The position numbers and the translations under genes were made by a program. The notes below the pieces were generated by a model. That model saw only the letters and a program-made list of their open reading frames with translations. It was not told where the DNA came from and ran no database searches. A stretch of 64,000 nucleotides of DNA, taken from contig CANEGO010000002.1 in the NCBI GenBank assembly GCA_947427095.1, positions 99,810-163,809 on the forward strand, given 5' to 3'. This document shows, piece after piece, positions 1 through 64,000 of the stretch. Numbering within the stretch: position 1 is the stretch's first letter; the number at the start of each line of letters is the position of its first letter. Source of the stretch: an uncultured Clostridium sp. (lineage in GTDB: Bacteria > Bacillota_I > Bacilli_A > RF39 > UBA660).

Positions 1-86
1 AGTTCTCTTAAGGTTTTTTTAGTATCAATTATATAATTAGCTTCATCTAAAATTCTTTGTTCTATTTCTAAAGACAAATCATTCAT
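1..86 (-). CDS. spoIIID: 5' end (start codon at 84-86) of a small HTH sporulation regulator, SpoIIID-like; the 3' part lies outside the window
   Basis: Reverse translation gives MNDLSLEIEQRILDEANYIIDTKKTLRE..., resembling the SpoIIID N-terminus (..ERTIKIGKYIVETKKTVRVIAKEF). A GGAG RBS sits upstream on the minus strand. The order spoIID-spoIIQ-spoIIID matches Clostridial clusters. Confidence 0.45.
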   Translation of the reverse strand, partial: MNDLSLEIEQRILDEANYIIDTKKTLRE

Positions 87-117
87 AGCTCCTTTATAAA
101 TTATATAATTTATACCA

Positions 118-768
118 TTAATTATTTACTAAATCTTTGACGGATTTATCATAATATTGTTCTGGATTGATTACACTACCATTTTTATACATTTCAAAAT
201 GTAGACCTTGTTTTACTTCACTATTTAAAGTACACGTACCACTTTTTGCTATTACTTGTCCTTGAGTTACGTTATCTCCCTTTTTTACCAATACTTCTCC
301 TAAAGATTGATACATAACAATTATTTCATTTGAATTTCTTATTTCAACCGTTTTACCAAGTAAGGTGTCATCGGTTACGTTTGTTACCGTTCCGGTTACT
401 GACGCAACAACATCAAATTGTTCATCTGCTTTATAAGTGATACCAGAATTTTGCATGTATATCCCTTCATGATAAATAATTGAATTTTTTTGTTCTTCTT
501 CGGAAGCATCTTTATCATAAAAATTCTTATAAATGCTTACAGTATCTGCAGTATATGGTTTTACAAATTTTTCTTCCTGGTTTACTACTGGGTAATAACT
601 ATCAAAAATATAATCATTTACGTAAGTAAAATCATCAGTATTTTTTGATACGGTACCTGTTTTACCATCAGTTAAAACAAAAACTGACAATAAACATACA
701 AATAGAAACGTTCCTATAATTGAAACTTTTACAAATGGTTTTAATTTTCTTCTTTTCATTTTTTTCAC
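118..768 (-). CDS. spoIIQ: Membrane-anchored degenerate LytM/M23-domain protein, SpoIIQ-like
   Basis: N-terminal TM helix. The C-terminal M23 fold (..GDNVTQGQVIAKSGT...GLHFEMYKNGSVINP) lacks the catalytic HxxxD and first HxH histidines, as in non-catalytic SpoIIQ. It is adjacent to spoIID and has a GAGAGGTG RBS. Confidence 0.55.
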   Translation of the reverse strand: MKKMKRRKLKPFVKVSIIGTFLFVCLLSVFVLTDGKTGTVSKNTDDFTYVNDYIFDSYYPVVNQEEKFVKPYTADTVSIYKNFYDKDASEEEQKNSIIYHEGIYMQNSGITYKADEQFDVVASVTGTVTNVTDDTLLGKTVEIRNSNEIIVMYQSLGEVLVKKGDNVTQGQVIAKSGTCTLNSEVKQGLHFEMYKNGSVINPEQYYDKSVKDLVNN

Positions 769-812
769 CTCTCATTTTAAGTTTTAACGAAAGACGAAAA
801 AATATACATTAA

Positions 813-1736
813 TTAATTTATTTTTTTTATTTCGCAGTCTTTATAATAATGTTTTAATATGTCTTGGTAATTATAGCCTTCCTTTGCCATTCCGTTTGCA
901 CCATATTGACTCATTCCAACTCCGTGACCATAACCACTAACATTAAAAACCACTTTATCTTCTAAAACATTAATATCAAAACTAGTTGACCTTAGATTAA
1001 AAATAGTTTTGATTTTGCTAGAATCGAAGTTTTTACCATTAATACTTAAACTAATTACCCTTCCAGTATTTGTTTTTTTTATGTTTTCAATTACTATATT
1101 CTCTTTTGTTTCGAGTCCTAAATTAAATAAAAATTCAGCTTTAGAAACTTCACTTTTACTATTAAAAACTGGAGATTCAGTTTTATCCCAAGAAGAAGAA
1201 ACACTTACCAAATATGGTTTTGAAGACGAAAAAACGTTCTCACTATTTTCTGTATAACCATTACTTGTTGAAAAAAACATTGCATCTATTAAGTTATTTT
1301 GATACAAAACAACCTCGCCTTTTGTACCTAACACTGCATTTTTTACTTTTGATAAGTTTTTTTCATAGTTTTCTTGCCATTTTTCCTTCATAATATCGTA
1401 ATTTATATAAACTTGATTTTGAGTACTATCAGTAACATCATAATCATTTTTACTATTTTGCGCGTGATTTAGTGCATATGTTCTAGAAGCAACCGCCTGA
1501 GCTTTCAAAGCTTCATCATTAAATGAAGCAGGCATTTCACCTGCTACAACACCAATTACATATTCTTCTATTGGCACGTTTATTATTTGTCCATCAGCAC
1601 TTTTTTTAACCCTTATTACTTTATTATTATAGCTACCATATTTAATTTTATTTATTATCTCATTAGAATTATTTAATCCAATTATAAATAAAGGAATTAG
1701 TATTATTAATAGTGTAAATAATAAAATTTTTTTCAT
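813..1736 (-). CDS. spoIID: SpoIID/LytB-family lytic transglycosylase (stage II sporulation protein D)
   Basis: Signal anchor followed by the conserved core VIGVVAGEMPASFNDEALKAQAVASRTYAL typical of SpoIID. Confidence 0.8.
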   Translation of the reverse strand: MKKILLFTLLIILIPLFIIGLNNSNEIINKIKYGSYNNKVIRVKKSADGQIINVPIEEYVIGVVAGEMPASFNDEALKAQAVASRTYALNHAQNSKNDYDVTDSTQNQVYINYDIMKEKWQENYEKNLSKVKNAVLGTKGEVVLYQNNLIDAMFFSTSNGYTENSENVFSSSKPYLVSVSSSWDKTESPVFNSKSEVSKAEFLFNLGLETKENIVIENIKKTNTGRVISLSINGKNFDSSKIKTIFNLRSTSFDINVLEDKVVFNVSGYGHGVGMSQYGANGMAKEGYNYQDILKHYYKDCEIKKIN

Positions 1737-1745
1737 TTTTGCTCC

Positions 1746-1955
1746 TTAAAGGAGACTAATGGTACTATATATATCAACAAAAAAATTAACCAATAAATAT
1801 GATAGTATAAGTGATAACGTAAAATAAAATGAATGTATTTGCATTATGCTATTTTTTTTAAAAATTTTATCTAAGTTTGTTGATGTAACTATCCATATGT
1901 TAAATGGAATTATAAGACAGTATAAAATAAGTTTAATACTCATTAGTTTCCTCAT
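1746..1955 (-). CDS. Small hydrophobic membrane protein (69 aa), hypothetical
   Basis: ORF with two predicted TM helices and a GAGGAA RBS. It overlaps the rpiB 3' end by 23 nt. Weak support. Confidence 0.3.
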   Translation of the reverse strand: MRKLMSIKLILYCLIIPFNIWIVTSTNLDKIFKKNSIMQIHSFYFTLSLILSYLLVNFFVDIYSTISLL

Positions 1956-2379
1956 AATTTTCTACTTGCTTAATTCTTATTTTATAACAAGGATCTGAAA
2001 GAAATGTCGAATTAATAAATATTTCTATCATTTCTTTTATTTCTTCTGCACTATGAGATTGTGCACTAAAAGCAAGTACGTTAGCATCATTATGCTCTTT
2101 TGCAGATTTAGCTTCAGCTTTATTATCAATTTTTGCGCATCTTATACCTTTTACCTTATTACAAGCAATCGAAACTCCAATACCGGTTCCACACATTACT
2201 ATTCCTAAATCAACTTCTTTATTTATTACAGCATCACTTAAAGTTAAAGCAAATTTAGGATAATCTATTCGCTCATCAGAATAACAACCATAATCGATTA
2301 TTTCATAATTATCTAATAAATTTTTCAATCTTTCTTTTACAGCATAAGCTCTATGATCGTTTGCAATTCCTATTCTCAT
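1933..2379 (-). CDS. rpiB: Ribose-5-phosphate isomerase B (RpiB/LacAB family)
   Basis: MRIGIANDHRAY...GIVMCGTGIGVSIACNKVKGIRCA matches RpiB motifs. An AAGGAGTGAT RBS is present. Confidence 0.85.
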   Translation of the reverse strand: MRIGIANDHRAYAVKERLKNLLDNYEIIDYGCYSDERIDYPKFALTLSDAVINKEVDLGIVMCGTGIGVSIACNKVKGIRCAKIDNKAEAKSAKEHNDANVLAFSAQSHSAEEIKEMIEIFINSTFLSDPCYKIRIKQVENYEETNEY

Positions 2380-2404
2380 TTTATCACTCCTTCTTTTTAT
2401 TATA

Positions 2405-2431
2405 TCAAAAAAGACCGCTTCAAGTCTTTTA
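2405..2431 (-). terminator. Rho-independent terminator after the N/Q-rich gene, just upstream of the rpiB RBS
   Basis: Hairpin AAAAGAC-N8-GTCTTTT followed by a U-run on the minus strand. Confidence 0.45.
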
Positions 2432-3610
2432 TTTATTTATTTTTATTATCAATTGTTGCATATGTTCAAAATCAAATTCTTCTAACTCTATATCTACTCC
2501 TTGATTTTTCAAATCTTGAATTAACTCTTTTAATTTTAAAACAGAATCGTTAACAGATAACATAGGTTTTGAATCATCATCCGATTCATCTTCATTAATA
2601 TCCATAATATCTAATGTATCTGGTTCATCATACATACCTTCTATTCCTAAATCTGATAAAGTAGATACGTTTTGTGAACTATCGTTCAACTTAGAATCTT
2701 GAATAATAGTATATTCGTTATTAATACCCAAATCCGTTGATTGAGTATTAGTGGTATTATCCAATTCTTTAGTGATTTCATTATCTTCAGTTGAAACTTG
2801 ATTAATATTTAAATTTTCCTGACCTAAAATATTATTTACAATATTTTTATTGTTTTGATTAAATTCATTTTCGTTCACTGAAAAATTAGAATTCGTATTT
2901 AAAACAAAATTTTCATTACTATTAAAAGCGGGTTGATCATTATTAAATTGTGGTACTTGAGATAATTGATTGGGAATTTGTCCAGAAAAAGTACTTGAAG
3001 GTGTACTACTTAACATATTATTATTATTCAAATTAAAGTTTCCATTAGAAGTATCAAAATTTGAAAAAGAATTCATTGACATATAGTTTTGAGGCTGGTT
3101 AATCACTTCCGGATATGAATTATTAATAGACGGATTTGGCATAATAGAAGTTTGAACATTATTAAAATTATTTAAATTACCATTTTCATAATTATCCAAT
3201 GGATCGTTAGCCCTTGCAACTTCAGGCATTACATTCATAGGATCCAAAACTTCCATGGTTGGAGCACTTGCTATGGTTGCATCACTTAAATTTTTAATTT
3301 CACCTAATTCTGGTGGTATATCACCTAAATTTTGACCTTCTAAATTTAAATCTTGATTAACAAAAGAAGGTGCAGAATTTACGTTCATTTGAGGCATTGT
3401 AGTGTTAAAACTTTTATCAAAAACATTATTAGTATCGTATGATCCAGTTTGATAGTTATTTGTATTTTGAACAGGTTGATTGATTTCATTTTGAAAAGTT
3501 TGATATTCACCATTAGCATTTCCTAAAGTATTAGTAAAATCATTTTGAAAAAGCGGTTTTACTTCATCATTGTTAAAATTCCTATTATTATTCATATCAT
3601 TATTAAACAT
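2429..3610 (-). CDS. Asn/Gln-rich low-complexity protein (393 aa) with a short structured acidic/helical C-terminus
   Basis: Uninterrupted 393-codon ORF in AT-rich DNA with an AAAGGGGAA RBS. About 30% N+Q, no TM helix. It sits where noc/parA/parB are found in most Firmicutes. Confidence 0.5.
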   Translation of the reverse strand: MFNNDMNNNRNFNNDEVKPLFQNDFTNTLGNANGEYQTFQNEINQPVQNTNNYQTGSYDTNNVFDKSFNTTMPQMNVNSAPSFVNQDLNLEGQNLGDIPPELGEIKNLSDATIASAPTMEVLDPMNVMPEVARANDPLDNYENGNLNNFNNVQTSIMPNPSINNSYPEVINQPQNYMSMNSFSNFDTSNGNFNLNNNNMLSSTPSSTFSGQIPNQLSQVPQFNNDQPAFNSNENFVLNTNSNFSVNENEFNQNNKNIVNNILGQENLNINQVSTEDNEITKELDNTTNTQSTDLGINNEYTIIQDSKLNDSSQNVSTLSDLGIEGMYDEPDTLDIMDINEDESDDDSKPMLSVNDSVLKLKELIQDLKNQGVDIELEEFDFEHMQQLIIKINK

Positions 3611-3646
3611 ATTATAATTCCCCTTTATCTTTAATTAAATAATACA

Positions 3647-3677
3647 ATAAAAAAGCCACTATTACAATGGCTTTTTC
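3647..3677 (-). terminator. Terminator at the rsmG 3' end
   Basis: AAGCCA-N9-TGGCTT hairpin followed by a T-run on the minus strand. It overlaps the last rsmG codons. Confidence 0.55.
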
Positions 3678-4363
3678 TTAATTTCGCTAAACTTTCTAGG
3701 ATATTTAACACTTGTTCTCACAAGTTTTTCTATTTTTATTAAAGTTCTTGTCCCAGCATTATAAGGTAGTTCAAAAATAATGGTATCTTTTATAACTCCT
3801 CCTAGCGTTTTTACCGCTTTTTCGGCACTTTTTATCTCTTCTTTTGCTTCTGCTTTCATTGAAATAAAGTATCCGTCAGTTTTTACAAACGGAATACATA
3901 ATTCCGATAAAGTATTTAAATTTGCTACTGCTCTTGATGTCACTAAATCAAAACTTTCTCTTTTATTTATAACATATTCTTCTGCTCTAGCATGAATAGC
4001 TTCTATATCCTTTAGATTTAATTTTTCTATAACAGATTTTAAGAACGTAATTCTTTTATTTAATGAATCTACTAAAGTTACTTTTAAATTAGGAAATACT
4101 ATTTTTAATACTAATCCTGGAAAGCCAGCACCGGTTCCTATATCAAGTAACGTTTGATCATCTAATTTTATAGTTTTAACAAGCGTTAAACTATCATAAA
4201 AATGTTTTAAATATACTTCGTTTTCCTCGGTTATTCTAGTTAAATTAGTATGACTATTATAGTCTATTAACATTTTATAATAAGTATCTAAATCACTTAA
4301 CTGTTTATTGGTTATGTCTATGTTTAAATCTTTTAAAGCTCTTATAAACTCTTCTTTATTCAT
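3662..4363 (-). CDS. rsmG: 16S rRNA m7G527 methyltransferase RsmG (GidB)
   Basis: Full-length match to the RsmG pattern (..DIGTGAGFPGLVLKIVFP..). It overlaps mnmG by 8 nt. Confidence 0.9.
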   Translation of the reverse strand: MNKEEFIRALKDLNIDITNKQLSDLDTYYKMLIDYNSHTNLTRITEENEVYLKHFYDSLTLVKTIKLDDQTLLDIGTGAGFPGLVLKIVFPNLKVTLVDSLNKRITFLKSVIEKLNLKDIEAIHARAEEYVINKRESFDLVTSRAVANLNTLSELCIPFVKTDGYFISMKAEAKEEIKSAEKAVKTLGGVIKDTIIFELPYNAGTRTLIKIEKLVRTSVKYPRKFSEIKKKPL

Positions 4364-6179
4364 TGTAAAACCTCTTTAAGTATACCATTAGTATTGCTAT
4401 ATCAGATGGATTAACACCGCTAATACGAGTTGCTTGATCAATGGTTCTAGGTCTTACTTTTTCTAATTTTTGTCTTGCTTCAGTAGCTAGATTATCTATC
4501 TTTTTATAATCAATATCATCTGGTATCTGCTTTTTACCAAGCCTAATCGTTTTCTCAGCTTCTTTTTTAGCTTTTGCAATATAACCTTCATATTTATGAT
4601 TAATTTCTACTTGTTCTAATACTTCTTTATCATAAGTCTTGCTTAATTTATCTACATAATCCGTTATTTTCACTTCTGGTCTTTTCAAATATTCTGATAA
4701 ATTACATTTATACTGTGGAAAAGTAATAGTTTTAATATCTTCTTCTAATTCTTCTATTTGTTTTAATTTATTTAATAATTTATTATGTCTTTCCTCGCTA
4801 AGTAATCCCACGCTGTATGCTTTTTCACTTAGTCTTAAATCAGCGTTATCGCTTCTAAGTAGCAATCTAAACTCTGCACGAGAAGTAAGTAATCTATATG
4901 GTTCAATGGTTCCTTTAGTTACTAAATCATCTATTAAAACACCTATATAAGCATCACTTCTTGATAATATTAATGGTTCTTTATTATCTAGTTTTAAACT
5001 AGCGTTAATACCTGCAATAATACCTTGTCCTGCGGCTTCTTCATAACCTGATGTTCCATTTATTTGACCTGCGGTAAATAAGTTTTCTATTACCTTAGTT
5101 TCAAGTGATGGCTTAAGTTGTAATGGATCTATTGCATCGTATTCTATTGCGTATGCATATTTTAATATTTTAGCGTGTTCTAATCCTTTTAATGAGTGAA
5201 CCATATCTTCTTGAACATCGTGAGGCATAGATGTTGAAAATCCTTGTAAATATATATCATCATAGTACATACTTTCTGGTTCCAAAAATAATTGATGTCT
5301 TTCTTTATCTTTAAAGCGAACTACTTTATCTTCTATTGAAGGGCAATATCTAGGACCAGTACCTAGTTTTTCATAGAACCCACCATACATAGCGGATTTA
5401 TCTAGGTTATCCATTATTATCTTATGTGTCTTTTCATTTGTATAAGTTAAATAACAAGGTTCTTGGTTTTTGTAATCATAGTACGCTATATTATCAAAGC
5501 TGAAGGTTAACTCTTCATCATCCCCATCTTCACGAGATAATTCACTAAAATCAATAGAAGATCTTTCTATTCTAGGAGGTGTTCCTGTTTTTAATCTAAG
5601 TATCTTAAATCCTAACTTTTCTAAGTTATCACTTAAGAAATTAGATCTTTTTTCTCCATGTGGTCCTTCTGGTGTTCTATTATCACCTACTAATATATCC
5701 GCTTTTAAATAAGTACCCGTTGTTAATATACAAGCATCACAATTAATAGTTTCACCATCTTCAGTAGTAATTCCAGTTATTTTATCATTATTAACTAATA
5801 AATCTCCTACTACCCCTTCTTTAATTGTTAAATTATCAGTACTTTCTAATGTCTTTAACATTTCTTTTTTATATGTTACTTTATCTGCTTGGCTACGTAA
5901 AGATCTAACAGCAGGACCTTTAGACGAATTAAGCATCTTTATTTGAAGTAACGTCTTATCAGCATTACGTCCCATTTCTCCACCTAATGCATCTATTTCT
6001 CTTACAACGATACCTTTAGCACTACCACCAATAGATGGGTTACATGGCATATCCGCAATGTTTTCTTTATTAATTGTTATAAGTAAAGTCTTTTTTCCCA
6101 TTCTAGCTGTCGCAAGTGCGGCCTCACAACCGGCATGACCTGCTCCTACTACAATAATGTCATATTTCATACTACTCAC
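4356..6179 (-). CDS. mnmG: tRNA uridine-5-carboxymethylaminomethyl modification enzyme MnmG (GidA)
   Basis: N-terminal FAD motif KYDIIVVGAGHAGCEAA and 607 aa of conserved GidA sequence. Confidence 0.95.
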   Translation of the reverse strand: MSSMKYDIIVVGAGHAGCEAALATARMGKKTLLITINKENIADMPCNPSIGGSAKGIVVREIDALGGEMGRNADKTLLQIKMLNSSKGPAVRSLRSQADKVTYKKEMLKTLESTDNLTIKEGVVGDLLVNNDKITGITTEDGETINCDACILTTGTYLKADILVGDNRTPEGPHGEKRSNFLSDNLEKLGFKILRLKTGTPPRIERSSIDFSELSREDGDDEELTFSFDNIAYYDYKNQEPCYLTYTNEKTHKIIMDNLDKSAMYGGFYEKLGTGPRYCPSIEDKVVRFKDKERHQLFLEPESMYYDDIYLQGFSTSMPHDVQEDMVHSLKGLEHAKILKYAYAIEYDAIDPLQLKPSLETKVIENLFTAGQINGTSGYEEAAGQGIIAGINASLKLDNKEPLILSRSDAYIGVLIDDLVTKGTIEPYRLLTSRAEFRLLLRSDNADLRLSEKAYSVGLLSEERHNKLLNKLKQIEELEEDIKTITFPQYKCNLSEYLKRPEVKITDYVDKLSKTYDKEVLEQVEINHKYEGYIAKAKKEAEKTIRLGKKQIPDDIDYKKIDNLATEARQKLEKVRPRTIDQATRISGVNPSDIAILMVYLKRFYNE

Positions 6180-6789
6180 CTTCTTTTAAATTAACTTCGT
6201 AAATAAACTGTTCTTCTTTTTCTGTTTTAGCTTTATCGAAATAAATTGGCTCTTCGTAAATTTTTTTAAAACCTAAACGTTCATAATATTTATAGTTACA
6301 ATCATCATCAGTTACTATTTTTAGTTTTTTCATGTTATCTTTTCTTGCCAAATTAAAAATCATTTTTAATAGTTCGGATCCATAACCATTTCCTTGATAT
6401 TTTTTATCAACTATGAAAATAATAATATCTCCATCATATTTATTATCAAATTTAGATTCTATTTTATCATACAATTCATTATATCTTGCGAAAGCTTTTT
6501 TATCTTTTATAAAAGGGCCTTTTACTATTAAAGATTTTAAAAATTTATAGAATTTTTTTTTAACCAAAAATTTTTTGGAGTCTCTCTTTTCATATGCACA
6601 AAAACCAATTACTTTATTATCTACTTTTTTTATTATCATCCGCTCTGATTTTGATAATATATCAAATAATAAATAATAAGCACACCAAGGGCCAGTTGTT
6701 TTTGATTCTTCCTCCCCCAATTCCCACTGGTTATGTAAAATATTCATCATTTGCCTTAATTCTTTAATTTTCAAATAAATCACCAACAT
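6172..6789 (-). CDS. GNAT-family N-acetyltransferase (205 aa)
   Basis: Acetyl-CoA-binding motif A (VDKKYQGNGYGSELLKMIF) and YYERLGFKK. The stop overlaps the mnmG start by 8 nt, so it is co-transcribed with mnmG. Confidence 0.7.
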   Translation of the reverse strand: MLVIYLKIKELRQMMNILHNQWELGEEESKTTGPWCAYYLLFDILSKSERMIIKKVDNKVIGFCAYEKRDSKKFLVKKKFYKFLKSLIVKGPFIKDKKAFARYNELYDKIESKFDNKYDGDIIIFIVDKKYQGNGYGSELLKMIFNLARKDNMKKLKIVTDDDCNYKYYERLGFKKIYEEPIYFDKAKTEKEEQFIYEVNLKEGE

Positions 6790-6824
6790 TTCTTTTGGTA
6801 TTATACAATATAATTAAAAAAAAG

Positions 6825-7763
6825 TTAATTCCTAACTCTTTCCATGTTATTTAATTTATAACTTATTAAATAAATCCCATAATCATTTACGTATTGCATT
6901 ATAAAATTATCATTATTTTTTGATATAATTAATCCAATTGTTTTATTATGATATTTCATCTTTAAAGTTTTATCTACTATTTTTCTATATAGCTGTATTT
7001 GGCTAATATCTTTATAATTAGTGTTATTAAGTTTTAATTCTACTGGTATATAACAATTTAGATTGGTATTGAATAACATCATATCAACATAAAAGGGCTT
7101 ATCTAGATACGTTAATTTATACTCACTTCCTGCATATAAAAATCCTGTTCCTAGCTGCAAAAAGAAATCTCTTAACTCTTCTAATATATATTTTTTAAGC
7201 ATCTTTTCACTTAAATTTTTATTGTTTAGAGCTTTTATAATAATTGGATCTAATAACATATCTTTTAAACTATAATCTAATTCTTTATTTGTATCTATTA
7301 GTTTTATATTATTTTTATCTGCATAATATAATCTATCAAAGGCTTTTTCTTTTATTAATTTAATTAGTTCTCTCTTAGACAAATTATTTAAAATACATTG
7401 ATTTATATAATAATTTCTTTCATTTTCATTTTTTATTGGAAGCAGATAACGCCAATGGGTCCAAGTTATGTTAAATTGGTGGCCCGCTGGGCCACCTTTT
7501 TGAGTAACTATTAAAAATTGCCTCATTCTCTTTAAATTAGATATATCATAACCCTTACCATATTGTTCTACTAACTTTTTAGACCAATTCTTAATAAGTT
7601 CATTGCCATATTTAGCCCTTGTTTCTCCACCTTGTGCTTCTACTAATAACTTACCAATTTCATAATAAGCTTCTAATGTATCTTTATTAGATTGTAATCT
7701 TCTTACTCCTTCATTTATTTCTTTATTTTCTATTACGTTTTTTATTTTCTTATAATAATCCAT
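6825..7763 (-). CDS. DUF1016/YhcG-like protein with a C-terminal PD-(D/E)XK nuclease motif
   Basis: N-terminal YhcG-like region and a C-terminal ..FYVDMMLF..IPVELKL.. (D...ExK) motif. It has its own TATAAT -10 and GGAG RBS downstream of the mnmE terminator. Confidence 0.6.
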   Translation of the reverse strand: MDYYKKIKNVIENKEINEGVRRLQSNKDTLEAYYEIGKLLVEAQGGETRAKYGNELIKNWSKKLVEQYGKGYDISNLKRMRQFLIVTQKGGPAGHQFNITWTHWRYLLPIKNENERNYYINQCILNNLSKRELIKLIKEKAFDRLYYADKNNIKLIDTNKELDYSLKDMLLDPIIIKALNNKNLSEKMLKKYILEELRDFFLQLGTGFLYAGSEYKLTYLDKPFYVDMMLFNTNLNCYIPVELKLNNTNYKDISQIQLYRKIVDKTLKMKYHNKTIGLIISKNNDNFIMQYVNDYGIYLISYKLNNMERVRN

Positions 7764-7831
7764 AATATGGCTCCTTTCGAGGCTTTTATTATATGAATTA
7801 TTTTTAAAAAATGAATATTGTAATAAGAAAC

Positions 7832-7864
7832 AAAAAGGTACACCCGTGGCGCACCTTTTTAAAA
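7832..7864 (-). terminator. Bidirectional rho-independent terminator separating mnmE from the DUF1016-GNAT-mnmG-rsmG unit
   Basis: AAAAAGGT-ACACCCGTGGCGC-ACCTTTTT hairpin with a GC-rich core, flanked by A/T runs. Confidence 0.6.
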
Positions 7865-7868
7865 CATA

Positions 7869-9212
7869 TTACTTTCCTAAACAAAATCTACTAAATAAAT
7901 TATCAACAAGTTCTTCTGTATAATTAGCTCCTATTATATCTCCTAATTTCTCCCAAACTAGTTTTAAATCTATTTCTATCATGTCTATTTCTCTTTCTTC
8001 GTTAACTCCTTTTTCTACTTCTTCTAACGATTCTATCGCAGACTTAAGTAATGCTATTTGTCTTGCGTTAGTAAAAAACATCAAATTCTTACTTAAGAAT
8101 GTACCCACGTTAAATAATTCTTTTATTTTATTCTTTACATCTTCGATACCGGTATTTTCTTTAGCACTTATTTTAATAACATCTTTATCATATGTGTTAT
8201 TACTATCCAAATCAGTTTTATTCATTATAACAATTCTTTTTTTATCTTTAGTTTTATCAAGTAAGAACTTATCTTCATCTGATAATTCTTCAGAAGCATC
8301 AAGCACTAAAAGTACTAATTCTGATTCATCTATTAAACTAATACTTTTTTCTATACCTATTTTTTCTACAATATCATTTGAATCTCTAACGCCTGCGGTA
8401 TCAATTAAATTAAGCTTAACACCACTTATTATAATACTTCCTTCAACAATATCCCTAGTAGTTCCTTTAACATCTGTTACAATAGCTTTTTCTTCTTCAA
8501 GTAGTGCATTTAATAAACTTGATTTACCTACGTTTGGCTTACCTAATATAACAGTTTTAATACCATCTTTTAATATTTTACCATCTTCTGATAATTTAAG
8601 TATTTCAAGTAGTTTAGATTTCATTTCTACTACTTCTTCTTTAATTCTATTTATGGTAACAACTTCAATATCTTCATATTCTGGATAATCTATATTTACT
8701 TCTATGTTTGAAATTAGAGCAACTATCTTATCTCTTAAATCAGTAATAAGTTTAGATACTTTACCTGATAACTGATTGATAGCCATTTTTCTAGTAAGTT
8801 CTGTTTCTGAATTAATTAAATCCATTACTCCTTCAGATTCCGCTAAATCTATTCTACCGTTTAAAAATGCTCTTTTAGTAAATTCTCCTGGCTGAGCAAG
8901 TCTACATCCAGAAAGTAATAATACTTCCATTATTTTATTAACTACAGCAATAGAACCATGAGTATTTATTTCTATTACATCTTCCCTTGTATATGTTTTA
9001 GGTGCTTTCATTATAGAAAGTAAAACTTCATCTATTATTTCATCTTTATATATAATGTGTCCATAATTTATCGTATGAGTTTTAATTTTAGTTAAATCCT
9101 TTCCACTAAATAAAGGATTAACTATACTTATAGCATCTTCACCAGATACCCTAATAATAGATATAGCGCCTTCTCCTAAAGCAGTTGAGATTGCAACAAT
9201 CGTATCATTCAT
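7869..9212 (-). CDS. mnmE: tRNA modification GTPase MnmE (TrmE/ThdF)
   Basis: G1-G4 GTPase motifs (GKPNVGKSSLLNAL, DTAG) and a C-terminal ..CLGK. Full length, 447 aa. Confidence 0.95.
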   Translation of the reverse strand: MNDTIVAISTALGEGAISIIRVSGEDAISIVNPLFSGKDLTKIKTHTINYGHIIYKDEIIDEVLLSIMKAPKTYTREDVIEINTHGSIAVVNKIMEVLLLSGCRLAQPGEFTKRAFLNGRIDLAESEGVMDLINSETELTRKMAINQLSGKVSKLITDLRDKIVALISNIEVNIDYPEYEDIEVVTINRIKEEVVEMKSKLLEILKLSEDGKILKDGIKTVILGKPNVGKSSLLNALLEEEKAIVTDVKGTTRDIVEGSIIISGVKLNLIDTAGVRDSNDIVEKIGIEKSISLIDESELVLLVLDASEELSDEDKFLLDKTKDKKRIVIMNKTDLDSNNTYDKDVIKISAKENTGIEDVKNKIKELFNVGTFLSKNLMFFTNARQIALLKSAIESLEEVEKGVNEEREIDMIEIDLKLVWEKLGDIIGANYTEELVDNLFSRFCLGK

Positions 9213-9281
9213 AGATAATCACTTCCTTTTTAATAGGTATTTTAACACATGCATAATAAAATTATAATAATTAATTTAAAT

Positions 9282-10610
9282 CTAAATTAAAGTTACTGAA
9301 CTCTTTTTATTATCTATTTCATTAACTATTGAATTAATAGAGTTATCAAACGAATCTTTAGAAACTTCTTTTGCCATAATATCAGTTTCTTCTACTTCAT
9401 TAACACTTTTCTTCGTTATAACCTTAATATAATTATCATAATATTCCCTTATTATTGTCATATTATCTAAATCTAATGCTGTAGTATCAGAGTTTTTATT
9501 AGCAGATTGAAAAAAAGTTTTTTTATAAAACTTTGGAATTCCTATCTCCTCTATTTTTTTTGAATTAAAATAATATTTAATACCGGAATCGCAATGAGTA
9601 AAGTTTATATTTGATATATATTTGATATGTTCATAAATCATTGGATTTATGAGTTCTTCATTTTCGATAATATCAAAATAGCAATCTCTTAATAAATCTA
9701 TTATTTTAATTCTTAAACTATCAAAGTCAGGATTTTCTTCTTTTCGTTCCCATCTATAATCGTTAAATAAAGCAAATAATTCATCTACCTTTTCTTTTTC
9801 TATTCCTCTATTTACTAAGGCATTCACTAATATATTTATGTCTCCTTTTGCTCTTGTTTCAAACAATATATCTGAACCTACAAATTCACATAAGATTCTA
9901 CAAAAAGTAACTTCAGCATCATACGAAATCAACTCATCATTATATTCATAAGCCAATAAGGCAGTTAGCCCTTCAAAAAACCATGCATTATCCCCTTTAT
10001 AATGTTCTTCCGCATGAAATATTTCATGTGAAATGGAATTATTTCTACAATTATCATTAGCAAAGGTTATTGAATTATCGTAATTATTATATAAACCAGC
10101 TATTCCTTCATCAAGCAAAGCCTCGTCACTTGAATTAATTTTAAAACTTGATAATTTATTATATACATACTCATAATCTAAATATTTATTATCTATAAAA
10201 TACTGTATATAACCAGTTAATTTTTCTTTTTCTTCTTTAGTTAAATACTCATTTTGTAATAATGCGTAGTATAAAGCATATGCTTTTTTTTCATCCATAT
10301 CAGAATTTCTTATTTTATCTACTATGTCTTTAAATGCATCATCACAAATAAATTCATTTGTTTTCACAGCTTGATAATTAGCGATAAAATCGGAACTCAT
10401 AGTAGACCCGGTAAAAGGGTTAGAATTATTTAACTCATATTCTACTCCATTTTTTATAGTACTTAAACAAATAGTTCCTTGAAGTGATAATAAAAGAGCT
10501 AAAAAGGCTGAAGTTATTTTTATTTGCCTATTTTTTAATTGTTCTAATTTACTTATATTATCATTCTTTCTTTTATAAAAATCTTTATCTTTATACAAAT
10601 GTAACACCAC
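9282..10610 (-). CDS. Membrane-anchored putative zinc metallopeptidase (HExxH zincin), 442 aa, family unknown
   Basis: N-terminal signal-anchor TM (IKITSAFLALLLSLQGTICL). HEIFHAEEH is followed by EGLTALLAYE about 20 aa downstream, a gluzincin-like arrangement of a third ligand. Confidence 0.5.
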   Translation of the reverse strand: MVLHLYKDKDFYKRKNDNISKLEQLKNRQIKITSAFLALLLSLQGTICLSTIKNGVEYELNNSNPFTGSTMSSDFIANYQAVKTNEFICDDAFKDIVDKIRNSDMDEKKAYALYYALLQNEYLTKEEKEKLTGYIQYFIDNKYLDYEYVYNKLSSFKINSSDEALLDEGIAGLYNNYDNSITFANDNCRNNSISHEIFHAEEHYKGDNAWFFEGLTALLAYEYNDELISYDAEVTFCRILCEFVGSDILFETRAKGDINILVNALVNRGIEKEKVDELFALFNDYRWERKEENPDFDSLRIKIIDLLRDCYFDIIENEELINPMIYEHIKYISNINFTHCDSGIKYYFNSKKIEEIGIPKFYKKTFFQSANKNSDTTALDLDNMTIIREYYDNYIKVITKKSVNEVEETDIMAKEVSKDSFDNSINSIVNEIDNKKSSVTLI

Positions 10611-10699
10611 CTTAAATTAATTATACAATAAAACTATTATTCAAAAAATAAAATAAATGAATATTCAGTAAAATATCGTAAATAAAAAGAGAAATATCT

Positions 10700-11332
10700 C
10701 TATTCCTCCGTTGGTTTAATAACAACAAATCTATTTGGCTCTTCACCTTCACTTATAGTAGTAACACCTTTAAAATTAGCAAGCGCATTATGAACCAATC
10801 TTCTCTCATAAGAGTTCATACTATCCATTTTAACTTCTACTTTAGTTTTTCTTACGTCTTTTGCTAATCTAATAGCTAGTCTTTCTATATTTTTTTGTTG
10901 TTTTTCTCTATAATCGTTTGAATCTAAAATAACGTTTATCCTTACGCCTAGCTTACTTTGAATAGATTGTCTAAGTAAGTCTTGTAATGACATCATCGTT
11001 CTACCATTTTTACCAATTAAAATGGCCCCATTATCAGAAATCATATTTACTTTTATGTAATTTTCTCTTTTTTGAGTTTCAAATTCAACGTTTATCCCCA
11101 TTAAGTCAGTTACTTCTTTTAAATAAGATTTAATGTATTCAATAACATCTTCTTTTAATACAACGTTAACACAAAACTTTTTAGATTTAAATAAACCTCC
11201 TGACTGTTCTTCTGTTACGTTATAATAAACTTCATTGGTTGATGCATTAAGTTCTGCTAAAGCTTTATTTAATACGTCTTCACTATTTTTTCCTTCATAT
11301 TTATGATTTTTTAATTCTAGCATTATTTCCAC
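10700..11332 (-). CDS. khpB: Jag/KhpB RNA-binding protein (Jag_N, KH and R3H domains)
   Basis: The C-terminal R3H motif (..MNSYERRLVHNALANFKGVTTISEGE..) and its position downstream of yidC match Jag. Confidence 0.85.
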   Translation of the reverse strand: MEIMLELKNHKYEGKNSEDVLNKALAELNASTNEVYYNVTEEQSGGLFKSKKFCVNVVLKEDVIEYIKSYLKEVTDLMGINVEFETQKRENYIKVNMISDNGAILIGKNGRTMMSLQDLLRQSIQSKLGVRINVILDSNDYREKQQKNIERLAIRLAKDVRKTKVEVKMDSMNSYERRLVHNALANFKGVTTISEGEEPNRFVVIKPTEE

Positions 11333-12284
11333 CTCTTTGTACCAATAAGTTTTGAATAACAGTAAATAAACTTGAAGTTATCCAATATAATCCAATTGCA
11401 GTTGATAATTGAAATGAACTTATTGTTATTACAACAACCATTACATTCATCATCATTTTTGTTGAAGCAGCCGCTGGATTTGAGTTATCTGCAACATCAT
11501 TTTTGGTAAATTTAAATGAGAAGAAAGTAACTATAAATACTAATATAGGTAAAATTATGTACCAAAAGTTTCCTTGTGATAAAGCGAACCATGGCGTTGT
11601 ACCTAACTGTAATCCTAAAAAATTACCTTCGAAAATAGCTGGGGTTCTATTAATTGCTTCCAAAAATGCAATAAATAATGGTAATTGTATAAATGCTATG
11701 ATACAACCCGAGAACAATGAAATATTATATTTTTTATATATTGCCATCATTTCTTGACTCTTTTGAATCATTGCTTGTTGATCATCTGCTTTATTTGCAT
11801 ATTTCTTTTCAAGTTTTTGTAATTCTGGTTGAGCCTTCTTTAAATTTTCAGACTGCATAGCGCTTTTTTTAGTCACTGGGTATAAAATTAGTCTTATTAC
11901 AAGTCCTGCAAGTATTACTGCAAGACCAAAATTTTTAACAAGATATCCTAATTTTAATATTATCCAAGCAAGTGGTTTTATAAAAATATTATCCCATAAA
12001 CCTTCACTGGATTTTAACGATGGAGAAAAATTGTTACAATTAACTAATTTATCAGTATCAACACCGTTTTTATTATATATATTATTTAAATCTTTATCGG
12101 TTGGTTTACATAATATATTTTTAGTAAGTGCTTGACCAGTAGCATTTTTCCCTTCATCATATTTAACAACAACTTTTGTCTTTTTACCATTATCATTCGT
12201 TTTTTCAACAACTAATTGTTTTGTACAACCAGTTAATAAAAAAACCAGTAAAAAAACTATAATTATTTTTTTTAGTTTTTCCAT
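11301..12284 (-). CDS. yidC: YidC/SpoIIIJ membrane protein insertase (lipoprotein)
   Basis: Lipobox ..LLTGC and the conserved YidC 60-kDa core (..LQLGTTPWFALSQGNFWYIILPILV..). Confidence 0.9.
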   Translation of the reverse strand: MEKLKKIIIVFLLVFLLTGCTKQLVVEKTNDNGKKTKVVVKYDEGKNATGQALTKNILCKPTDKDLNNIYNKNGVDTDKLVNCNNFSPSLKSSEGLWDNIFIKPLAWIILKLGYLVKNFGLAVILAGLVIRLILYPVTKKSAMQSENLKKAQPELQKLEKKYANKADDQQAMIQKSQEMMAIYKKYNISLFSGCIIAFIQLPLFIAFLEAINRTPAIFEGNFLGLQLGTTPWFALSQGNFWYIILPILVFIVTFFSFKFTKNDVADNSNPAAASTKMMMNVMVVVITISSFQLSTAIGLYWITSSLFTVIQNLLVQRGGNNARIKKS

Positions 12285-12298
12285 TTGGTTTATATCTC

Positions 12299-12622
12299 CT
12301 ATTCATTTGATTTTTTAAGAAGGTTTACTAAATCTTCTTTTAGATTTAAATACTCAGTCCCAACGGCACTTTTCTTTAATATAATTATATAATCTTTACT
12401 ATCAAAATGCAACTTAGATTTGTCAATTATATCCTTTACCTGACGTTTTAATTTGTTTCTAACAACAGCATTTCCTGTTTTTTTTGATATGCATATTCCA
12501 AAACGATATTCTCCCTTTGTATCATAAGTATACAAAAAAGCATACCTAGATTTAGTTTGCCTATTTAGTTTAAAGGCTCTATCAAAATCTTTTTTTTCCT
12601 TAACTATGTTCTTTTTTTTCAT
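12299..12622 (-). CDS. rnpA: RNase P protein component RnpA (start taken at MKKKNIVKEK; the track ORF extends to 12655)
   Basis: Basic protein of about 107 aa with the RNR-like motif NKLKRQVKDI, directly downstream of rpmH. Confidence 0.85.
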   Translation of the reverse strand: MKKKNIVKEKKDFDRAFKLNRQTKSRYAFLYTYDTKGEYRFGICISKKTGNAVVRNKLKRQVKDIIDKSKLHFDSKDYIIILKKSAVGTEYLNLKEDLVNLLKKSNE

Positions 12623-12673
12623 AAATAAGCACCTCTTATTATAACAAAAAACCACTTACCTAAATAAGTGGGA

Positions 12674-12802
12674 TTATGCTGATAACTTTTTACGTCCTTT
12701 AGCTCTTCTTTGATTTAAAATACCAGTACCAGCTAATTTTCTAGCGAAAAAGCCATGATTTTTCTTTCTTTTATGGTTATTTGGTTGAAAAGGTCTTTTC
12801 AT
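12674..12802 (-). CDS. rpmH: 50S ribosomal protein L34 (42 aa; absent from the ORF track, which omits ORFs below 60 aa)
   Basis: Manual translation gives [42 protein letters not shown], the canonical L34 sequence. Confidence 0.9.
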
Positions 12803-12898
12803 ATCTACACCTCCAAGTCTTTATTTTTTCGGTTTTTTTTAACATGACTATTATAAATTTAATTCAGCAAGTTGTCAACCTTTTTGATATACAACTCA

Positions 12899-13276
12899 CT
12901 ATTTTTGAATAAATTCTATATTATTGCCATTAGGGTCATTAATAATAAAGTATTTTTTATTTAAAACCCCTTCTTTTATTAATATATCTTTATCATATAA
13001 ATTATTTTCAATAATATATTTTTTTGCTTTATCTATATTATCCACAGCAAAACCTAAAATTTTATTATCACAACAGGATGGTTTATTGTGAAAACAAGTA
13101 CCATTAAAATGCGATTTCATTTCTAATAATACCTGACCCATTTCTAGAATTATTATTCTTTTATTATCTTTTTTATTACAAATATCATTTACTTTTTCAA
13201 AACCTAGTTTATTATAAAAAAATATACTTTCTTCTACTTTATTAATCCATATATCAACATGATGCAATTCAAACAT
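12899..13276 (-). CDS. VOC/glyoxalase-bleomycin-resistance family protein lying between rpmH and the oriC DnaA boxes
   Basis: FELHHVDIWINKVEESIFFYNKLGF is a typical glyoxalase-I fold N-terminal motif. The first Met of the track ORF was trimmed. Confidence 0.6.
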   Translation of the reverse strand: MFELHHVDIWINKVEESIFFYNKLGFEKVNDICNKKDNKRIIILEMGQVLLEMKSHFNGTCFHNKPSCCDNKILGFAVDNIDKAKKYIIENNLYDKDILIKEGVLNKKYFIINDPNGNNIEFIQK

Positions 13277-13344
13277 ATAAACACCTACCATAATTTAAGT
13301 ATATCATCAGTTTAATTTATAAATATAAATTAAGTCAATATTAT

Positions 13345-13581
13345 TTTTCCACATTTGAGAAAAATAATTTTTTTATTACAAAAAAGATAACCACATACTT
13401 TTCCACAGATTTACACTGTTTTTTTCTATATTTCTTAATAATTACAATAATAATTAACAGTTTGTGGATAACTTTTACATGTTTACTATTTTATTAATAA
13501 TTTATTTTTTGGGGAAAAGTGCATTTTGTCGAAATTTGTTGAAAAATAAGAATTATAATTGTGGAAAACTCTTGTGGAAAA
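13345..13581. promoter_or_regulatory. oriC upstream DnaA-box cluster with the dnaA promoter region (5 boxes)
   Basis: TTTTCCACA at 13345 and 13399, a perfect TGTGGATAA at 13463, and TGTGGAAAA at 13560 and 13573, all immediately upstream of dnaA. Confidence 0.8.
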
Positions 13582-13672
13582 AATATAATTTATCAATATA
13601 CGTTGTTTTTCAACATTTTTTTTGGTAAAATAGATGTAAATAACTCGTTTTATAGGGGGAAAGGAGGTTATT

Positions 13673-15022
13673 ATGAACATAGATAATCTATGGGATAATT
13701 TCCTAGAAAAAATTAAACCAAGAATATCTTCATTATCTTATGATACTTGGTTTAAGAATACAAAACTAGTATCACTAGATAATAATGTTGCAAAAATACT
13801 TGTAGATTCGCCACTTCAAAAGAAAAGTTTACAAGAAACCTGGTATCAAACGATATCCGATGTATTTAGTGAAATAACGAATACAAGTTTCGATTTTGAA
13901 TTTGTTTTTGAAGATGAGGTAAGCATAAATACGAATATTCCTGTGGAAAACATCGGAGTTCCTTTAAATACACCAGAAAAATCAAATCTAAATCCTAAAT
14001 ATACGTTTGATTCTTTTATAACAGGTGATAGTAATAAGTTTGCTTACATGGCTGCGGTTTCAGTTGCAGAAAATCCAGGTAAAACTTATAATCCATTATT
14101 TTTATATGGAAATAGTGGACTAGGTAAAACTCATTTAATGCATGCAATAGGAAACTTTATTATCGAAAATTCAAATAAAAAAGTATTATATGTAACAAGT
14201 GAACAATTTATATCAGATTTTCTTAACCTTAATAAAAAGGATGAAACTGGTACAAATTTTAACTACATAGATAGCTTTAAGAACAAATATCGTGGAGTAG
14301 ACGTACTAATAATTGATGATATTCAGTTTTTAGGAGGCGCTACACAAACACAGCAAGAGTTTTTTAACACTTTTAATAACTTGTATGACGATAATAAACA
14401 AATTATAATCTCATCTGACAGATCACCGGATGACTTAAAAAAATTAGAAGATAGATTAAGAACCAGATTTAATTGGGGTCTTAGTGTAAATATTTATCCA
14501 CCTGATTATGAAATGAGAGTTCAAATTCTTAGAAAAAAAATAATTGGACAAAACATGGATGGTACGATAAATGATGATGTTATTGCTTATATTGCTAATA
14601 ATTGTGAATCGGACGTAAGGCAACTAGAGGGTGCACTAACTAGGGTTATTGCTTATGCAACGATGTTTAATACAAGAGATATTAATTTAACGCTAGCGAT
14701 TGATGCACTAAAAGATTATTTATCAAAATCTTCGTTTACTAAAAATAATATTCAAAAAATTCAGCAAGTTGTATCAGAATATTATAATATAACGGTGGAA
14801 GATTTAAAATCCAAAAAAAGAAAGGCAAGTATAGCGTTTCCAAGGCAAGTAGCGATATATCTATGTAGAACAATGACGGATGAGTCTTTTCCAAAAATTG
14901 GAATACAATTCGGTGGAAGAGACCATTCAACTGTTATACATTCGGTTGATAAAATTGATAATGAAATAAAAACTAATCCTCAATTTAAAACAATAATAGA
15001 TGCATTAAAAAGTAAAATATAA
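13673..15022 (+). CDS. dnaA: Chromosomal replication initiator DnaA
   Basis: Full-length DnaA with the AAA+ Walker A GNSGLGKTHL and the C-terminal DNA-binding domain. A GGAGG RBS is present. Confidence 0.97.
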   Translation: MNIDNLWDNFLEKIKPRISSLSYDTWFKNTKLVSLDNNVAKILVDSPLQKKSLQETWYQTISDVFSEITNTSFDFEFVFEDEVSINTNIPVENIGVPLNTPEKSNLNPKYTFDSFITGDSNKFAYMAAVSVAENPGKTYNPLFLYGNSGLGKTHLMHAIGNFIIENSNKKVLYVTSEQFISDFLNLNKKDETGTNFNYIDSFKNKYRGVDVLIIDDIQFLGGATQTQQEFFNTFNNLYDDNKQIIISSDRSPDDLKKLEDRLRTRFNWGLSVNIYPPDYEMRVQILRKKIIGQNMDGTINDDVIAYIANNCESDVRQLEGALTRVIAYATMFNTRDINLTLAIDALKDYLSKSSFTKNNIQKIQQVVSEYYNITVEDLKSKKRKASIAFPRQVAIYLCRTMTDESFPKIGIQFGGRDHSTVIHSVDKIDNEIKTNPQFKTIIDALKSKI

Positions 15023-15027
15023 TAAAC

Positions 15028-15160
15028 TGTGGATTAAATTAAATTTTTCAACTTAATTTGTGGATTAAAAATATTAGTTTTTCTTTTATTTAATAACAAA
15101 TATTTAACTTTTCCACATTATCCACAGTAATAATAAAAATACATATATATATATAAGGAG
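15028..15160. promoter_or_regulatory. oriC downstream DnaA-box cluster plus an AT-rich DNA-unwinding element between dnaA and dnaN
   Basis: TGTGGATTA at 15028 and 15059, TTTTCCACA at 15109, a perfect TTATCCACA at 15118, then a (TA)7 tract at 15143-15156. Confidence 0.8.
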
Positions 15161-15167
15161 AAATAAA

Positions 15168-16289
15168 ATGAAATTTAGTATTAAAAAAGAAGTATTACTT
15201 CAAAGTTTAAATTCTGTTAGCAAAGCTTTATCTAGTAAAAATTTAATTCCAGTTTTATCTGGTATAAAATTTAATTTAACTAATAATGGATTGTTTTTAA
15301 GTGCTAGTGATAATGATATTAGCATTGAATCTTTTATAGATAAAGATCATCTAGATAAAATAGATAATATAGGAAGTACGGTGATTCAAGGAAAATATAT
15401 TTTAGAAATAATTAGAAAATTAGAAGGTAGAGTAGTCAACATCGAATTATTAGATGGAATTAAAGTATTAATTTCTTGTGGAAATTCAGAATTTAACCTA
15501 AATTGTATGGATGCAGCAGAATTTCCTAATTTAAATTTAGAAGAAAAAAAGGAACCAATAATATTAAGAAAAGAAGAATTCAAAAATTTAATATCTAAAA
15601 CATCTTTTGCTGTTTCATCCCAGGAAACAAGACCAATATTAACAGGAATTAATTTTAAAATAAATGAAAATAAATTAGAATGTATAGCAACAGATTCATA
15701 TAGATTAGCTAAAAAGCAAGTTATTTTAAATAACAAGGTAGATGAAGATATAAATATTGTTATTCCTGGTAAAAACTTAATAGAATTGACTAAAATAATA
15801 GAAGATAATGATACAAATATTGAAATGCATGTATTTAATAATAAAGTTTTATTTAAATTTGATAATACTTTATTTCAAACACGTGTTTTAAGTGGAACTT
15901 TTCCTGATGTAAATAGATTAATTCCTGCATCTTTTGAGTTATCAATTAAAACAAATACCAATGAACTTTATAATGTTATTGATAGAGCGTCGTTATTAAC
16001 TAGTGAAAAAGACAAGAATATTATTAAGTTTGAATGTGAAAAAAGCGAAGTTACTGTTTCTTCTAATTCTCCTGAAATAGGTAAAGTAGAAGAGAAGATA
16101 TCAGTAGAAAAAAATAATGATAAAAATATTAAAATAGCGTTTTCTTCAAGGTTTATGATGGATGCAATAAAAACAGTAGAAAGTAAAAACGTAATATTAA
16201 ACTTTAATAATGATGTTCAACCAATAATTGTATTAGATGAAAAAGATGATAGTTTATTACAACTTATTTTACCAATAAAAACATACTAA
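15168..16289 (+). CDS. dnaN: DNA polymerase III beta sliding clamp
   Basis: 373 aa with a three-domain beta-clamp pattern, directly following dnaA. Confidence 0.95.
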   Translation: MKFSIKKEVLLQSLNSVSKALSSKNLIPVLSGIKFNLTNNGLFLSASDNDISIESFIDKDHLDKIDNIGSTVIQGKYILEIIRKLEGRVVNIELLDGIKVLISCGNSEFNLNCMDAAEFPNLNLEEKKEPIILRKEEFKNLISKTSFAVSSQETRPILTGINFKINENKLECIATDSYRLAKKQVILNNKVDEDINIVIPGKNLIELTKIIEDNDTNIEMHVFNNKVLFKFDNTLFQTRVLSGTFPDVNRLIPASFELSIKTNTNELYNVIDRASLLTSEKDKNIIKFECEKSEVTVSSNSPEIGKVEEKISVEKNNDKNIKIAFSSRFMMDAIKTVESKNVILNFNNDVQPIIVLDEKDDSLLQLILPIKTY

Positions 16290-16315
16290 AATTAGCGTTT
16301 GCTAATTTTTTTATT
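16288..16315 (+). terminator. Terminator after dnaN
   Basis: AATTAGC-GTTT-GCTAATT hairpin followed by TTTTTT. Confidence 0.6.
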
Positions 16316-16352
16316 TGTGATATTATAATTAGCATTTAAAGGAGGACAATTT

Positions 16353-17375
16353 ATGCCTAAGATTTTAGTGGCTGATTTATTTGGTACAATAATTCCAAAT
16401 AATATATTGAATGCTAATTATTTATATGTAAACATAGATAAATATAAAGATATTAATGAAATTTGTTATGATAAAAATCAGCATGAGTATTTGATTGAAA
16501 AATTATGTTTACAATGTGCAAATGATTTAAAAAAATTTTTAAACGATGGTAATGAACTTATAATAGCGTCGGATTTATCGGCTCACGAATTAAATTTAAC
16601 TTTTATTTATGAGGAGATTATAGAAAAAATATTAAAGTATTGTAATAAAAATTTTACTTTATATATGGTAACAAAGGGCGGCGCAGCTAGTTTCAACTTA
16701 GAGGTGTTAAAATCTCATATTACTGAAGAATATAGTGAACATGGTATTGATTATATTGTGTTTGAAGGTTATAAAATAGGTCTTATTGATAGAAAGGAAG
16801 ACATATTTAGAGTAGTTGAAAGTAAATTTAACTTACAAGAATGTGAATTATATTCAATTGGAAATGATTACAAAGATATTCCTATGCTTGTTAGATGTAT
16901 TGAGTTAGGTGGAAAAAGTTCTTTATTAAACTATAATTTATATTCTAACGAACTTCTTTCAAGAACTACGTTAGATAAAGCTATATGTGAAAGGATTCAA
17001 AGAGAAAATCATATATTATTAGAAAAAGAGTTGTTAAAAGACCATCCTGGTTTTAGTTTGTTAGATAAGTATAAATATTTAATGGAAAGAAGGCTAACTT
17101 CAGAATATAATAGATGGTATGAAAAAAGAAAAGAGGAGCTTTATCAAGAAGTAAGAAAAGGTAATATTACGTTAGAACAATTAATTAAAGAAAAATTAAT
17201 TTTTGGACTTTGTCAAACTGCTATTAATCATTGTTTAGAAAGGAAAACATTCATCGAAAATAATTTAGATAAAATAGATATGTATTCTACTTTTAGAGAT
17301 TATTATAATAAAGTACTTAATTGTGATTCAAAAGAAGAAATAAAAAAATCACCCGTAAAATTATTAAAACCTTAA
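16353..17375 (+). CDS. HAD-superfamily (Cof-like IIB) protein with a degenerate motif I and a roughly 130-aa charged helical C-terminal extension
   Basis: Motif IV SIGNDYKDIPML is present and motif I reads ILVADLFGTII (DxD changed to DxF). It has its own TATAAT promoter and an AAAGGAGG RBS. Confidence 0.55.
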   Translation: MPKILVADLFGTIIPNNILNANYLYVNIDKYKDINEICYDKNQHEYLIEKLCLQCANDLKKFLNDGNELIIASDLSAHELNLTFIYEEIIEKILKYCNKNFTLYMVTKGGAASFNLEVLKSHITEEYSEHGIDYIVFEGYKIGLIDRKEDIFRVVESKFNLQECELYSIGNDYKDIPMLVRCIELGGKSSLLNYNLYSNELLSRTTLDKAICERIQRENHILLEKELLKDHPGFSLLDKYKYLMERRLTSEYNRWYEKRKEELYQEVRKGNITLEQLIKEKLIFGLCQTAINHCLERKTFIENNLDKIDMYSTFRDYYNKVLNCDSKEEIKKSPVKLLKP

Positions 17376-17407
17376 GAAAAAAGAAGAATTTAATCTTCTT
17401 TTTTTCA
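17376..17407 (+). terminator. Terminator after the HAD-like gene
   Basis: AAAAAAAGAAG-N8-CTTCTTTTTTT hairpin. Confidence 0.55.
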
Positions 17408-17433
17408 TTATCTGACAATTTTTTTAAAAATAC

Positions 17434-17442
17434 TGTGGATAA
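17434..17442. promoter_or_regulatory. Perfect DnaA box (TGTGGATAA) overlapping the predicted -10 region of the comK-like gene
   Basis: Exact reverse complement of TTATCCACA, 33 nt upstream of the start codon. Confidence 0.4.
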
Positions 17443-17474
17443 TATAGTCAAATATTTTTAAAGGAGGGTTTTGT

Positions 17475-17936
17475 ATGAAAAATTATGAAATTAATAGGCA
17501 AACGTTAGCAATAATATCTTGTGGAAAGGAAAAATCAAAAATAATAGAAGAAAATAATGAGTTTTTTATTGATCAATCTTCTACTAAAATAATTGATGAT
17601 AGTTGTAGGTTTTTTGGTAGTTCATACGATGGGAGACTTAATGGGACTAAAAGTATTTTAGGTGTTTCACACAAAGCACCCATTATTATTGAAGAAAGTT
17701 CTGGTATAATATTTTTTCCAACCACATCTCCTAGATTAGATTGTTGTTCATGGATTTCTTTAAACAATATAGAAGAATACTATAAATTATATGGTGATAC
17801 AATAATAAAATTTAGTTGTGGAAAAAAAATAAAGTTAGAATTATCGTATGGAATAATTGATAATCAAATATTAAGAGCAACGAGATTAGAGGCATTAATA
17901 GCAAAAAGAACTTATAATTTAAAAAAAATAGCTTAA
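17475..17936 (+). CDS. comK: ComK-family competence transcription factor homologue (153 aa)
   Basis: DDSCRFFGSSYDGR and HKAPIIIEESSGIIFFPTTS align with B. subtilis ComK DRSCRFFGSSYAGR and HKPPIMVDPSNQIFLFPTLS. An AAAGGAGGG RBS is present. Confidence 0.7.
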   Translation: MKNYEINRQTLAIISCGKEKSKIIEENNEFFIDQSSTKIIDDSCRFFGSSYDGRLNGTKSILGVSHKAPIIIEESSGIIFFPTTSPRLDCCSWISLNNIEEYYKLYGDTIIKFSCGKKIKLELSYGIIDNQILRATRLEALIAKRTYNLKKIA

Positions 17937-18057
17937 AAAGCTGTTTTTTTATTAAATAATGCTAAATAAGCCTCATTTTGTGCTATAATTAGTATGTATG
18001 TAGTAGTATACTGAAAATAGGTGTAGGTGGTTTATATGGGCTTTAAAATACTGAATT

Positions 18058-19170
18058 ATGTTTTTAAAGAATCTTGAATTAAATAATTTTAGAAATGTTT
18101 CTAAAGTTTCTTTTAACTTTGATAAAAAAATAAACATATTTATAGGAAATAATGCCCAAGGAAAAACTAACGTATTAGAAAGTATCTATTTTCTTGCGAT
18201 TACAAGGTCTCATAGAACACACAATGAGCTTAATTTAATAAGAAGTGATGAACTTTATACTAAAGTAGCGGGTGTTTTTGATGATGATATGGATAATACA
18301 CATGCATTATCTATTCTTTTAAATGAAAAAGGTAAGAAAGTTTCGGTTGATAATCTTGTTCAAAAAAGGATAAGTAATTATTTATCAAGACTTAATGTTA
18401 TTATGTTTTGTCCAGACGATTTAGAAATAATTAAAGGATCTCCAAGCATCCGGAGAAAGTTTTTAAATATTGAACTTTCTCAGTTTAGAAATGATTACGT
18501 TTTTAAATTAAAACAATATAATCAAATTCTTAAACAAAGAAATGAATATTTAAAACAAAAGAGTAATGCAAAATTTGATAAGGCATACTTTAACATAATA
18601 ACGGATAATCTTGTCTTAAAAAATATTGAATTAGTAAAGATTAGGTATGATTTTATTAATAAAATAAATAAATATCTAGAAGGCGTATTTAATAATATTG
18701 CAGGATTTGGAAAGCTTGAAATTAAGTATAAAAGTTTTATTCATGAAGAGGACTTAAAAAAAGACAATTTAAAGGACTTTGTAATGAATAAGTATAATTC
18801 CTTATTTATGAGTGAATTGCTTCAGAAAACGACGCTTTTAGGCTGTCATAAGGATGATTTTAAGATGGTTTTAAATGATTTAGACGTAACTGAATTTTGT
18901 TCACAAGGACAACAAAGATTATCAATACTTAGTTTGAAGTTAGCAGAAATTGAGGTATTTATAAAAGAAAAGAATACAAAGCCAATCATTTTACTTGATG
19001 ATATTTTTAGTGAACTTGATGAAATAAAGAAAAATAATATAATTAATTATTTTAAAGAAGATGTTCAAATATTTATTACTACTACTGACATAAAAGATAT
19101 AAATGAGGACTTAAGGAAAAAATCTGATATTTATGTTGTTGAAAATGGAAGCTTTGAAAAGGAGGAATAG
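18058..19170 (+). CDS. recF: DNA replication/repair protein RecF
   Basis: Walker A GNNAQGKTNVLESIYF and an SMC-like ABC signature. Canonical position before gyrB. Confidence 0.95.
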   Translation: MFLKNLELNNFRNVSKVSFNFDKKINIFIGNNAQGKTNVLESIYFLAITRSHRTHNELNLIRSDELYTKVAGVFDDDMDNTHALSILLNEKGKKVSVDNLVQKRISNYLSRLNVIMFCPDDLEIIKGSPSIRRKFLNIELSQFRNDYVFKLKQYNQILKQRNEYLKQKSNAKFDKAYFNIITDNLVLKNIELVKIRYDFINKINKYLEGVFNNIAGFGKLEIKYKSFIHEEDLKKDNLKDFVMNKYNSLFMSELLQKTTLLGCHKDDFKMVLNDLDVTEFCSQGQQRLSILSLKLAEIEVFIKEKNTKPIILLDDIFSELDEIKKNNIINYFKEDVQIFITTTDIKDINEDLRKKSDIYVVENGSFEKEE

Positions 19171-19173
19171 TTT

Positions 19174-21102
19174 ATGGATGAAAAAAAAGAACATTATGAT
19201 GCCTCGGACATACAAGTATTAGAAGGCTTGGAGGCGGTAAGAAAAAGACCTGGTATGTACATCGGAACAACTAGTTCTGCCGGATTACATCATTTAGTGT
19301 GGGAAATTGTAGATAACGCAATTGATGAATCACTTGCAGGATATTGTGATGATATAGAAATAATAATTAATAAAGATAATTCTATTACAGTAAAAGATGA
19401 TGGCCGCGGTATTCCAACTGGAGTTCACAAAAAAACCGGATTATCAACTGTTGAGACTGTTTATACAGTACTTCATGCTGGCGGTAAGTTTGGTGGTGGT
19501 GGATACAAGGTATCTGGAGGACTTCATGGTGTAGGTGCATCAGTTGTTAATGCATTATCAAGTTGGGTAGAAGTAAAAGTTTATCAGGATAGTAAGGTTC
19601 ATTTTATTAGATTTGAAAATGGTGGGCATACAGTAAAACCACTTGAAGTAATTGATACTTGCTCTCCAGATAGGACAGGAACAACTGTTACGTTTAAGGC
19701 AGACCCAGAAATATTTAAGGAAACAACAGTATATGATTATGAAATATTAAAGACAAGAGTTAGAGAACTTGCTTTCCTAAATAAAGGTTTAAGAATAATT
19801 CTTATGGATGATAGAGAAATTGAACCAAGAAAAGAAATTTTTGTTTATGAAGGTGGAATAAGTGAATATGTTAAGTTCTTGAATAAAGGTAAAACTCCAA
19901 TTCATCAACAAATTATTCATTTATCAGGTGAACAAGATAATATTTCATTAGAAGTTGCTATGCAATATAATACTGGATATACCTCAAATATATACTCATT
20001 TACTAATAATATTAATACTCATGAAGGTGGAACTCACGAAGATGGTGTTAAAAGGGCTTTAACTAGAATTATTAATAACTATGGTAAGAAAAATAAGTTC
20101 TTAAAGGATAATGATGCTCCTTTAACTGGTGAAGATGTGAGAGAAGGTATTACAATGATTATATCTTGTAAGCATCCGGATCCACAATTTGAAGGGCAAA
20201 CAAAGACTAAACTAGGTAATAGTGAAGTAAGAAAAATAGCTGATGATGTATTTAGTGAAGGATTTGAAAGATTCTTGCTTGAAAATCCTGATGAAGCAAA
20301 ATTAATAATGGAAAAGGCGATGACGGCCGCAAGAGCTCGTGTTGCTGCTAAAAAAGCCCGTGAATTAACTCGTCGTAAAGGGGACTTGGACGTTATTAAC
20401 TTTGGTGGAAAACTAGTAGATTGTAAGGATAAAGACCCGTCAGTTTGTGAAATATTCTTAGTCGAGGGAGACAGTGCTGGAGGTAGTGCTATCAAAGGTA
20501 GAAATAGCATGACTCAAGCAATTCTTCCTTTAAGAGGTAAGATATTAAACGTTGAAAAAGCAAGGCTTGATAGGGCATTATCAAATGAGGAAATAAGAAC
20601 GATAATAACTGCGTTTGGAACTGGTATTGGGGAAGATTTTGACCTTAATAGGTTAAGGTATGATAAAATAATCATCATGACTGATGCCGATGTTGATGGT
20701 TCTCATATTAGGGTTTTATTATTAACGTTATTTTATAGATTTTTTAAGCCAATTGTTGAGGCAGGACATGTGTATGCCGCCCAACCACCGCTATTTTGTA
20801 TAAAACATGGTAAAACAATAAAATATGTTTTAAATGAAGAAGAAAGAGATGCTTATCTAGCCGTTTTGGCAGAAAAAAATGCTAAATACGAAATTACTCG
20901 TATGAAAGGTTTAGGCGAGATGGACGCTGAAGAGTTGAATGAAACTACAATGGATATAAACACTCGTGTTCTTCGTAAAATAACGGTAGAAGATACGATG
21001 GCAGCAGACCAAGTGTTTAATGAGTTAATGGGTGAAGAAGTAGAACCTAGACGTAAATTCATTGAAGAAAATGCTGTTTACGTAGAGAATTTGGATATAT
21101 AG
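19174..21102 (+). CDS. gyrB: DNA gyrase subunit B
   Basis: GHKL ATPase, TOPRIM (EGDSAGGS) and a C-terminal region; 642 aa. Confidence 0.97.
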
Positions 21103-21114
21103 GAGGTTTTAGTA

Positions 21115-23583
21115 ATGGATCATAGTAAAGATAGATTAGAACATAATAATATAGTAGATGAAGTAAGATCATCATTCCTAGAATATTCAATGAGTGTAAT
21201 AGTATCTCGTGCATTACCAGACTTAAGAGATGGTTTAAAACCAGTTCATAGAAGAATTTTATATTCAATGTATGAATCTGGTTATACCCCAGATAAACCA
21301 CATAAGAAATCGGCAAGAATTGTCGGTGATGTAATGGGAAAATATCATCCACACGGGGACTCATCAATTTACGAAGCCATGGTTCGTATGGCGCAAGATT
21401 TTTCTTTTCGTTATATGCTTGTTGATGGTCATGGTAACTTTGGTAACATTGAAGGTTATGGGGCAGCAGCAATGCGTTATACAGAGTCAAGATTATCTAA
21501 AATGTCCCTTGAGTTGCTAAGGGATATAAATAAAAATACAGTAGATTTCGCACCTAACTTTGATGAATCTGAAAAAGAGCCTAAAGTATTACCTTCAAGA
21601 TTTCCTAATATATTAGTAAACGGAACTATGGGTATTGCTGTTGGTATGGCAACAAATATTCCACCACATAATTTATCTGAAGTAATAGATGGGTGTGTTG
21701 CTTACATTGATAATCCTGAAATTGATACTTTAGGTTTAATGCAATACGTAAAGGGGCCTGATTTTCCAACTGGTGGTATAATTTTAGGAAATAAAGGTAT
21801 AAGACAAGCCTATGAAACTGGTCGCGGTTCAATCACGATTAGGAGTAGGGCTAAAATAGAAGAAAAAAATGGTAAAAACTATATAATAATTGATGAAGTT
21901 CCTTATGGTGTTAATACTTCAGATTTAAAAAATAAGGTTGCGGAACTTGTTCATAGCAAAGTATTAGATGGCATTTCTGATTACCATACTGACTTAAAAG
22001 ATGGCATTAAAATAACAATTACGTTAAAAAGAGATGCAAATCCTCAAGTTGTATTAAATAATTTATATAAACATACAGCTTTCCAATCAAATTTTGGTAT
22101 TATTTTCTTAATGCTCGACAATGGAACACCAAAAACATTAGGATTAAGAGATATAATTTCAAAATATATTGATTATCAAAAAGAAATAGTCATAAGAAGA
22201 ACCAAATTTGATTTAGCAAAGGCTGAAAATAGAGTTCATATTTTAGAAGGTTATAAGATTGCTTTAGATAACATTGACGAAGTAATTAAGATAATTAAAG
22301 AAGCAGAAAGCGATGTAGTAGCTAAAGAAAAATTAATAAAGAGATTTGGATTCTCACAAATTCAAGCTGATAATATACTAGAATTAAAATTACGTAGGTT
22401 AACAGGTTTAGAAAGAAGTAAAATAGAATCTGAATTACAAGATTTACTTAAATTAATAGAAGAATTAAAGTCTATTTTATCTAGTGATGCTAATGTCTTA
22501 GCAGTTGTAAAAAAAGAATTACTAGAAGTTAAAAATAAATATGGAGATGAAAGAAGAACAACTATTGATATGACAGCGATTGATTTTATCGAGGATGAAT
22601 CTTTAATTCCAGAAGAAGATATTGTTGTTGCATTAACTCATAAAGGATATATCAAGAGAATGCCTACAGATACCTATAAGCTTCAAAATAAAGGCGGAGT
22701 AGGAATAAAAGGAATGTCTACTAACGATGAAGACTTTGTTGAAGTATTGAAGGTAGGAACGACTCATAATCATGTATTATTCTTTACTAATAAAGGTAAA
22801 GTATATAGAATCAAAGGTTATGAAATTCCAGAATTTTCAAGGCAATCAAAAGGCTTGCCAATAATAAATCTACTTCCAATAGAAAAAGATGAGAAAATTA
22901 ATAGCATTTTACTTGACAATGGTGATGAAAATAACAAATATTTAGTAGTAACAACAAAGACAGGCTTAATCAAGCGTACAAATGTTTGTGAATTTGAAAA
23001 TATTAGAAAGAATGGTAAAATTGCTATTACGCTAAAAGAAAATGATGAAGTATTATCAGTTCACTTTACTAATGGAAATGATGATGTAGTAATTGCCTCT
23101 AATAATGGAAGAATGATTAGATTTAATGAAAATGAAATCAGAGTAATGGGTAGAAATGCAAGCGGAGTTAAGGGTATTGAATTATCAAAAGATTGTTATT
23201 GTGTTGGAGCAGAAATAGCTCATGCAGGACAGGATGTTTTAGTTGTAACTGAAAGGGGTTATGGAAAACGTACTGACATAAATGAATATAGATTAACTCA
23301 TCGCGGCAGCAAAGGTGTTAAAACTCTTAATATAACTGATAAAAATGGTGCAATTGTGGCATTTAAGACGGTAACCGAAGATAAAGATTTAATGATAATA
23401 ACGGATCAAGGTATTGTAATTAGAATATCTTTAGATAAAGTTTCAAGGATGAGTAGAGTTACACAAGGTGTGCGATTAATGAATTTGAGAGAAGGTCAAA
23501 AGGTTGCTACTGTATCTGCTGTAGAAAAAGAAGATCAAATTGAAGAAAAATTAGAAGAAGATGAAAAGAAAACTAGTGAATAA
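21115..23583 (+). CDS. gyrA: DNA gyrase subunit A
   Basis: Active-site region ..AAMRYTE.. and C-terminal beta-pinwheel repeats; 822 aa. Confidence 0.97.
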
Positions 23584-23597
23584 CTGGTTTTCTTTTT

Positions 23598-23623
23598 TTT
23601 AATGTTTCACGTGAAACATTAAT
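23598..23623. repeat. Perfect 24-bp palindrome TTAATGTTTCACGTGAAACATTAA (copy 1), between the gyrA stop and the ffs promoter
   Basis: Exact self-complementarity read directly from the sequence. Confidence 0.9.
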
Positions 23624-23671
23624 TAAGTATAATAATTCTTGATTATTTATTAATAATATAATAAAATATAA

Positions 23672-23750
23672 ATGCACAACGGAAATGCTAGAATCAGGTC
23701 AGGGCCGAGAGGCAGCAGCCTTAATAACCTCTTTTCGTGTGTGCTTTTTT
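23672..23750 (+). ncRNA. ffs: Signal recognition particle RNA, short 4.5S-type (ffs/scRNA)
   Basis: The domain IV core CAGGUCAGGGCCGAGAGGCAGCAGCC matches the conserved SRP RNA motif (E. coli CAGGUCAGGUCCGGAAGGAAGCAGCC). The 5' GCACA and 3' UGUGC ends can pair. A TATAAT -10 sits at 23657-62 and a U-run at the 3' end. Its position before dnaX mirrors B. subtilis scr. Confidence 0.6.
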
Positions 23751-23762
23751 AATTTAAAATAT

Positions 23763-23780
23763 ATGTTTCACGTGAAACAT
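23763..23780. repeat. Perfect 18-bp palindrome ATGTTTCACGTGAAACAT (copy 2), in the tadA promoter/5'UTR just upstream of the RBS
   Basis: Exact palindrome, 6 nt upstream of the GGAG RBS. Confidence 0.9.
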
Positions 23781-23794
23781 TATAGGAGAATAAA

Positions 23795-24205
23795 ATGCAA
23801 AAAAAATTTATAGAACTGGCAATAAAGGAAGCAGTAAAAGCATTAAAAAAGGGAGAAGTGCCAGTTGGAGCTATAATTATAAAAAATGGTAAAATTATTG
23901 CTAAAGCACATAATTTGGTAGAGAAGCGAAGAAATGCTACATTTCATGCAGAAATTTTAGCTATGACTAAAGCATACGGAAAAACAAAAAATTGGAGACT
24001 GAATGACTGTGAAATGTATGTTACATTGGAGCCTTGTAAGATGTGTGCTGCCGCAATAGAACTAAGTAGGATTAAAAAGGTCTATTATTTGTTACCTAAA
24101 GATAAAGAAAATATTTTTATTAATAAAGAAAAATATATATTTTTAAAAGATTATAAAAAAGATTCCTTAGATTTGATACATAGTTTTTTTAAAAAAATAA
24201 GATAA
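23795..24205 (+). CDS. tadA: tRNA-specific adenosine deaminase TadA
   Basis: Zinc-binding HAE (FHAEILAM) and PCxxC (EPCKMCAAAI) motifs. Confidence 0.85.
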   Translation: MQKKFIELAIKEAVKALKKGEVPVGAIIIKNGKIIAKAHNLVEKRRNATFHAEILAMTKAYGKTKNWRLNDCEMYVTLEPCKMCAAAIELSRIKKVYYLLPKDKENIFINKEKYIFLKDYKKDSLDLIHSFFKKIR

Positions 24206-24225
24206 TGTTTCACGTGAAACATTAT
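24202..24225. repeat. Perfect 24-bp palindrome ATAATGTTTCACGTGAAACATTAT (copy 3), overlapping the tadA stop codon and upstream of the dnaX promoter
   Basis: Exact palindrome. It may also act as an intrinsic terminator hairpin, since a U-rich tract follows it. Confidence 0.9.
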
Positions 24226-24288
24226 CTTTTAGTTTAAAAATAATAGTTAAAATGATATAATATAAAAGTAAATGAAAGGAGAGATTGC

Positions 24289-25932
24289 ATGGCATATCAA
24301 ACGTTATATAGAAAATATCGCCCAAAGAGTTTTAAACTAGTATATGGCCAAGATACTATAGTAAGAACTTTAAAAAATGTAATTAAAAATAATAAGTTAA
24401 GTCATGCATATCTGTTTACTGGGCCAAGAGGGACCGGAAAAACAAGTAGTGCTAAACTTTTTGCAAAAGCTATAAATTGTTTAAACAATCAAAATGGAGA
24501 TGCATGTAATGAATGCGATAATTGCAACTCATTTAATAATAATAAAAATCCGGATATAATTGAAATTGATGCTGCTTCAAATAATGGCGTGGATGAAATA
24601 AGAGAAATAAAAAATAAGATTAGTTTAGTTCCATCAATGTCAAAGTATAAAGTATATATAATTGATGAGGTACATATGCTTTCTATAGGTGCGTTTAATG
24701 CCCTGTTAAAAACTTTGGAAGAGCCACCAGAATATGTTATTTTTATATTGGCGACTACAGAGCCTCAAAAATTACCCGTAACAGTAATTTCACGATGCCA
24801 AAGATTCGATTTTAAAAACATATCTAAGCAAAATATGAAAGAATGCCTTAAAAATATAATCATGGGGGAAAATATAAATATTAGCGATGATGCATTAAAT
24901 GAAATTATAGATAATTCTAACGGTGGAATGAGAGATGCCATAGGAATGTTAGATCAAGCTTTTGCTTTTTGTGAGAAAGAAATCACTTTAAATGATATTC
25001 AAGAATTATCTGGTAGTATTTCAACTTCAGAAATATCTTCTTTCTTTAAAAATTTAAAGTTAAAATCATACAATGAAATTATAGATATGATAAAAAATTG
25101 GTCAAATAAAGGAAAGGATTTTTTTGTGATATCTCAAAAACTAATTAACATTACTAGAAATGCTATTTTGTATAAGAAAAATGTTGATATAGGAGAAACA
25201 AGAATAAATAATTTAAGTGTATTTGATGAATATAATGAATTAAATTTATATTTAATAATTGATAATTTGACTGAAACACTAAATAAATTACAATTTAGTT
25301 ATCAAAAGGAGTTAATATTTGAAATACAAATGATTAAATTAATTGATCAATTCAATGTTCCACGTGAAACATTGAATAAAAAAATAACAGAGCAATCAAA
25401 GCCTATCATAAAAAATGATGTTCCACGTGGAACATTGAATGATAATACATCTGTAGTTGAAAAATTAGATCAATTTATTTTGAAATTAAAAGAAATTAGA
25501 ATAAATAATATATTAAAAGAGTCTTCACGCAATGAATTAAAATATATAGATGATTTATGGGAAAATATAAATGATTATTTGGTGGAAGAAAAATATAAAA
25601 AATGCGCGGGCATACTATTACAATGTAAACCTGTTGCAGCTTCAAAAAATGGAATTATAATTACACTGCCAGCACAGTCATTGTTAGTGGAGATTGAAAA
25701 AAATTATGACTTTAGCAAAGAAATGATAAAAGAAATATTAAATTCAAAGTATAAAATTGTATATATAACAGATGAGTATTGGAAAAGTATAAGACCTAAA
25801 TATGTGGAATTAGTAAAAAATAATGAATTAGAGATAAAGGATGAACTACAATTGCTTTCTAAAATAAATAAAATTAAAAGCGAAACGTCTGTTAATGAAT
25901 TTGATGAATTAATTGAAATGGAGGAAAAATAA
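24289..25932 (+). CDS. dnaX: DNA polymerase III subunit tau/gamma
   Basis: Walker A GPRGTGKTS, a Zn module CNECDNC, and tau C-terminal domains. Extended -10 TGATATAAT and GGAG RBS. Confidence 0.95.
   Translation: MAYQTLYRKYRPKSFKLVYGQDTIVRTLKNVIKNNKLSHAYLFTGPRGTGKTSSAKLFAKAINCLNNQNGDACNECDNCNSFNNNKNPDIIEIDAASNNGVDEIREIKNKISLVPSMSKYKVYIIDEVHMLSIGAFNALLKTLEEPPEYVIFILATTEPQKLPVTVISRCQRFDFKNISKQNMKECLKNIIMGENINISDDALNEIIDNSNGGMRDAIGMLDQAFAFCEKEITLNDIQELSGSISTSEISSFFKNLKLKSYNEIIDMIKNWSNKGKDFFVISQKLINITRNAILYKKNVDIGETRINNLSVFDEYNELNLYLIIDNLTETLNKLQFSYQKELIFEIQMIKLIDQFNVPRETLNKKITEQSKPIIKNDVPRGTLNDNTSVVEKLDQFILKLKEIRINNILKESSRNELKYIDDLWENINDYLVEEKYKKCAGILLQCKPVAASKNGIIITLPAQSLLVEIEKNYDFSKEMIKEILNSKYKIVYITDEYWKSIRPKYVELVKNNELEIKDELQLLSKINKIKSETSVNEFDELIEMEEK
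25354..25375. repeat. Near-perfect palindrome CAATGTTCCACGTGAAACATTG (copy 4), in frame inside dnaX
   Basis: One mismatch from a perfect palindrome. It encodes ..NVPRETLN.. in the dnaX linker. Confidence 0.85.
25418..25435. repeat. Perfect 18-bp palindrome ATGTTCCACGTGGAACAT (copy 5), in frame inside dnaX
   Basis: Exact palindrome. It encodes ..DVPRGTLN.., 60 nt after copy 4. Confidence 0.9.
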
Positions 25933-26231
25933 TGAATATACAAGCTTTAATGAAGCAAGCACAAGCAATGCAAAAAAATATGATGGATTCTAAAAGAAAA
26001 ATAGAAGAAAAAAACTTTGAAGGTAATTCCGAATTAGTAAGTGTTGTTTTAAACGGAAAAAGAGAGGTTATTTCGGTAAAAATAAAAAATGATGCATCTC
26101 TTGAAAAAGAAGATTTAGAAATATTAGAAGATATGATTGCAATAGCAGTTAATGATGCTATGAAAAAAATTGATAAAGAAATAAATGATAAATTAGGTAG
26201 TCAAGCAGGAGCTTTAGGAAGCTTTTTGTAG
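25932..26231 (+). CDS. ybaB: Nucleoid-associated protein YbaB/EbfC
   Basis: MNIQALMKQAQAMQKNM... is the canonical YbaB pattern. The start overlaps the dnaX stop. Confidence 0.9.
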   Translation: MNIQALMKQAQAMQKNMMDSKRKIEEKNFEGNSELVSVVLNGKREVISVKIKNDASLEKEDLEILEDMIAIAVNDAMKKIDKEINDKLGSQAGALGSFL

Positions 26232-26243
26232 GAGAAATACATT

Positions 26244-26843
26244 ATGAATTATCCTAAATCTCTTCAAAACCTTATTGATTCATTTAAATTACTGCCAGGG
26301 GTAGGTGAAAAAACTGCTGAACGGTATGCTTTTTCTATATTAAAATTAGAAGAAGAACAATTAAATATATTTAGTGATTGTATATTAAATATAAATAAAA
26401 GATTAGTAACATGTCCAAATTGTGGATGTTTATCAGAAACAAACAATTGTTTGATTTGCAATGACTTGAACCGTGACCCTGCTACAATTTGCGTGGTAGA
26501 GAATCAAAAAAACGTGTTTATTTTTGAAAAAATAGGAGTTTTTAAAACAAAATATCATGTTTTAGGTGGATTGATATCCCCTATGGATGGTATTAATCCT
26601 GAAGATTTATCTATCGAAAAATTAATTAATCGTATAAAGACAGAAAATATAAAAGAAGTAATCTTGGCGTTAAGACCGGGTATAGAAGGAAACACAACCT
26701 CTCTTTATATTAGAAAGTTACTTGAAAATATAGATGTAAAAATCACACAAATCGCACAAGGTGTGCCAATTGGAGCTGATATGGAATATTTAGACATCTT
26801 AACATTGGAAATGGCTTTAGAAAACAGAAGTGAAATATCATAA
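26244..26843 (+). CDS. recR: Recombination protein RecR
   Basis: HhH motif, a C4 zinc finger (CPNCGCLSETNNCLIC) and a Toprim domain. Confidence 0.95.
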   Translation: MNYPKSLQNLIDSFKLLPGVGEKTAERYAFSILKLEEEQLNIFSDCILNINKRLVTCPNCGCLSETNNCLICNDLNRDPATICVVENQKNVFIFEKIGVFKTKYHVLGGLISPMDGINPEDLSIEKLINRIKTENIKEVILALRPGIEGNTTSLYIRKLLENIDVKITQIAQGVPIGADMEYLDILTLEMALENRSEIS

Positions 26844-26882
26844 AAAAAATATTTGAACATATTTTTTATTAGAGGTGAAGAC

Positions 26883-27071
26883 ATGTTCAAATTTTTATTG
26901 AAAGTATTGAAAAAAGTAGTTATAGGAATGGTTTTGTTATTTGGTTATAATACGTTTTTATCATCTCTTAATTTGATGATTCCGATAAACGTTGTAACTA
27001 TAGTTGTAGCAAGTCTTTTTGATGTTCCAGGTATAATTGGACTAGCATTATTTCTCCTTTTTAACTACTAA
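26883..27071 (+). CDS. bofA: Pro-sigma-K processing inhibitor BofA-like small membrane protein (start trimmed to MFKF.. after an AGAGGTGAAG RBS)
   Basis: LMIPINVVTIVVASLFDVPGIIGLALFLL resembles B. subtilis BofA IHVPINLVTTAISGILGIPGIAALVVI. The recR-bofA synteny matches Bacillus. Confidence 0.65.
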   Translation: MFKFLLKVLKKVVIGMVLLFGYNTFLSSLNLMIPINVVTIVVASLFDVPGIIGLALFLLFNY

Positions 27072-27086
27072 AAGAGGTGATATAAA

Positions 27087-28010
27087 TTGAATGAGGTAGT
27101 AATTGAAAATCAGCCTATTTTAAGTAGAATATTAACAAAATTAAATAACTCTTTTAATGGTGTCCAAGCATACTTGCTAGTTGGCAGTAACGAGGAGGAT
27201 TTGCAAAAATATGCTACTATTTTTGCAAAAGTTTTAATTTGCCCTAATAATTATTCAAATAATTGCTCTCGTTGTAATATTTGTTTGAGAATAACATCTG
27301 GAAATTTTAGTGAATTAAGTATTATAAATCCGATAAATGGAGTAATAAAAAAAGAGGAAATAATAAAATTGAAAGAAAGGTTTCAAACTAGGTCAATAGA
27401 AGGTAAAAATCAAGTTTATATAATGAACAATGTAGAAAATTTAAATTCTTCTGCTGCAAACTCTTTACTTAAATTCTTAGAAGAACCCGATAGTAATACA
27501 ATCGCTATATTTACAACAACTAACTTAAATTCTGTTATAAATACGATTGTTTCACGCTGTCAAATTATAAAATTAAATAATGATTTACCTAAAAAAGGGA
27601 TGGATTTCGTTAAAATTGTTACAAAAATGAATGATGAACAAATAAATAAAATACTAGATTTCTTATTTGTTCTTGAAAATAATAAAATTAAGGCTGTAAC
27701 ACAATTTAAGGAATTATTTTTAGATGAGTTTGAAACAAGAGAGTTATTGAAATCAGCATTTATGGTAATGCTCTTAGCATATAAAGATGCTTTGAATTAT
27801 AGTATTTTTAGTAAAATGGAATATTTTAATAATGAAACGGGAATTAAAAATATTTCTGAATCTCAATCCGTTGATATATTAATTAAAAAAATTAAATTTG
27901 TTTTAGAAAATATACAAAAATTAGAGTACAATGTAAATATAACATTGTTTATTAGTGATTTTCTGATTGGAATAGGAGAAATAACAGATGGTAAAGGTAA
28001 TAGGAATTAA
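27087..28010 (+). CDS. holB: DNA polymerase III delta' subunit HolB (TTG start)
   Basis: AAA+-like N-terminus (..AYLLVGSNEED..) and SRC motif (IVSRCQII). Canonical position after recR. Confidence 0.8.
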   Translation: MNEVVIENQPILSRILTKLNNSFNGVQAYLLVGSNEEDLQKYATIFAKVLICPNNYSNNCSRCNICLRITSGNFSELSIINPINGVIKKEEIIKLKERFQTRSIEGKNQVYIMNNVENLNSSAANSLLKFLEEPDSNTIAIFTTTNLNSVINTIVSRCQIIKLNNDLPKKGMDFVKIVTKMNDEQINKILDFLFVLENNKIKAVTQFKELFLDEFETRELLKSAFMVMLLAYKDALNYSIFSKMEYFNNETGIKNISESQSVDILIKKIKFVLENIQKLEYNVNITLFISDFLIGIGEITDGKGNRN

Positions 28011-28788
28011 ATTTTTGACTGGTGGTAGAACTTATTATTTTTCTCCAGGTAAAAATAGTGTTAAACTTGGTGACTTCGTTATTGTTGAAACTGAAAAGGG
28101 TTTACAATTTGGACAAGCAGTAACTAATATTGAAGACATAGAAGAAAATAATGTTTTTTTACCTTTAAAAGATGTTATAAGGATAGCTACAAAGGAAGAC
28201 AAGAATTTAAATGATAAAAATTCTAAGGATGCTTTAAAGGCACTAAAATATGCCAAAGATTTAGTAGAAACAGAAAATTTAGATATGAAACTATACGAAG
28301 CTTCTTATACTTTTGATAGAAAAAAATTAATATTTAAGTTTATTGCGGACGAACGGGTTGACTTTAGAGATCTGGCAAAAGCTTTAGCTGCAAAATACAA
28401 AACCAGAATAGAATTAAGACAAATTGGCGTAAGAGATAAAGCAAAAGAAATAGGAGGATTAGGCCCTTGTGGTAGGCCATTATGTTGTAGTGAATTTTTG
28501 ACTAATTTTAATAGTGTTTCAATAAATATGGCCAAGAATCAAGGGATTGCTCTTAACCCTACAAAAATAAATGGATCTTGTGGTAGGCTTCTATGCTGCC
28601 TAAGTTATGAAGATAATGTATATTCTGAATATAAGAAACAATTGCCAAAAGTTGGGGAAACCATTACAGTAAATGGTAAAACGGGTAAAGTAGTTGAAAT
28701 TAATGTACTTAAAAAAAGTTATAAGTTAAAGACTGAGGAATCAGAAGAAATGGAATTCATGGTAGGTAATGATGGAAGTAATAAATGA
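27988..28788 (+). CDS. ricT: PSP1-domain protein RicT/YaaT (stage 0 sporulation / RNase Y regulator)
   Basis: PSP1 C-terminal domain with the paired cysteines GPCGRPLCCSEFL..SCGRLLCCLSYE. Confidence 0.85.
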   Translation: MVKVIGIKFLTGGRTYYFSPGKNSVKLGDFVIVETEKGLQFGQAVTNIEDIEENNVFLPLKDVIRIATKEDKNLNDKNSKDALKALKYAKDLVETENLDMKLYEASYTFDRKKLIFKFIADERVDFRDLAKALAAKYKTRIELRQIGVRDKAKEIGGLGPCGRPLCCSEFLTNFNSVSINMAKNQGIALNPTKINGSCGRLLCCLSYEDNVYSEYKKQLPKVGETITVNGKTGKVVEINVLKKSYKLKTEESEEMEFMVGNDGSNK

Positions 28789-29497
28789 TCTTTTAAATTT
28801 TAATAAATTAAAGATATGCCAAAATTCAGATTGGTTCAGTTTTTCTTTAGATTCTGTCTTACTTGCTGATTTTGTTAAGGTTAATAATAAGATGAAAATA
28901 ATTGATTTTTGTTGTGGAAACGCGCCAATTCCGCTTTTTTTAAGTACTAAAACAAAATCTAATATTATAGGTGTGGAATTACAAACCCAGGTTTATGATT
29001 TAGCCGTTAAAAGTATAGAAATAAACAAACTTGAAAAGCAGATAGAAATTTTAAATATGGATGTTAAAGATGTAGACAAAAGCTTCGAAACTGATTACTT
29101 TGATTTAATCACATGCAATCCACCTTATTTTAAGGTTGACAAAACTAGTAATCTTAATGAAAACAAAGTTAAAGCTTTAGCAAGACATGAGATTTCTATT
29201 AACTTAGAAGATATTTTTAAGTGTGCTAGAAAAATACTTAAAAATAATGGTAGAATTGCTTTAGTTCATAGAACGGATAGATTAGTTGATATAATATCAT
29301 TAATGCGCCAAAATAATATTGAGCCAAAACGTTTAAAAATGATATATCCTTTTTCGGATTCAAAGTCAAATTTGATTTTAATAGAGGGTAGCAAAAATGG
29401 TAAATCAGGACTTGAAATAGAACCAAGTATAGTGGTTCATAATCCTGATGGTACATATACTGACGAGATAAAAATAATATTTAACGGAGGATTTTAA
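28769..29497 (+). CDS. N6-adenine-specific class I SAM methyltransferase, YabB/TrmN6-like
   Basis: Motifs DFCCGNAPIP and NPPYF. Confidence 0.7.
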   Translation: MMEVINDLLNFNKLKICQNSDWFSFSLDSVLLADFVKVNNKMKIIDFCCGNAPIPLFLSTKTKSNIIGVELQTQVYDLAVKSIEINKLEKQIEILNMDVKDVDKSFETDYFDLITCNPPYFKVDKTSNLNENKVKALARHEISINLEDIFKCARKILKNNGRIALVHRTDRLVDIISLMRQNNIEPKRLKMIYPFSDSKSNLILIEGSKNGKSGLEIEPSIVVHNPDGTYTDEIKIIFNGGF

Positions 29498-30072
29498 TGA
29501 AAATAAAGATGGTTGTTGGTTTAGGAAATCCAGGCAAGGAATATCAAAATACCAGGCATAATATTGGTTTTAAAGTATTAGATGAAATAGCAAAAAGATT
29601 AGATGTATATAAATGGAAAGAAAGAGATGGGGCACTTTATTTTGATTGTCATTTAGATATGTGCCGTGTTATTTTTATCAAACCACAAAAGTATATAAAT
29701 TTATCAGGAGATGTAATGATCAAATTTGTTAACTTTTTAGATATTAAAACAGAAGATATAATTGTTGTAAGTGATGATTTGGATTTGCCAATAGGCTCTA
29801 TAAAATTAAAGGAAAAAGGTAGTTCTGGTGGGCACAATGGTTTAAAGAATATAGAAAATAGGTTACAAACAAACGAATATAAAAGAATAAAAATAGGAAT
29901 TTCTAATGATCGCACTATTGATACTAAAGATTATGTTTTAGGTAAATTAAGTAAAGAAGAAAAAAATAAACTTAAACCGGTAATAGAAAAAGCTGCAGAT
30001 GCAGTATTAGAATCTATAGGGCATCCTTTTTCTGTTGTTATGAGTAAATATAATACCAGAATAAAAAATTAA
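29497..30072 (+). CDS. pth: Peptidyl-tRNA hydrolase
   Basis: VVGLGNPGKEYQNTRHNIGF is the canonical Pth N-terminus. Confidence 0.9.
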   Translation: MKIKMVVGLGNPGKEYQNTRHNIGFKVLDEIAKRLDVYKWKERDGALYFDCHLDMCRVIFIKPQKYINLSGDVMIKFVNFLDIKTEDIIVVSDDLDLPIGSIKLKEKGSSGGHNGLKNIENRLQTNEYKRIKIGISNDRTIDTKDYVLGKLSKEEKNKLKPVIEKAADAVLESIGHPFSVVMSKYNTRIKN

Positions 30073-30074
30073 GA

Positions 30075-33000
30075 ATGGGTGATAAAATGCTTAAAAACAT
30101 TTTTAAAAATAAATTTATATATGATAATAATCCGGTGACTGTCTCAGGTTTATGTAAGGGGGTCCAAGCAACATATGTTTGGAATCTTTTTAATGTTACA
30201 AAAGATAACCTTTTAATCGTTACCAATACTTTATATGAAGCAAATAATTTATATAAATCCCTTTCTTTTTATGGAATTAATAATATTTTGTTGTTTCCTA
30301 TGGATGATTTTATTGTTAGTGAAGTTCTTGCAATTTCCCCGGATTTAATGGCAAAGAGAATAGAAACCTTAAATGAATTAACTTTTACAAAAGAAAAAAA
30401 AATAGTTATAACTAATCTTATGGGTTATTTAAGGTTTTTACCTTCAAAATCATTGTGGGAAGCATCATATGTAACACTTAATGAAAATGATATAGTGAAC
30501 CGTGATCTGTTAATAAAAAAATTATCTAAAATTGGATATAGTAAAGAAAGTGTAGTAACTAAAACTGGAGAATTTGCCAATCGGGGTTATATTTTAGATA
30601 TTTTTCCTTATGGTTGTGATAATCCGGTGAGGATTGAGTTTTTTGATAATGAAATAGATGATATTAGAGAGTTTGATCCTTCTAGTCAGTTATCTATTAC
30701 GAAGAAAGATAATATTAAAATAATGCCATTTACTGAGTTTATAAATGAAAAAGAAATAGATGATATTCCTAGCCGACAAAGTTTACTACCAAGGGTAATA
30801 AATGACGTATCATCTTTATCAGAATATGTTTCAGCTGGAGTTCAGGTTTTTATAGATTTAGACGTGTTAACTTTGTCATATTCTAAAATTATGGAAGAAG
30901 TAGTTGAATTTAAAGAAAGTGATACTTTTATAATTGATAAATATATGCATGATTTAAAAGCGCTTGTTCCAAGTAAATATATAAATATTTTATCTGTTGA
31001 TAATTATAATAAAAATATGGTTAGTGTTGAGAATTATGTTTCATCCGAGATAGAAAAATTTAATGGTAATTATAATAGAATTGGTCTTTTTTTAGCCGAT
31101 ATGTTAAGGAAAAACAAAAAGATTATTGTTTATTTAGAAGAAAGTGAATTGATATCTGATTTTATAAGTAGAATTAATCTTAAAACAATATTAGTTCCAG
31201 AAACTGATATAAAAGATAATATAATAAACGTTGTAAAAAAGAATATTCCTAATGGATTTATATTTGATGAATATGTGTTTTTATCTAAAAATGAGCTTTA
31301 TAAAGCTAATACTCTTTCTGGTTATCGCAGCAAATTTAGATATGGTTCTAAAATAAAAGATGTGGATAAATTAAAACCAGGTGATTATGTAGTTCATGCA
31401 TCACATGGTATTGGACGTTATATGGGAATTGTTACTTTGACTGTAAAAGGTTTAAAAAAAGATTTTCTTAACCTAGCTTATTCTGGTGCAGATAAGCTAT
31501 ATATTCCTGTAGAAAAAATAGAGTACATAAGTAAATATTCTTCTAATGAAGGAGTTAAACCAAAATTAAATAAACTTGGTGGTACAGAATGGGTAAAACA
31601 AAAGGCAAGGGTAAAAGGTAGGGTTAAAGATATTGCAAAGGAATTATTAGAAACCTCTGCAAAAAGAAAGCTATCAAAAGGGTTTCAATTTTTAGAAGAT
31701 GATGAGGAACAACTTGTTTTTGAAAATAAGTTTGGTTATGATGAAACTCCTGATCAAATAAGGGCAATAAGAGAAATAAAAGAGGATATGCAAATGCCGT
31801 ATCCAATGGATAGGTTGCTTTGTGGAGATGTTGGTTATGGCAAAACGGAGGTAGCTTTTAGAGCAATTTTTAAAGCTATAAAATCTGGTAAACAAGCCTG
31901 CTTTTTATGCCCTACAACAATTTTATCAAAACAACATTATGATAATGCCGTGTCTAGATTTGATAACTTTGGTATGAACATAGCAGTATTAAATAGATTT
32001 GTTACTCCAAAGAAGAAAATAGATATATTAAATGATTTGAAAACAGGAAAAACCGATTTAATAATAGGAACTCATAGCTTATTAAGCAAGGATGTAAAAT
32101 ATAAGGATTTAGGTCTTTTAGTAATAGATGAAGAGCAAAGATTTGGGGTTTCTCACAAGGAAAAAATAAAAGAATATAAAGAGAATATTGATGTCCTAAC
32201 ACTTTCTGCAACACCAATTCCAAGAACCTTGCAAATGTCTTTAACTGGTGTTAGAGGTTTATCTTTAATTGAAACACCACCGGCTTTTAGATATCCAATA
32301 CAAACTTATGTGCTAAGGGAAAATGATCAAGTAATAAAAGATGCTATTTATAAAGAGTTATCACGTGATGGTCAAATTTTCTTTCTTTACAATAACGTAT
32401 CAAAGATAGAAGATCAGGTAGTAAGAATCAAAAAATTAGTACCAGAAGCGATGATTACGTATATTCATGGTCAAATGAATAGAGGTCAAATCGAAAAAAC
32501 AATGGAAAGTTTTATTAATAAGGAATATAATATTTTGGTTTGCACTACCATTATAGAAACAGGAATAGATATAGAAAATGCCAATACTTTAATTGTTTTA
32601 GACGCTGATCATTTTGGGCTTAGTCAACTATATCAAATAAGAGGTAGAATAGGTCGTAGTAAAAATATAGCATATGCGTATTTAATGTATAATAAAGCTA
32701 AAGAATTAAATGATGTGGCTTTGAAAAGATTAGAAGCGATAAAAGAATTTACCGAATTAGGAAGTGGTTACGCGTTAGCGGTAAGAGACCTTTCAATTCG
32801 TGGAGCTGGAGATATTTTGGGATCTGAACAGTCTGGATTTATTGATACAGTTGGTTACGATATGTATTTAAAAATTTTAAACGAAGAAGTAGAACGCTTA
32901 AAAGGTAATGGGTATGATGAAAAAGATGATTCAACATTAGATGAAAAGTCATTTATAAATGTTGCAACTCATATAAGTGATAAATATGCTGATACCGAAG

Positions 33001-33383
33001 ATTTAAAAATAGAAATCCATAAGAAAATAAACATGATCAATGATTATAATAGTTTTGTTAAAGTAAAAGATGAACTTACTGATCGTTTTGGGTCTTTAGA
33101 TAAAGATATAATAATATACATGTTAGAAGAATTATTTGAAGTTAAAGCAAAAGAAAAAGGTGTATTTAAAGTTGAACAACAGACTAATAAAATAATCATA
33201 TATTTTGACAAAATAATTTCGAAAAGACAAAATGGAGCTAATCTTTTGGCTGGTTTGTTTAAAATAAGTTCCAATTTTGAGGTTAAATATATAAATGATA
33301 TTTTAAAAATAACACTAAATACAAGAAATCTTGAAGATCACTTTCTTTATTATTTAATAAAAATGCTTGATGTTATTGAATAA
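30075..33383 (+). CDS. mfd: Transcription-repair coupling factor Mfd
   Basis: 1102 aa with UvrB-homology, RNAP-interaction and DEAD/helicase domains (DEEQRFGV, TATPIPRTL), and a TRG motif region. Confidence 0.95.
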   Translation: MGDKMLKNIFKNKFIYDNNPVTVSGLCKGVQATYVWNLFNVTKDNLLIVTNTLYEANNLYKSLSFYGINNILLFPMDDFIVSEVLAISPDLMAKRIETLNELTFTKEKKIVITNLMGYLRFLPSKSLWEASYVTLNENDIVNRDLLIKKLSKIGYSKESVVTKTGEFANRGYILDIFPYGCDNPVRIEFFDNEIDDIREFDPSSQLSITKKDNIKIMPFTEFINEKEIDDIPSRQSLLPRVINDVSSLSEYVSAGVQVFIDLDVLTLSYSKIMEEVVEFKESDTFIIDKYMHDLKALVPSKYINILSVDNYNKNMVSVENYVSSEIEKFNGNYNRIGLFLADMLRKNKKIIVYLEESELISDFISRINLKTILVPETDIKDNIINVVKKNIPNGFIFDEYVFLSKNELYKANTLSGYRSKFRYGSKIKDVDKLKPGDYVVHASHGIGRYMGIVTLTVKGLKKDFLNLAYSGADKLYIPVEKIEYISKYSSNEGVKPKLNKLGGTEWVKQKARVKGRVKDIAKELLETSAKRKLSKGFQFLEDDEEQLVFENKFGYDETPDQIRAIREIKEDMQMPYPMDRLLCGDVGYGKTEVAFRAIFKAIKSGKQACFLCPTTILSKQHYDNAVSRFDNFGMNIAVLNRFVTPKKKIDILNDLKTGKTDLIIGTHSLLSKDVKYKDLGLLVIDEEQRFGVSHKEKIKEYKENIDVLTLSATPIPRTLQMSLTGVRGLSLIETPPAFRYPIQTYVLRENDQVIKDAIYKELSRDGQIFFLYNNVSKIEDQVVRIKKLVPEAMITYIHGQMNRGQIEKTMESFINKEYNILVCTTIIETGIDIENANTLIVLDADHFGLSQLYQIRGRIGRSKNIAYAYLMYNKAKELNDVALKRLEAIKEFTELGSGYALAVRDLSIRGAGDILGSEQSGFIDTVGYDMYLKILNEEVERLKGNGYDEKDDSTLDEKSFINVATHISDKYADTEDLKIEIHKKINMINDYNSFVKVKDELTDRFGSLDKDIIIYMLEELFEVKAKEKGVFKVEQQTNKIIIYFDKIISKRQNGANLLAGLFKISSNFEVKYINDILKITLNTRNLEDHFLYYLIKMLDVIE

Positions 33384-33426
33384 AATTGGTAGTTTTATAC
33401 ATTCTAAAAAGGAAGGGAAGAATTGT

Positions 33427-33924
33427 ATGAAAACTACGGGAATAACAAGAAGAATAGATGAATTAGGACGAATTGTAATACCAAAGGAATTAAGAAAAAA
33501 TATGCATATTAAAACAGGGGAATTATTAGAGATTTTTTTAAGCGACACAGAAACTATTTCTCTTAGAAAACATATAACAATAGATAAAAAATAGGAATTT
33601 TTAAACACATATATTAAAATTTTAGCAAATAAGATAAATACTAATGTTTTTGTTGCTAATTTAGATGAAATAGTTTTTTCAAATGTAACTGAAATGATAA
33701 ATATGAAACTCTCACTAGAGTTTGAAAATAACGCTTTTAGTAATATCGGAAAAAATTTAGTTCTTACAAAAGGTTATGAATTAAAAAAATCGCATGAGGT
33801 TTTTCCTATTTCTCCTAATGGGGATTTAGTTGGGTATTTGGTTTTGGAGGACTTAAATTCTAAAAATCAAGAGTTAATCAAGTTTTCTCTTATGTTTTTA
33901 GAAAGTTATTTTGAAACAATTTAA
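33427..33924 (+). pseudogene. spoVT: spoVT (AbrB-N/SpoVT with a GAF-like C-domain) interrupted by a single in-frame TAG at 33592-33594
   Basis: The N-terminal part, MKTTGITRRIDELGRIVIPKELRKNMHIKTGELLEIF, is an AbrB/SpoVT swapped-hairpin domain. After the TAG the same frame continues open for 110 codons (EFLNTYIKILANKINTNVFVANLDEIVFSN...ISPNGDLVGYLVL). This aligns gap-free with B. subtilis SpoVT (DFAKEYADALYDSLGHSVLICDRDVYIAVSG...IVANGDPIGAVVI). Confidence 0.6.
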
Positions 33925-34053
33925 ATATTATAATTGTAAAATTTTGTCTAATTATAAATTTAATTGTCAAAATCGTTTACACGGTCTTTTTTATATGTTA
34001 TATTTTTATCGTTGTGATTGCTGTAAAAACCCTATGAAAGGAAGATAGAGAGT

Positions 34054-34236
34054 ATGCACCATAACGCTTTAACGGATGATAAAAGAAGTTTTGCGTTTAA
34101 GATTGTATTTTTCTTGGTTTTACTATCTTTTATAGCTCTTATGTATTTAGAAAGTGGACTATTAAAAGATGCGTTTTATTTTGCTGTCGTACTAATATTA
34201 TTTATAAAATTTTTAATAATTAAATTATACCGATAA
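34054..34236 (+). CDS. Small two-TM membrane protein (60 aa), hypothetical
   Basis: ORF with hydrophobic helices and a GGAAG RBS. Weak support. Confidence 0.3.
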   Translation: MHHNALTDDKRSFAFKIVFFLVLLSFIALMYLESGLLKDAFYFAVVLILFIKFLIIKLYR

Positions 34237-34265
34237 TATGGTATAATTTTTTTTGGTGATTTATA

Positions 34266-35018
34266 ATGTTAATAGATTCACATTGTCATGTTCTAAAAAG
34301 TGAATATTCCAACCCAGATTCCGTAATAATAGAATCGTTTAATCATGGGGTTAAAAAGATAATTATAAATGGTTATAATATGCAAAGTAGCATAGAGGCT
34401 GTTATTCTTGCCCAAAAATATGAGAATGTTTATGCTGCTATAGGTATAGGGCCACAAAACGTCGATGATTTCGATGATGTTGTTTTTCAAAAACTAGATG
34501 ATTTGGCATCCGCAAATAAGGTGGTGGCAATAGGTGAGGTAGGCTTGGATTACTATTGGACAAAGGATAATAAAAATCTTCAGATTGATGTTTTTAAAAG
34601 TATGCTTACCCTTGCAAAAAAGCATAATTTGCCGGTTATTGTTCATTCAAGAAAGGCTTTTTTAGATACATACAATTTTCTAAAAGAATATAATATAAAT
34701 GGAATACTACATTGTTACTCAGGTAGCTTAGAAATGGCAAAAGATTTTATTAATCTTGGATTTCTATTAGGAATTGGTGGAGTAGTAACTTTTAAAAATG
34801 CAAAGGAATTAATAAACGTTGTAAAGGAAATAGACCTACGTTATTTATCCTTGGAAACTGATAGTCCTTATCTATCTCCAGAGCCTTATAGAGGCAAGCA
34901 AAATAATCCTAAAAATGTTATCTTCGTAGCGCAGAAAATTGCTGAAATAAAAGGTATTTCAATCGATGATGTTATTAGTGTAACCGGAAACTCGGTTTGC
35001 TCTAAATTTGACTTGTAG
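34266..35018 (+). CDS. tatD: TatD-family metal-dependent DNase
   Basis: MLIDSHCHV... N-terminal His motif and the TatD fold throughout. Confidence 0.9.
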   Translation: MLIDSHCHVLKSEYSNPDSVIIESFNHGVKKIIINGYNMQSSIEAVILAQKYENVYAAIGIGPQNVDDFDDVVFQKLDDLASANKVVAIGEVGLDYYWTKDNKNLQIDVFKSMLTLAKKHNLPVIVHSRKAFLDTYNFLKEYNINGILHCYSGSLEMAKDFINLGFLLGIGGVVTFKNAKELINVVKEIDLRYLSLETDSPYLSPEPYRGKQNNPKNVIFVAQKIAEIKGISIDDVISVTGNSVCSKFDL

Positions 35019-35073
35019 TACCATTTATGATATTATTAATAACGACCCCCTAGTAGGGTTATGAGGTGAAAAA

Positions 35074-35688
35074 GTGAAACATTTAAATAGAAAAATTAAG
35101 GGTGCATTATTAATCCTTGTGATTTGTTTAATAGCATTTATTGGTTTTTCAAAGGCCGGAATACTATTTTCGGCTGGTGGCGGTGATGTAATTACTGTTT
35201 CTACCACAAAAAAGACGTTTGATCCTAATAACTATGTTGCTTCGGCATCAATAGTTGCAACTACAACGAAACAAGAGACAACAACTATTACAACCACGAC
35301 AACGAAAGTAATTACAACTACTAAGGTGTTTACAACAGTGGAAACTACAACCGAAGCACCTAAAATAAGTTGGGCTGGAGAAGTTCTTTCTAAATCTAAA
35401 GGTGTTGTTATTGGACCTTCTGGAAAGGAATCTTATTATAACTTAAATATGACAAAAGTAATAAACACCATGAGACGTGCTGGATACTCTGAGGCAGAAT
35501 ATCCTTATTGGGTTCGTGAGGATGGTGTTAAGATGCTAGGCGATTATGTTATGGTTGCCGCAAATTATGATATACGTCCGCGAGGAACAATATTAGAAAG
35601 TTCACTTGGTTATGCCATAGTTTGTGACACTGGAGGATTTGCGAAAACAAATCCAACCCAAATTGATGTTGCTGTTACTTGGAGATAA
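35074..35688 (+). CDS. Secreted/membrane-anchored 3D-domain protein (YabE/YocH/MltA-like) with a poly-Thr linker (GTG start)
   Basis: Signal anchor, a T-rich spacer (TTTKQETTTITTTTTKVITTTKV), and a C-terminal 3D domain (..GYAIVCDTGGF...IDVAV). The position matches B. subtilis yabE. Confidence 0.7.
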   Translation: MKHLNRKIKGALLILVICLIAFIGFSKAGILFSAGGGDVITVSTTKKTFDPNNYVASASIVATTTKQETTTITTTTTKVITTTKVFTTVETTTEAPKISWAGEVLSKSKGVVIGPSGKESYYNLNMTKVINTMRRAGYSEAEYPYWVREDGVKMLGDYVMVAANYDIRPRGTILESSLGYAIVCDTGGFAKTNPTQIDVAVTWR

Positions 35689-35708
35689 TTTTAAATTTAT
35701 GATAAAAT

Positions 35709-35739
35709 AAAAACAAATAAATTTATTTATTTGTTTTTT
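35709..35739 (+). terminator. AT-rich perfect-palindrome hairpin after the 3D-domain gene
   Basis: AAAAACAAATAAAT-TT-ATTTATTTGTTTTT, a 14-bp stem ending in a U-run. Confidence 0.5.
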
Positions 35740-35757
35740 CGTATAAGAGGAGATTTT

Positions 35758-36576
35758 ATGAGTGTTAAAGATATTTTAAATAAAAATGGATTTATTTTTA
35801 AGAAAAAGTTTGGTCAAAACTTTTTGCTTGATAATAATATTTTAAATAATATTGCTGATTTAGGTAATATAACAAAAGATACTCTTGTTATAGAGGTTGG
35901 CGTAGGAGCAGCTGCTTTAACTAAAAAATTAAGCCTTAAAGCAAAGCTAGTATTGGGTTATGAGATAGATATAAATTTGAAAAAACCGCTTGATGAAATA
36001 CTTACGGGCTATGAAAATGTTAATATAATTTATGATGACTTTTTGAATCGTGACGTAAAAAAAGATTTAAGTAAGTATGAATACAAAAACATTATAGTAG
36101 TCGCAAATCTTCCGTATTATATAACGACTCCAATAATAACTAAATTTATTGAAGAAAAAATAAACGTAGAAAAGATAGTAGTTATGGTGCAAAACGAGGT
36201 GGCTGACCGATTTTGTGCAAAAACTGGAACTAAATCATATAACTCTTTAACTATTTTTTTGAATTATTATTTTGATATTAAAAAGGCTTTTACCGTTTCA
36301 AGAAATGTATTTTATCCAAAACCAAACGTTGATTCTGCTGTTGTAGTTTTTACAAAAAAAGAGAAAAAATTAAAGTTAAATGATGAAGCCTATTTCTTTA
36401 GACTTGTAAAAGCAGCATTTACTCAAAAAAGAAAAACTTTGAAAAATAACTTATCAGACTACGACTTAGATAAAATTAATGAGGTATTAAAAATATCAGG
36501 TAAAGATATAACTAAAAGAGCAGAATGTATTACAATAGAAGAATTTGCTAAAATTTCAAACGAATTAACCAGATGA
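35758..36576 (+). CDS. rsmA: 16S rRNA (adenine1518/1519-N6)-dimethyltransferase RsmA/KsgA
   Basis: The ATG is preceded by AAGAGGAG; the track ORF starts upstream at a TTG. Motifs FGQNFL and ..VVANLPYYITTPII... Confidence 0.9.
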   Translation: MSVKDILNKNGFIFKKKFGQNFLLDNNILNNIADLGNITKDTLVIEVGVGAAALTKKLSLKAKLVLGYEIDINLKKPLDEILTGYENVNIIYDDFLNRDVKKDLSKYEYKNIIVVANLPYYITTPIITKFIEEKINVEKIVVMVQNEVADRFCAKTGTKSYNSLTIFLNYYFDIKKAFTVSRNVFYPKPNVDSAVVVFTKKEKKLKLNDEAYFFRLVKAAFTQKRKTLKNNLSDYDLDKINEVLKISGKDITKRAECITIEEFAKISNELTR

Positions 36577-36617
36577 TAGAATGTCTGGTTTTTTCTTTGC
36601 ATATATTTTATTGGGTG

Positions 36618-37370
36618 ATGATATTGTTTAAAGTAGGAGATTTAGTCACTAGGATATCACATGATAATGATGTTGTATTTAAGATAGAAAAAATTGATTC
36701 AGGAATTGCTTATTTGAAGGGTGTAAATGTAAGACTGTGCGCCGATAGCAGTGTAAGTGACCTAATTTTGGTTGATTCAAAGAATAATGAAGAAGACCGA
36801 ATATTTTACGAAAAATTAGAGACGATAAGGAATTTTGAAAGAAGTGATTATTTTTATATTCCTGGTAAAATTCTACATGTGGATGGGGATAGAGAATATT
36901 TAAATAGGTGTTTAGATTTTTATAAAAAAGCTAATGTTTTGGCTTTTGGAGTTTACTCACCGGAAAGTGAAATGGCACAAAATATCGAAAAGTATTTAGA
37001 TGATATTAACCCTGATATTGTTGTTATAACTGGTCATGATTCGGAAATAAAAAAGAACTCAAAGTATTTTTCAGAAGCTGTAAAGGCTTGCCGTAAGTAC
37101 CAAAGGGATTATGATAAATTAATAATAATTGCTGGTGCTTGTCAATCGGATTATGAACACCTTATAAAAGCGGGAGCCAATTTCGCGTCAAGCCCAAAGA
37201 GGATAAACATTCATGCGCTTGATCCTGCAATTATTGCTTTATCCCTAAGTCTGTCTGATAAAAATAAAAATGTTGATTTACTAGCGCTTTTAGAAAAAAC
37301 GAGCAACGGTAAGGACGGTATTGGTGGTGTTAATACAAGGGGTGTTATGACTACCGGGTATCCTAGGTAA
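36618..37370 (+). CDS. yabG: Sporulation-specific protease YabG
   Basis: PGKILHVDGD, IVVITGHD and IIAGACQSDYEHLIKAGANFASSPKRINIHALDP align closely with B. subtilis YabG. The position between ksgA and veg is conserved. The start was chosen at MILFKVGDLV; the track ORF begins at 36573. Confidence 0.75.
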   Translation: MILFKVGDLVTRISHDNDVVFKIEKIDSGIAYLKGVNVRLCADSSVSDLILVDSKNNEEDRIFYEKLETIRNFERSDYFYIPGKILHVDGDREYLNRCLDFYKKANVLAFGVYSPESEMAQNIEKYLDDINPDIVVITGHDSEIKKNSKYFSEAVKACRKYQRDYDKLIIIAGACQSDYEHLIKAGANFASSPKRINIHALDPAIIALSLSLSDKNKNVDLLALLEKTSNGKDGIGGVNTRGVMTTGYPR

Positions 37371-37379
37371 AGGAGAAAA

Positions 37380-37586
37380 ATGATAAACGAAATAAAATGT
37401 AAAATAAAAGCTCTTAAAGGAAAAAAAATTAGAGTTTATGTTGATGTAGGAAGAAATAAAAGTGAAACGTATGAAGGGATAGTTTTGAATACATATAATA
37501 ATATTTGGACGCTTAAGACTGATACTGATATAAAAAGTTTTGGTTATTCAGACGTTTTAATTAATACGGTTGTTATAAGTTCATGA
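37380..37586 (+). CDS. veg: Veg (biofilm/sporulation-associated small protein)
   Basis: 68 aa with IKCKIKALKGKKIRVYV..ETYEGIVLNTY..SFGYSDVLI, similar to B. subtilis Veg. Synteny after yabG. Confidence 0.7.
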   Translation: MINEIKCKIKALKGKKIRVYVDVGRNKSETYEGIVLNTYNNIWTLKTDTDIKSFGYSDVLINTVVISS

Positions 37587-37675
37587 TATATGAACTTTTT
37601 TATTTGTGTTTATTGATTTTTATCCCCATTTGTGGTTAAATTAAAATGTATAAACTAAAATGGGAGGACTATACT

Positions 37676-40600
37676 ATGAACATGGCAAAGTCGAATATTA
37701 AAAGCAGATTAAGTGATTGGTTTCTTATTCAGAGAATTAGAATAACTAATTTTATGAAGGAACATAAGTATGTTTCGGCGTTTATTGGTGTTTTTTTAAT
37801 GTCTTCCTTAATTGCTTTCATAGTTTACGCGGTTGATGCAAACAAGTATGATGGTCAGGTTTCAGTTACGGCTAAAGTTGAGCAAAAAAACGTATCTTCA
37901 AGCGAGGAAATTACACATATTAAAAGCTTTAGCAACATCATATATGATATATCATATGGATTATCAATATCAGACTTACCTGCCAACGAAACGGTTGTAA
38001 GGGAAAAAGTAATAATTGAAGCAGAATTTAACGAAGGTATTGATGCTGAATGGATATTCCAGGACGAGGATGCAACTTATGAATTGTCAGAAGATAAAAG
38101 AAAGTTAACGGTAACTATTTATCAAACTAAGGTTGGGGAACTTAACAGCAAGCAATTGTATTTAAAAGCAAAAAATATACAAAATGGAACAGTTATAAAT
38201 ACGAATATTAGAATAAAGGAATCTACCGCCGCAGATTTTACTGATTTAGGTCAAAAAAGTGTAGTAATAGAAAGTGAAAAAGTTGATTTAACTACTAAAA
38301 TAATATCTGGCACAGCTTATAAATCTTCTGACTATCAAGAAGGACGATTAGCTCCTTTTGGTATATTAGTTGGATTTGATAAAAGTAATCTTAAAACAGA
38401 GAATAAAGATAGTTTAGAGGGGCTTTATTTTGATCCTAATTTGAGTTTAATATTAGAAGCAACTCAGACTGTAAATGGAGTTAATTCTCAAATAGAATTA
38501 AAAAATGATAGTAATAAATTTTTTGGATTATATGATAAAGGATCTAATTTATTGCCATTGATGCCACATCATATAAATAATTATCAATATTATTCAGTAT
38601 ATAATTCCGGTAAGGTTACAAACTTAATCAAGTCAAAAAGTGGGGTTTCCGGTGTTGTTACTGAAAATAAAAATCCAGATTTATATTTAATAGGTGATAA
38701 AACCATGAATTTAGAGCTTGGAGAAAAATACGAAGAATATGGTGTGTCAACAACAAATGGTGGTTCAGCTATTTGCAAAACAAGCAGTTCTTCCTGCACC
38801 CGTGTTATAAAAGATAAAGATGGAAATGAAATCGCTGATAATGACGTTACCAAATCGGTTGGTAATTATATTGTTAGCTATGAATATAATACGGCAAGTG
38901 GTGTTACTAAGGTTAACAGAAATATCAAAGTTGCTGAAAAAACAACGGCTACTTTAAATGATGATGTGTATGAACTAAACGGTAATAAAATCATTACTTT
39001 AGTAAAAGGTACAGCTTATTCTGAAAGTGGAATAATAAAAAATGGTGCTAAATATTATAATTATGAAAGTATCATAACAAAAGATGGAGATGTTATTGAA
39101 AAAATAGACGCAACCATAGTTGGTACCTATGTAATAACTTATAAAATTACTGATGCTACTAGTCAGACGCCAGAAACTGGTGAAGAGACCCTGGCAGAGG
39201 AATCTACCATTAAAGAAGTTTCGTTAACAAGGACGGTTAAAGTAGTTGAAGGCTTGGAGTATTTGAAAGCACAAACGATTACTTCCAGCACTATTTATGC
39301 TCCGTCAGATGGTTCATTTACTAACCCTTTAATAAATCTTGATGGCAAGGATATAGAATGTACAAGCGATAGTGGATGTGAGGTTAAATATTATGATCCA
39401 ATTAGTAAAAAAGAAACAACTATTGATAAACAAAAAGCTGGAACATATAATGCTATATATAAAATAACCGATAAAAATGGATTTGAACTACAAACGGGAA
39501 ATGTTATTAATATTCAAACTAAATATGATTTTAATATAGAGGGAATAAAATCTGATGGAACTATTAATTTATATGGAGACGATTTTGTTGCATTAGGTTC
39601 TTATTTTGTAAATGCGGCATCTCCTAGAGCTCTTGAAGCAAGTGGTGATATTGCAGTTAATCTAAGAATTGGTGATGTAGTATCAGAAAATGTTATTAAT
39701 AAAGTTTATTCGGCAGGAACGAAAACTAATCATTTAACATTTAATACCGATACCTCTGGAATGTTAACAGAGTTGCCAAATGACACTTATTTAGCTTATG
39801 GTGAAGAAGTTATTTTAAGATCGGTATTTAATTATTCTAGTGATGGCGATGATAATATTGGAACTTTAACAACTAGGATTCCGATTGGTACGGCTGTTTC
39901 ATCAGCAAATAATCCGACCGCTCCGTTTACTATGGTTGAGTATAATAATAGTGTGGAGAATGGTGAACCCTATTACGTAAATGAGGAATTAAAAGATAAA
40001 GTAAAAGTTAGCTATTATGCATGTGAAATGGAAGAATCTAAGACAACCTGTATTAGTGAAACCGGAGCAACTTATGAAACTTTTGATACATTAAATGACG
40101 CTTTGAAGAAAAATGATAAATTAAGATTAGCTTATTTAACATACGTGGTTAATGACGTAAGACCTGGCTCTGAAATTGATTTTAGGATTAGATTAGTTGC
40201 TAACGTTGGAAATCATGATGGAGTACTTACAATGACATCAACATCTACATTTGATGAAAAGCAAGAAAATGGAACTAGTCAAAGTAAAAATATATCTGAT
40301 AATAGTACTATAAACGTTACCGCGTTTAAGGCAAGGACTAAAGTGTTTATTGGTAATAGTGAACAAGACGTCATAATAAATGCCGCTAATGTAAATAGCT
40401 CAACGTGGACTATTTATCCGACAATAAGTTTACCAGCAGAGTTAGTAAATACTAATATAGCGGCTATAGATGAACTTTCTAATATTACAATCGTTGTTAC
40501 TTTGCCTGATGGAATTAATTATTTATATAATGAAAATTATGATATTCCTTCAGTAAGTAATAATGGCAAAACCCTAACTTATGTTTTAAAGGGGAAACAC

Positions 40601-42250
40601 GTTAATGAGTGGATTGATCCGATAACGTTTGAGGCTAGTTATGATATAGATATTCCTTCTGGAACAAGAAAGGAAGTTAACGTTTTAATACAAGCAACGT
40701 CAACCAGTGGAATATCTGATGCATCTAGTAAAAACTTAAGAACAACAACGAGAGCAGTGACATATCAAAATAACGAAGTAATAACATATGCACAGTATAC
40801 TCCATATACAGCAATATCTAAAGAGACAAGTTTTAATGTAAGCACTAAATTATACAATAATGATAGTAAAGAAGTAACGCATTCAAATTTAGATATTGTA
40901 ACGCTACTTCCGTATAATGATGTAAGTAACGAAAAAAATAAATATACAGGCACATATACTATATCTAATTTACCTAAGGGAGCTTTATGTACAACTAGTA
41001 TTCCATCCGTAATAAGTGACTCTAAAAAACTTTTATCTGGTGATGAAATAACATGGGAAGATTGTTCTAAATATCAATCTGAGAACTATGTTGGCATTAC
41101 GGCCATTAGGGTTAATGGTATAAGTCTTGCTGCTAGAAAAACTTATGAACAAAGTATAACAATTAATCCAATAGGTAATAAAACAGATGATTCATATCAA
41201 ATTAATTCGTATTTAATCATGGATTCTGATGGTAAAAGGATTGTAAAAAATATTAAAGCTTTAAATATTGATGTTATTAGTAAAAGAATAACTGGTACGG
41301 TTTGGGAAGACTTTGACGCCAACGGTATTATGGATGCACAAGAAAAAAAGGTGTCAGGGGTTACTTTAAAATTATACAATGCGGAAACTGACGAACTTGT
41401 AAAAACTACTACTTCTGATGAAAAGGGTAAATATAGTTTATCTGATTTGATTCCGGGCACCTATTATGTAGTGGCAGAGTATAATACGGCAAAATATGGT
41501 TTATCACCATATCAAGTAACACTAGATAAATCTGTTAGTTCCTCGTTTAATGCAACTAAGGTTAACGAAGATAATATTGACTCTAAAAATAGTAATACAA
41601 AAGATGATATAGTATCTTCCGAATCGACAAAAGAAGATGTAGAATGCACTGGTGATGAGTGTACAGATCTTGACCCCTCTGATAAACTGGAAGAAACTCA
41701 GCCTGTTATTAGGACCGAAAATATAGAAATAAATAGTAATACTAGAATGGTTAGTAATGTTAATCTTGGTCTTGCACTTAGAAAGACATATTCTGTTAAA
41801 TTGACAAAGTATGTAACAAAGGCAATTACGACTAATAATCTTGGTGTATCAACAATAAAAGATTATGGTAATGTTTCTTTGGCAAAATTGGACGTAAAGG
41901 ATATAAATAATTTAGGTATTAAGGTTGTTTATACTTTAGAATTAGAAAATACTGGTTATTATCCTGGTTATATTTATTCTGTGAAGGATTATATTCCAGA
42001 TGGGATGAAGTTTAATGAAAATTATGAAGAAAATAAAGGTTGGGTAATGACTGAATATGGTTATTTGGAAAATAACACTTTATTTGATCAGTTGGTTGCT
42101 GGGGGAGAAAAGAAATATCTTACAGTCGCCTTTGATATCGTAAGAAAAGAAGCTGGCTCTTTTGTTAACTATGCGGCAGTGGATGATGAAGATTTACAAA
42201 TTTTAGTTGTTGCTGGAAATGAAGGAGAAGAAGGTGATAGTAATGAATAA
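37676..42250 (+). CDS. Giant N-terminally membrane-anchored surface protein (about 1525 aa) with a C-terminal CnaB/SdrD-B-type domain and a DUF11 domain
   Basis: Start set at the ATG 8 nt after GGGAGG; the track starts at 37646. A TM helix (VSAFIGVFLMSSLIAFIVYAV) follows a short cytoplasmic tail. ITGTVWEDFDANGIMDAQEKKVSGVTLKLYNAETDELVKTTTSDEKGKYSLSDLIPGTYYV is a classic CnaB/SdrD B repeat. The terminal VVYTLELENTGYYPGYIYSVKDYIPDGMKF is DUF11-like. There is no C-terminal sorting signal. Confidence 0.7.
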   Translation: MNMAKSNIKSRLSDWFLIQRIRITNFMKEHKYVSAFIGVFLMSSLIAFIVYAVDANKYDGQVSVTAKVEQKNVSSSEEITHIKSFSNIIYDISYGLSISDLPANETVVREKVIIEAEFNEGIDAEWIFQDEDATYELSEDKRKLTVTIYQTKVGELNSKQLYLKAKNIQNGTVINTNIRIKESTAADFTDLGQKSVVIESEKVDLTTKIISGTAYKSSDYQEGRLAPFGILVGFDKSNLKTENKDSLEGLYFDPNLSLILEATQTVNGVNSQIELKNDSNKFFGLYDKGSNLLPLMPHHINNYQYYSVYNSGKVTNLIKSKSGVSGVVTENKNPDLYLIGDKTMNLELGEKYEEYGVSTTNGGSAICKTSSSSCTRVIKDKDGNEIADNDVTKSVGNYIVSYEYNTASGVTKVNRNIKVAEKTTATLNDDVYELNGNKIITLVKGTAYSESGIIKNGAKYYNYESIITKDGDVIEKIDATIVGTYVITYKITDATSQTPETGEETLAEESTIKEVSLTRTVKVVEGLEYLKAQTITSSTIYAPSDGSFTNPLINLDGKDIECTSDSGCEVKYYDPISKKETTIDKQKAGTYNAIYKITDKNGFELQTGNVINIQTKYDFNIEGIKSDGTINLYGDDFVALGSYFVNAASPRALEASGDIAVNLRIGDVVSENVINKVYSAGTKTNHLTFNTDTSGMLTELPNDTYLAYGEEVILRSVFNYSSDGDDNIGTLTTRIPIGTAVSSANNPTAPFTMVEYNNSVENGEPYYVNEELKDKVKVSYYACEMEESKTTCISETGATYETFDTLNDALKKNDKLRLAYLTYVVNDVRPGSEIDFRIRLVANVGNHDGVLTMTSTSTFDEKQENGTSQSKNISDNSTINVTAFKARTKVFIGNSEQDVIINAANVNSSTWTIYPTISLPAELVNTNIAAIDELSNITIVVTLPDGINYLYNENYDIPSVSNNGKTLTYVLKGKHVNEWIDPITFEASYDIDIPSGTRKEVNVLIQATSTSGISDASSKNLRTTTRAVTYQNNEVITYAQYTPYTAISKETSFNVSTKLYNNDSKEVTHSNLDIVTLLPYNDVSNEKNKYTGTYTISNLPKGALCTTSIPSVISDSKKLLSGDEITWEDCSKYQSENYVGITAIRVNGISLAARKTYEQSITINPIGNKTDDSYQINSYLIMDSDGKRIVKNIKALNIDVISKRITGTVWEDFDANGIMDAQEKKVSGVTLKLYNAETDELVKTTTSDEKGKYSLSDLIPGTYYVVAEYNTAKYGLSPYQVTLDKSVSSSFNATKVNEDNIDSKNSNTKDDIVSSESTKEDVECTGDECTDLDPSDKLEETQPVIRTENIEINSNTRMVSNVNLGLALRKTYSVKLTKYVTKAITTNNLGVSTIKDYGNVSLAKLDVKDINNLGIKVVYTLELENTGYYPGYIYSVKDYIPDGMKFNENYEENKGWVMTEYGYLENNTLFDQLVAGGEKKYLTVAFDIVRKEAGSFVNYAAVDDEDLQILVVAGNEGEEGDSNE

Positions 42251-44372
42251 AAAAGTTAAAAATATTATATTAGTTATTCTTCTTTCCATTACTACCTTCT
42301 TTAGCTTTAACAACATTTTATTTGCTAAAACAGGGCAAATACACCCTCATAGTAATACGAATTATAAAAATGCAGTATATCGAATGAATGGTGTTAATAA
42401 AGATAAGAACATAGGTTGGGTTGGAATTTATAATATAAATGGGCAACATGCTTATTGTATAGAATTAGGAACACCTCTATCTCCTGGGTATGATCCTAAT
42501 AATAACGTTGATTTTAACGATTATTCATATGGTTTTTTCAAGAATTTAAGTGCCTCAGAACGAGCTGCTAGAAGTACTAGAATCGCTTATATATTAACGT
42601 TTGCTGAAAATATTGGTACTGTTCCGGCAGAGAGTGCCATGAATAAAACTCAAGCGTTAAGAATTTATGCTGCTCAAGGTTTAATTTGGGAAACTATGAC
42701 TGGGGAGAGAACTTCTTTTAATAATTTGTGGCCAGAAAATCATCAGGGAACGGCTTGTAGTTTTTACGATGTTGTTCATAGCAGAAATGGTTGTAATAAG
42801 GGTAATGATATGAGCGTGATCTCCCAAGAGTATGATCGTATTGTAAAAGCAATCCAATCTACGTTTTTAGATAGTAATCCGGGGGAATCTGGTAAAACTT
42901 TTAAACCAGGTGGTAGTGAAAACAAAGTGGCTCTTTCTTGGGATGGTTCAAAATATACTTTAAGAATTAATGATTATAATTTTTCGTATTGGGAAGTAAT
43001 CAAAACCGATGGTCTTCAAGTAGAAAAAGGTTCAAATTATATTACTATTTCAAGTAAAAATCCAATTGATGAAAATGCTGCAAAGCAGGTTGGTATTCAG
43101 ATTATTAATAAAAATAATAGTTCTAATATCGCGAAGGCATATTATCATGATAGTTTGCAAGATCTTACTACTATTGTAGGTACTACATTACAAAGATATA
43201 TTAAGGTATACACACCAAAATATCAGTTAAAAATCACTAAAAAAGCTTCTTTAGATGGAAAGGTTTTAAGTGGAGCAAAATTCAATATTTGTTCAAATAG
43301 TTCCTGTACAAAAATATTAGGTACGGTAACAACGGATAAAAATGGAACTGCAACATTTCAAAGTATCCCATCACCAGGTACTTATTATGTAAAGGAAATA
43401 GTTGCTCCGCCGGGGTATGAACTTGATTCAACACCACGTGCCGTTACTGTTTCATCTTCTAGTATCGCGGGATCATCAAGTTATGGGGTGATAACTTTAA
43501 CTGATGCGAATAAAGTATTTAACTTAACAAAAAAGACAGTTGATGAAAATGGAAACGTTATTGATTTAGATGATGGATGTGGAACAGATAATTATACTGG
43601 TCCAGAATTTGAGATTAAAGAAAACGGAAGTAGTCTTTATTTTAAAGAAATAAAACCAGGTGAATATGATGTTTCAAGTAAGGATGCTGATGGTGCAACA
43701 ACAAAGCTTAGAACTTGCAAAGGAAAATTCAAAGTTTATACTTTGCCAAAGTGTAATTACACCATATCGGAAACTAAAGCTCCAGAAGGACTTACTTTGC
43801 CATCCGAACCAACAAAAGCAATTAACGTTTGTGGTTCTGGGAAAAACGTATCATTTACCAATGGATTTGCAGGTTTAGAATTTCAAAAAAAAGATGAGGA
43901 TGGTAACTTTGTAGAAGGAGGAAAATTTTCTCTCCAAAGAAGGGTAAATAATGTTTATCGTGATATTTTACTAAAACAAGTAGAAGATGGTAGTTATGTT
44001 TACGATGCTAATCTAAAAGAAGAAGACGAAGGAGCTACTTATATAATTCTTACTAATAAAGGTATAGCACGCATTTCAAAATTAGCACCTGGTGAATACA
44101 GGGTGGTAGAAAAAGAGGCTCCAGAAGGATTTGAACTTATTCAAGATAAGGATTCCAAATCTTTAGTTACCATAAAAGATAGTGATAAAGAAGGATATTA
44201 TTTAGTAGAAATGATTGACCAAAAGGTTAGGAAAAATGGAAGTAAATCCTCCGCTGAACTTGTAGTTACGATCACAACTGGTAGAAAGGTTCCAAATTAT
44301 ATACTTATTATTTCTGCTTTAGTTATTATGCTTGTAATAGCTATATTGATAAGAAAAAAAATAAAAAAATAG
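42243..44372 (+). CDS. Secreted adhesin/pilin-like protein (about 709 aa) with a possible thioester-type N-domain, two SpaA-like prealbumin-fold domains, and a C-terminal TM helix with a KR-tail cell-wall-anchor-like signal
   Basis: The ATG overlaps the upstream stop (ATGAATAA), with a GAAGGAG RBS. Signal peptide MNKKVKNIILVILLSITTFFSFNNILFA. YCIELGTP and AAQGLIWE resemble the Cys and TQxA(I/V)W Gln motifs of thioester domains. GTYYVKEIVAPPGYELDSTPRAVTV and KLAPGEYRVVEKEAPEGFELIQ are SpaA-like. The C-terminus is ..VVTITTGRKVPNYILIISALVIMLVIAILIRKKIKK. Confidence 0.65.
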   Translation: MNKKVKNIILVILLSITTFFSFNNILFAKTGQIHPHSNTNYKNAVYRMNGVNKDKNIGWVGIYNINGQHAYCIELGTPLSPGYDPNNNVDFNDYSYGFFKNLSASERAARSTRIAYILTFAENIGTVPAESAMNKTQALRIYAAQGLIWETMTGERTSFNNLWPENHQGTACSFYDVVHSRNGCNKGNDMSVISQEYDRIVKAIQSTFLDSNPGESGKTFKPGGSENKVALSWDGSKYTLRINDYNFSYWEVIKTDGLQVEKGSNYITISSKNPIDENAAKQVGIQIINKNNSSNIAKAYYHDSLQDLTTIVGTTLQRYIKVYTPKYQLKITKKASLDGKVLSGAKFNICSNSSCTKILGTVTTDKNGTATFQSIPSPGTYYVKEIVAPPGYELDSTPRAVTVSSSSIAGSSSYGVITLTDANKVFNLTKKTVDENGNVIDLDDGCGTDNYTGPEFEIKENGSSLYFKEIKPGEYDVSSKDADGATTKLRTCKGKFKVYTLPKCNYTISETKAPEGLTLPSEPTKAINVCGSGKNVSFTNGFAGLEFQKKDEDGNFVEGGKFSLQRRVNNVYRDILLKQVEDGSYVYDANLKEEDEGATYIILTNKGIARISKLAPGEYRVVEKEAPEGFELIQDKDSKSLVTIKDSDKEGYYLVEMIDQKVRKNGSKSSAELVVTITTGRKVPNYILIISALVIMLVIAILIRKKIKK

Positions 44373-44393
44373 CAATAGGTTGCTATTTTTTTT
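44363..44393 (+). terminator. Terminator after the adhesin pair
   Basis: AATAGCAA-TAGG-TTGCTATT hairpin plus T8; it begins at the stop codon. Confidence 0.65.
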
Positions 44394-44445
44394 AATAATG
44401 TGGTAAAATTATATTGTTTAATAATCAACTAAAAGGAGTGTTCAT

Positions 44446-44703
44446 ATGGAAATAACTAGTGTGTCAGTTCAAAAAGAAACTAAGGAAAATTCCAGAATGA
44501 TAGGTTATGCAGAAATAGTTTTTGACGATTGCCTAAAGGTTAATGGAATTAGAATAATAAGGGGAAACTCAAAAATTTTTGCGGCCATGCCAAATAAAAA
44601 GTTACAAGACGGGAAATATAAAGACTATGTTCATCCAATTAATGCCGAACTAAGAAAGAAAATAGATGATGCGATTGAGGAAGCCTATAACAAGGCAGAA
44701 TAA
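44446..44703 (+). CDS. spoVG: Septation/sporulation protein SpoVG
   Basis: MEITSVSVQKETKENSRMIGYAEIVFDDCLKVNGIRII... is the canonical SpoVG sequence. Confidence 0.9.
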   Translation: MEITSVSVQKETKENSRMIGYAEIVFDDCLKVNGIRIIRGNSKIFAAMPNKKLQDGKYKDYVHPINAELRKKIDDAIEEAYNKAE

Positions 44704-44754
44704 TATGCTATCATATTTTTCTTTTTTTTTAATATAATTTATCAGGAGGTAGTT

Positions 44755-45045
44755 ATGGATAAAGATGTTGATAAAATGGAGTTAATAAATCATAACATTA
44801 CGATAACACAGAGGCAAAACGTAACAATTAGTGGCATAACTAAAATAGAGAGTTTTGATAGCGAAGAATTCCTTCTTGATACAAGTTCTGGCCCTCTTGG
44901 AATCAAGGGAAAAGAACTTGAAATAGTAAAATTAGATACCTATGATGGCACGATTGTTATTAAAGGTATTATAGATGGCTTTTCATATCTAGATGCGGGT
45001 AAAAATAAAAAAGAGGATTCAGTAATATCGAGGTTGTTTAAGTAA
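44755..45045 (+). CDS. yabP: Sporulation protein YabP
   Basis: ..HNITITQRQNVTISGITKIESFDSEEFLLDTSSGPLGIKGKELEI.. matches the YabP family. Conserved yabP-yabQ-divIC order. Confidence 0.8.
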   Translation: MDKDVDKMELINHNITITQRQNVTISGITKIESFDSEEFLLDTSSGPLGIKGKELEIVKLDTYDGTIVIKGIIDGFSYLDAGKNKKEDSVISRLFK

Positions 45046-45317
45046 TGAATTTGGAAACCCAATTTAAAGTCATTTTTTATTCGTTTGTGTACGGAATGTT
45101 TTTTATTGCAACTTTTAAAGGATTAAAAATAATAACACTTAAAAAGAATTTTTTTAAAGTGTTATTAGAATTATTATTCTGCTTTTTTCATGCTATTACC
45201 TTTTATTTTTTGTTATATAGGATAGATTATGGGATTCTTAGTTATTATATTATTGTATTTGTAATACTTGGAGGAATCTTTTGTCAATTACTTTACTTTA
45301 AAGACAAAAATACCTAG
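45045..45317 (+). CDS. yabQ: Spore cortex biosynthesis protein YabQ-like small membrane protein
   Basis: Small 3-TM protein whose start overlaps the yabP stop, in the syntenic position. Confidence 0.55.
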   Translation: MNLETQFKVIFYSFVYGMFFIATFKGLKIITLKKNFFKVLLELLFCFFHAITFYFLLYRIDYGILSYYIIVFVILGGIFCQLLYFKDKNT

Positions 45318-45367
45318 AAAAAAACTTTTTTTCATTATATAATATACTATATAATGGAGATGGTATA

Positions 45368-45658
45368 ATGAGTAACAAATTAACTGCAAAAGAACGAAGA
45401 AGAATTGTGTTAACTTCAATATTTTGCTTTTTTATAATAACCTTATCGATTATATCATCCATTGGTAATGTTTTTAAAATAGGAGAAAAAACTAAGGAGA
45501 AAAAACAATTAACGGTTCAGTTAGAAACACTTGCGGAAGAAGAAAAAATACTTTCTGATGACGTAGAAAAGTTAAAAAATCCTGAATATGCCGCAAGGTA
45601 TGCCAGGGAAAAATATTTATATTCTAAGACCGGAGAAAAAATATTAAAAATAGATTAG
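45368..45658 (+). CDS. divIC: Septum-formation initiator DivIC/FtsB family protein
   Basis: Basic N-terminus, one TM helix, then a coiled coil (..LTVQLETLAEEEKILSDDVEKLKNPEY..). Syntenic with Bacillus divIC. Confidence 0.7.
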   Translation: MSNKLTAKERRRIVLTSIFCFFIITLSIISSIGNVFKIGEKTKEKKQLTVQLETLAEEEKILSDDVEKLKNPEYAARYAREKYLYSKTGEKILKID

Positions 45659-45678
45659 CAAGGTTTTCCTTGTTTTTT
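45659..45678 (+). terminator. Terminator after divIC
   Basis: CAAGG-TTTT-CCTTG followed by TTTTTT. Confidence 0.55.
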
Positions 45679-45702
45679 GCGTTTTAATGTGCTTTAATAC
45701 AT

Positions 45703-46092
45703 ATGGATGTGAGAAAAGTGAATATAAATGAAATAAATGCGGGTATTTTAGCATATCTAGGAGATTCTGTATACGAGGTTAAAATAAGAAATTATCTAAT
45801 TGAAAAAAAGTATGGTAATGTTAATGTGCTTGATAAAGAGGCTATAAAATATGTTAGTGCAAATAATCAAGCAATAATTCTTGATAATTTGATATCTAAA
45901 AAAATATTTACGGATGAGGAACTTTATACAATTAATAGGGCCAGAAATTATAAACCAAATTCAAAACCCAAGAATACATCAATAAAGATATATAAAAAAG
46001 CTACTGCATTAGAGGCTTTATTTGGGATGTTATATTTAAAAAAAGATTATGAAAGAATAAGTTATATAATGAAAGAAATTTTAGGTGATTAA
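45703..46092 (+). CDS. mrnC: Mini-ribonuclease 3 (MrnC/YazC), 23S rRNA maturation
   Basis: RNase III-like signature ..LAYLGDSVYEVKIRNYLI.., about 129 aa. Confidence 0.8.
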   Translation: MDVRKVNINEINAGILAYLGDSVYEVKIRNYLIEKKYGNVNVLDKEAIKYVSANNQAIILDNLISKKIFTDEELYTINRARNYKPNSKPKNTSIKIYKKATALEALFGMLYLKKDYERISYIMKEILGD

Positions 46093-46804
46093 TATGCATG
46101 TGTTTGGTAAGAATGTTGCAAAGGAACTAATATTTAATAAAAAAGAAATAAAAAAGGCATATTTATCTAAGAATATGATAGGCTCTGATATTGAGAAAGA
46201 ATTACAAAATTTAAACGTAAAAATAAGTTATTTAAGTAAGTTTGAACTTGATAAAATAGATAGTGGTAATCATCAAGGAATAATACTAGAAATTCCTGAT
46301 TTCAATTATTTAAGTGAAAGTGAAATGTTTGATAATTTATCTTCTAACCCTTTTATCTTAATTTTAGATCACGTAGAGGATCCGCATAATTTTGGGGCAA
46401 TAATAAGAACCGCTGAAGCTGCTGGTGTTCATTATATAGTGATTCCAAAAAACCGTAGTGTTAGGGTTAACTCTACTGTAATGAAAACCAGTGTGGGAGC
46501 TTTAGATAACGTAAAAATAGTTGAAATAACCAACATTAATAACACTATAAAAAAACTAAAGAAACAAGGTGTTTGGATAGTGGGAACTGATATGGAAGAT
46601 AGCGTTTTATATGATAGCATAGATTATAAAATGCCTATTGCTTTAATAATAGGTAGTGAAGGTTTTGGAATGAGTAATCTAGTTAAAAAAAACTGTGATT
46701 TTATTGCACGAATTCCAATGTACGGTAAAATAAATAGTTTGAATGCATCTGTTGCGGCGGGAATAATGATATATGAGGTTGTAAGACAAAGAAATAGCAA
46801 GTAA
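46085..46804 (+). CDS. rlmB: 23S rRNA 2'-O-methyltransferase RlmB (TrmH/SpoU family, YacO); the likely ATG is at 46094
   Basis: SpoU methylase motifs (..LILDHVEDPHNFGAIIRTAEAAGV.., ..GSEGFGMS.., ..NSLNASVAAGI..). Confidence 0.85.
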   Translation: MINMHVFGKNVAKELIFNKKEIKKAYLSKNMIGSDIEKELQNLNVKISYLSKFELDKIDSGNHQGIILEIPDFNYLSESEMFDNLSSNPFILILDHVEDPHNFGAIIRTAEAAGVHYIVIPKNRSVRVNSTVMKTSVGALDNVKIVEITNINNTIKKLKKQGVWIVGTDMEDSVLYDSIDYKMPIALIIGSEGFGMSNLVKKNCDFIARIPMYGKINSLNASVAAGIMIYEVVRQRNSK

Positions 46805-46814
46805 GGGGGATTTA

Positions 46815-47429
46815 ATGAAAAAGCAATATGAGGACGATTTTGAATTGTTATATATGATTTCTGATAGTAATGAGCAAGCAAGCGAAACTATATTTAAGAA
46901 ATACGAAGCTGTTATTGAATATTATGCAAAAAGGTATTCTCCATTTGTTGAGGGGAAGGGAATAGATTATAATGATTTATATCAAGAGGGATTGATAGGA
47001 CTTGATTCGGCAATTAAAGGTTATAAGGATCAAAAGGACATAAAATTCTCTACTTTTGCATTTATATGTATTAAAAGGAAGATAATAACAGCAGTTAAGC
47101 AAGCAAATCGAAAAAAACATAGTATATTAAATGAATCTTATTCCATAGACTATCATAATGATGATGATAAGAATGGTTTTGGAAACGTGGTTTATAATAA
47201 TGATGGTGGAATTGAAGATTTATTAGTGAGTAAAGAAAATACAGAAACCTTTAATAAAAGACTTAGTGAGGAGTTAACACCTTTTGAAAAACAAGTATAT
47301 GAATTAAGATTGTATGGATTTAACTATGATGAGATATCTAAAAACTTAGGTAAAACCACAAAATCGATTGAAAGTGCTTTATTTAGGATAAGAATAAAGT
47401 TGAAAAATATATTAAATGAAATAAATTGA
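46815..47429 (+). CDS. sigH: RNA polymerase sigma factor SigH
   Basis: DLYQEGLIGLDSAIKGYKDQKDIKFSTFAFICIKRKIITAVKQANRKKH aligns with B. subtilis SigH DIVQEGMIGLYKSIRDFKEDKLTSFKAFAELCITRQIITAIKTATRQKH. Region 4 is at the C-terminus. Confidence 0.85.
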   Translation: MKKQYEDDFELLYMISDSNEQASETIFKKYEAVIEYYAKRYSPFVEGKGIDYNDLYQEGLIGLDSAIKGYKDQKDIKFSTFAFICIKRKIITAVKQANRKKHSILNESYSIDYHNDDDKNGFGNVVYNNDGGIEDLLVSKENTETFNKRLSEELTPFEKQVYELRLYGFNYDEISKNLGKTTKSIESALFRIRIKLKNILNEIN

Positions 47430-47509
47430 CTATTTTAAAAGTTTGTGTTACTATTTAATTAGTAAGCACGAAAAGTGTTTTTTATTTTGAAATAATAGGA
47501 GATATTAAT

Positions 47510-47728
47510 ATGGCAAAAAATAATAAAAAAAGAAACATGTTTAAGTTTTTGTCTGATTTTTTTAAAGATGTAAAAAAAGAGGCCGGTAAGGTTATGTGGA
47601 CATCTAAAAAGAACTTGTTTAAGTATTCGATTGCAACACTAGCATTTATGTTTTTCATATGTGTATTTTTTGTTGGAACGGACTTAATTATTGCACTATT
47701 ATCATACGTAAAGGAGTTAGTTGGTTAA
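47510..47728 (+). CDS. secE: Preprotein translocase subunit SecE
   Basis: Small single-TM protein directly upstream of nusG. Confidence 0.85.
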   Translation: MAKNNKKRNMFKFLSDFFKDVKKEAGKVMWTSKKNLFKYSIATLAFMFFICVFFVGTDLIIALLSYVKELVG

Positions 47729-47729
47729 T

Positions 47730-48266
47730 ATGGAAGAAAAAAAATGGTACGTAGTTAATACATATTCAGGTCATGAATCTAAAGTAAAAGAAAAACTAGA
47801 CATGAGAATTAACTCTATGGAAATGCAAGAAAATATATTTAGAGTAATTGTTCCTGAAAGAAAAGAAGTAGAAATAAAAGATGGTAAGAAAAAAGAAAAA
47901 ATAAAAAAATTATTTCCAGGATATGTTTTAGTTGAAATGATTATGTCTGATGAGTCTTGGTATATTGTTCGTAATACCCCTGGTGTAACTGGATTTTTAG
48001 GTTCATCTGGTAAAGGGGCAAAACCAGTTCCATTATATGACGAAGAAGTAGAAAGAATATTTAAAGAAATTGGTTATACTGGCGAAAATGTTGTTGTTAA
48101 TTATGAAGTTGGAGACAACGTTAAGATAACTGATGGTCCGTTTAAAATGCTTGCGGGTAAAATTACTGAAATTGATATCGATAAAGGTATAGCAAACGTT
48201 TCAATTGATTTATTTGGGCAAGAAACGAACGTTGAGTTAGAACTTACAAAGTTCATAAAGGAATAA
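47730..48266 (+). CDS. nusG: Transcription termination/antitermination factor NusG (ATG start; the track ORF uses an upstream TTG)
   Basis: NGN domain (WYVVNTYSGHE) and KOW domain (VGDNVKITDGPFKMLAGKI). Confidence 0.95.
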   Translation: MEEKKWYVVNTYSGHESKVKEKLDMRINSMEMQENIFRVIVPERKEVEIKDGKKKEKIKKLFPGYVLVEMIMSDESWYIVRNTPGVTGFLGSSGKGAKPVPLYDEEVERIFKEIGYTGENVVVNYEVGDNVKITDGPFKMLAGKITEIDIDKGIANVSIDLFGQETNVELELTKFIKE

Positions 48267-48423
48267 AAGTAAAAAAACTATTGCTTTTATCATGTATGCT
48301 GTGATAAAATTAATGCGCAGCTATATTTGTATATAGATGATGAAAGAAAAAAGTGGAAGGCGCGGATTTAAAATAAAAGCTATTTGACCACTCGCGAAAA
48401 AATGATTATAGGAGGTGTTTTTC

Positions 48424-48849
48424 GTGGCAAAAGAAGTTGTAAAGATGATTAAGTTGCAATTACCAGCCGGAAAAGCAACACCAGCTCCTCCAGTAGGAAC
48501 GGTGTTAGGACCAGCAGGAGTTAACTCAGGTGAGTTCTGTGTTAAATATAATGATGCAACTAAAGATAAGATGGGAGATATAATTCCAGTTGAGATTACT
48601 ATTTATGATGATAGAAGTTTTGACTTAAGATTTTTAACTCCACCAACACCATTCTTACTTAAGAAGTATGCTAAAATTAAGGCAGGTTCTGCTAAGGGTT
48701 CTAGTGAGGTTGTTGGAAGTATTACTACAGCACAATTGAAAGAGATTGCTGAAATTAAATTACCTGATTTAAATGCGTACACGGTAGAAGAAGCAATGAA
48801 GAGCATTGCTGGTACTGCTAAAAATATGGGTATCGAAATTAAAGATTAA
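48424..48849 (+). CDS. rplK: 50S ribosomal protein L11 (GTG start after AGGAGG)
   Basis: [34 protein letters not shown] is the canonical L11 N-terminus. Confidence 0.95.
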
Positions 48850-48933
48850 TAAAAAATTAATTACTAAATTAAATATCATATAGATTTATCTATGTGGGAG
48901 GAAAATCCGCTTATACCACAGGGAGGTAAGAAA

Positions 48934-49632
48934 ATGAAAAAGAAAAGTAAAAAGTATACAGAAGCTTTAAGTAAACTAGAAAAAGGTAAACTTTATTCTC
49001 TTGAAGAAGCTGTAAAATTAGTAAAAGAAACTTCTGTATCTAAGTTTGATGGAACTGTTGAGATTGCGGTTAGATTGAACTTAGATACTAAGAAAAATGA
49101 TCAACAATTAAGAGGAGCAATCGTACTACCTCACGGAACTGGCAAAACTAAAAAGGTTTTAGTTTTGGCTAAGGGTGAAGCTGCGAAGGCTGCAGAATCA
49201 GCAGGGGCTGACTTTGTTGGTGATGTTGATATGATTACTAAAATTGAAAAGGAAAACTGGTTTGAGTTTGATGTAATTATAGCAACACCTGAAATGATGC
49301 CACTTTTAGGTAAATTAGGTAAAATTTTAGGTCCTAAAGGTTTAATGCCTAATCCAAAAACAGGAACTGTTACGATGGATACCAAGAAGGCTGTTGAAGA
49401 TGTTAAAAAAGGTCGTGTAGAATATCGTACAGACTCTTATGCAAACGTTCATGCCATTGTTGGTAAAGTTTCGTTTACGAATGAAAAATTAATGGATAAC
49501 ATTAATGCATTTATGGACGTAATCATTAAGTCTAAGCCACAAGCTGCTAAAGGGGTATACTTAAAGAATGTATCTTTAGCATCAACTATGGGCCCAGGAG
49601 TTAAAGTTGATTTAACTTCATTTGACAAATAA
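48934..49632 (+). CDS. rplA: 50S ribosomal protein L1 (ATG after GGGAGG; the track ORF starts upstream)
   Basis: [15 protein letters not shown]... and conserved L1 sequence throughout. Confidence 0.95.
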
Positions 49633-49639
49633 TAATAAA

Positions 49640-49827
49640 TGTTTTAAAATATGAATAGTTATTGCCGGTAAAGCATAACTATATAGTACCAAAGACAGTA
49701 GGAGCAAAACGCATAACTATATTCCTACCGAGGACAAAAATCATAATTAGGATTTTAAGGTCTTTCATGTCTTTGATGTGAAGGCCTTTTAATTTAGGTA
49801 CTTATTACTAAAGAAGGAGGAAGAAAC
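49640..49827 (+). promoter_or_regulatory. rplJ leader (L10(L12)4 autoregulatory leader RNA region)
   Basis: A 188-nt untranslated leader in the position where Firmicutes carry the L10 leader, with structured GC-containing segments in an otherwise AT-rich context. The secondary structure was not verified. Confidence 0.45.
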
Positions 49828-50322
49828 ATGGCAAACCAAGCAATCATAGCTAAAAAAGAAGAAGTTGTTAATGAAATAACAGAACGTGTTAAGAATGCTA
49901 ATAGCGTTGTTTTATTTGATTACCGTGGTTTAACTGATGCTGAGATAGTTGAACTTCGTCGTAAGCTTCGTGAATCAGAATCTTCTTATAAGGTATATAA
50001 AAATACTTTAACAAAAAGAGCTTTTGATAAATTATCTATTAATTTAGATAATTGCTTAGAAGGTCCATCTGCTTTAGCAACATCAGATGATGCTATAGCT
50101 CCAATAAAGGTTTTAGCTGATTTTGCAAAGGATCATCCAGCCTTGGAGTTAAAAGGTGGATATGTAGATGGGAAAGAAACAACACTTGAAGAGTTAAAAG
50201 AGTTAGCAAAAGTACCATCAAGGGATGGATTACTTACAATGTTTGCGGCAGGCTTAATGGAACATGTTAAGAATGTTGCAATATGTCTTGACTTACATAG
50301 TCAAAATCTAGAGGAAGAATAA
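49828..50322 (+). CDS. rplJ: 50S ribosomal protein L10
   Basis: Conserved L10 sequence; GAAGGAGG RBS. Confidence 0.95.
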   Translation: MANQAIIAKKEEVVNEITERVKNANSVVLFDYRGLTDAEIVELRRKLRESESSYKVYKNTLTKRAFDKLSINLDNCLEGPSALATSDDAIAPIKVLADFAKDHPALELKGGYVDGKETTLEELKELAKVPSRDGLLTMFAAGLMEHVKNVAICLDLHSQNLEEE

Positions 50323-50352
50323 TTTAATTTAAAAATAAGGAGGAATTTAAAA

Positions 50353-50721
50353 ATGGCAAAATTAAGTACACAAGAAATAATTGATGCAATTAAGGAAATG
50401 AAAATTCTTGAAGTAAAAGAATTAGTAGACGCAATGAAAGAAGAATTTGGAGTAGATCCAAGTGCTGTAGCAGTAGCTGCTGCTCCAGCTGCTGGAGCTG
50501 TAGCTGAAGAAAAAACTTCTGCAACTGTAGTATTAAAAGATGCTGGAGCAACTAAAATTCAAGTAATTAAGGTAATTAGAGATATTACTGGTTTAGGATT
50601 GATGGAAGCTAAGAAGCTAGCTGACGAAGGTGGTAACGTTAAAGAAAACGCTGCTATGGATGAAGCTAACGACATTAAAGCTAAGCTTGAAGAAGCTGGC
50701 GCTACTGTTGAACTTGCTTAA
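50353..50721 (+). CDS. rplL: 50S ribosomal protein L7/L12
   Basis: An Ala-rich hinge (AAAPAAGAVAEEK) and the C-terminal domain KVIRDITGLGLMEAKKL. Confidence 0.95.
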   Translation: MAKLSTQEIIDAIKEMKILEVKELVDAMKEEFGVDPSAVAVAAAPAAGAVAEEKTSATVVLKDAGATKIQVIKVIRDITGLGLMEAKKLADEGGNVKENAAMDEANDIKAKLEEAGATVELA

Positions 50722-50742
50722 TTTAGTAAATAAGTACTTAGA

Positions 50743-50769
50743 GAATACGAATTATTTCGTATTCTTTTT
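50743..50769 (+). terminator. Strong terminator after rplL
   Basis: GAATACGAA-TTAT-TTCGTATTC hairpin followed by TTTTT. Confidence 0.7.
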
Positions 50770-50827
50770 ATTTGTGTTATAATTAGTTTATTATTAGTTA
50801 TATGCGTTTGAAAAGGAGTTTTTAATT

Positions 50828-51352
50828 ATGGAGTTAACATTAAATTATGTATTATCCCAGATATTTTCTTTATTATGTTTTACATGTTTTGGAATAACAT
50901 TTTTTTCTAAAAACCAGAAAAATATTAGATTTTTAGGAATTCTTATGAATGTTTTTCAAGCAATAAGTTATATGTTTTTAAATGCAACTAGTGGATATGC
51001 TACTCTAATTATAGCTATAATTAGGAATTTAATTTTCTTTAAACTGAACAAACAAGAGTACACAACGTCATATAAATTATTATTATTTGCTTTATTATTT
51101 GTAATAGGAGTTACTGGAATTATAACTTATACTAATTTCTTTAGTTTATTGCCTATATTTGCAATTGTATTATATACTATAGGCGTATGGCAAAAAAGTC
51201 CTAAGATTTATAAATTATTATCTATTCCAAATTGCATATTATGGGTAATATATAATCTTTCAGTTGCTTCATTCATCGCAAGTATTGATGAATTTGTTGC
51301 GCTAATTTTATCAATAATAGGTTTTTATAACGAGGTAAAAGTTAAAAAATAA
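50828..51352 (+). CDS. Multi-pass inner-membrane protein (174 aa; possibly YgjV-like), function unknown
   Basis: 5-6 predicted TM helices. It has its own extended -10 TGTTATAAT and a GGAG RBS. Confidence 0.5.
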   Translation: MELTLNYVLSQIFSLLCFTCFGITFFSKNQKNIRFLGILMNVFQAISYMFLNATSGYATLIIAIIRNLIFFKLNKQEYTTSYKLLLFALLFVIGVTGIITYTNFFSLLPIFAIVLYTIGVWQKSPKIYKLLSIPNCILWVIYNLSVASFIASIDEFVALILSIIGFYNEVKVKK

Positions 51353-51380
51353 AATATTTAATTAGTTTAACGGGGGCATT

Positions 51381-51965
51381 ATGGCACATTATTTTACGAA
51401 TGATGAAAATTTATCTCATGATATAAAAAAAGTAAATGTACTTATCCACAGTATTAATTATTATTTTTATACTGATAATGGTGTATTTTCTAAAGGTGAG
51501 CTAGATTTTGGAACAGAATTACTTTTAAATACATTTGAATATAGTTTTCCACAAGAAAAAGATTTCCTAGACATTGGATGCGGATGTGGTCCAATAGGAA
51601 TATATGCATCAAAATTAGGTTTTACTGTGGATATGTCTGATGTTAACAAAAGAGCGATGGAACTATCTAAAAGAAGTTTAAACGAACAAAAACTAAAAGC
51701 AAATGTCTTTGAGTCAGATGCTTATGAAAGTATAAATAATAAGTATGATTACATAGTATCTAATCCTCCAATTAGGGTAGGCAAAGAAAAGTTATATGAA
51801 ATCATAATGGGAGCTAAAGCTTATTTAAAAGAAAATGGTAATTTGTGGATTGTTGTTAGAAAACAGCAGGGTGCGGAAAGTTTAATAAGGGATATGAAAG
51901 ATGTATATTCTACTGTTGATGTAGTGGAAAAGAAAAAAGGATTTTATATAATAAGAGCAAAATAA
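51381..51965 (+). CDS. Class I SAM-dependent rRNA methyltransferase, RsmC/YbxB-like small MTase
   Basis: Motif I DIGCGCGPIG and motif IV NPPI. The position between rplL and rpoB matches B. subtilis ybxB. Confidence 0.75.
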   Translation: MAHYFTNDENLSHDIKKVNVLIHSINYYFYTDNGVFSKGELDFGTELLLNTFEYSFPQEKDFLDIGCGCGPIGIYASKLGFTVDMSDVNKRAMELSKRSLNEQKLKANVFESDAYESINNKYDYIVSNPPIRVGKEKLYEIIMGAKAYLKENGNLWIVVRKQQGAESLIRDMKDVYSTVDVVEKKKGFYIIRAK

Positions 51966-51977
51966 ACTGGATTTAAG

Positions 51978-52006
51978 CACAAATATTCAATTATTTGTGT
52001 TTTTTT
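51978..52006 (+). terminator. Terminator after the methyltransferase gene
   Basis: CACAAATA-N6-TATTTGTG hairpin plus T7. Confidence 0.6.
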
Positions 52007-52026
52007 GTAATAATTTCTAAAATCTA

Positions 52027-52055
52027 TTGACAATACTAGCTTTTTCTTGTAATAT
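52027..52055 (+). promoter_or_regulatory. Sigma-A-type promoter for rpoBC
   Basis: TTGACA, a 17-nt spacer, then TAATAT, followed by an approximately 70-nt leader. Confidence 0.55.
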
Positions 52056-52125
52056 TTTAAATTGGTACTGTGTCTTTAATTTTAGACATGTTCTTTAAAA
52101 ATTTATAGTTTAGGGGTGGAATTGC

Positions 52126-55100
52126 GTGGCTTATAAGATTAAAAAAGTAAACGAATACCGTGAAAGAAGAGACTTTTCAAGAGTTGAAAAATCATTAGAA
52201 TTAGCAGACTTACTTGAGATACAAACAAAGTCTTATAATTGGTTTATTCAAGATGGAATCAAAGAAGTGTTAGAGGAAATAAGCCCAGTAGAAAATTTCT
52301 CTGGAACATTATCATTAGAATTTGGTGAATACTCATTTGATGAACCAAGACATACGATTAAAGAATGTAAGGAGAAGAAGACTACTTATGCTGCTCCATT
52401 AAAGGTTCAAACTCGTTTGTTTAACAACGAAACAGGTGAGGTTAAGGAACAAGAGATATTCTTAGGCGATATGCCACTTATGACAGATTCAGGATCATTT
52501 ATATTTAATGGTTCAGAACGTGTTATTGTATCTCAATTAGTACGTTCTCCAAGCGTGTATTATGGAAGAGAAATAGACAAGAATGGACGTTCTATAATAT
52601 CATCACAAATTATTCCAACAAGAGGTACTTGGCTTGAATACAAATTAAATAGTAAAGATGTTGTAGATGTTAGAATTGACCGTAATAGGAAGGTTGTTAT
52701 CACTGCTTTTTTAAGGGCTTTTGGTTTATCTTCTGATGAGGAAATACTAAAGTTATTTGGTCAAGATGAATATTTAATTAATACTTTAAGTAAGGATTCT
52801 ACTAAGAATACCGACGAAGCTTTACTTGAAATATATGAAAAATTAAAACCAGGTGAACCTGCTACTTTAGATAGTGCTAAAAACCAACTAATTACAAGAT
52901 TTTTTGATAATTTCAGATATGATTTAGCTAAGGTTGGACGTTATAAATTCAACAAGAAACTTAATGTTGTTGATCGTTTGCTAAATCAAACTTTAGCCGA
53001 GGATATTAAAGTTGATGGTAAAATTGTAATTAAAAGTGGAACTAAAATCACTAATGAAGTAATGGATACTTTAAAACCAATTTTAGCTAATGGTTATGGT
53101 ATGGTTGATGCTACCATGGATAAAGAGCTTGATGATCATACGATGGTTCAAGTTATTAATATTTTCTCTCCAGTAGAGCCAGATAAAATTATAAAAGTGG
53201 TAGGTAACGATCAAAATATTGATGTTAAAACACTTACTATATCTGATATATATGCATCTGTATCATATTATTTGAACCTTTTACATAACGTTGGTTCAAT
53301 TGATGAAATAGATCACTTATCTAATCGTCGTTTAAGACAGGTTGGTGAGTTATTACAAAATCAATTTAGAATTGGTGTTGCTCGTATGGAAAGGGTTATT
53401 CGTGAAAGAATGACAACACTAGATATTGAAACAGCAACTCCAAAAACTTTAATAAATATAAGACCAATTACAGCGGTTATTAAAGAATTCTTTGGATCGA
53501 GTCCATTATCTCAATTTATGGATCAAATAAATCCTTTATCAGAGTTAAATAATAAACGTCGTTTATCGGCTTTAGGACCTGGTGGTTTATCACGTGATAG
53601 AGCTGCTATGGAAGTGCGTGACGTAAATGTTTCTCACTATGGTAGAATTTGTCCTATCGAGTCACCAGAAGGTGCTAACATTGGGCTTATTACGTCTCTT
53701 GCTAATTATGCAAAGGTAAATGATTATGGGTTTATTATGACTCCATATAGAAGAGTTAAAGATGGTAAGTTACAAGACCAAATAGATTATTTAACAGCTG
53801 ATGAAGAAAATGGCCACATCATAGCACAAGCTAAGATAGAAATGGATGGAGATACAATCACTCAAGAGCATGTTCCGGCTCGTTCTAATGGTGAAAATAT
53901 TTTAGCTAAGCCAAGTGAAATAGACTATATAGATGTAGCTCCACAACAAATAGTATCAGTTACTACAAGTTGTATTCCATTCCTTGATCATGATGATGGA
54001 CACCGTGCGTTAATGGGATCTAACATGCAACGTCAAGCATTACCACTTTTAAGAGCAGAAGCTCCACTTGTTGCAACAGGGGTAGAGGCGCAAGCTGCAA
54101 AAGATAGTGGTGTTGCCGTACTTGCAAAAGCAGATGGTGTAGTAGAATATGTTGACGGTAAAAAAATAGTTGTTAAAACTACTAAAGCTAAAGATATTTA
54201 CATTCTTAAAAATTTCGAAGGTTCAAACGCTGGTACGTGTTATCATCAAAGACCAATCGTAAAGGTTGGAGACAAAGTAGCTCGTGGTCAGATAATTGCA
54301 GATGGTCCTTCAACAGATAAAGGTGAGGTAGCATTAGGTAAGAACTTAGTTGTTGCATTCATGACTTATAATGGATATAACTATGAAGATGCTGTAATCC
54401 TTAATGAAAGAATGGTTAAGGATGATGTATTAACATCAATTTACATAGAAGATTATGAAATACAATGCCGTGATACTAAACTAGGACCTGAAGAAATTAC
54501 CCGTGATATTCCTAACGTAAGTGAGGATGCTCGTAAAAACTTAGATGCTAATGGTATTATAAGAATTGGTACAGAGGTAAAAGAAGGTGACATCTTAGTT
54601 GGTAAGGTTACTCCAAAGGGAATGGTAGAACTTACTTCTGAAGAAAAATTATTACATGCAATCTTTGGTGAAAAAACTCGTGAAGTAAGAGATACGTCTT
54701 TACGTGTTCCACATGGTGGAGCTGGTATCGTTCATGATATAAAGATTTATACTAAGAAAGATTCTGATGAACTTCCAAGTGGAGTTTCTAAAGAAATCCG
54801 TGTATACATCGTTCAAAAACGTAAGATTCAAGTTGGTGACAAGATGGCTGGTCGTCATGGTAACAAGGGTGTTATTTCACTTGTTGCACCACAAGAGGAC
54901 ATGCCATACTTACCAGATGGTACTCCAGTAGATATCTTACTTAATCCATTAGGTGTTCCATCACGTATGAACCCTGGCCAAATACTTGAAATGCACTTAG
55001 GTATGGCTGCTAAAAAATTAGGCGTTTATACTGCAACACCAGTATTTGATGGTGCAACATGGCAAGATATTCAGGAAATGATGGCCGAAGCTGGTATGGA

Positions 55101-55764
55101 TCCAGATGGTAAGACTATTTTATATAATGGTAAAACAGGAGAACCGTTTGATAATAGAGTAGCAGTTGGTGTTATGTACATGATTAAACTTGACCATATG
55201 GTTGATGATAAGTTACATGCTCGTGCAACTGGACCTTATTCGTTAGTTACACAACAACCACTTGGTGGTAAAGCACAATTTGGTGGACAAAGATTTGGTG
55301 AAATGGAAGTTTGGGCGCTTTATGCTTATGGTGCTGCTCATGTACTTCAAGAAATACTTACTGTAAAATCAGATGATGTCGTAGGTCGTGTAAAGGTTTA
55401 CGAATCAATTGTTAAGGGAAAACCAATTAATCAGGCTGGAGTTCCAGAAAGTTTCCGTGTTCTTGTTAAAGAATTCCAAGCTTTAGGTTTAAACATAGCA
55501 ATGATTACTGAAGATGGTACAGAAGTTGACGTTAAAACTCTTGAAGAAGAGGAAGAAAAAGAAGTTTCTCCATTGTCGATTGAAGAAATAGATAATGTTT
55601 CAATGGTTAATCCAAAACAAACGGTGGATGTTATTTCTGAAGAAGAGGCTATATCAGAATCAGATGAGCTTGCAAGTGAAGAAGAACAAGATGATTATGA
55701 AGCAGAAATCGAAGATGAGCTAGATGAAATGGATGATGCTTTAATGGAAGGGGATGAAGAGTAA
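52126..55764 (+). CDS. rpoB: DNA-directed RNA polymerase beta subunit (GTG start), with an acidic C-terminal tail
   Basis: 1212 aa of conserved RpoB sequence. The C-terminal roughly 70 aa are strongly acidic (..[33 protein letters not shown]..). Confidence 0.97.
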
Positions 55765-58700
55765 TGTTAGATGCAAATAGATTTGAAGGAATAAAAATAT
55801 CTATCGCTTCACCCGAACAAATTAGAGAGTGGTCATATGGAGAGGTTAAAAAACCTGAAACAATTAACTATCGTACTTTAAAACCTGAAAGAGATGGTTT
55901 GTTCTGTGAGAAAATTTTCGGACCAACTAAAGATTATGAATGTGCTTGTGGTAAGTACAAAAGATTAAGATATAAAGATATAATTTGTGATAGATGTGGT
56001 GTTGAGGTTACTAAAGCTAAAGTTCGTCGTGAGCGTATGGGTCACATCGAACTTGCAACCCCAGTATCTCATATTTGGTTCTTTAAAGGCGTTCCATCTC
56101 GTATGGGATTAGTACTTGATATGTCTCCAAGAGATTTAGAAGAAGTTTTATATTTTGTTTCTTATGTTGTTATCAATCCAGGATCAGCTCCATTAGAGAA
56201 GAAACAAACTTTATCTGATAAAGAATACCGTGCATATTATGAAAAGTATGGTAATACATTTGAAGTAGGCATGGGAGCTGAAGCTATTTTAAAATTACTT
56301 AAAGAAATTGATGTAAAGGCTGAAATAGCTGAGATTGAAAAAGAATTAGAAGATGCTACAGAACAAAAGAGAACAAGATTATTAAAGAGATTAGATATTT
56401 TAGATTCATTTGATAAATCAGGAAATAAACCTGAATGGATGATATTAACAGCACTTCCTGTTATACCTCCAGAATTAAGACCAATGATTCAATTGGATGG
56501 TGGTCGTTTTGCAACTAGTGATTTAAATGATTTATATAGGCGTGTTATTAACCGTAATAATCGTTTGAAGAAATTATTAGAATTAAACGCTCCATCTATC
56601 ATTGTTCAAAATGAAAAACGTATGCTTCAAGAAGCAGTTGATGCTTTATTTGATAACGGAAGACGTGGTAGAAATGTTACTGGTCCATCAAATAGACCAT
56701 TAAAATCAATTTCTTCTATGTTAAAAGGTAAGCAGGGACGTTTCCGTCAAAACTTACTTGGTAAACGTGTTGACTACTCAGGACGTAGCGTTATCGCGGT
56801 TGGCCCAACACTTAAGATGTACCAATGTGGTATACCAAAAGAAATGGCTCTTGAGTTATTTAAGCCTCACGTTATTCATGGTTTAGTAGAAAGGGATATT
56901 GTTCATAATATTAAATCTGCTAAAAAATTAATAGAAAATCAAGATGAAAGGGTATGGGACGTTGTTGAAGATGTTATTAAAGAGCATCCAGTAATGTTAA
57001 ACCGTGCACCAACACTTCACAGGTTAGGAATTCAAGCGTTTGAGCCGAAGCTTGTTAGTGGTAAAGCAATTAGGCTTCACCCACTTGTTTGTACGGCTTT
57101 TAACGCTGACTTTGATGGTGACCAAATGGCTGTTCACGTTCCACTTTCTGAAGCAGCTCAAGCAGAAGCTAGAATATTAATGCTTGGTGCTAATAACATC
57201 CTTTCACCAAAGGATGGAAAACCTATCGTTACTCCATCGCAAGATATGGTTCTAGGTAATTATTACATAACCATGGAAAAAGCTGGTATTGAAGGTGAAG
57301 GAAGGGTATTTAGAAACTCAAATGAGGCGATTGAAGCTTATGAAAGAAGAGAGTTAACTCTTCACGCTAGAATAGCCTTACCAGCTAAATCATTAAAATA
57401 CAAAATGTTTACTGAAGAGCAAAGAGAAATGTATTTGGTAACAACTGTTGGTAAACTTATATTTAATGAAGTGTTACCGGATGGATTCCAATATATAAAC
57501 GAACCTACGGATGAGAATTTTGAAAGTTTAACTCCAATGAAGTTCTTCTTACCTCGTGGAACAAATATTCCAGAAGCAATAAAGAGTATGCCTTTGGTAA
57601 AACCGTTCCCTCAGGGAGCTTTAAAGAGTATCATTGCCCAAATATTTAAACGTTATAAAACTACTGAAACTTCGGTAATGCTAGACCGTTTAAAAGATTT
57701 AGGATTTAAATATTCAACTCTTGCAGGTATTTCAATATCTATCGCTGATGTTGAAACAAGTGAAAAGAAACATGAAATAGTTGAAGAATCACAAAAGATA
57801 GTTGATACAATTAATAAGCAATATAGACGTGGTTTAATAACTGATAGAGAACGTTATGAAAAGGTTTGTGAAATTTGGAATAAGGCAACAAGCGAAGTAG
57901 AAAAGGAATTAAAAGCTAAAGTAGAGGCTCCATCTGATAATCCTATTATGATGATGATGAACTCTAAAGCGCGTGGTAACTTATCTCAATTTAGACAGCT
58001 AGCTGGTATGATAGGATTAAAAGCAAAACCTAATGGTGAAGCGGTTGAAATTCCAGTTACATCTTCATTTATAGATGGTTTATCTGTATCAGAATTCTTC
58101 CTATCTACTCATGGAACTCGTAAAGGTAATGCCGATACAGCACTTAAAACAGCAGACTCTGGTTACTTAACTAGACGTTTAGTTGATGTTGTACAAGATG
58201 TTATCGTAAGAGAAGAAGACTGCGGAACTATTCAAGGTGTTTTAGTTAAAGCTTTCATTGACGAGAATGCTGGAACGGTAATTGAAAGTTTACATGAACG
58301 TATAGTTGGTCGTTATACTAATAAAAAGGTTGTTAATCCTGAAACTAAGGAATTAATAATTGATAAAAATGAGTTAATAACCGAACCAATTGCGGATAAG
58401 ATAGATAAAGCTGGTATTAAGGAAGTTGAAATAAGAACAGCTTTAACATGTAAAACTGAAAACGGAGTATGTAAACATTGTTATGGTAATAACTTAGCTA
58501 CTGGTAACGTAGTTGAAATTGGTGAAGCAGTAGGTATTATGGCTGCACAATCAATTGGTGAACCAGGTACTCAGCTTACCATGAGAACGTTCCATACCGG
58601 AGGTGTTGCATCAGGTGAGGATATAACTCAAGGTTTACCTCGTGTACAAGAGTTATTTGAGGCTAGAATACCTAAAGCAAAATCTACTATTGCTGAAATA

Positions 58701-59396
58701 AATGGTAAGATAACTAAAATAGATGATCTTAACGGAAAATATAAAATAGAAATTACTAATGATGTTGAAGCAAGGGAACATACAACTAACTATGGTGTTA
58801 AACTTTGTGTTCAAGTAGGAGATGAAGTTAAGGCTGGAGATAAACTTAACATAGGTTCTATAAATCCTAAAGAGTTACTTGCGGTAACGGATCCTATTAC
58901 TGCTCAAAATTATATTTTGGCAGAAGTACAAAAAGTTTATAAATCTCAAGGTGTTGATGTTTCTGATAAACATATTGAAATCCTTGCTCGTCGTATGATT
59001 GCAAGAATTAAGATTGTAGATGGTGGAGATACTACACTTGTATCTGGTAAGTTAGTTTCAATGCATGAGTTTACTAGAATTAACAAAGAAGCTATTATAG
59101 AAGGTAAGAAACCAGCTACTGGTAGACCTATAATGCTTGGTATTACTAAGGCGTCATTAGAAACTGATTCATTCTTATCAGCTGCATCATTCCAAGAAAC
59201 TACTAGAATCCTAACGGATGCTGCTATTAAGGGTAAAGTAGACAATTTGACTGGATTAAAAGAAAATGTTATCATTGGTAAATTAATTCCAGCGGGTACG
59301 GGTTCTAAGTTTTACTCTAATGTTAAATATCAGTTAGAAAGTGAAATGGTTGAAGATGATGCGCTAGACGTATTAGAAGATCAATTAACAGATTAA
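55764..59396 (+). CDS. rpoC: DNA-directed RNA polymerase beta' subunit
   Basis: 1210 aa with a zinc-binding CxxC pair, NADFDGD, and the trigger loop. The start overlaps the rpoB stop by 1 nt. Confidence 0.97.
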
Positions 59397-59425
59397 GAAA
59401 GTCTTTGACTTTCTTTCTTTTTTTT
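59397..59425 (+). terminator. Terminator after rpoC
   Basis: GAAAGTC-TTT-GACTTTC hairpin plus a T-rich run. Confidence 0.65.
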
Positions 59426-59452
59426 GTTATTCTTTAACTAAGGGATGATTAT

Positions 59453-59869
59453 ATGAGCGACAAAAAAATTTTAACTATTGTTGGGTCTGGAGATCAAATG
59501 ATGAATGCTTTAATGCAGACTGTTGGTAATAAGGGATTGGACATAGATAAAGATTATTTAATTAGGGAATACATAGAAAAACCAATGACAAAAGAAGAGT
59601 TTATAAAGGGACTTATTTCTAAGGAAGCCTTTGTACACTATATATATGGTAATGTTTCTATAATAGGTTATGATTCAGATAAAGATGAATTAACTGTATT
59701 TATCAATAAGACATCTAATACCATTACATGTAAAATAGGTGATTTAAGAACTATGTCTAAGTATAAAAAATATGAAAGTGTACTTAATTCATTAGCTGAT
59801 GGCAATAAAGAAAAAAATGCGTTCAATTATTTTGAGGATGTAGTTATACCAGAAGCACAGAAAAAATAA
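59453..59869 (+). CDS. Hypothetical cytoplasmic protein (138 aa), no recognisable motif
   Basis: Clean ORF with a weak AAGGGA RBS and an imperfect hairpin plus T-run downstream (59895-59935). It sits where rpsL/rpsG/fusA follow rpoC in Bacillus. Confidence 0.4.
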   Translation: MSDKKILTIVGSGDQMMNALMQTVGNKGLDIDKDYLIREYIEKPMTKEEFIKGLISKEAFVHYIYGNVSIIGYDSDKDELTVFINKTSNTITCKIGDLRTMSKYKKYESVLNSLADGNKEKNAFNYFEDVVIPEAQKK

Positions 59870-59974
59870 ATAAAATTAGTAATTATATATTTAAGATGGT
59901 TATTTTTAACCTTCTTTTTTTATTTTTTTTTAGAATTTTAGGGGAATTTCAAAAGTTTTATCTAATTATAATAT

Positions 59975-59986
59975 GAGAGTACCTAA
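59975..59986. repeat. Left 12-bp inverted repeat GAGAGTACCTAA at the predicted 5' end of the small-ORF transcript
   Basis: Exact inverse match to 60195-60206. Nearby imperfect matches extend it to about 25 bp. Confidence 0.8.
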
Positions 59987-60039
59987 AATGGGTAGTAGCC
60001 TTCCGTCTTTTTATGAAGAATAGAAAGGTGTTGATGTTT

Positions 60040-60165
60040 ATGAAAAGTGAAACAAAGTTTCAAAGAGTAATAATTATCCTTTTGATTTTATTATTAGCAT
60101 TGCTGATTTTTAAAATACAAAAGAAAAAGCGTACTTACCCAGGGGGTGTACGCTTTTTTCATTAA
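60040..60165 (+). CDS. Small hydrophobic peptide (41 aa), type-I-toxin-like
   Basis: MKSETKFQRVIIILLILLLALLIFKIQKKKRTYPGGVRFFH has a polar N-terminus, one TM helix and a basic C-tail. AGAAAGGTG RBS, a TATAAT -10 at 59967-72, and a 3' end inside a bidirectional terminator. It is absent from the ORF track because it is below 60 aa. Confidence 0.4.
   Translation: MKSETKFQRVIIILLILLLALLIFKIQKKKRTYPGGVRFFH
60124..60159. terminator. Bidirectional rho-independent terminator
   Basis: AAAAAGCGTAC-TTACCCAGGGGGT-GTACGCTTTTTT: GC-rich stem flanked by an A-run and a T-run. Confidence 0.7.
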
Positions 60166-60194
60166 AGTGTTAATGGAAAGTTACTAACCTTAAG

Positions 60195-60206
60195 TTAGGT
60201 ACTCTC
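60195..60206. repeat. Right 12-bp inverted repeat TTAGGTACTCTC at the predicted 5' end of a minus-strand antisense transcript
   Basis: Exact reverse complement of 59975-59986. Confidence 0.8.
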
Positions 60207-60215
60207 GCTAATTAA

Positions 60216-60244
60216 ATTATACAGTATTAATACTATTAAGTAAA
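60216..60244 (-). promoter_or_regulatory. Predicted sigma-A promoter on the minus strand, driving an approximately 85-nt antisense RNA that ends at the shared terminator
   Basis: On the minus strand: TTTACT, a 17-nt spacer, then the extended -10 CTGTATAAT. The predicted start lies just upstream of GAGAGUACCUAA. Confidence 0.5.
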
Positions 60245-60332
60245 TAAAAAATTATTTTAAAACTTGACATAATCTTAGATAAGATATGGTATTTTTTTGC
60301 TTTTATGATACAATATACGTTAAGGTGATTTT

Positions 60333-61676
60333 ATGGATTCCGTTAATGAATTTTTAAAAACTTTAAATATAAATAAGAATGATACATTAATTGTTGCTGT
60401 GTCTTTTGGGCCAGATTCTATGGCATTATTAAATATTATAAAAAGAGTGTATCCTAATAATAAAATAGTTTGTGCTCATGTACATCATAATCATAGAAAA
60501 GAAAGTGATATAGAATGTGACGAGTTGAGAAAATATTGTGTTAAAAGCAAGATAGATTTTGAATTTATGAAAATAGAATCTTATAAAAATGATATGTTTA
60601 CCGAAGAGGAAGCAAGAAGTAAAAGATATTCTTTCTTTGATTCTTTGATAAAAAAATATGGCTCTAATTATTTATTTACGGCACACCATGGTGATGATTT
60701 AGTTGAAACCGTATTGATGAGAATAATAAGGGGTTCTTCGCTTAAAGGATATGCTGGAATACCACTTATTAGTAAACGAAAAAGTTATAATCTTATTAGG
60801 CCATTTCTTTTTGTTACCAAAGATGATATATTAAGTTATTGTAATGAAAATAATATTTCTTATGCTGTGGATAAGTCCAATTCGGATGACTCATATACAA
60901 GAAATAGGTATAGAAAATACGTATTACCATGTCTTAAACAAGAAAATCCATTAGTTCACAAACAGTTTTTAAAGTTTTCCACAGTATTAAATGAATATGA
61001 TAATTACTTTGAGAAAGTTATTGATAAGTTATATCCTAGTGTTATAACTCAAAATGAAATAAACGTAAGTGAACTTTTAAAACAGGATGATTTGATTATA
61101 AAAAGATTGATTATGAGGTATTTATACGATAATTATAAAGAAGAAATTACTTACGTAGAAAGTGATAACATCGATTTAGTCCTTTCTCTTGTTAAAAGTA
61201 AAAAAACATGTAGTGAAATTTCTTTACCTAGAAAAAAAACGTTAATAAAGTCTTATAATAAGATATATTTCGATAATGGTTTTAAATATAATGATTATTG
61301 TTTTGTGTTTGATGGTTATGAAAAGTTGCCTAATGATTTTATAATTAATAAGATTGGTAATCTAGAAAATACCACTAATTACGTTACTGCTTTTAATAGT
61401 CAGGATATTAGTTTTCCACTATACATAAGAAACGTTATTAATGGTGACAAAATCGAGGTTCTAGGACTTAATGGTTCAAAAAAAGTACATGATATTTTTA
61501 TTACGGAAAAGATTCCTAAACGATTTAGAGAAGTATATCCATTATTAGTAGATAGTGAAGGTAAAATACTTTGGATACCTGGTGTTAAAAAATCTAAATA
61601 TGATAAGTCAAAACAAGGGAAATATGATATAATATTAAAGTATTACAAGGAGGAAAAAAATGACAGGACAAAATAG
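60333..61676 (+). CDS. tilS: tRNA(Ile)-lysidine synthetase TilS
   Basis: PP-loop (VAVSFGPDSMAL) and a C-terminal TilS substrate-binding domain; 447 aa. Confidence 0.85.
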   Translation: MDSVNEFLKTLNINKNDTLIVAVSFGPDSMALLNIIKRVYPNNKIVCAHVHHNHRKESDIECDELRKYCVKSKIDFEFMKIESYKNDMFTEEEARSKRYSFFDSLIKKYGSNYLFTAHHGDDLVETVLMRIIRGSSLKGYAGIPLISKRKSYNLIRPFLFVTKDDILSYCNENNISYAVDKSNSDDSYTRNRYRKYVLPCLKQENPLVHKQFLKFSTVLNEYDNYFEKVIDKLYPSVITQNEINVSELLKQDDLIIKRLIMRYLYDNYKEEITYVESDNIDLVLSLVKSKKTCSEISLPRKKTLIKSYNKIYFDNGFKYNDYCFVFDGYEKLPNDFIINKIGNLENTTNYVTAFNSQDISFPLYIRNVINGDKIEVLGLNGSKKVHDIFITEKIPKRFREVYPLLVDSEGKILWIPGVKKSKYDKSKQGKYDIILKYYKEEKNDRTK

Positions 61677-63651
61677 TCAAAACATGAAAAAGGGAATGTT
61701 TCCTTATTTTTTACTACTAGCTATTGGACTATCAATATTGTTCTTTTATAGTATGACTAGTGGAACTAATAAGGAATTAACTTATAATGAGTTTAATAAA
61801 GCATTATCTAAAAATAATATAGAAGAGGTTGTAATTACCCCATCTACGGCTGCATATACTTATCAAATCACTGGTAAGTTAAAAGATGCTAAAGAGGGAG
61901 AAACTTTTAGCGTAAAGACTCCGTTATCAGATACAGTAATTAATAAAATTGTAGATGCAAGTGATGAAAAAGATTTTAAAATAGTGTCTAAAGCTGATCC
62001 ATCCGCTAGCCCATGGCTATCATTTTTAATAAATGTAGCTCCTACGCTTTTACTTATAGGCCTTGCTTTTTGGTTTTTTACTAAGCAGCTTAATGGTCAA
62101 AAAGGATCGATGGACTTTGGAAGAAGTAAGGCTAAACTAAATCCAGATAAGGGCAGGATAACCTTTAAGGATGTTGCGGGCCTTCCAGAGGAAAAAGAAG
62201 AATTGCAGGAGCTAATAGACTTCTTAAAATATCCTAAAAAATTCCAAAAATTAGGGGCTAGAATTCCTAAAGGAGTACTTTTAGTAGGGCCTCCGGGAAC
62301 TGGTAAAACATTACTTGCAAAGGCTGTTGCAGGTGAAGCAAACGCACCATTTTATTTTATATCGGGTTCTGATTTTGTTGAATTATATGTTGGTGTTGGA
62401 GCATCTAGAGTTAGAGATATGTTTAAACAAGCTAAGCAAAATGCACCTTGTTTAATATTTATTGATGAAATTGATGCTGTAGGCCGTCAGCGTGGTACTG
62501 GTATTGGTGGCGGGCATGATGAAAGAGAACAAACGCTTAACCAATTATTAACGGAAATGGATGGTTTTGGAGCAAATGAAGGTATTATAATTATCGCTGC
62601 AACCAACAGACCTGACGTACTTGATCCAGCTTTACTTAGACCAGGACGTTTTGATAGACAGGTTACGGTTGCACTTCCTGAACAAAAAGCAAGGGAAGAA
62701 ATTTTAAAAGTACATGCAAGAAACAAAGTGTTATCAAAGGGTGTACACCTAGATAGTATTGCTAAGAGAACAGTCGGATTTTCAGGAGCAGATTTAGAAA
62801 ATCTGCTTAATGAAGCGGCACTTCTTGCAGTTAGAAGAGAAAAAGGGGCTATTACCATGTCAGAAATAGATGAGGCAATAGATAGAGTTATAATGGGCCC
62901 TGCAAAGGTAACTAAAAAGTATACTGCAAAGGAAAAGAAGCTTGTTGCATATCATGAGGCGGGTCATGCCGTACTTGGTATTAAACTTGATGATGCCAAT
63001 GACGTTCAAAAAGTAACAATAATACCTAGAGGTCAAGCTGGTGGTTATAATTTAATGTTACCAAAAGAAGAAAAGTATACTGCTACTAAAACCGAGTTAC
63101 TAGAACAAATAATGGGATTACTTGGAGGTCGAGTTGCGGAAGAAGTGGTTTTCGACGAAATTACGACGGGTGCTCATAATGACTTTGAAAAAGCAACTAA
63201 AATTGCTAGAAGCATGGTAACCGAATATGGTATGTCTACGCTTGGGCCAATACAATTAGAAACTCCAGAAGGAAGTTCTTTCTTAGGAAGAGATTATAAT
63301 AAAAACCGTAATTTTTCTGATCAAGTTGCTCTTGAGATAGATAATGAAGTAAGAAACATAATTAATGATTGTTACGATAAAGCTAAGAAAATTATCGAAA
63401 AAAATAGAGATTTACTTGATTTAATAGCTAATTCTTTGATTGAACATGAAACTTTAACAAAAGAACAAATTGACTATTTAGCAGAAAATGGTAAAATGCC
63501 AGCAGATGATATGTTAGATGATGTTTCACTATCTAAATTAAAAGAAATGGCAAAAGAGAAGAAAATTAAAGGATTTAGTTCTATGAATAAAGATGAACTA
63601 AAGAAAGTTTTAACAGAAGAATTAACTGATAATAATAAGAAAAGCGACTAA
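61660..63651 (+). CDS. ftsH: ATP-dependent zinc metalloprotease FtsH
   Basis: Two N-terminal TM helices, AAA Walker [12 protein letters not shown], and zinc-binding HEAGHA. Confidence 0.97.
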
Positions 63652-63668
63652 TTGTTAGTCGCTTTTTT
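63644..63668. terminator. Bidirectional terminator shared by convergent ftsH and the PBP gene
   Basis: GCGACTAA-TTG-TTAGTCGC hairpin plus T6. Both stop codons lie inside the stem (CTAA overlap). Confidence 0.6.
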
Positions 63669-64000
63669 AGTGGTAGTTTTTTTCTTTTTATTTGTTTTAT
63701 TTACATAACTAGGCTCAGTTCCTTTAATATAATATAAAATCTTTTTAAGCTTTGATTCGTTTGTTGCTACTTCTCCGGTTTGAACATCAGTTAATACTCC
63801 AACAACGTTATCTGGTTTTTCATACCAACTTTGTTTTTTATCCCTTAGGTAACTTTCTATCGCATCTGCCCATATGTTTTTAGAATATTTATATTCTTTG
63901 TTTGATAATTTTCTATTATCATCATACCCAGTCCATACCCCGACTACAATATCTGGATTATAACCAACAGTCCATAAGTCATAGTCTGTCGTTCCACTTT
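63648..64000 (-). CDS. C-terminal end (116 codons, partial) of a penicillin-binding protein / transpeptidase
   Basis: Reverse translation gives ..SGTTDYDLWTVGYNPDIVVGVWTGYDDNRKL.. (the KTG(T/S) region and downstream PBP motif), then a Lys/Thr-rich tail. The 5' part lies outside the window. Confidence 0.6.
   Translation of the reverse strand, partial: SGTTDYDLWTVGYNPDIVVGVWTGYDDNRKLSNKEYKYSKNIWADAIESYLRDKKQSWYEKPDNVVGVLTDVQTGEVATNESKLKKILYYIKGTEPSYVNKTNKKKKTTTKKATNN

Follow-up and report, generated by a model that had tools for sequence, protein, structure and literature searches.

A compact origin-proximal parS cluster at the scr-tadA-dnaX locus as the likely chromosomal centromere of a clade of uncultured gut Bacilli

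Five short palindromes in and around the dnaX gene of an uncultured Clostridium species are very probably functional parS sites, forming a loading centre for ParB and thus a chromosomal centromere, with the parB gene located elsewhere in the genome. They were found in a stretch of 64,000 nucleotides that was analysed at its full length (hereafter the window; Table 1). A functional centromere is the best explanation for conserved ParB-consensus sites that occupy one origin-proximal locus throughout a clade. As judged from sequence comparison, the cluster appears to be a conserved ParB-loading centromere, and not a relic, a dispersed repeat or a set of terminators alone.

Table 1. Coordinates of the parS sites and of the features discussed in the text (window positions).
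Feature	Position	Strand	Remarks
393-aa N/Q-rich ORF	2429..3610	-	Directly downstream of rsmG
oriC region	13345..15126	.	DnaA-box clusters 13345-13581 and 15028-15126 either side of dnaA (13673-15022)
gyrA	21115..23583	+	Pfam; upstream limit of the cluster; own terminator-like hairpin 23563-23597
parS copy 1	23603..23618	.	Exact TGTTTCACGTGAAACA; gap between gyrA and SRP RNA gene; within 24-bp perfect palindrome 23599-23622
Small SRP RNA gene (scr/ffs)	23666..23757	+	Rfam RF00169, 52 bits (gathering score 40); between parS copies 1 and 2
parS copy 2	23764..23779	.	Exact TGTTTCACGTGAAACA; within 18-bp palindrome 23763-23780
tadA (tRNA adenosine deaminase)	23795..24205	+	Pfam MafB19-deam, dCMP_cyt_deam_1; between parS copies 2 and 3
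parS copy 3	24206..24221	.	Exact TGTTTCACGTGAAACA; gap between tadA and dnaX; core of 30-bp palindrome 24199-24228
dnaX (clamp-loader tau)	24289..25932	+	Pfam DNA_pol3_delta2 and others; variable linker holds copies 4 and 5
parS copy 4	25356..25371	.	TGTTCCACGTGAAACA; inside dnaX; read N356-V-P-R-E-T361
parS copy 5	25419..25434	.	TGTTCCACGTGGAACA, perfect palindrome; inside dnaX; read D-V-P-R-G-T
tilS-ftsH	60333..63651	+	Followed by a convergent PBP gene in this species

The published 16-bp parS consensus is tGTTNCACGTGAAACa (PMC7022226). Three of the five sites match it exactly, as an earlier note on this DNA had recognised, and the other two differ at positions 5 and 12 only. The exact sites lie in one gap each, so that three successive intergenic gaps, between gyrA, the SRP RNA gene, tadA and dnaX, are occupied. 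They share an identical core of 18-20 bp with AT-rich flanks. Copy 2 is found 7 nt past the 3' end of the SRP RNA, just ahead of the tadA ribosome-binding site, while the 30-bp palindrome of copy 3 reaches into the tadA stop codon, with TTTTAGTTT after it. The two sites inside dnaX had been correctly located by the earlier note and had been called degenerate, a description that does not hold: copy 4 is the variant used in published work as parS of Bacillus subtilis and copy 5 is the Pseudomonas consensus variant (PMC7022226, Table 1), both standard natural forms of the site. From base composition, an estimated ~1.6e-5 exact copies would be expected per 64 kb. At up to three mismatches, the window holds six matches against 0.26 expected from shuffles, and none of 100 shuffles reached six. 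The sixth match (position 62325) has three mismatches, including some in the core, and looks like a chance occurrence. Apart from the five, no site with up to two mismatches is present in the 64 kb.

The window has a G+C content of ~29%, and its GC skew switches sign at 13-14 kb. The DnaA-box clusters on either side of dnaA make oriC a typical bipartite Firmicute origin. Together, the skew switch and the DnaA boxes mark oriC and place the start of the parS cluster 8.5-10 kb from it, within the origin-proximal domain that is expected of parS. The tight origin-proximal cluster proposed in the earlier note is therefore borne out, with all five sites packed into 1.8 kb. To the left of oriC, the minus strand carries genes for an M23 peptidase, spoIID, rpiB, the 393-aa ORF, rsmG and mnmG (Pfam), and past mnmG those for a GNAT acetyltransferase and a YhcG-like nuclease, then mnmE, an unknown ORF, jag, yidC and rnpA. 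The plus strand to the right comprises dnaA, dnaN, an unknown ORF, comK, recF, gyrB and gyrA (Pfam). The cluster follows in the order parS copy 1, SRP RNA gene, copy 2, tadA, copy 3, dnaX with copies 4 and 5, ybaB and recR, and to the right of recR are rpoB, rpoC, tilS and ftsH. A promoter-like TTGATT-17-TAAAAT (23639-23667) lies ahead of the SRP RNA gene.

The arrangement is not peculiar to this genome. We compared 80 related loci, one genome per species, with DnaX proteins 38-77% identical; all belong to uncultured gut metagenome-assembled genomes (MAGs) labelled 'Bacilli/Tenericutes/Mollicutes', among them Clostridium sp. CAG:594 and Candidatus Aphodocola. The identity of DnaX homologues declines gradually from 100% to 63%, and the order dnaA-dnaN..recF-gyrB-gyrA-scr-tadA-dnaX-ybaB-recR is kept in all 80 loci. 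In the window and the 80 loci combined (1.45 Mb), 404 of 411 sites with up to two mismatches lie in the interval that runs from the 3' end of gyrA to that of dnaX, among them 131 in the gyrA-scr gap and 62 in the scr-tadA gap. At least one site is present in 79 of the 81 sequences (median 4, maximum 24), and the two loci without any, L065 and L070, begin only ~1.3 kb and ~0.65 kb ahead of dnaX. Perfectly conserved sites occur at this same locus in 38 closer species and in ~40 that are more distant, while the number of copies is turning over actively among relatives. When the tadA-dnaX gap was aligned for 22 relatives, conservation was confined to parS, the T-run that follows and the extended -10 element of dnaX. 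Several relatives have amplified the site in tandem. The complete circular HiFi MAG L071 (OZ006994.1) contains a head-to-tail array of 24 perfect 26-bp units, L069 one of 9.4 units of 55 bp, and arrays in which each repeat carries a ParB site were also seen in L055, L066 and other relatives. No tandem repeat containing the sites is present in the window itself, which thus lacks an array of the sopC kind.

Tandem amplification, and the identical core shared by the three intergenic copies, could suggest a dispersed repeat or mobile element of the REP/MITE type that landed three times around tadA. We regard this as scarcely credible. Only seven of the 411 sites are located off the locus, and most of these look like chance matches; the copies in the window all belong to one 1.8 kb locus and those of the relatives to the same locus, which is not the distribution of a REP or MITE family. 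Neither flanking target duplications nor common flanks beyond the palindrome were observed. The earlier note had proposed mapping further copies, of which dozens would have pointed to a repeat element; none was found in the 64 kb window, in the additional origin-region loci L081 and L211-L213 or, more broadly, in ~1.5 Mb of origin-region DNA from relatives. With 404 of 411 sites at one locus and 79 of 81 sequences carrying them, the cluster is ancient and locus-specific.

The pattern of variation among the sites is that of a ParB target. Over 410 sites, positions 2-4, 6-11 and 13-15 are invariant, which is partly an effect of ascertainment. At position 5, T (57%) alternates with C (43%), at position 12 A (86%) alternates with G (14%), and positions 1 and 16 show minor variation. 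These variable positions are the ones that the published consensus (PMC7022226) does not specify, and the variants present in the clade correspond to published sites of B. subtilis, Pseudomonas and others (PMC7022226, PMC4368675). Ascertainment does not apply beyond the 16-mer, where the preceding base is A at 98% of sites (background 41% A) and the following base is T at 87% (background 32% T). This strong preference indicates that the parS unit in the clade is an 18-bp palindrome. An orthologous locus that is retained, with variation almost confined to positions 5/12 and 1/16, is the mark of selection expected for parS. The palindromes were also considered as Noc-binding sites (NBS), for which we take the recognised palindrome to be TATTTCCCGGGAAATA. 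This identity was rejected, as 99-100% of the 410 sites have G at position 2 and a CACGTG centre.

Palindromes in intergenic gaps could also act as RNA or DNA hairpins, either terminators or processing sites of gyrA, the SRP RNA and tadA, their likeness to parS being coincidental. Copy 3 gives this explanation its best footing. At the tadA stop codon, it forms the core of a 13-pair stem that has three G-C pairs and a TTTTAGTTT tail, and both strands receive a terminator-like score. The outer stem pairs beside it covary, with UA, CG and UG found at one pair, and none of 500 shuffles reached the observed covariation score; slid controls scored lower. In addition, palindromy beyond the core exceeds that of shuffles in three of the four site classes, a value that may be inflated as the sequences are related and partly amplified. 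These three classes include the gyrA-scr and in-gene sites, with the scr-tadA sites as the exception, and the extra palindromy is thus not solely a terminator effect. A stem followed by a U-run, as required of an intrinsic terminator, is found at copy 3 only and not at copies 1, 2, 4 or 5. Copies 1 and 2 have no T-run, so that copy 2 is not terminator-like, and gyrA has a terminator-like hairpin of its own. The core is conserved in sequence and does not covary. Its asymmetric C5/A12 form, a mismatch in a hairpin, makes up 141 of the 410 sites, a frequency that is what would be expected if a dimeric protein reads each half-site independently, unlike that of a selected hairpin. Termination within dnaX, where two copies lie in frame, would be harmful, and arrays of up to 24 copies would be senseless as terminators. 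Hairpins as the sole function of the sites are therefore extremely improbable. The stem, the T-run and the covarying outer pairs nevertheless point to a probable second role of copy 3, which may double as the terminator hairpin of tadA; such a secondary role is plausible for this copy alone.

Selection for a parS site is also seen inside dnaX. In an alignment of 15 DnaX homologues, islands reading NVPRETL, NVSRETL or DVPRGTL occur one to three times per protein within a variable, indel-rich linker. All 82 in-dnaX sites of the closer relatives are in a single frame, T-GTT-YCA-CGT-GRA-ACA, encoding [ND]V[SP]R[EG]T[LS], and synonymous codons are almost never used there. The only CGT codons in the dnaX gene of the window are the two Arg codons of copies 4 and 5, while AGA dominates elsewhere. 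As a random choice of synonymous codons would recreate parS from the peptide only ~2% of the time, the entity conserved inside dnaX is the DNA and not the peptide. The Spo0J protein of B. subtilis also carries NVPRET, the peptide encoded by copy 4. The Spo0J sequence used here agrees with two PDB entries, being identical to 6sdk across residues 21-218 and matching 5noc from residue 216 onward. Presumably, the stretch that encodes NVPRET is the parS site known within spo0J.

A gene for the ParB that would bind these sites was not found nearby. The earlier note had remarked on the lack of parB in the window, and both searches agree. No ParB or ParA domain was detected by Pfam in any window ORF of at least 80 aa, nor by a relaxed scan of four unannotated ORFs, and tblastn with B. 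subtilis Spo0J and Soj returned no match in the window or within 10 kb of dnaX in the 80 relatives. The same queries detected ParB, and ParA where present, in all 120 AT-rich control loci, which had been gathered by a metagenome scan for ParB motifs written in AT-rich codons. The negative result for the window and its relatives is therefore meaningful. The search was extended on both sides. To the left, a close relative with a SpoIID 89% identical continues ~10 kb past the window edge; it carries rsmG, an unknown ORF, rpiB, spoIID, the M23 peptidase gene, mbl, an agr-like system, hpf and secA, with no par genes. To the right, contigs of the same species, which encode the exact FtsH of the window and are 99% identical to it, add 8.6 kb with ftsH, the convergent PBP gene, argS, prfA, prmC, spoIIR and mntP, again with no par genes. 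The exact TadA and SpoIID proteins of the window, unlike its FtsH, had no database record. In total, ParB of this species was not found in ~84 kb around oriC (species and close relative together).

Canonical ParA-ParB pairs (PF02195 and PF17762, GERR motif) are common in the wider group, for instance in Coprobacillus sp. CAG:605. A very large gut ParB family beginning MExKKxALGKGLEQLF..., with GERR motif and helix-turn-helix (HTH) intact, is annotated as ParB in 'Bacilli bacterium' and in Coprobacillus sp. CAG:605. Three lineages with this protein have the gene order tilS-ftsH-(0-3 genes)-parA-parB-mscS-DUF951-abgT-ychF-rpsF-ssb-rpsR. Another ParB lineage has kept rsmG-noc-soj-spo0J, and its dnaN/dnaA region shares 72-79% DNA identity with several array-bearing loci. 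All of these lineages are distant relatives of the window's species, as their FtsH is only 62-64% identical to that of the window. No parS was found near parB in these ParB loci. Among the ParB-bearing lineages examined, no ParB could be linked to the window's species, and a tetranucleotide signature did not discriminate clade members among the 120 AT-rich ParB loci. The search for a ParB gene that the earlier note had called for has thus succeeded for the wider group, but not within the ~84 kb available for this species.

Firmicutes usually carry noc-soj-spo0J downstream of rsmG. In the window's lineage, this position and the one after tilS-ftsH, at which relatives have parAB, both hold other genes. 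Directly downstream of rsmG is the 393-aa ORF, whose last ~40 residues resemble the C-terminus of the relatives' Noc-like ParB-family proteins (34% identity over 41 aa, E=2e-5). It retains just the N/Q-rich linker and these last ~40 residues of a Noc-like protein, the DNA-binding half having been lost. The possibility that it is a hidden ParB was rejected, as it has neither a ParB N-terminal domain nor an HTH domain.

The earlier note had suggested that the palindromes may be relic sites. In that case, the lineage would have lost ParB and the orphan sites would be functionless and decaying. The lack of parA and parB in the ~84 kb around oriC, the occupation of both parAB positions by other genes and the truncated noc-like gene are all in keeping with such a loss. 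Leftover sites would, however, decay in an AT-rich genome, and these are perfectly conserved at the same locus across species, with an actively changing copy number and with synonymous codons frozen in dnaX. The relic suggestion is not supported in view of this obvious purifying selection, which operates even within a coding region, and is very unlikely to be correct.

Alternatively, the sites could be read by a protein other than ParB, such as a local regulator of scr, tadA and dnaX or the nucleoid protein YbaB. In addition to the missing ParB, ybaB is directly downstream of dnaX in every locus, and a regulatory output is conceivable given that ParB bound to intergenic parS can repress neighbouring genes in Pseudomonas aeruginosa (PMC7022226). 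The motif, however, is the ParB site base for base and has the tolerance pattern known for ParB, and the dnaX-ybaB-recR linkage is independent of parS. To our knowledge, this linkage is near-universal in bacteria whether or not parS is present, and we know of no other protein family that recognises the parS 16-mer. We therefore consider another reader highly improbable. A third scenario is that canonical parAB was lost in the window's lineage while parS was kept and is now recognised either by a strongly diverged ParB encoded at a new position or by a protein other than ParB. Between 3 and 11 perfect parS sites per genome are retained in this lineage under strong selection. The scenario seems unlikely; if true, it would represent a natural case of centromere retention after the loss of the classical partition operon.

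With the five sites as functional parS and ParB encoded elsewhere, the cluster could work as follows. Canonical ParB dimers, with HTH and CTPase domains, would nucleate on each parS, bind CTP, close into clamps and slide onto the adjoining DNA. The partition complex built in this way should extend as far as oriC. It would load SMC-ScpAB and, if ParA is present, would be drawn apart once replication has taken place. With several sites in 1.8 kb, ParB would load at a higher rate and the sites would be redundant. Their placement around the near-essential SRP RNA, tadA and dnaX genes, and in frame within dnaX, could keep the centromere in a region that is rarely rearranged. The sequence of binding, CTP-dependent sliding, SMC loading and ParA-driven segregation is inferred from the established biology of ParABS systems (reviewed in PMC7022226).

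An origin-proximal parS cluster is an ordinary and known kind of bacterial centromere. The window sites share their 16-bp consensus (TGTTNCACGTGAAACA) and origin-proximal placement with the parS/Spo0J system of B. subtilis. In both organisms some parS is found inside coding regions, one site in spo0J of B. subtilis and two in dnaX here. B. subtilis has 10 sites, of which eight are in the ori domain (PMC7022226, Table 1), whereas the window has five in 1.8 kb and none elsewhere in 64 kb. The parAB genes of B. subtilis lie beside rsmG and noc, with parS within parB, while the cluster described here is located at scr-tadA-dnaX, apart from parAB.

Grouping near oriC is likewise seen in P. aeruginosa (parS1-4), Myxococcus xanthus (22 sites), Corynebacterium glutamicum and Streptomyces coelicolor, and a single parS can suffice for segregation, while intergenic parS can affect neighbouring promoters (PMC7022226, PMC4368675). 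Compared with the clusters of these four species, that of the window resembles them in its position near oriC and differs in being denser, apart from parAB and partly in-frame coding. The clusters of the four species lie beside or around parAB and span several to tens of kb. Streptococcus pneumoniae, in which parB lies near the origin, resembles the window's species as a Bacilli lineage with few origin-proximal parS sites, but its consensus is AGTTTCACGTGAAACT. In this organism, ParB-parS operates without ParA and mainly loads SMC, and all four parS sites are origin-proximal (PMC7022226). The head-to-tail arrays of ParB sites in L071 and L069 resemble sopC of the F plasmid, an array of 43-bp repeats. 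Plasmid centromere arrays of this kind belong to type Ia systems and have plasmid-specific sequences, whereas the repeat unit in the relatives is the chromosomal parS.

What is distinctive about the cluster is its density of five sites in 1.8 kb, its fixed home at scr-tadA-dnaX across a deep clade, the in-frame copies within dnaX and the separation from parAB, together with the sopC-like tandem arrays of relatives. In a full-text literature search combining parS, ParB and dnaX, no publication describing parS at dnaX, scr or tadA came up. The arrays have practical consequences as well: they break short-read assemblies just upstream of dnaX, and their regular spacing means that they might be taken for CRISPR-like repeats.

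These results locate the likely centromere in a large group of gut Bacilli that are uncultured and have reduced genomes, among them 'Clostridium sp. CAG:594', 'Candidatus Aphodocola' and many MAGs. Throughout the deep divergence of this group, the centromere would have stayed at one locus, scr-tadA-dnaX, while parAB has been relocated or lost from its customary positions. The sites within dnaX provide a natural example in which selection on the DNA has repeatedly placed the same peptide, NV[SP]RET, in an essential protein. With relatives carrying up to 24 perfect tandem sites, the clade also offers a graded natural series in which the number and spacing of parS can be related to the loading of ParB clamps.

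Across all sites in the window and in the dnaX loci of 80 related species (L001–L080), the conserved parS unit of the clade is 18 bp long, as the base preceding parS is A in 98% of cases and the base following it is T in 87%. A further two to four flanking positions are complementary more often than in shuffled controls, the sites within genes included. This extra complementarity could reflect a preference of ParB, the duplication history of the sites, or hairpin formation.

Several of these relatives carry parS in head-to-tail arrays. In L071, a circular HiFi MAG of 1.26 Mb, the gyrA/SRP RNA gap contains 24 perfect copies of a 26-bp unit, while the tadA/dnaX gap of L069 contains 9.4 copies of a 55-bp unit. 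Further arrays, with periods of 26–39 bp, were found in L055, L066, L051, L052, L059, L063, L064, and L078. Several short-read contigs end within parS arrays, which therefore probably break assemblies, and copy numbers at such arrays are lower bounds. At their right ends, three independent contigs of the window species (L211–L213) all stop about 45 bp past mntP, roughly 8.6 kb beyond window position 64000, which suggests a repeat at this point, for example an rRNA operon or an insertion sequence.

The remaining features are listed in the table below. The GNAT acetyltransferase and YhcG/DUF1016 nuclease genes are missing from the mnmE/mnmG gap of the close relative L081, and the two very large ORFs probably encode surface or pilus-like adhesins.

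Features of the window and of related loci
Feature	Location	Strand	Remarks
N/Q-rich ORF, 393 aa	window 2429–3610	-	after rsmG, normal noc position
GNAT acetyltransferase and YhcG/DUF1016 PD-(D/E)XK nuclease genes	window 6172–7763	-	inserted between mnmE and mnmG
340-aa ORF without family match	window 16353–17375		adjoins ComK-family gene
ComK-family gene	window 17475–17936	+	between dnaN and recF, origin region
Two neighbouring ORFs, 1534 and 721 aa	window 37646–44372	+	SpaA, SdrD-B, Ig-like domains
Ribosomal protein L10 leader	window 49671–49801	+	RF00557, 66 bits; upstream of rplJ
tilS-ftsH	window 60333–63651		
parS array	L071:8724–9348		
parS array	L069:9409–9923		
ISL3 transposase; reverse transcriptase adjoining bAvd-like gene	L192:8830–13698		gut lineage; upstream of soj-parB

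The final ~40 aa of the ORF after rsmG match the C-terminus of Noc-like proteins from related lineages, which are 400–514 aa long and bear a GKSQ...RHAR signature. The ORF is without the ParB N-terminal and HTH domains of these proteins and looks like a truncated noc derivative; L081 retains a 417-aa version.

The reverse transcriptase and bAvd-like gene of L192 are hallmarks of a diversity-generating retroelement. The par genes of Firmicutes usually lie at rsmG-noc-soj-spo0J, whereas in several related lineages (L203–L210, L214–L217) tilS-ftsH is followed directly by parA-parB and then by mscS-DUF951-abgT-ychF-rpsF-ssb-rpsR. In the window species, ftsH is followed by a convergent PBP gene, not by parA-parB.

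Follow-up and report, generated by a model that had tools for sequence, protein, structure and literature searches.

The two palindromes within the dnaX gene of this genome are very probably parS sites, members of a five-site cluster close to the replication origin, and the short peptide repeat that they encode is best regarded as a by-product of their presence. The stretch of DNA analysed (here called the window) is 64 kb in length. Two in-frame palindromes in dnaX had been pointed out in the initial annotation, and these are confirmed at 25354-25375 (CAATGTTCCACGTGAAACATTG) and at 25417-25434 (ATGTTCCACGTGGAACAT, an 18-bp perfect palindrome). The peptides assigned to them, FNVPRETLNKK and NDVPRGTLNDN, were likewise correctly translated. 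What had gone unrecognised was the sequence itself, which is the canonical consensus bound by ParB. The features discussed below are collected in Table 1.

Table 1. Positions in the window of the origin, the five parS sites and the genes that accompany or contain them.
Feature	Position	Strand	Remarks
oriC region	13345..15126	no strand	DnaA-box clusters around dnaA; GC-skew sign change
parS site 1	23603..23618	no strand	TGTTTCACGTGAAACA; after gyrA stop codon and terminator, before SRP RNA gene
Small SRP RNA gene (ffs)	23666..23757	+	Rfam RF00169; flanked by parS sites 1 and 2
parS site 2	23764..23779	no strand	TGTTTCACGTGAAACA; between SRP RNA gene and tadA
tadA (tRNA adenosine deaminase)	23795..24205	+	136-aa ORF; read from sequence and position, without family search
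parS site 3	24206..24221	no strand	TGTTTCACGTGAAACA; one base past tadA stop, 83 bp before dnaX start
dnaX (DNA polymerase III tau subunit)	24289..25932	+	547 aa; hosts sites 4 and 5
parS site 4	25356..25371	no strand	TGTTCCACGTGAAACA; inside dnaX, 0 mismatches to TGTTNCACGTGAAACA
DnaX linker, residues 357-387	25357..25449	+	Length-variable, predicted disordered; both in-gene parS sites
parS site 5	25419..25434	no strand	TGTTCCACGTGGAACA; inside dnaX, 1 mismatch to TGTTNCACGTGAAACA

Sites 4 and 5 are in frame with each other, and from the start of one 16-bp core to the start of the other there are 63 nt (21 codons); the spacing of 60 nt given earlier was approximate, and the gap between the two strings then quoted is 41 nt. 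At site 4 the codons CAA TTC AAT GTT CCA CGT GAA ACA TTG AAT AAA encode (N)VPRET(L), whose V is residue 357, and a 28-bp near-palindrome, ATTCAATGTTCCACGTGAAACATTGAAT, encloses the site. At site 5, a perfect palindrome, the codons AAA AAT GAT GTT CCA CGT GGA ACA TTG AAT GAT yield (D)VPRGT(L), the V in this case being residue 378. Like site 4, the three sites upstream of dnaX match the consensus without mismatch. That consensus, TGTTNCACGTGAAACA, is the parS of B. subtilis, Corynebacterium and many other bacteria across phyla, and the sequence of site 5, TGTTCCACGTGGAACA, is the form listed for Pseudomonas (review PMC7022226).

The sites are clustered well beyond chance. Exactly five sites with no more than one mismatch are present in the 64-kb window, all of them within 23603-25434. 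When the parS 14-mer was sought at up to two mismatches, five occurrences were seen against an expected 0.03, a number reached in none of 100 shuffles. The cluster occupies 1.8 kb at ffs-tadA-dnaX, beginning directly after gyrA, and lies 8.5-10.3 kb to the right of oriC. The origin is marked by DnaA-box clusters at 13345-13581 and 15028-15126, with dnaA between them (13673-15022), and by a switch in the sign of the GC skew at about 14 kb; rnpA, yidC, jag, mnmE, mnmG and rsmG are found on one side of it, and dnaA, dnaN, recF, gyrB and gyrA on the other. The tadA ORF fills the interval between sites 2 and 3, and site 3 is itself contained within a 30-bp palindrome followed by a T-run. The identity of the sequence and its location near the origin are direct observations, as is the constraint at the DNA level described below. 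The match to the consensus, the proximity to the origin, the clustering beyond chance and the conservation of the DNA motif across species, all of them marks of parS, are found together at this locus.

The ORF containing sites 4 and 5 matches NCBIfam PRK05563 with 520 bits, against a cut-off of 400, as well as TIGR02397, and its product has the Pfam DNA_pol3_delta2 and lid domains. In the AlphaFold2 model, residues 357-387 have pLDDT values below 50 and are without secondary structure, and they are flanked by a helix at 340-355, the end of the clamp-loader collar, and a second helix at 386-410. The alignment of DnaX homologues varies in length exactly at this parS-bearing linker, so that the variable-linker location originally proposed for the repeats is upheld both by the alignment columns and by the predicted disorder. 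As to the reading frames in which a parS site may be translated, one contains a stop codon (TGT TYC ACG TGA), the second would give x-F-H-V-K/E-x and the third gives the hydrophilic V-P/S-R-E/G-T. It is this third frame that is used by each of the 19 in-gene sites in the window and the species representatives L001-L007.

These eight genomes also provided the codon and logo comparison. In all 19 in-gene sites the sequence reads exactly xAT GTT YCA CGT GRA ACA Txx, and the flanking codons vary freely. With the codon usage of this genome, where AGA makes up 60% of Arg codons and CGT 19%, the chance of VPRET being written with these codons is 0.014, or roughly 1.4%, at each site. One common 18-bp logo, ATGTTYCACGTGRAACAT, describes the in-gene sites as well as the 32 extragenic ones (51 sites in the eight genomes), and its flanks are unconstrained both inside and outside dnaX.

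The same constraint can be followed in the protein sequences. All of the 120 close DnaX homologues (63-100% identity) carry V[PS]R[EG]T, in one copy in 15 proteins, two in 78 and three in 27. Substitutions within the motif are limited to P/S, corresponding to C or T at site position 5, where the consensus has N, and to E/G, corresponding to A or G at position 12, the palindromic partner of position 5. The P/S polymorphism is present within the species itself (P0001 compared with P0008). Immediately before the motif the residue is nearly always N or D, at times Y or S, with a codon that ends in T and usually in AT; immediately after it the residue is nearly always L or S, rarely Y, F or I, with a codon that usually starts with T. 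The preference for N/D before and L/S after the motif extends the palindrome to 18 bp. In four homologues (P0016, P0026, P0040 and P0042) the second copy has been lost and the peptide there is unrelated, so that the motif is not needed by the protein.

Judged from these alignments, selection acts on the DNA, and the VPR(E/G)T repeat is a passive by-product of parS read in frame. Selection at the level of the nucleic acid had already been suggested for the palindromes, and the lack of synonymous variation in all 19 in-gene sites bears this out. Orthologues with synonymous changes destroying the palindromes had been named as evidence to the contrary; the opposite was found, the orthologues keeping the DNA palindrome. 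A further suggestion, that an inserted repeat had been domesticated, came close in that the linker does accommodate additional copies of a repeat of the genome, multiplied by in-frame tandem duplication, but it missed the identity of that repeat as parS.

The distribution of sites among relatives was assessed through a scan of a genome collection, which gave 80 dnaX loci. DnaX is 58-72% identical in the seven closest species representatives, which comprise MAGs labelled uncultured Bacilli together with Clostridium sp. CAG:594; all seven contain 2-3 parS sites within dnaX and a further 2-7 a short way upstream, the offsets being conserved. In approximately 50 more distant low-GC MAG loci (DnaX 38-48% identical), which go under the labels Bacilli, Tenericutes, Erysipelotrichaceae or Firmicutes, dnaX is preceded by 1-11 parS sites and contains none itself. 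In 7/7 loci checked, the SRP RNA gene precedes dnaX at a short distance and is accompanied by parS sites. No parS site was found near dnaX in the classical Bacillus, Staphylococcus and Lactobacillales loci scanned; two Anoxybacillus loci have a single site, with one mismatch, about 9.4 kb upstream of dnaX. From this comparison of loci, ffs-(tadA)-dnaX appears to be the conserved position of the parS cluster in the clade, and entry of the cluster into dnaX appears to mark the family containing the window.

Some of the arrays are periodic, with a 55-bp unit present 9.4 times in L032, 11 copies at 53-54 bp in L036 and a 44-bp unit present 3.6 times in L006. In Clostridium sp. CAG:594 (L003) the three in-gene sites lie within a 48-nt in-frame tandem repeat of 2.6 copies with 90% identity. 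The two in-gene copies of the window were not detected as a tandem repeat by TRF, because their flanks have diverged. In the literature collection searched, no paper was found that mentions parS inside dnaX.

In established ParABS systems ParB assembles first on parS and, having bound CTP, closes as a sliding clamp and spreads along neighbouring DNA, and the ParB-parS complex loads SMC condensin and works with ParA, the result being that new origins are individualised and segregated (PMC7333895; PMC7022226). Given a consensus so exact and so many times conserved, we strongly infer that ParB would bind at the five sites described here, and its downstream effects would follow the same model. ParB dimers would nucleate on each 16-bp site, close as clamps and slide onto the flanking DNA; the complex would then recruit SMC condensin and, where present, ParA, and newly replicated origins would in consequence be organised and segregated. 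In this family of uncultured low-GC Bacilli the parS cluster has probably spread into dnaX, where the disordered tau linker tolerates in-frame insertions and the frame used yields (N/D)V(P/S)R(E/G)T(L/S), which is hydrophilic and harmless. The in-gene copy number (1-3) changes by in-frame tandem duplication. The known working of ParABS is left unchanged by the finding, which is not mechanistically new.

A gene for ParB was sought around the cluster. The query, a sequence of B. subtilis Spo0J checked against PDB entries 6sdk and 5noc, gave no tblastn match in the 64-kb window or in 86 loci covering 10 kb on each side of dnaX in the 80 relatives. Pfam and NCBIfam scans of the larger ORFs of the window (n=39) revealed no ParB domain, nor was one present in the 10 kb adjoining the window on its left (extended through rpiB). 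The usual position of ParB beside rsmG is occupied by a 393-aa N/Q-rich protein without a family match, and the rsmG neighbourhoods of the same species and of a relative with 78% RsmG identity contained no ParB.

We consider it improbable that the in-gene sites have a regulatory role, in which ParB clamps on them, or long-range base-pairing between their mRNA copies combined with the A AAA AAT/TGA element, would modulate the amount of tau or yield a truncated gamma-like product; a related possibility, taken together with these, is a relocated or divergent ParB, no ParB being encoded in the 64 kb around oriC, the adjoining 10 kb on the left or the 10 kb either side of dnaX in 80 relatives. If such a role were real, the supply of clamp loader would be coupled to centromere occupancy in this lineage.

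Somewhat harder to accept is the proposal that the sites are operators of a local transcription factor for ffs-tadA-dnaX, two of them being internal to dnaX. Promoter-like hexamers (TTCACG...TATAAT, at 23606-23633 and 23767-23796) do share bases with sites 1 and 2, and a promoter-like element for dnaX comes just after site 3, but such matches occur near background in DNA this AT-rich, 23 having been found against 16.4 expected. The proposal would also have to accommodate a sequence identical to the pan-bacterial parS consensus, a cluster adjoining the origin and tandem arrays in relatives that reach 11 copies and do not resemble an operator.

There is still less reason to favour hairpins in the dnaX mRNA that would act by ribosome pausing, by attenuation of transcription or by promoting a -1 frameshift leading to a truncated, gamma-like DnaX, and we view this as doubtful in the extreme. 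The two in-gene sites fold locally at -8.6 and -9.5 kcal/mol, and pairing of one copy with the other is possible at -34.8 kcal/mol (z = -6). In addition, an in-frame A AAA AAT at 25410-25416, read as AAA AAA TGA in the -1 frame, is placed just before site 5, an arrangement also seen in L002. Palindromes this stable must form RNA hairpins, and some secondary effect at the RNA level may exist. However, any palindrome unavoidably gives a hairpin; the local ones here are weak to modest, and the -34.8 kcal/mol fold is simply the two palindrome copies pairing. The identical 18-mer is, moreover, present in non-coding DNA, with three occurrences here and 32 outside dnaX across the eight genomes.

The putative slippery site fares similarly. 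Classical frameshift sites need a spacer of about 5-9 nt, and that between heptamer and stem in the window is 0-2 nt. Slippery-type heptamers are frequent in this AT-rich dnaX, where there are 15, and the one next to parS is not conserved in L001 or L003-L007, where the arrangement is missing or placed differently, the linker of L004 having none at all. A conserved frameshift cassette was considered and rejected, a slippery-heptamer scan of the eight orthologues having found none. The dnaX -1 frameshift cassette of E. coli, in which A AAA AAG and a 3' stem-loop lead to gamma, is located in the same gene at a similar position after domain III, and the window resembles it in having an A-rich heptamer, an immediate -1 stop and a nearby stem. 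The window is nevertheless not a member of that class: its spacer is too short to be comparable, the heptamer is unconserved and the stem is parS, which is also found outside the gene. No terminator or T-run is present on the + strand at 25356 or 25419, the only match being antisense, at 25435-25418. An attenuation hairpin, raised in the initial annotation, is for these reasons unsupported, the hairpins being weak and without a sense-strand T-run and the same 18-mer occurring in non-coding DNA. The effect on the gamma/tau ratio suggested alongside it is likewise unsupported, no slippery site being conserved at a workable distance, and the mRNA folding then recommended as a check returns the modest local hairpins and the pairing of the two copies quoted above.

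A selfish palindromic repeat, REP- or MITE-like and inserted into dnaX by chance, would account for a multi-copy sequence whose copy number shifts by tandem duplication, yet such an origin is most unlikely. All copies lie in the 1.8-kb locus near the origin and the rest of the 64 kb has none, their position is conserved across species despite the divergence of DnaX noted above (58-72% identity), and only the 18-bp core is conserved, without element-like flanks. Least credible of all, to the point of being almost negligible, is the idea that the peptide repeat of the tau linker has a function of its own, for instance as a protein-protein docking motif, with incidental DNA symmetry: the occurrence of [ND]V[PS]R[EG]T throughout the 120 close homologues is offset by the complete lack of synonymous variation in 19 sites, each with a chance of about 1.4%, by substitutions (P/S and E/G) that are non-conservative for a protein yet are single base changes at site positions 5 and 12, by outright loss of the second copy in several lineages, by the predicted disorder of the region and by the presence of the same DNA outside genes.

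The parS reading also finds a counterpart in B. subtilis. Site 4, TGTTCCACGTGAAACA, is identical to the B. subtilis parS359 16-mer, and the two have in common a location inside a coding sequence near the origin, the same reading frame, the peptide NVPRET and a position in an interdomain linker. The interdomain linker of B. subtilis Spo0J carries QNVPRETKKK (PDB 5noc), and the presence of parS359 within spo0J (parB) is evident from the strain genotypes 'parB(mtparS)' and 'parAB(mtparS359)' (PMC8357415). With the NVPRET of Spo0J and parS359, the same solution has thus been reached in another gene. The differences are that the host here is dnaX rather than parB and that there are two in-gene copies (1-3 in relatives), forming part of a 1.8-kb five-site cluster. 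The B. subtilis sites, in contrast to this tight cluster, are dispersed, with 8/10 of them in the origin domain (PMC7022226).

Clustered chromosomal parS sites are known from Mycobacterium (3), Caulobacter, Corynebacterium (10), Myxococcus (22) and Streptomyces (21) (PMC7022226; PMC7333895). As in the window, these clusters of other phyla consist of multiple near-consensus sites beside oriC, where they serve in ParB nucleation and SMC loading. Unlike them, the present cluster is positioned at ffs-tadA-dnaX and not near parAB, and it extends into an essential replisome gene; furthermore, some relatives of the window have strictly periodic tandem arrays of 44-55 bp. These last recall plasmid centromeres, with ParB-type sites arranged head to tail at a fixed period, as in L032 (55 bp x 9.4). 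The sopC centromere of the F plasmid, for comparison, consists of 12 tandem 43-bp repeats. The sites of the window differ from such plasmid arrays in being chromosomal, in having the chromosomal parS sequence and in not being strictly periodic.

The in-gene sites would provide a clear natural case in which a conserved stretch of an essential protein is dictated by a DNA-binding site. The tau-linker sequence (N/D)V(P/S)R(E/G)T would exist only as parS text, its few substitutions following the positions at which the site varies. The results would place the chromosomal centromere at ffs-tadA-dnaX in a little-known group of uncultured low-GC gut Bacilli, the relatives of Clostridium sp. CAG:594 and Candidatus Aphodocola. 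They also counsel caution, in that in-gene palindromes of this kind should not be read as riboregulators, nor the peptide repeats as functional motifs. Beyond the close homologues, V[PS]RET is seen in the linker region of four further DnaX cluster representatives (n=149 at 50% clustering), where by our rough estimate about 0.1 such representatives would be expected by chance.

The third of the five parS palindromes (site 3) is embedded in a 30-bp perfect palindrome, AAGATAATGTTTCACGTGAAACATTATCTT, which is followed by TTTAGTTT. This element, which has the tadA stop codon directly on its 5' side, is rated an intrinsic terminator, at -14.2 kcal/mol and z = -5.6. A T-run likewise lies 3' of the corresponding parS site in four of the seven closest species representatives (L001, L003, L004 and L006), so site 3 may also serve to terminate tadA.

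Within dnaX, an in-frame A AAA AAT heptamer is positioned directly 5' of parS site 5 and reads AAA AAA TGA in the -1 frame, an arrangement with a formal likeness to the gamma frameshift site of E. coli dnaX. Since among the relatives it is shared by L002 only, and since the spacer is just 0-2 nt, the heptamer is probably a coincidence of AT-rich DNA. At the protein level, V[PS]RET peptides, of the type produced when parS is read in frame, are present in the linker region of four other DnaX cluster representatives (P0123, P0135, P0168 and P0195; about 42-50% identity to the DnaX of the window), suggesting putative capture of parS by the tau linker in additional lineages.

Strictly periodic tandem parS arrays are found in more distant uncultured Bacilli, positioned beside the SRP RNA gene and upstream of dnaX. 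The architecture of the periodic chromosomal arrays listed in the table, that of the closer L006 included, resembles that of plasmid centromeres.

Coordinates of features in the window and in related loci
Feature	Sequence	Position	Strand	Remarks
Sporulation genes	Window	813-1736, 36573-37370		
393-aa protein gene	Window	2429-3610	-	
Corresponding rsmG-adjacent gene	L088	10750-12045		
DUF1016/YhcG PD-(D/E)xK nuclease and GNAT acetyltransferase genes	Window	6825-7763 and 6172-6789	both -	
340-aa ORF and comK homologue	Window	16353-17936	+	
Site 3 palindrome and following sequence	Window	24199-24236		
A AAA AAT heptamer and adjoining bases	Window	25410-25419		
1534-aa and 721-aa ORFs	Window	37646-44372	+	
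agr-type cassette	L081, left of window	12303-16423		
Tandem parS array	L032	9409-9923		period 55 bp x 9.4
Tandem parS array	L036	about 4149-4700		11 copies, 53-54 bp spacing
Tandem parS array	L006	9294-9450		period 44 bp x 3.6, 99% identity

In Firmicutes, noc, soj and spo0J are usually encoded beside rsmG. Here rsmG is instead adjoined by the gene of a 393-aa, N/Q/S-rich low-complexity protein matching no Pfam or NCBIfam family, after which come rpiB, spoIID and an M23 peptidase gene; this arrangement is kept in L088, a relative whose RsmG is 78% identical. Leftward of oriC, a stretch of about 25 kb yielded no parAB genes. Between dnaN and recF, the customary dnaA-dnaN-recF-gyrB-gyrA series is broken by a 340-aa ORF without a family match and by a homologue of comK, which matches Pfam ComK at 149 bits; comK occupies the same position in L088. 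The nuclease and GNAT genes separate mnmE from mnmG in an origin-flanking run that is otherwise conserved.

Despite a low GC content (about 27%) and a closest large contig of about 1.07 Mb, the genome carries genes for sporulation (SpoIID, SpoIIID and YabG, a protease) as well as for agr-type quorum sensing. The agr cassette, which lies just left of the window, comprises AgrB, a 41-aa peptide, a histidine kinase and a LytTR regulator. Two very large ORFs were also seen: that of 1534 aa has no NCBIfam match, and that of 721 aa shows a weak similarity, at 52 bits and under the cut-off, to SpaH/EbpB LPXTG-anchored pilins. Together they may constitute a surface pilus or adhesin locus.

Follow-up and report, generated by a model that had tools for sequence, protein, structure and literature searches.

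The closest described systems for the gene analyzed here are SpoVT, a regulator of late sporulation, and its paralogue AbrB. SpoVT has been reported to require tetramerization for DNA binding (PMC5061766). The isolated N-terminal domain of AbrB (AbrBN) forms a stable dimer whose DNA binding in vitro is noncooperative (PMC4022651), and the same paper, citing Yao & Strauch 2005, states that truncated AbrBN gives no repression in vivo and that AbrBN fused to the SpoVT C-domain represses. Mutants lacking spoVT have been described in several spore formers: the Bacillus subtilis mutant has a defective coat, altered germination, and UV sensitivity, the B. cereus mutant is blocked in sporulation (both PMC5061766), and the C. 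difficile mutant forms phase-dark, heat-sensitive immature spores (PMC3789822). Some spore formers, such as E. ramosum, have no spoVT at all (bioRxiv 10.1101/2022.02.25.481979). The promoters recognized by sigma-F and by sigma-G, both of them sigma factors of the forespore, are alike (PMC3789822). Loss of sporulation has occurred repeatedly among gut Firmicutes (PMC8340488), and the order RF39 is predicted to hold both sporulating and nonsporulating members (PMC10868615).

The DNA analyzed here (the window, 64 kb in total) comes from the part of a 29%-GC Bacilli chromosome next to the origin and includes dnaA, gyrBA, rpoBC, and others; the RpoB encoded there shares 93% identity with the protein of Candidatus Aphodocola excrementigallinarum. 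Candidatus Aphodocola corresponds to GTDB CAG-594, of the family CAG-433 in the order RF39 (PMC8035907). The organism is an uncultured gut bacterium of the class Bacilli, near Candidatus Aphodocola (order RF39), and the source is presumably a metagenome-assembled genome.

Directly downstream of mfd, on the forward strand, an ATG at 33427 opens a reading frame that, as read from the sequence and the list of open reading frames (ORFs), has 55 sense codons and then a TAG at 33592-33594. Past the TAG, the same frame stays open for 109 sense codons (110 with the stop) until a TAA at 33922-33924. The probability of 109 open codons arising by chance is about 1e-4 by our own calculation, which takes about 8% of random codons as stops at 29% GC. 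This confirms the layout given in a preliminary description of the DNA, in which a spoVT frame was said to be broken by one in-frame TAG. The features of the locus are the following:

30075..33383, + strand: mfd, conserved upstream neighbor and synteny marker for spoVT (ORF of 1,102 amino acids; domains taken from the identical protein in relatives)
33377..33406, + strand: sigma-G/sigma-F-like promoter candidate TGAATA-N17-CATTCTA (only match in the 64-kb window; conserved)
33410..33420, + strand: ribosome-binding site AGGAAGGGAAG (read directly from the sequence; kept in relatives)
33427..33591, + strand: translated part of 55 codons, AbrB/SpoVT-type swapped-hairpin DNA-binding domain (matches to PF04014, TIGR01439, and 2ro5)
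33592..33594, + strand: amber codon TAG, E56* via G>T at 33592 (GAG in conspecifics, GAT in the sister species)
33595..33924, + strand: predicted untranslated remnant, 109 codons of a GAF-like C-terminal domain plus the original TAA (open frame; equals the intact allele in contig L017)

The 498-nt gene aligns without gaps to 22 relatives, so the lesion is a substitution, and the proposal that it is a point nonsense change rather than a frameshift is borne out. A frameshift or slippage event at the A6 run before the stop was also considered and is irrelevant, since the downstream frame is the same frame.

The promoter candidate, TGAATA-N17-CATTCTA, is close to the consensus of B. subtilis sigma-G promoters and thus resembles a forespore promoter of the sigma-G type. 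Its −35 element overlaps the mfd stop codon, and it ends 20 nucleotides 5′ of the spoVT ATG. It is the sole match to TGAATA-N17/18-CATNNTA on both strands of the window, with 0.31 matches expected, and it is kept in relatives whose proteins are 65 to 91% identical. These observations suggest that spoVT lies behind a forespore-type promoter, which we treat as a candidate.

The assignment of the gene to spoVT draws on several lines of evidence. When the two parts are joined across the stop, the protein matches the NCBIfam model TIGR02851 (spore_V_T) over residues 2 to 139 with 74 bits, and the N-terminal part alone gives 53 bits. The equivalog cutoff of this model is 235.9 bits; the joined sequence lies far below it, which points to a diverged orthologue, placed in the family by its profile, fold, synteny, and promoter. 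The N-terminal part carries an AbrB/MazE-type domain (Pfam PF04014, E = 8e-8; TIGR01439, 43.3 bits with a cutoff of 28.3). Taken alone, the C-terminal part encoded in the window stays under the Pfam SpoVT_C threshold (13.5 versus 27.5 bits, E = 0.079), and several homologues have a precomputed match to PF15714. A database search returned hundreds of unbroken homologues of 162 to 172 residues, the nearest being 91% identical. A family profile was built from 24 of the uninterrupted homologues and searched against the PDB; it matched B. subtilis SpoVT (2w1t) over positions 1-161/1-172 with E = 1.7e-28, the crystallized C-domain construct 2w1r with E = 0.002, and the 55-residue N-domain NMR construct 2ro5 with E = 1.6e-18. 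The homologue with 91% identity, P0001, was modeled with AlphaFold (AF2; pLDDT 87), and the top PDB match of the model was 2w1t_A, with a TM score of 0.79, followed by the SpoVT C-domain 2w1r and CodY GAF domains. The position of mfd (30075-33383) directly before spoVT (33427) is kept in relatives, and the Mfd protein identical to that of the window carries the Pfam domains CarD_TRCF_RID, DEAD, Helicase_C, and TRCF in these relatives. Profile, predicted structure, synteny, and promoter thus point to a diverged spoVT orthologue, and the spoVT identity proposed in the preliminary description is upheld by the profile, the predicted fold, and the synteny with mfd. The gap-free alignment with the SpoVT C-domain that was reported there holds for the first ∼30 residues of that domain, whereas the full alignment with the B. 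subtilis protein needs three gaps.

Conspecific contigs were retrieved via exact copies of the neighboring genes, giving 19 distinct contigs from 19 sequencing runs with 99.1 to 99.8% nucleotide identity to the window over 2 to 21 kb. Codon 56 is GAG (Glu) in all 19 and TAG in the window. A comparison with related strains had been named beforehand as a check, and it returned the sense codon GAG in every other conspecific strain. In seven contigs that span the full 498-nt gene, the G>T at 33592 is the sole difference, and both domains lie on one unbroken polypeptide in 19/19 conspecific contigs and in all listed homologues, unlike in the window. A sister species (∼89 to 90% nucleotide identity) reads GAT (Asp) at this codon, and the residue at position 56 is D, E, Q, A, or G in farther homologues. 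The stop is therefore a single G>T transversion, GAG to TAG (E56*), seen only in the present genome. A scan of one genome per species yielded three relatives with 77%, 65%, and 36% identity (rabbit-gut and other “uncultured Bacilli” metagenome-assembled genomes). Two pattern scans that left the codon open as NNN gave no match of any kind in the JGI metagenome contigs.

Apart from the stop, the coding sequence of the window is identical to the intact conspecific allele in L017. Since the 109 downstream codons equal those of intact alleles, the nonsense event is recent. For the C-domain, comparison with the sister species gives a dN/dS ratio of 0.155, and comparison with a more distant species gives 0.204, values that show purifying selection between species and a GAF domain that is functional in the lineage; with no differences from L017, the remnant has had no time to decay. 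The history of the codon is thus a conservative Asp/Glu difference (GAT/GAG) and, later, one G>T transversion.

An in-frame stop with an open frame behind it might also be decoded, by a suppressor tRNA, by recoding of the pyrrolysine type, or by context-dependent readthrough, so that full-length SpoVT would still be made. The perfectly intact downstream frame would fit such decoding, but it is explained simply by a recent mutation, and the use of stops in the window speaks against it. The 50 large ORFs end in TAA (37), TAG (10), or TGA (3), and ORFs tile the window when it is read with table 11, the standard code, which rules out an alternative code or a reassignment of TAG; in the window, TAG is an ordinary stop. 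The 64 kb contain no tRNA gene and hence no suppressor tRNA, the only Rfam matches being the signal recognition particle (SRP) RNA and an L10 leader. The in-frame stop is also not conserved: the 19 conspecific contigs, the sister species, and all aligned homologues have a sense codon, and there is no sign of programmed recoding. We therefore regard a decoded amber codon as a most remote prospect. Stop-codon readthrough and a natural split of the gene had both been among the options first listed, and neither is supported, as the stop is absent from every relative. No split spoVT occurs in any relative (19 conspecific contigs and other homologues), and past the stop the frame offers no start codon until an ATG at 33694 (codon 90) that has no ribosome-binding site or Shine-Dalgarno sequence. 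Reinitiation that would yield a separate GAF domain is ruled out on the same grounds, with no start before codon 90 and no ribosome-binding site.

Private SNPs were counted where at least five distinct conspecific contigs overlap the window, a span of 20.8 kb (26570-47370). There were 11 (∼5e-4 per bp), comprising 8 synonymous, 2 missense, and 1 nonsense (E56*). If ∼25% of random errors are assumed to be synonymous, 8 synonymous changes out of 10 have an estimated binomial p of ∼1e-3. There were no private indels relative to the conspecific contigs, and no other ORF in the 64 kb is broken. By this estimate, the great majority of the private differences reflect true divergence of the strain under purifying selection, and the assembly looks clean.

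The main rival to a real mutation is an error of sequencing, consensus, or assembly, in which case the organism has GAG and position 33592 was wrongly called as T, possibly through oxidative G>T damage or because the metagenome assembly had low coverage there. Library damage classically produces G>T artefacts. The T is present in one assembly only and in none of the 19 other conspecific contigs; the exact split-gene products of 55, 74, and 76 residues are not on record in the assembly collection, no disruptive change other than E56* affects a conserved gene, and, among private variants, a nonsense change where purifying selection acts is a priori the kind most likely to be an error. Weighing against an error, the other 10 private SNPs (8 synonymous and 2 missense) indicate a low error rate and favor a real allele over a consensus error, neither private indels nor further broken ORFs accompany the stop, and a density of ∼5e-4 private SNPs per bp leaves ample room for one real nonsense change. 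We consider a base error unlikely, and we put the probability that E56* is a real loss-of-function allele of spoVT, a strain-private knockout, at roughly 70%; a real allele under any of the readings that accept the base is at least as probable. Of the explanations that had been offered at the outset, a genuine, strain-specific knockout is thus the best supported, and an assembly artefact is its chief competitor, while natural split and readthrough fall away. The source appears to be a contig of an uncultured organism, and the base may stand for a mixed or minority population and not for a genotype that is fixed.

In the alignment, the SpoVT C-domain construct 2w1r begins at residue 56, in the interdomain linker, and the 55-residue product covers the same residues as the NMR construct 2ro5. 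The stop therefore cuts cleanly at the linker, in agreement with the preliminary description, which had placed it between the AbrB-type and GAF-like domains. Translation would end after 55 residues, leaving the 109 codons of the GAF domain untranslated and undecayed. The fragment would be expected to fold as a swapped-hairpin dimer and, without tetramer assembly through the C-terminal domain, to regulate improperly. As the C-terminal domain is needed for the active tetramer in SpoVT and AbrB, the allele is, by this analogy, most likely null or severely hypomorphic. A strain carrying it would be predicted to misregulate late sigma-G-dependent forespore genes and to form defective spores or no mature spores.

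The clean cut also lends itself to the reading that E56* is a real but non-null allele whose 55-residue, stand-alone AbrB-type domain, still produced in the forespore by way of the sigma-G-type promoter, serves as a small DNA-binding regulator with altered activity independent of the GAF domain, a neofunctional natural split. The stop coincides with the domain boundary, the product matches in extent the 2ro5 domain, which folds independently, the promoter candidate and ribosome-binding site are intact, and AbrB's N-domain, when isolated, forms a stable dimer and binds its target DNA in vitro (PMC4022651). This is nonetheless very improbable: the allele occurs in one genome only and shows no conservation, AbrBN alone reportedly gives no repression in vivo and SpoVT is reported to need tetramerization (PMC4022651, PMC5061766), purifying selection acts on the C-domain in the lineage, and the second half, with no start codon or ribosome-binding site, is not separately expressible. 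A related idea, which we find improbable, is that the TAG is real and a first step of sporulation loss, but that the sigma-G-driven 55-residue domain still binds SpoVT targets and would rewire late forespore expression rather than abolish it.

Intact yabG, spoVG, yabP, yabQ, and divIC genes and a gene for a sigH-like sigma factor are present in the window. Together with an intact bofA, called in the 99.6%-identical contig L028, these genes lie at 26883-27071, 36573-37370, 44446-45658, and 46815-47429. Their retention is consistent with the predicted sporulation capacity of part of RF39, and spore formation by the present lineage is a prediction.

Other variation within the species was seen around the locus. 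After ksgA (∼36593 on), two conspecific contigs (SRR10090025 and SRR10445544) diverge from the window: a 169-amino-acid ORF replaces the yabG-veg-surface-protein genes (L018:5329-6753 and L020:5271-5518), L018 adds a His_Phos_1/AraC_binding gene, and L020 ends inside the first ORF. This difference is a within-species structural variant at a sporulation-protease locus. Two very large surface proteins with SpaA, SdrD_B, and Ig-like domains are encoded at 37646-42250 and 42207-44372; they are polymorphic in length, with 1,534 and 721 amino acids in the window and 1,524 and 709 to 711 amino acids in conspecific contigs, and the first carries one of the private missense changes, G805E. The other is K31T in the spore-cortex gene yabQ (45136, codon 31). 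Between spoVT and tatD, a 60-codon membrane-like ORF (34054-34236) has an identical sequence in at least 12 contigs; it has no Pfam family match and is called by gene callers in some assemblies only. An intergenic T/− homopolymer polymorphism at 34247 is shared by the window with a minority of the conspecific contigs. Mfd is called with 1,102 amino acids in some conspecific contigs and 1,098 in others, a start-site or N-terminal polymorphism.

An event of this kind, in a gene family of this kind, is well known, and one strain-private nonsense allele, or possibly a base error, carries small weight alone. For annotation, pipelines should mark the gene as a pseudogene or with an “internal stop.” For the lineage, which is RF39-like and was formerly placed with the wall-less Mollicutes, the locus shows that a SpoVT orthologue under selection is kept together with a candidate forespore-type promoter and neighboring sporulation genes. 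If the allele is real, knockout alleles of sporulation genes would segregate within species as the raw material for repeated loss of sporulation, and E56* could plausibly be where the loss begins that is seen again and again in gut Firmicutes and in RF39. Given that sporulation has been lost repeatedly in gut Firmicutes, a segregating knockout of a late sporulation regulator would be unsurprising.

Compared with the known systems, the gene shares with B. subtilis SpoVT the AbrB-type swapped-hairpin N-domain and GAF C-domain, the full-length profile match (E = 1.7e-28) and a family model with a TM score of 0.79 to 2w1t_A, a sigma-G-type promoter (a candidate here), and, with Bacillus, the position of spoVT immediately downstream of mfd. 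It differs in its highly diverged C-domain, with an overall identity of ∼25 to 27%, in its length (165 residues versus 178 in B. subtilis), and in belonging to an uncultured RF39-like lineage, in the present genome of which it is cut at residue 56. With AbrBN, the fragment has in common a swapped-hairpin domain of ∼53 to 55 residues without a multimerization domain; AbrBN is a laboratory construct of the paralogue AbrB, whereas the fragment encoded in the window is a predicted product. By analogy with mutants of B. subtilis, B. cereus, and C. difficile that lack spoVT, the full-length forespore regulator is expected to be lost; those mutants are engineered deletions or insertions, whereas the change here is a natural nonsense mutation that leaves the DNA-binding domain expressible. 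Finally, the locus shares with the erosion of sporulation genes in gut Firmicutes and in RF39/RFN20/ML615J-28 a lineage with repeated loss (PMC8340488, PMC10868615), of which a fresh nonsense change could be a first step; in contrast to lineage-wide loss of sporulation, it is a single strain-level mutation among intact neighboring sporulation genes.

Follow-up and report, generated by a model that had tools for sequence, protein, structure and literature searches.

A translationally coupled gene pair between veg and spoVG of uncultured Bacilli encodes a fibrillar surface protein and a class II thioester-domain adhesin

Organization and conservation of the locus

Two overlapping open reading frames of the same strand, ORF1 and ORF2, are situated between veg and spoVG in the window (the whole stretch of 64,000 nucleotides that was analysed). 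The following features were assigned to the pair and its borders:

37577–37603, + strand: veg terminator, hairpin AAGUUCAUG/UAUGAACUU plus U-run (−6.8 kcal/mol)
37613–37641, + strand: putative sigma-A-type promoter of the pair, −35 TTGATT (37613–37618) and extended −10 TGgTTAAAT (37633–37641)
37676–42250, + strand: ORF1, 1524 aa, stop codon 42248–42250, fibrillar all-beta surface protein
37676–37834, + strand: ORF1 residues 1–53, cytoplasmic helix (DWFxIQRIRxTNFxKEHKY) and transmembrane helix, from conservation and predicted helices
38972–39169, + strand: ORF1 bacterial surface Ig-like domain (PF16403; E = 6.7e-9 with the whole protein, 1.4e-11 with a fragment)
41291–41593, + strand: ORF1 SdrD_B (CnaB-type) domain, residues 1206–1306 (PF17210, E = 1.5e-17)
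41789–42190, + strand: ORF1 C-terminal DUF11 (CLIPPER)-like domain, residues ~1372–1505 (PF01345 near threshold; candidate triad)
42225–42250, + strand: translational-coupling junction, Shine-Dalgarno sequence (SD) GAAGGTGAT in the ORF1 tail, ORF2 ATG overlapping the ORF1 stop
42243–44372, + strand: ORF2, 709 aa, ATG at 42243, stop codon 44370–44372, class II TED adhesin of the TIE class
42243–42326, + strand: ORF2 signal peptide, residues 1–28 (N-terminal helix 3–21, pLDDT dip at 23–28)
42327–43217, + strand: ORF2 thioester domain (TED), residues ~29–325, with Cys72, the AQGLIW motif and Gln306
43218–44222, + strand: ORF2 stalk, three CnaB/SpaA isopeptide domains with Lys/Glu/Asn-or-Asp triads
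44253–44369, + strand: ORF2 tripartite C-terminal signal, AELVVTITTGR-KVPNY, transmembrane helix (residues 687–703) and tail RKKIKK
44363–44397, + strand: intrinsic terminator of the two-gene unit, hairpin (−10.8 kcal/mol) followed by a U-run

The pair had been described as a two-gene unit with a single terminator, and both ORFs and one terminator are indeed present. The veg terminator separates veg from the pair, while the ORF2 stop codon falls within the 5′ arm of the distal terminator, which was missed by a consensus scanner because its stem is AT-rich. The −35 and extended −10 sequences are separated by a 17-nt spacer and are conserved in register across 13 species-level loci, the spacer itself being variable. 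Their agreement with the consensus suggests that this segment acts as promoter of the pair. Translation of ORF1 most likely starts at the ATG at 37676, 8 nt past a GGGAGG sequence (37662–37667); the homologues align from that Met. The overlap of the ORF2 initiation codon with the ORF1 stop codon, noted in the preliminary description, spans 8 nt (ATGAATAA). Most related loci, distant ones included, have an overlap AATGAGTAA or TAATG and an SD encoded in the ORF1 tail.

The neighbours identified by Pfam (YabG, VEG, SpoVG, YabP, YabQ and DivIC) bear out the Bacillus-like yabG-veg...spoVG block reported before. In ~16 species-level genomes of uncultured Bacilli the pair keeps its place between veg and spoVG (or yabP), a synteny that is not due to chance. 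The flanking genes are mostly 60–95% identical among these genomes while ORF1 and ORF2 are only 30–62% identical. The G+C content is 0.30–0.34 over the pair and 0.23–0.34 in the flanking 15 kb. Synteny, G+C content and an own conserved promoter identify the pair as a fixed core locus of the lineage, not an insertion. Its earlier presentation as “replacing sspF-ispE-purR” is misleading, as it draws on comparison with B. subtilis whereas the pair is fixed in its own lineage. Distant relatives have the same pair architecture elsewhere in the genome (loci L020 and L025), and a standalone ORF2 paralogue, with no adjoining ORF1, is found in locus L013.

ORF2, a class II thioester-domain adhesin

ORF2 belongs to a known adhesin class: it is a class II TED adhesin built like the “TIE” adhesin BaTIE (BasC, BA5258; PDB 6FWV) of Bacillus anthracis, which ranks first in a Foldseek search with the ORF2 model (E = 5.6e-26). 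This supports the thioester domain suggested previously. The two proteins are only ~18% identical but share the order of signal peptide, class II TED, three CnaB domains and C-terminal signal. The ORF2 family profile aligns Gln306 with the bond-forming Gln266 of BaTIE and Lys333 with its first isopeptide lysine, Lys297; the cysteine is at position 71 in BaTIE and 72 in ORF2. Pfam TED scores 18.8 bits with ORF2, below its threshold of 22, which relatives exceed. The entire class II domain (~290 residues) is present. Among 60 ORF2-family sequences the YC of YCIE (Cys72, codon 42456–42458), the Q..W of AQGLIW (Gln145, 42675–42677; Trp149, 42687–42689) and Gln306 (43158–43160) are invariant.

On the basis of this homology the thioester bond is predicted to be formed by Cys72 and Gln306. 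The preliminary description had paired the cysteine with the AQGLIW glutamine, at an “unusually short spacing” of ~72 aa and with the numbers Cys84 and Gln156 counted from an upstream TTG start; the real start gives Cys72 and Gln145. Structures and mutagenesis of TEDs showed that the Gln and Trp of the TQxxΦW motif lie next to the bond and are not required for it to form, the bond-forming Gln being positioned far downstream, on a downstream strand (PMC6194298). AQGLIW is this accessory motif, and the earlier pairing was wrong. With Gln306 as the true partner the spacing anomaly vanishes: 234 residues is normal for class II (195 in BaTIE, 204 in EfmTIE86). A compact domain bonding Cys72 to Gln145, 73 residues apart, could appeal to the invariance of both residues and to the proximity of the TQxxΦW Gln to the bond in known TEDs, but it is barely credible given that this Gln is not required, that Gln306 aligns with BaTIE Gln266 and that ORF2 has the full-length class II domain.

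Three SpaA/CnaB-type domains were detected by Pfam in the stalk (E = 2.4e-34), in agreement with the prealbumin-fold domains recognised earlier. Their triads (K333/E385/N427, K430/E510/N540 and K549/E623/D659) are conserved in the family. Ala28 is kept in 59 of 60 homologues and the signal peptide is presumably cleaved at LFA|K. The ORF2 head is variable and its base conserved, mean identity rising from 39% in the TED to 63–73% in the stalk and 91% in the C-terminal signal motif. The label “giant” given earlier does not suit ORF2, with its 709 aa.

TIEpLS20 (p34) of the B. subtilis plasmid pLS20 likewise combines a class II TED (Cys68-Gln256) with three CnaB domains, and its surface attachment is independent of known sortases (PMC8092201). 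Its C-terminus is devoid of a transmembrane helix and of anything like a sorting signal, whereas the ORF2 signal is strongly conserved. The TIEpLS20 gene is part of a conjugation operon and its product promotes mating, while ORF2 is chromosomal and part of the core genome.

ORF1, a fibrillar protein with a conserved N-terminus

ORF1 has ~40 homologues of full or nearly full length, which all come from MAGs or metagenomes. The AF2 model of residues 1–1200 (pLDDT 85.7) is all beta-sandwich and yielded only generic multi-Ig matches in Foldseek. The PF16403 domain is one of three matched stretches within residues 326–708. Pfam confirms the CnaB/SdrD-B repeat of the preliminary description, and a family profile matches S. 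aureus SdrD structures (E = 1e-19).

The terminal DUF11 assignment stood only in part: the likeness is seen but the score (23.3 bits, E = 8e-5) is just under the Pfam cut-off of 24.6. Within ORF1 this domain shows the highest conservation (80% mean identity). Its invariant or nearly invariant K1375 or K1378, D1438 and N1498 form a candidate isopeptide triad matching the Lys/Asp/Asn pattern of CLIPPER isopeptide domains (PMC12617251). Fibrillar adhesins also have DUF11/CLIPPER and SdrD_B domains in their stalks. DUF11/CLIPPER domains are found there in tandem and mid-stalk, whereas that of ORF1 is single and terminal and has a ~20-residue insertion after the first strand.

The model has helices at residues 4–29 and 31–53 of the N-terminus, where D14, I18, R22, N25, F26, E29, H30, K31, Y32 and A52 are invariant. 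Mean identity is 64% over residues 1–53 compared to 36% over residues 54–70. This supports the earlier view of a protein anchored, or exported, by its N-terminus and lacking a C-terminal signal. A signal-peptidase site is possible at VYA|VD.

C-terminal signal, anchoring and role of the pair

The C-terminus of ORF2 had been compared to sortase substrates, with TITTG (codons at 44268–44282) in place of LPxTG. The sorting-signal layout is present without LPxTG, and neither Pfam Gram_pos_anchor nor NCBIfam LPXTG models matched ORF2; NCBIfam gave no sorting-signal match in four further carriers either. The consensus of the ~20-residue signal is AEL[IV][VI]xIxTG[RQ]..Y, followed by the transmembrane helix and basic tail. 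A plain membrane anchor conserved without the TTG motif had been envisaged; instead, I677, T679, G680 and R681 are the same in all of 60 homologues, the residue before TG is variable, and the helix is only 51% identical. A profile of the segment matches 147 protein clusters, with proteins of up to 4800 aa. Non-repeat matches are at the C-terminus or at most ~10 residues from it. The signal is C-terminal in 131 clusters, those in which it is recognisable, and 126 of these have a Tyr at the membrane edge. In many carriers the N-terminus, too, has a transmembrane segment, apparently not of a cleavable kind, and giant proteins combine an ORF1-type DUF11 domain with this signal at their C-terminus. 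The signal matched no Pfam or NCBIfam model, and no published description of it was found. It is probably a new anchoring signal.

BaTIE ends similarly with a transmembrane helix and basic tail, but has LPXTG and is sortase-anchored, as are known class II TIE proteins (PMC8092201). The collagen-binding adhesin CbpA (CD3145) of C. difficile is closer in having a proline-free xVQTG before the helix and basic tail. The AEL and Tyr elements of ORF2 are missing from its flank VGQNVQTGDQSN, and the likeness spans only ~5 residues and may not reflect homology. SrtB does not cut the CbpA NVQTG in vitro (PMC4155245, PMC5569036).

As stated earlier, no sortase gene is found in the window. In ~540 kb of related loci the only sortase, in locus L018, adjoins a separate LPNTG protein, and the ORF2-like gene there retains TIITG. 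Housekeeping sortases are usually unlinked to their substrates, and an invariant Thr-Gly preceded by a variable residue marks the site at which sortases cleave. Most likely, the ORF2 segment is a sorting signal that would be processed between Thr679 and Gly680 by a sortase-type transpeptidase of the housekeeping kind, with its gene elsewhere in the genome. The layout, the invariant TG, the disorder of residues 665–684 in the model, the spread of the signal over 147 clusters, the sortase anchoring of known class II TIE proteins and the occurrence of a sortase in the clade favour cleavage. The lack of sorting-signal matches in Pfam and NCBIfam speaks against it, as do the absence of proline, conservation on both sides of TG (unlike LPXTG signals), the want of a linked sortase, the N-terminal transmembrane segments of many carriers and the CbpA precedent (PMC4155245).

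These last points fit a segment that is never cleaved, ORF2 remaining a membrane protein in a non-covalent, sortase-free two-protein anchor complex. The juxtamembrane strand AELVVTIxTGR..NY and the transmembrane helix would dock onto ORF1, at either the transmembrane helix of its N-terminus or its membrane-proximal domain, or else onto another membrane partner. Such docking would agree with conservation from −8 to +7, the membrane-edge Tyr, the invariant L693 and L697 of the helix, the unusually conserved ORF1 cytoplasmic and transmembrane segments, the disorder of a strand-like segment in ORF2 modelled alone, the N-terminal transmembrane segments of giant carriers and the lack of a sortase adjoining ORF2-type genes at any of ~25 loci. 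This possibility is nonetheless doubtful: it leaves the scissile-site signature aside, an unlinked sortase is no anomaly, and at 51% identity the helix varies much as a discarded one would.

Our preferred reading (probability of roughly 0.55) is that the pair forms a self-contained adhesin unit, of ORF1 fibre and ORF2 thioester adhesin with a sortase-type C-terminal signal, in the core genome of this clade of uncultured low-G+C gut Bacilli. The two genes would be constitutively expressed. ORF2 would be exported by Sec and fold into a class II thioester domain on three isopeptide-locked CnaB domains; the Cys72-Gln306 thioester would form autocatalytically and could then link ORF2 covalently to an amine of a host or other target. 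ORF1, co-made by translational coupling, would provide a ~1470-aa fibre of beta-sandwich domains, held or guided by its N-terminal cytoplasmic helix and transmembrane segment. ORF2 would be retained by the tripartite signal, which related organisms have in many of their large surface proteins. BaTIE is encoded by a single gene, whereas ORF2 is translationally coupled to ORF1, apparently its obligate partner in the role of a scaffold or co-adhesin. Such a partnership is suggested by the conserved overlap and internal SD, the recurrence of the pair in L020 and L025 and the giant proteins uniting elements of both.

In the Cpa/FctA/FctB pili of S. pyogenes a thioester adhesin gene is also found beside that of a long Ig-like stalk protein, and sortase joins the tip adhesin Cpa to the shaft pilin FctA. 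A minimal two-subunit pilus, in which sortase would join Thr679 of the ORF2 tip adhesin to a lysine of a membrane-anchored ORF1 shaft, is improbable here. Coupled synthesis, possibly at a fixed ratio, would suit it, as would ORF1 terminal domains that are very conserved, with invariant lysines and no own sorting signal, and a signal distinct from the same-clade LPNTG, in the way that signals of pilins are distinct from those of housekeeping type. However, pilus loci normally encode a class C sortase and none was found in any locus; those of S. pyogenes have dedicated sortases and a sorting signal in every subunit, in motifs (VPPTG, QVPTG) that are non-canonical but retain the proline. The internal triad accounts for the invariant DUF11 lysines, the L013 paralogue stands alone, and we know of no pilus shaft anchored by an N-terminal transmembrane segment.

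A spore-surface component (coat or exosporium) would match the fixed position of the locus among genes of sporulation-associated families (yabG, spoVG, yabP, yabQ) in many genomes, but is very unlikely: the conserved promoter resembles a vegetative one, of the sigma-A extended −10 type, and not one read by a sporulation sigma factor, the pair is a separate terminator-bounded unit, its Sec signal and membrane-anchor features suit the cell surface, and the related pairs of L020 and L025 are in unrelated neighbourhoods.

Organization and conservation of the gene pair

Reading of the ORFs confirmed the preliminary description of two successive genes on the same strand of the window:

37676-42250, + strand: ORF1, 1524 aa, fibrillar all-beta surface protein
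42243-44372, + strand: ORF2, 709 aa, thioester-domain (TED) adhesin
44363-44397: AT-rich hairpin and U-run 3′ of ORF2 (-10.8 kcal/mol)

The most probable start of ORF1 is ATG 37676, which has a GGGAGG sequence 8 nt upstream and from whose Met the homologues also align. The initiation codon of ORF2 (ATG 42243) is preceded by GAAGGTGAT and overlaps the ORF1 termination codon (ATGAATAA). This junction is conserved, the Shine-Dalgarno sequence of ORF2 being encoded within the acidic tail of ORF1. ORF1 ends in that tail, which also serves as the ORF2 ribosome-binding site, and has no C-terminal sorting signal, in agreement with the preliminary description. A frameshift fusion of the two ORFs was considered and dropped: the A-run is found 3′ of the ORF1 stop codon and is not conserved.

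The upstream gene veg has a terminator of its own. The interval between veg and ORF1 features a -35 sequence TTGATT and an extended -10 sequence TGnTTAAAT that are kept in register in 13 species with a drifting spacer, an arrangement that looks like a vegetative σA promoter. A role of the pair at the spore surface is less likely. Pfam confirmed the neighbours YabG peptidase, VEG, SpoVG, YabP, YabQ and DivIC, as well as DnaA ~24 kb upstream. The G+C content of the pair is 0.30-0.34 and that of the flanking 15 kb is 0.23-0.34.

A scan using one genome per species identified 19 related loci; the samples came from human, rabbit and other guts. All belong to metagenome-assembled genomes (MAGs) labelled uncultured Bacilli or Mollicutes, except for two Muribaculaceae labels that probably result from mis-binning; every homologue of ORF1 and of ORF2 likewise originates from metagenomes or MAGs. 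The pair occupies the same site, 3′ of yabG-veg and 5′ of spoVG-yabP-yabQ-divIC, in about 16 of the 19 loci. It is a core locus and not an island. Identity among loci is mostly 60-95% for the flanking proteins but only 30-62% for ORF1 and ORF2. The ORF2-type gene is a fixed, fast-evolving core gene near the replication origin throughout a clade of uncultured Bacilli from human, rabbit and other guts, and is therefore likely a main colonisation factor of these uncultivated organisms. Target binding by thioester adhesins is covalent.

Several other features of the surrounding DNA were recorded. Within this gene string, ksgA (rsmA) and yabG are likewise translationally coupled, with a 4-nt overlap between the end of the former and the start of the latter (36573-36576). 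Extra DNA is present between ksgA and yabG in some related loci (~3.6 kb at L002:754-4424; also in L005 and L008), and in two others (L014 and L017) no spoVG match was found between the ORF2 homologue and yabP, spoVG having apparently been lost or moved. The 204-aa product of positions 35074-35688, which is conserved in every related locus, has a transmembrane segment at its N-terminus and a linker rich in Thr (TTTKQETTTITTTTTKVITTTK...); Pfam gives only a sub-threshold mucin-like match for it, which assigns no family to the C-terminal domain. The bacterial small SRP RNA and the ribosomal protein L10 leader are found at 23666-23757 and 49671-49801, respectively; no rRNA or tRNA was found in the window. 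The replication origin probably lies within the window, because dnaA (13673-15022) is accompanied by a strand switch near 12.3-13.6 kb.

Thioester-domain head and stalk of ORF2, and domains of ORF1

We assign a probability of about 0.9 to the reading that ORF2 belongs to the TIE class of class II TED adhesins and that, with ORF1, it forms a conserved, coupled and vegetatively expressed unit. The adhesin itself adds a new member to a class already known; its C-terminal signal and its putatively obligate ORF1 partner set the system apart as a variant. The TED fold, including the class II beta-sandwich insert, is present in ORF2. Its PF08341 score is 18.8 bits (gathering threshold 22); two relatives reach 24.9 and 25.0 bits and several homologues have a precomputed PF08341 match.

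The TED bond joins the Cys of a [YFL]CΦζ motif to a Gln on a downstream strand (PMC6194298). The YCIE sequence of ORF2 matches this [YFL]C-hydrophobic-hydrophilic motif, with Y71 and C72 invariant in 60/60 sequences. Q306, found in LQDL and invariant among the 60 homologues, fits the weak downstream-strand motif hydrophobic-Q-hydrophilic-hydrophobic. In the family profile alignment Q306 corresponds to Gln266, and K333 to Lys297, of the Bacillus anthracis class II TIE adhesin BaTIE (PDB 6FWV; residue numbering based on the construct offset of PMC6194298). The published bond rule and the alignment of Q306 with BaTIE Gln266 lead us to predict a Cys72-Gln306 thioester, with apposition of the two side chains inferred from sequence. 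The preliminary description had paired the Cys with the Gln of AQGLIW and remarked on their unusually short spacing. AQGLIW matches the accessory TQxxΦW motif of helix alpha-2: Q145 and W149 are invariant and the first residue is A in 46/60 sequences and T in 8/60. The Gln and Trp of this motif adjoin the TED bond, yet are dispensable for its formation (PMC6194298). A compact thioester between Cys72 and the AQGLIW Gln is thus the less likely arrangement, and the short spacing reflects a mis-assignment of the partner residue. Assigning the correct residues, Cys72 and Gln306, is of practical use for anyone expressing the domain.

The head is followed by a stalk of three domains of CnaB type (SpaA, PF17802), each with a first-strand Lys, a catalytic Glu and a last-strand Asn or Asp, all conserved in homologues:

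Candidate isopeptide triads of the ORF2 stalk
First domain: K333/E385/N427
Second domain: K430/E510/N540
Third domain: K549/E623/D659

Mean identity is 39% in the TED head, the fastest-evolving part of the protein, and 63-73% in the stalk.

In ORF1, residues 1-53 are predicted by the model to form a cytoplasmic helix and a transmembrane helix. They include the unusually conserved motif DWFxIQRIRxTNFxKEHKY, with ten invariant positions, and their identity is 64%, against 36% just past the membrane. Signal-peptidase cleavage at the invariant Ala52 (V-x-A context) is possible, so that the segment could be either an anchor or a long signal peptide. Residues 60-1200 were modelled as a string of beta-sandwiches (pLDDT 85.7), and Pfam identified Ig-like repeats and an SdrD_B domain (PF17210; 64.3 bits, gathering threshold 29.7, E 1.5e-17) whose family profile matches SdrD structures (E 1e-19). 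The fold search yielded only generic multi-Ig matches (PrgB Ig domains, integrins, alpha-2-macroglobulins), and no specific function of ORF1 can therefore be deduced. Its most conserved part (80% identity) is a C-terminal DUF11-like domain (PF01345; 23.3 bits, gathering threshold 24.6) with a conserved candidate triad, K1375 or K1378, D1438 and N1498, that follow one another as in the CLIPPER isopeptide triad (PMC12617251). The idea that the domain acts as a split "catcher" for the ORF2 strand was rejected, given this complete internal Lys/Asp/Asn triad.

The C-terminal signal of ORF2

Within ORF2, conservation is highest in SAELVVTI[T/I/N]TGR[K]xxNY, with 91% identity in the family; the helix that follows has 51% and the basic tail 84%. 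The order of elements is that of a sorting signal: RKVPNY comes after T679-G680, then a hydrophobic helix of 17 residues and, at the extreme C-terminus, RKKIKK. The monomer model shows residues 665-684 as disordered. In the pentapeptide, T-I-[TIN]-T-G, no family member has Pro at position 2, which upholds the earlier observation of TITTG in place of LPxTG. The preliminary description had also considered that the helix might be a simple membrane anchor conserved without the TG motif. This is not the case in the homologues, because I677, T679, G680, R681, N685 and Y686 are invariant among the 60 sequences. PF00746 and TIGR01167 gave no match to ORF2 at E ≤ 0.1. Among Pfam models none matched the signal of ORF2, and among NCBIfam models none matched that of ORF2 or of four other carriers; a literature search for the motif (IQTG, VQTG, ITTG, IxTG) returned nothing relevant. 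As a class of sorting signal, it may be new.

With a profile built from the C-terminal 50 residues, an exhaustive search of 1.84 billion cluster representatives gave 147 clusters (E ≤ 0.001), whose proteins reach 4798 aa; a word-indexed search with the C-terminal profile had returned just seven short fragments. The matches are positioned at or within ~10 residues of the C-terminus, barring a few in internal repeats (e.g., the proteins P0231 and P0232). In 131 of the 147 clusters the sequence A-E-L-[IV]-[VI]-x-I-x-T-G-[QR]-x-[VI]-[IV]-[NKR]-Y precedes a hydrophobic helix and a basic tail, IQTGQ being the commonest core. TED motifs are found in 41 of these 131 carriers; the others include SpaA-rich proteins of 1700-2000 aa and repeat-rich giants of 3300-4800 aa.

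The association of an ORF1-type protein with a signal-bearing adhesin recurs in distant relatives at unrelated sites, where a protein that ends in SdrD_B, DUF11 and an acidic tail overlaps the start of a downstream signal-bearing adhesin (locus L020 with P0068; locus L025 with P0259). Four giants of 3300-4800 aa, P0264 (L023:5140-16230), P0296, P0325 and P0329, combine the following features in one protein:

Features of the giant signal carriers
N-terminal transmembrane segment
SdrD_B/DUF11 module of ORF1 type (first ~410 residues)
Asn/Gly-rich repeats
C-terminal AEL..IQTGQ signal

The DUF11 near the N-terminus of P0264 and P0329 is of ORF1 type (BLASTP E 4e-14). The proteins flanking P0264 were inspected as candidate sortases and are not sortases. 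One MAG, CAKOWI01, codes a second, standalone ORF2 paralogue besides the syntenic copy (L013:9989-12238, L014:9428-11749). The N-terminal halves of the two differ and their last 55 residues are identical, a pattern that points to gene conversion or to an anchor module exchanged recently.

Anchoring of ORF2 and the sortase question

No sortase is present in the 64-kb window, as previously reported, nor was any found in the flanks of the other related loci (L001-L017 and L019-L026), both searched with a TLxTC regular expression and with phmmer. The only positive in ~540 kb of related sequence is L018, with the gene order ORF1-like, ORF2-like (TIITG), a second TED-SpaA protein ending in LPNTG, a sortase and a transposase-like gene:

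L018:7979-9992 and 10524-11714: LPNTG TED-SpaA protein, sortase and, on the opposite strand, transposase-like gene

The L018 sortase, also the phmmer query, has 177 aa, the active site LITC, a PF04203 match (E 4e-16) and a weak class C/D affinity. The clade is therefore able to encode sortases, and canonical LPNTG and TIxTG coexist in L018 as distinct signals.

We favour, at close to even odds, that ORF2 would be cut between Thr679 and Gly680 by an unlinked housekeeping sortase-type enzyme of proline-independent specificity. This preference is based on the sorting-signal layout, on the invariant TG after a variable residue and on precedent, the known class II TIE proteins being substrates of sortases (PMC8092201). 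The main rival, which we consider possible but appreciably less probable than cleavage, would have ORF2 permanently anchored in the membrane, with its conserved juxtamembrane strand docked onto ORF1 or another partner. Pilus-like transpeptidation joining ORF2 to ORF1 is less likely. A sortase-assembled pilus locus would have a dedicated class C sortase and give every subunit a sorting signal; this locus has no sortase, and ORF1 has no such signal.

More broadly, AEL[IV][VI]xIxTG[RQ]x[VI][IV][NKR]Y with its transmembrane helix and basic tail might, as a tentative proposal, constitute an undescribed sorting or anchoring system of the giant adhesins of this clade, either handled by a sortase independently of proline or sortase-independent. 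In the latter version the juxtamembrane strand would pair with ORF1-type partners to give a two-protein, membrane-anchored covalent adhesin. A 20-residue proline-free motif stands at the end of at least 147 protein clusters, the proteins reaching 4800 aa; finding what recognises it would extend what is known about how Gram-positive bacteria display surface proteins. It might also help to explain orphan cases, C. difficile CbpA among them. This protein is a loose precedent: its NVQTG is likewise proline-free and its attachment is unexplained (PMC4155245, PMC5569036), SrtB not cutting NVQTG in vitro (PMC4155245). The CbpA flanks do not have the AEL/Tyr motif of the ORF2 signal, and homology was rejected since the match is limited to about five residues.

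Two unrelated contigs also code a conserved protein of 214-220 aa with a membrane anchor (L024:6632-7294 and L026:5460-6104). Neither Cys nor His occurs in it, Pfam and NCBIfam gave no match, and it was ruled out as a sortase. Its gene is positioned between those of an adhesin with the IQTGQ signal and of an SdrD_B protein of ~1550 aa.
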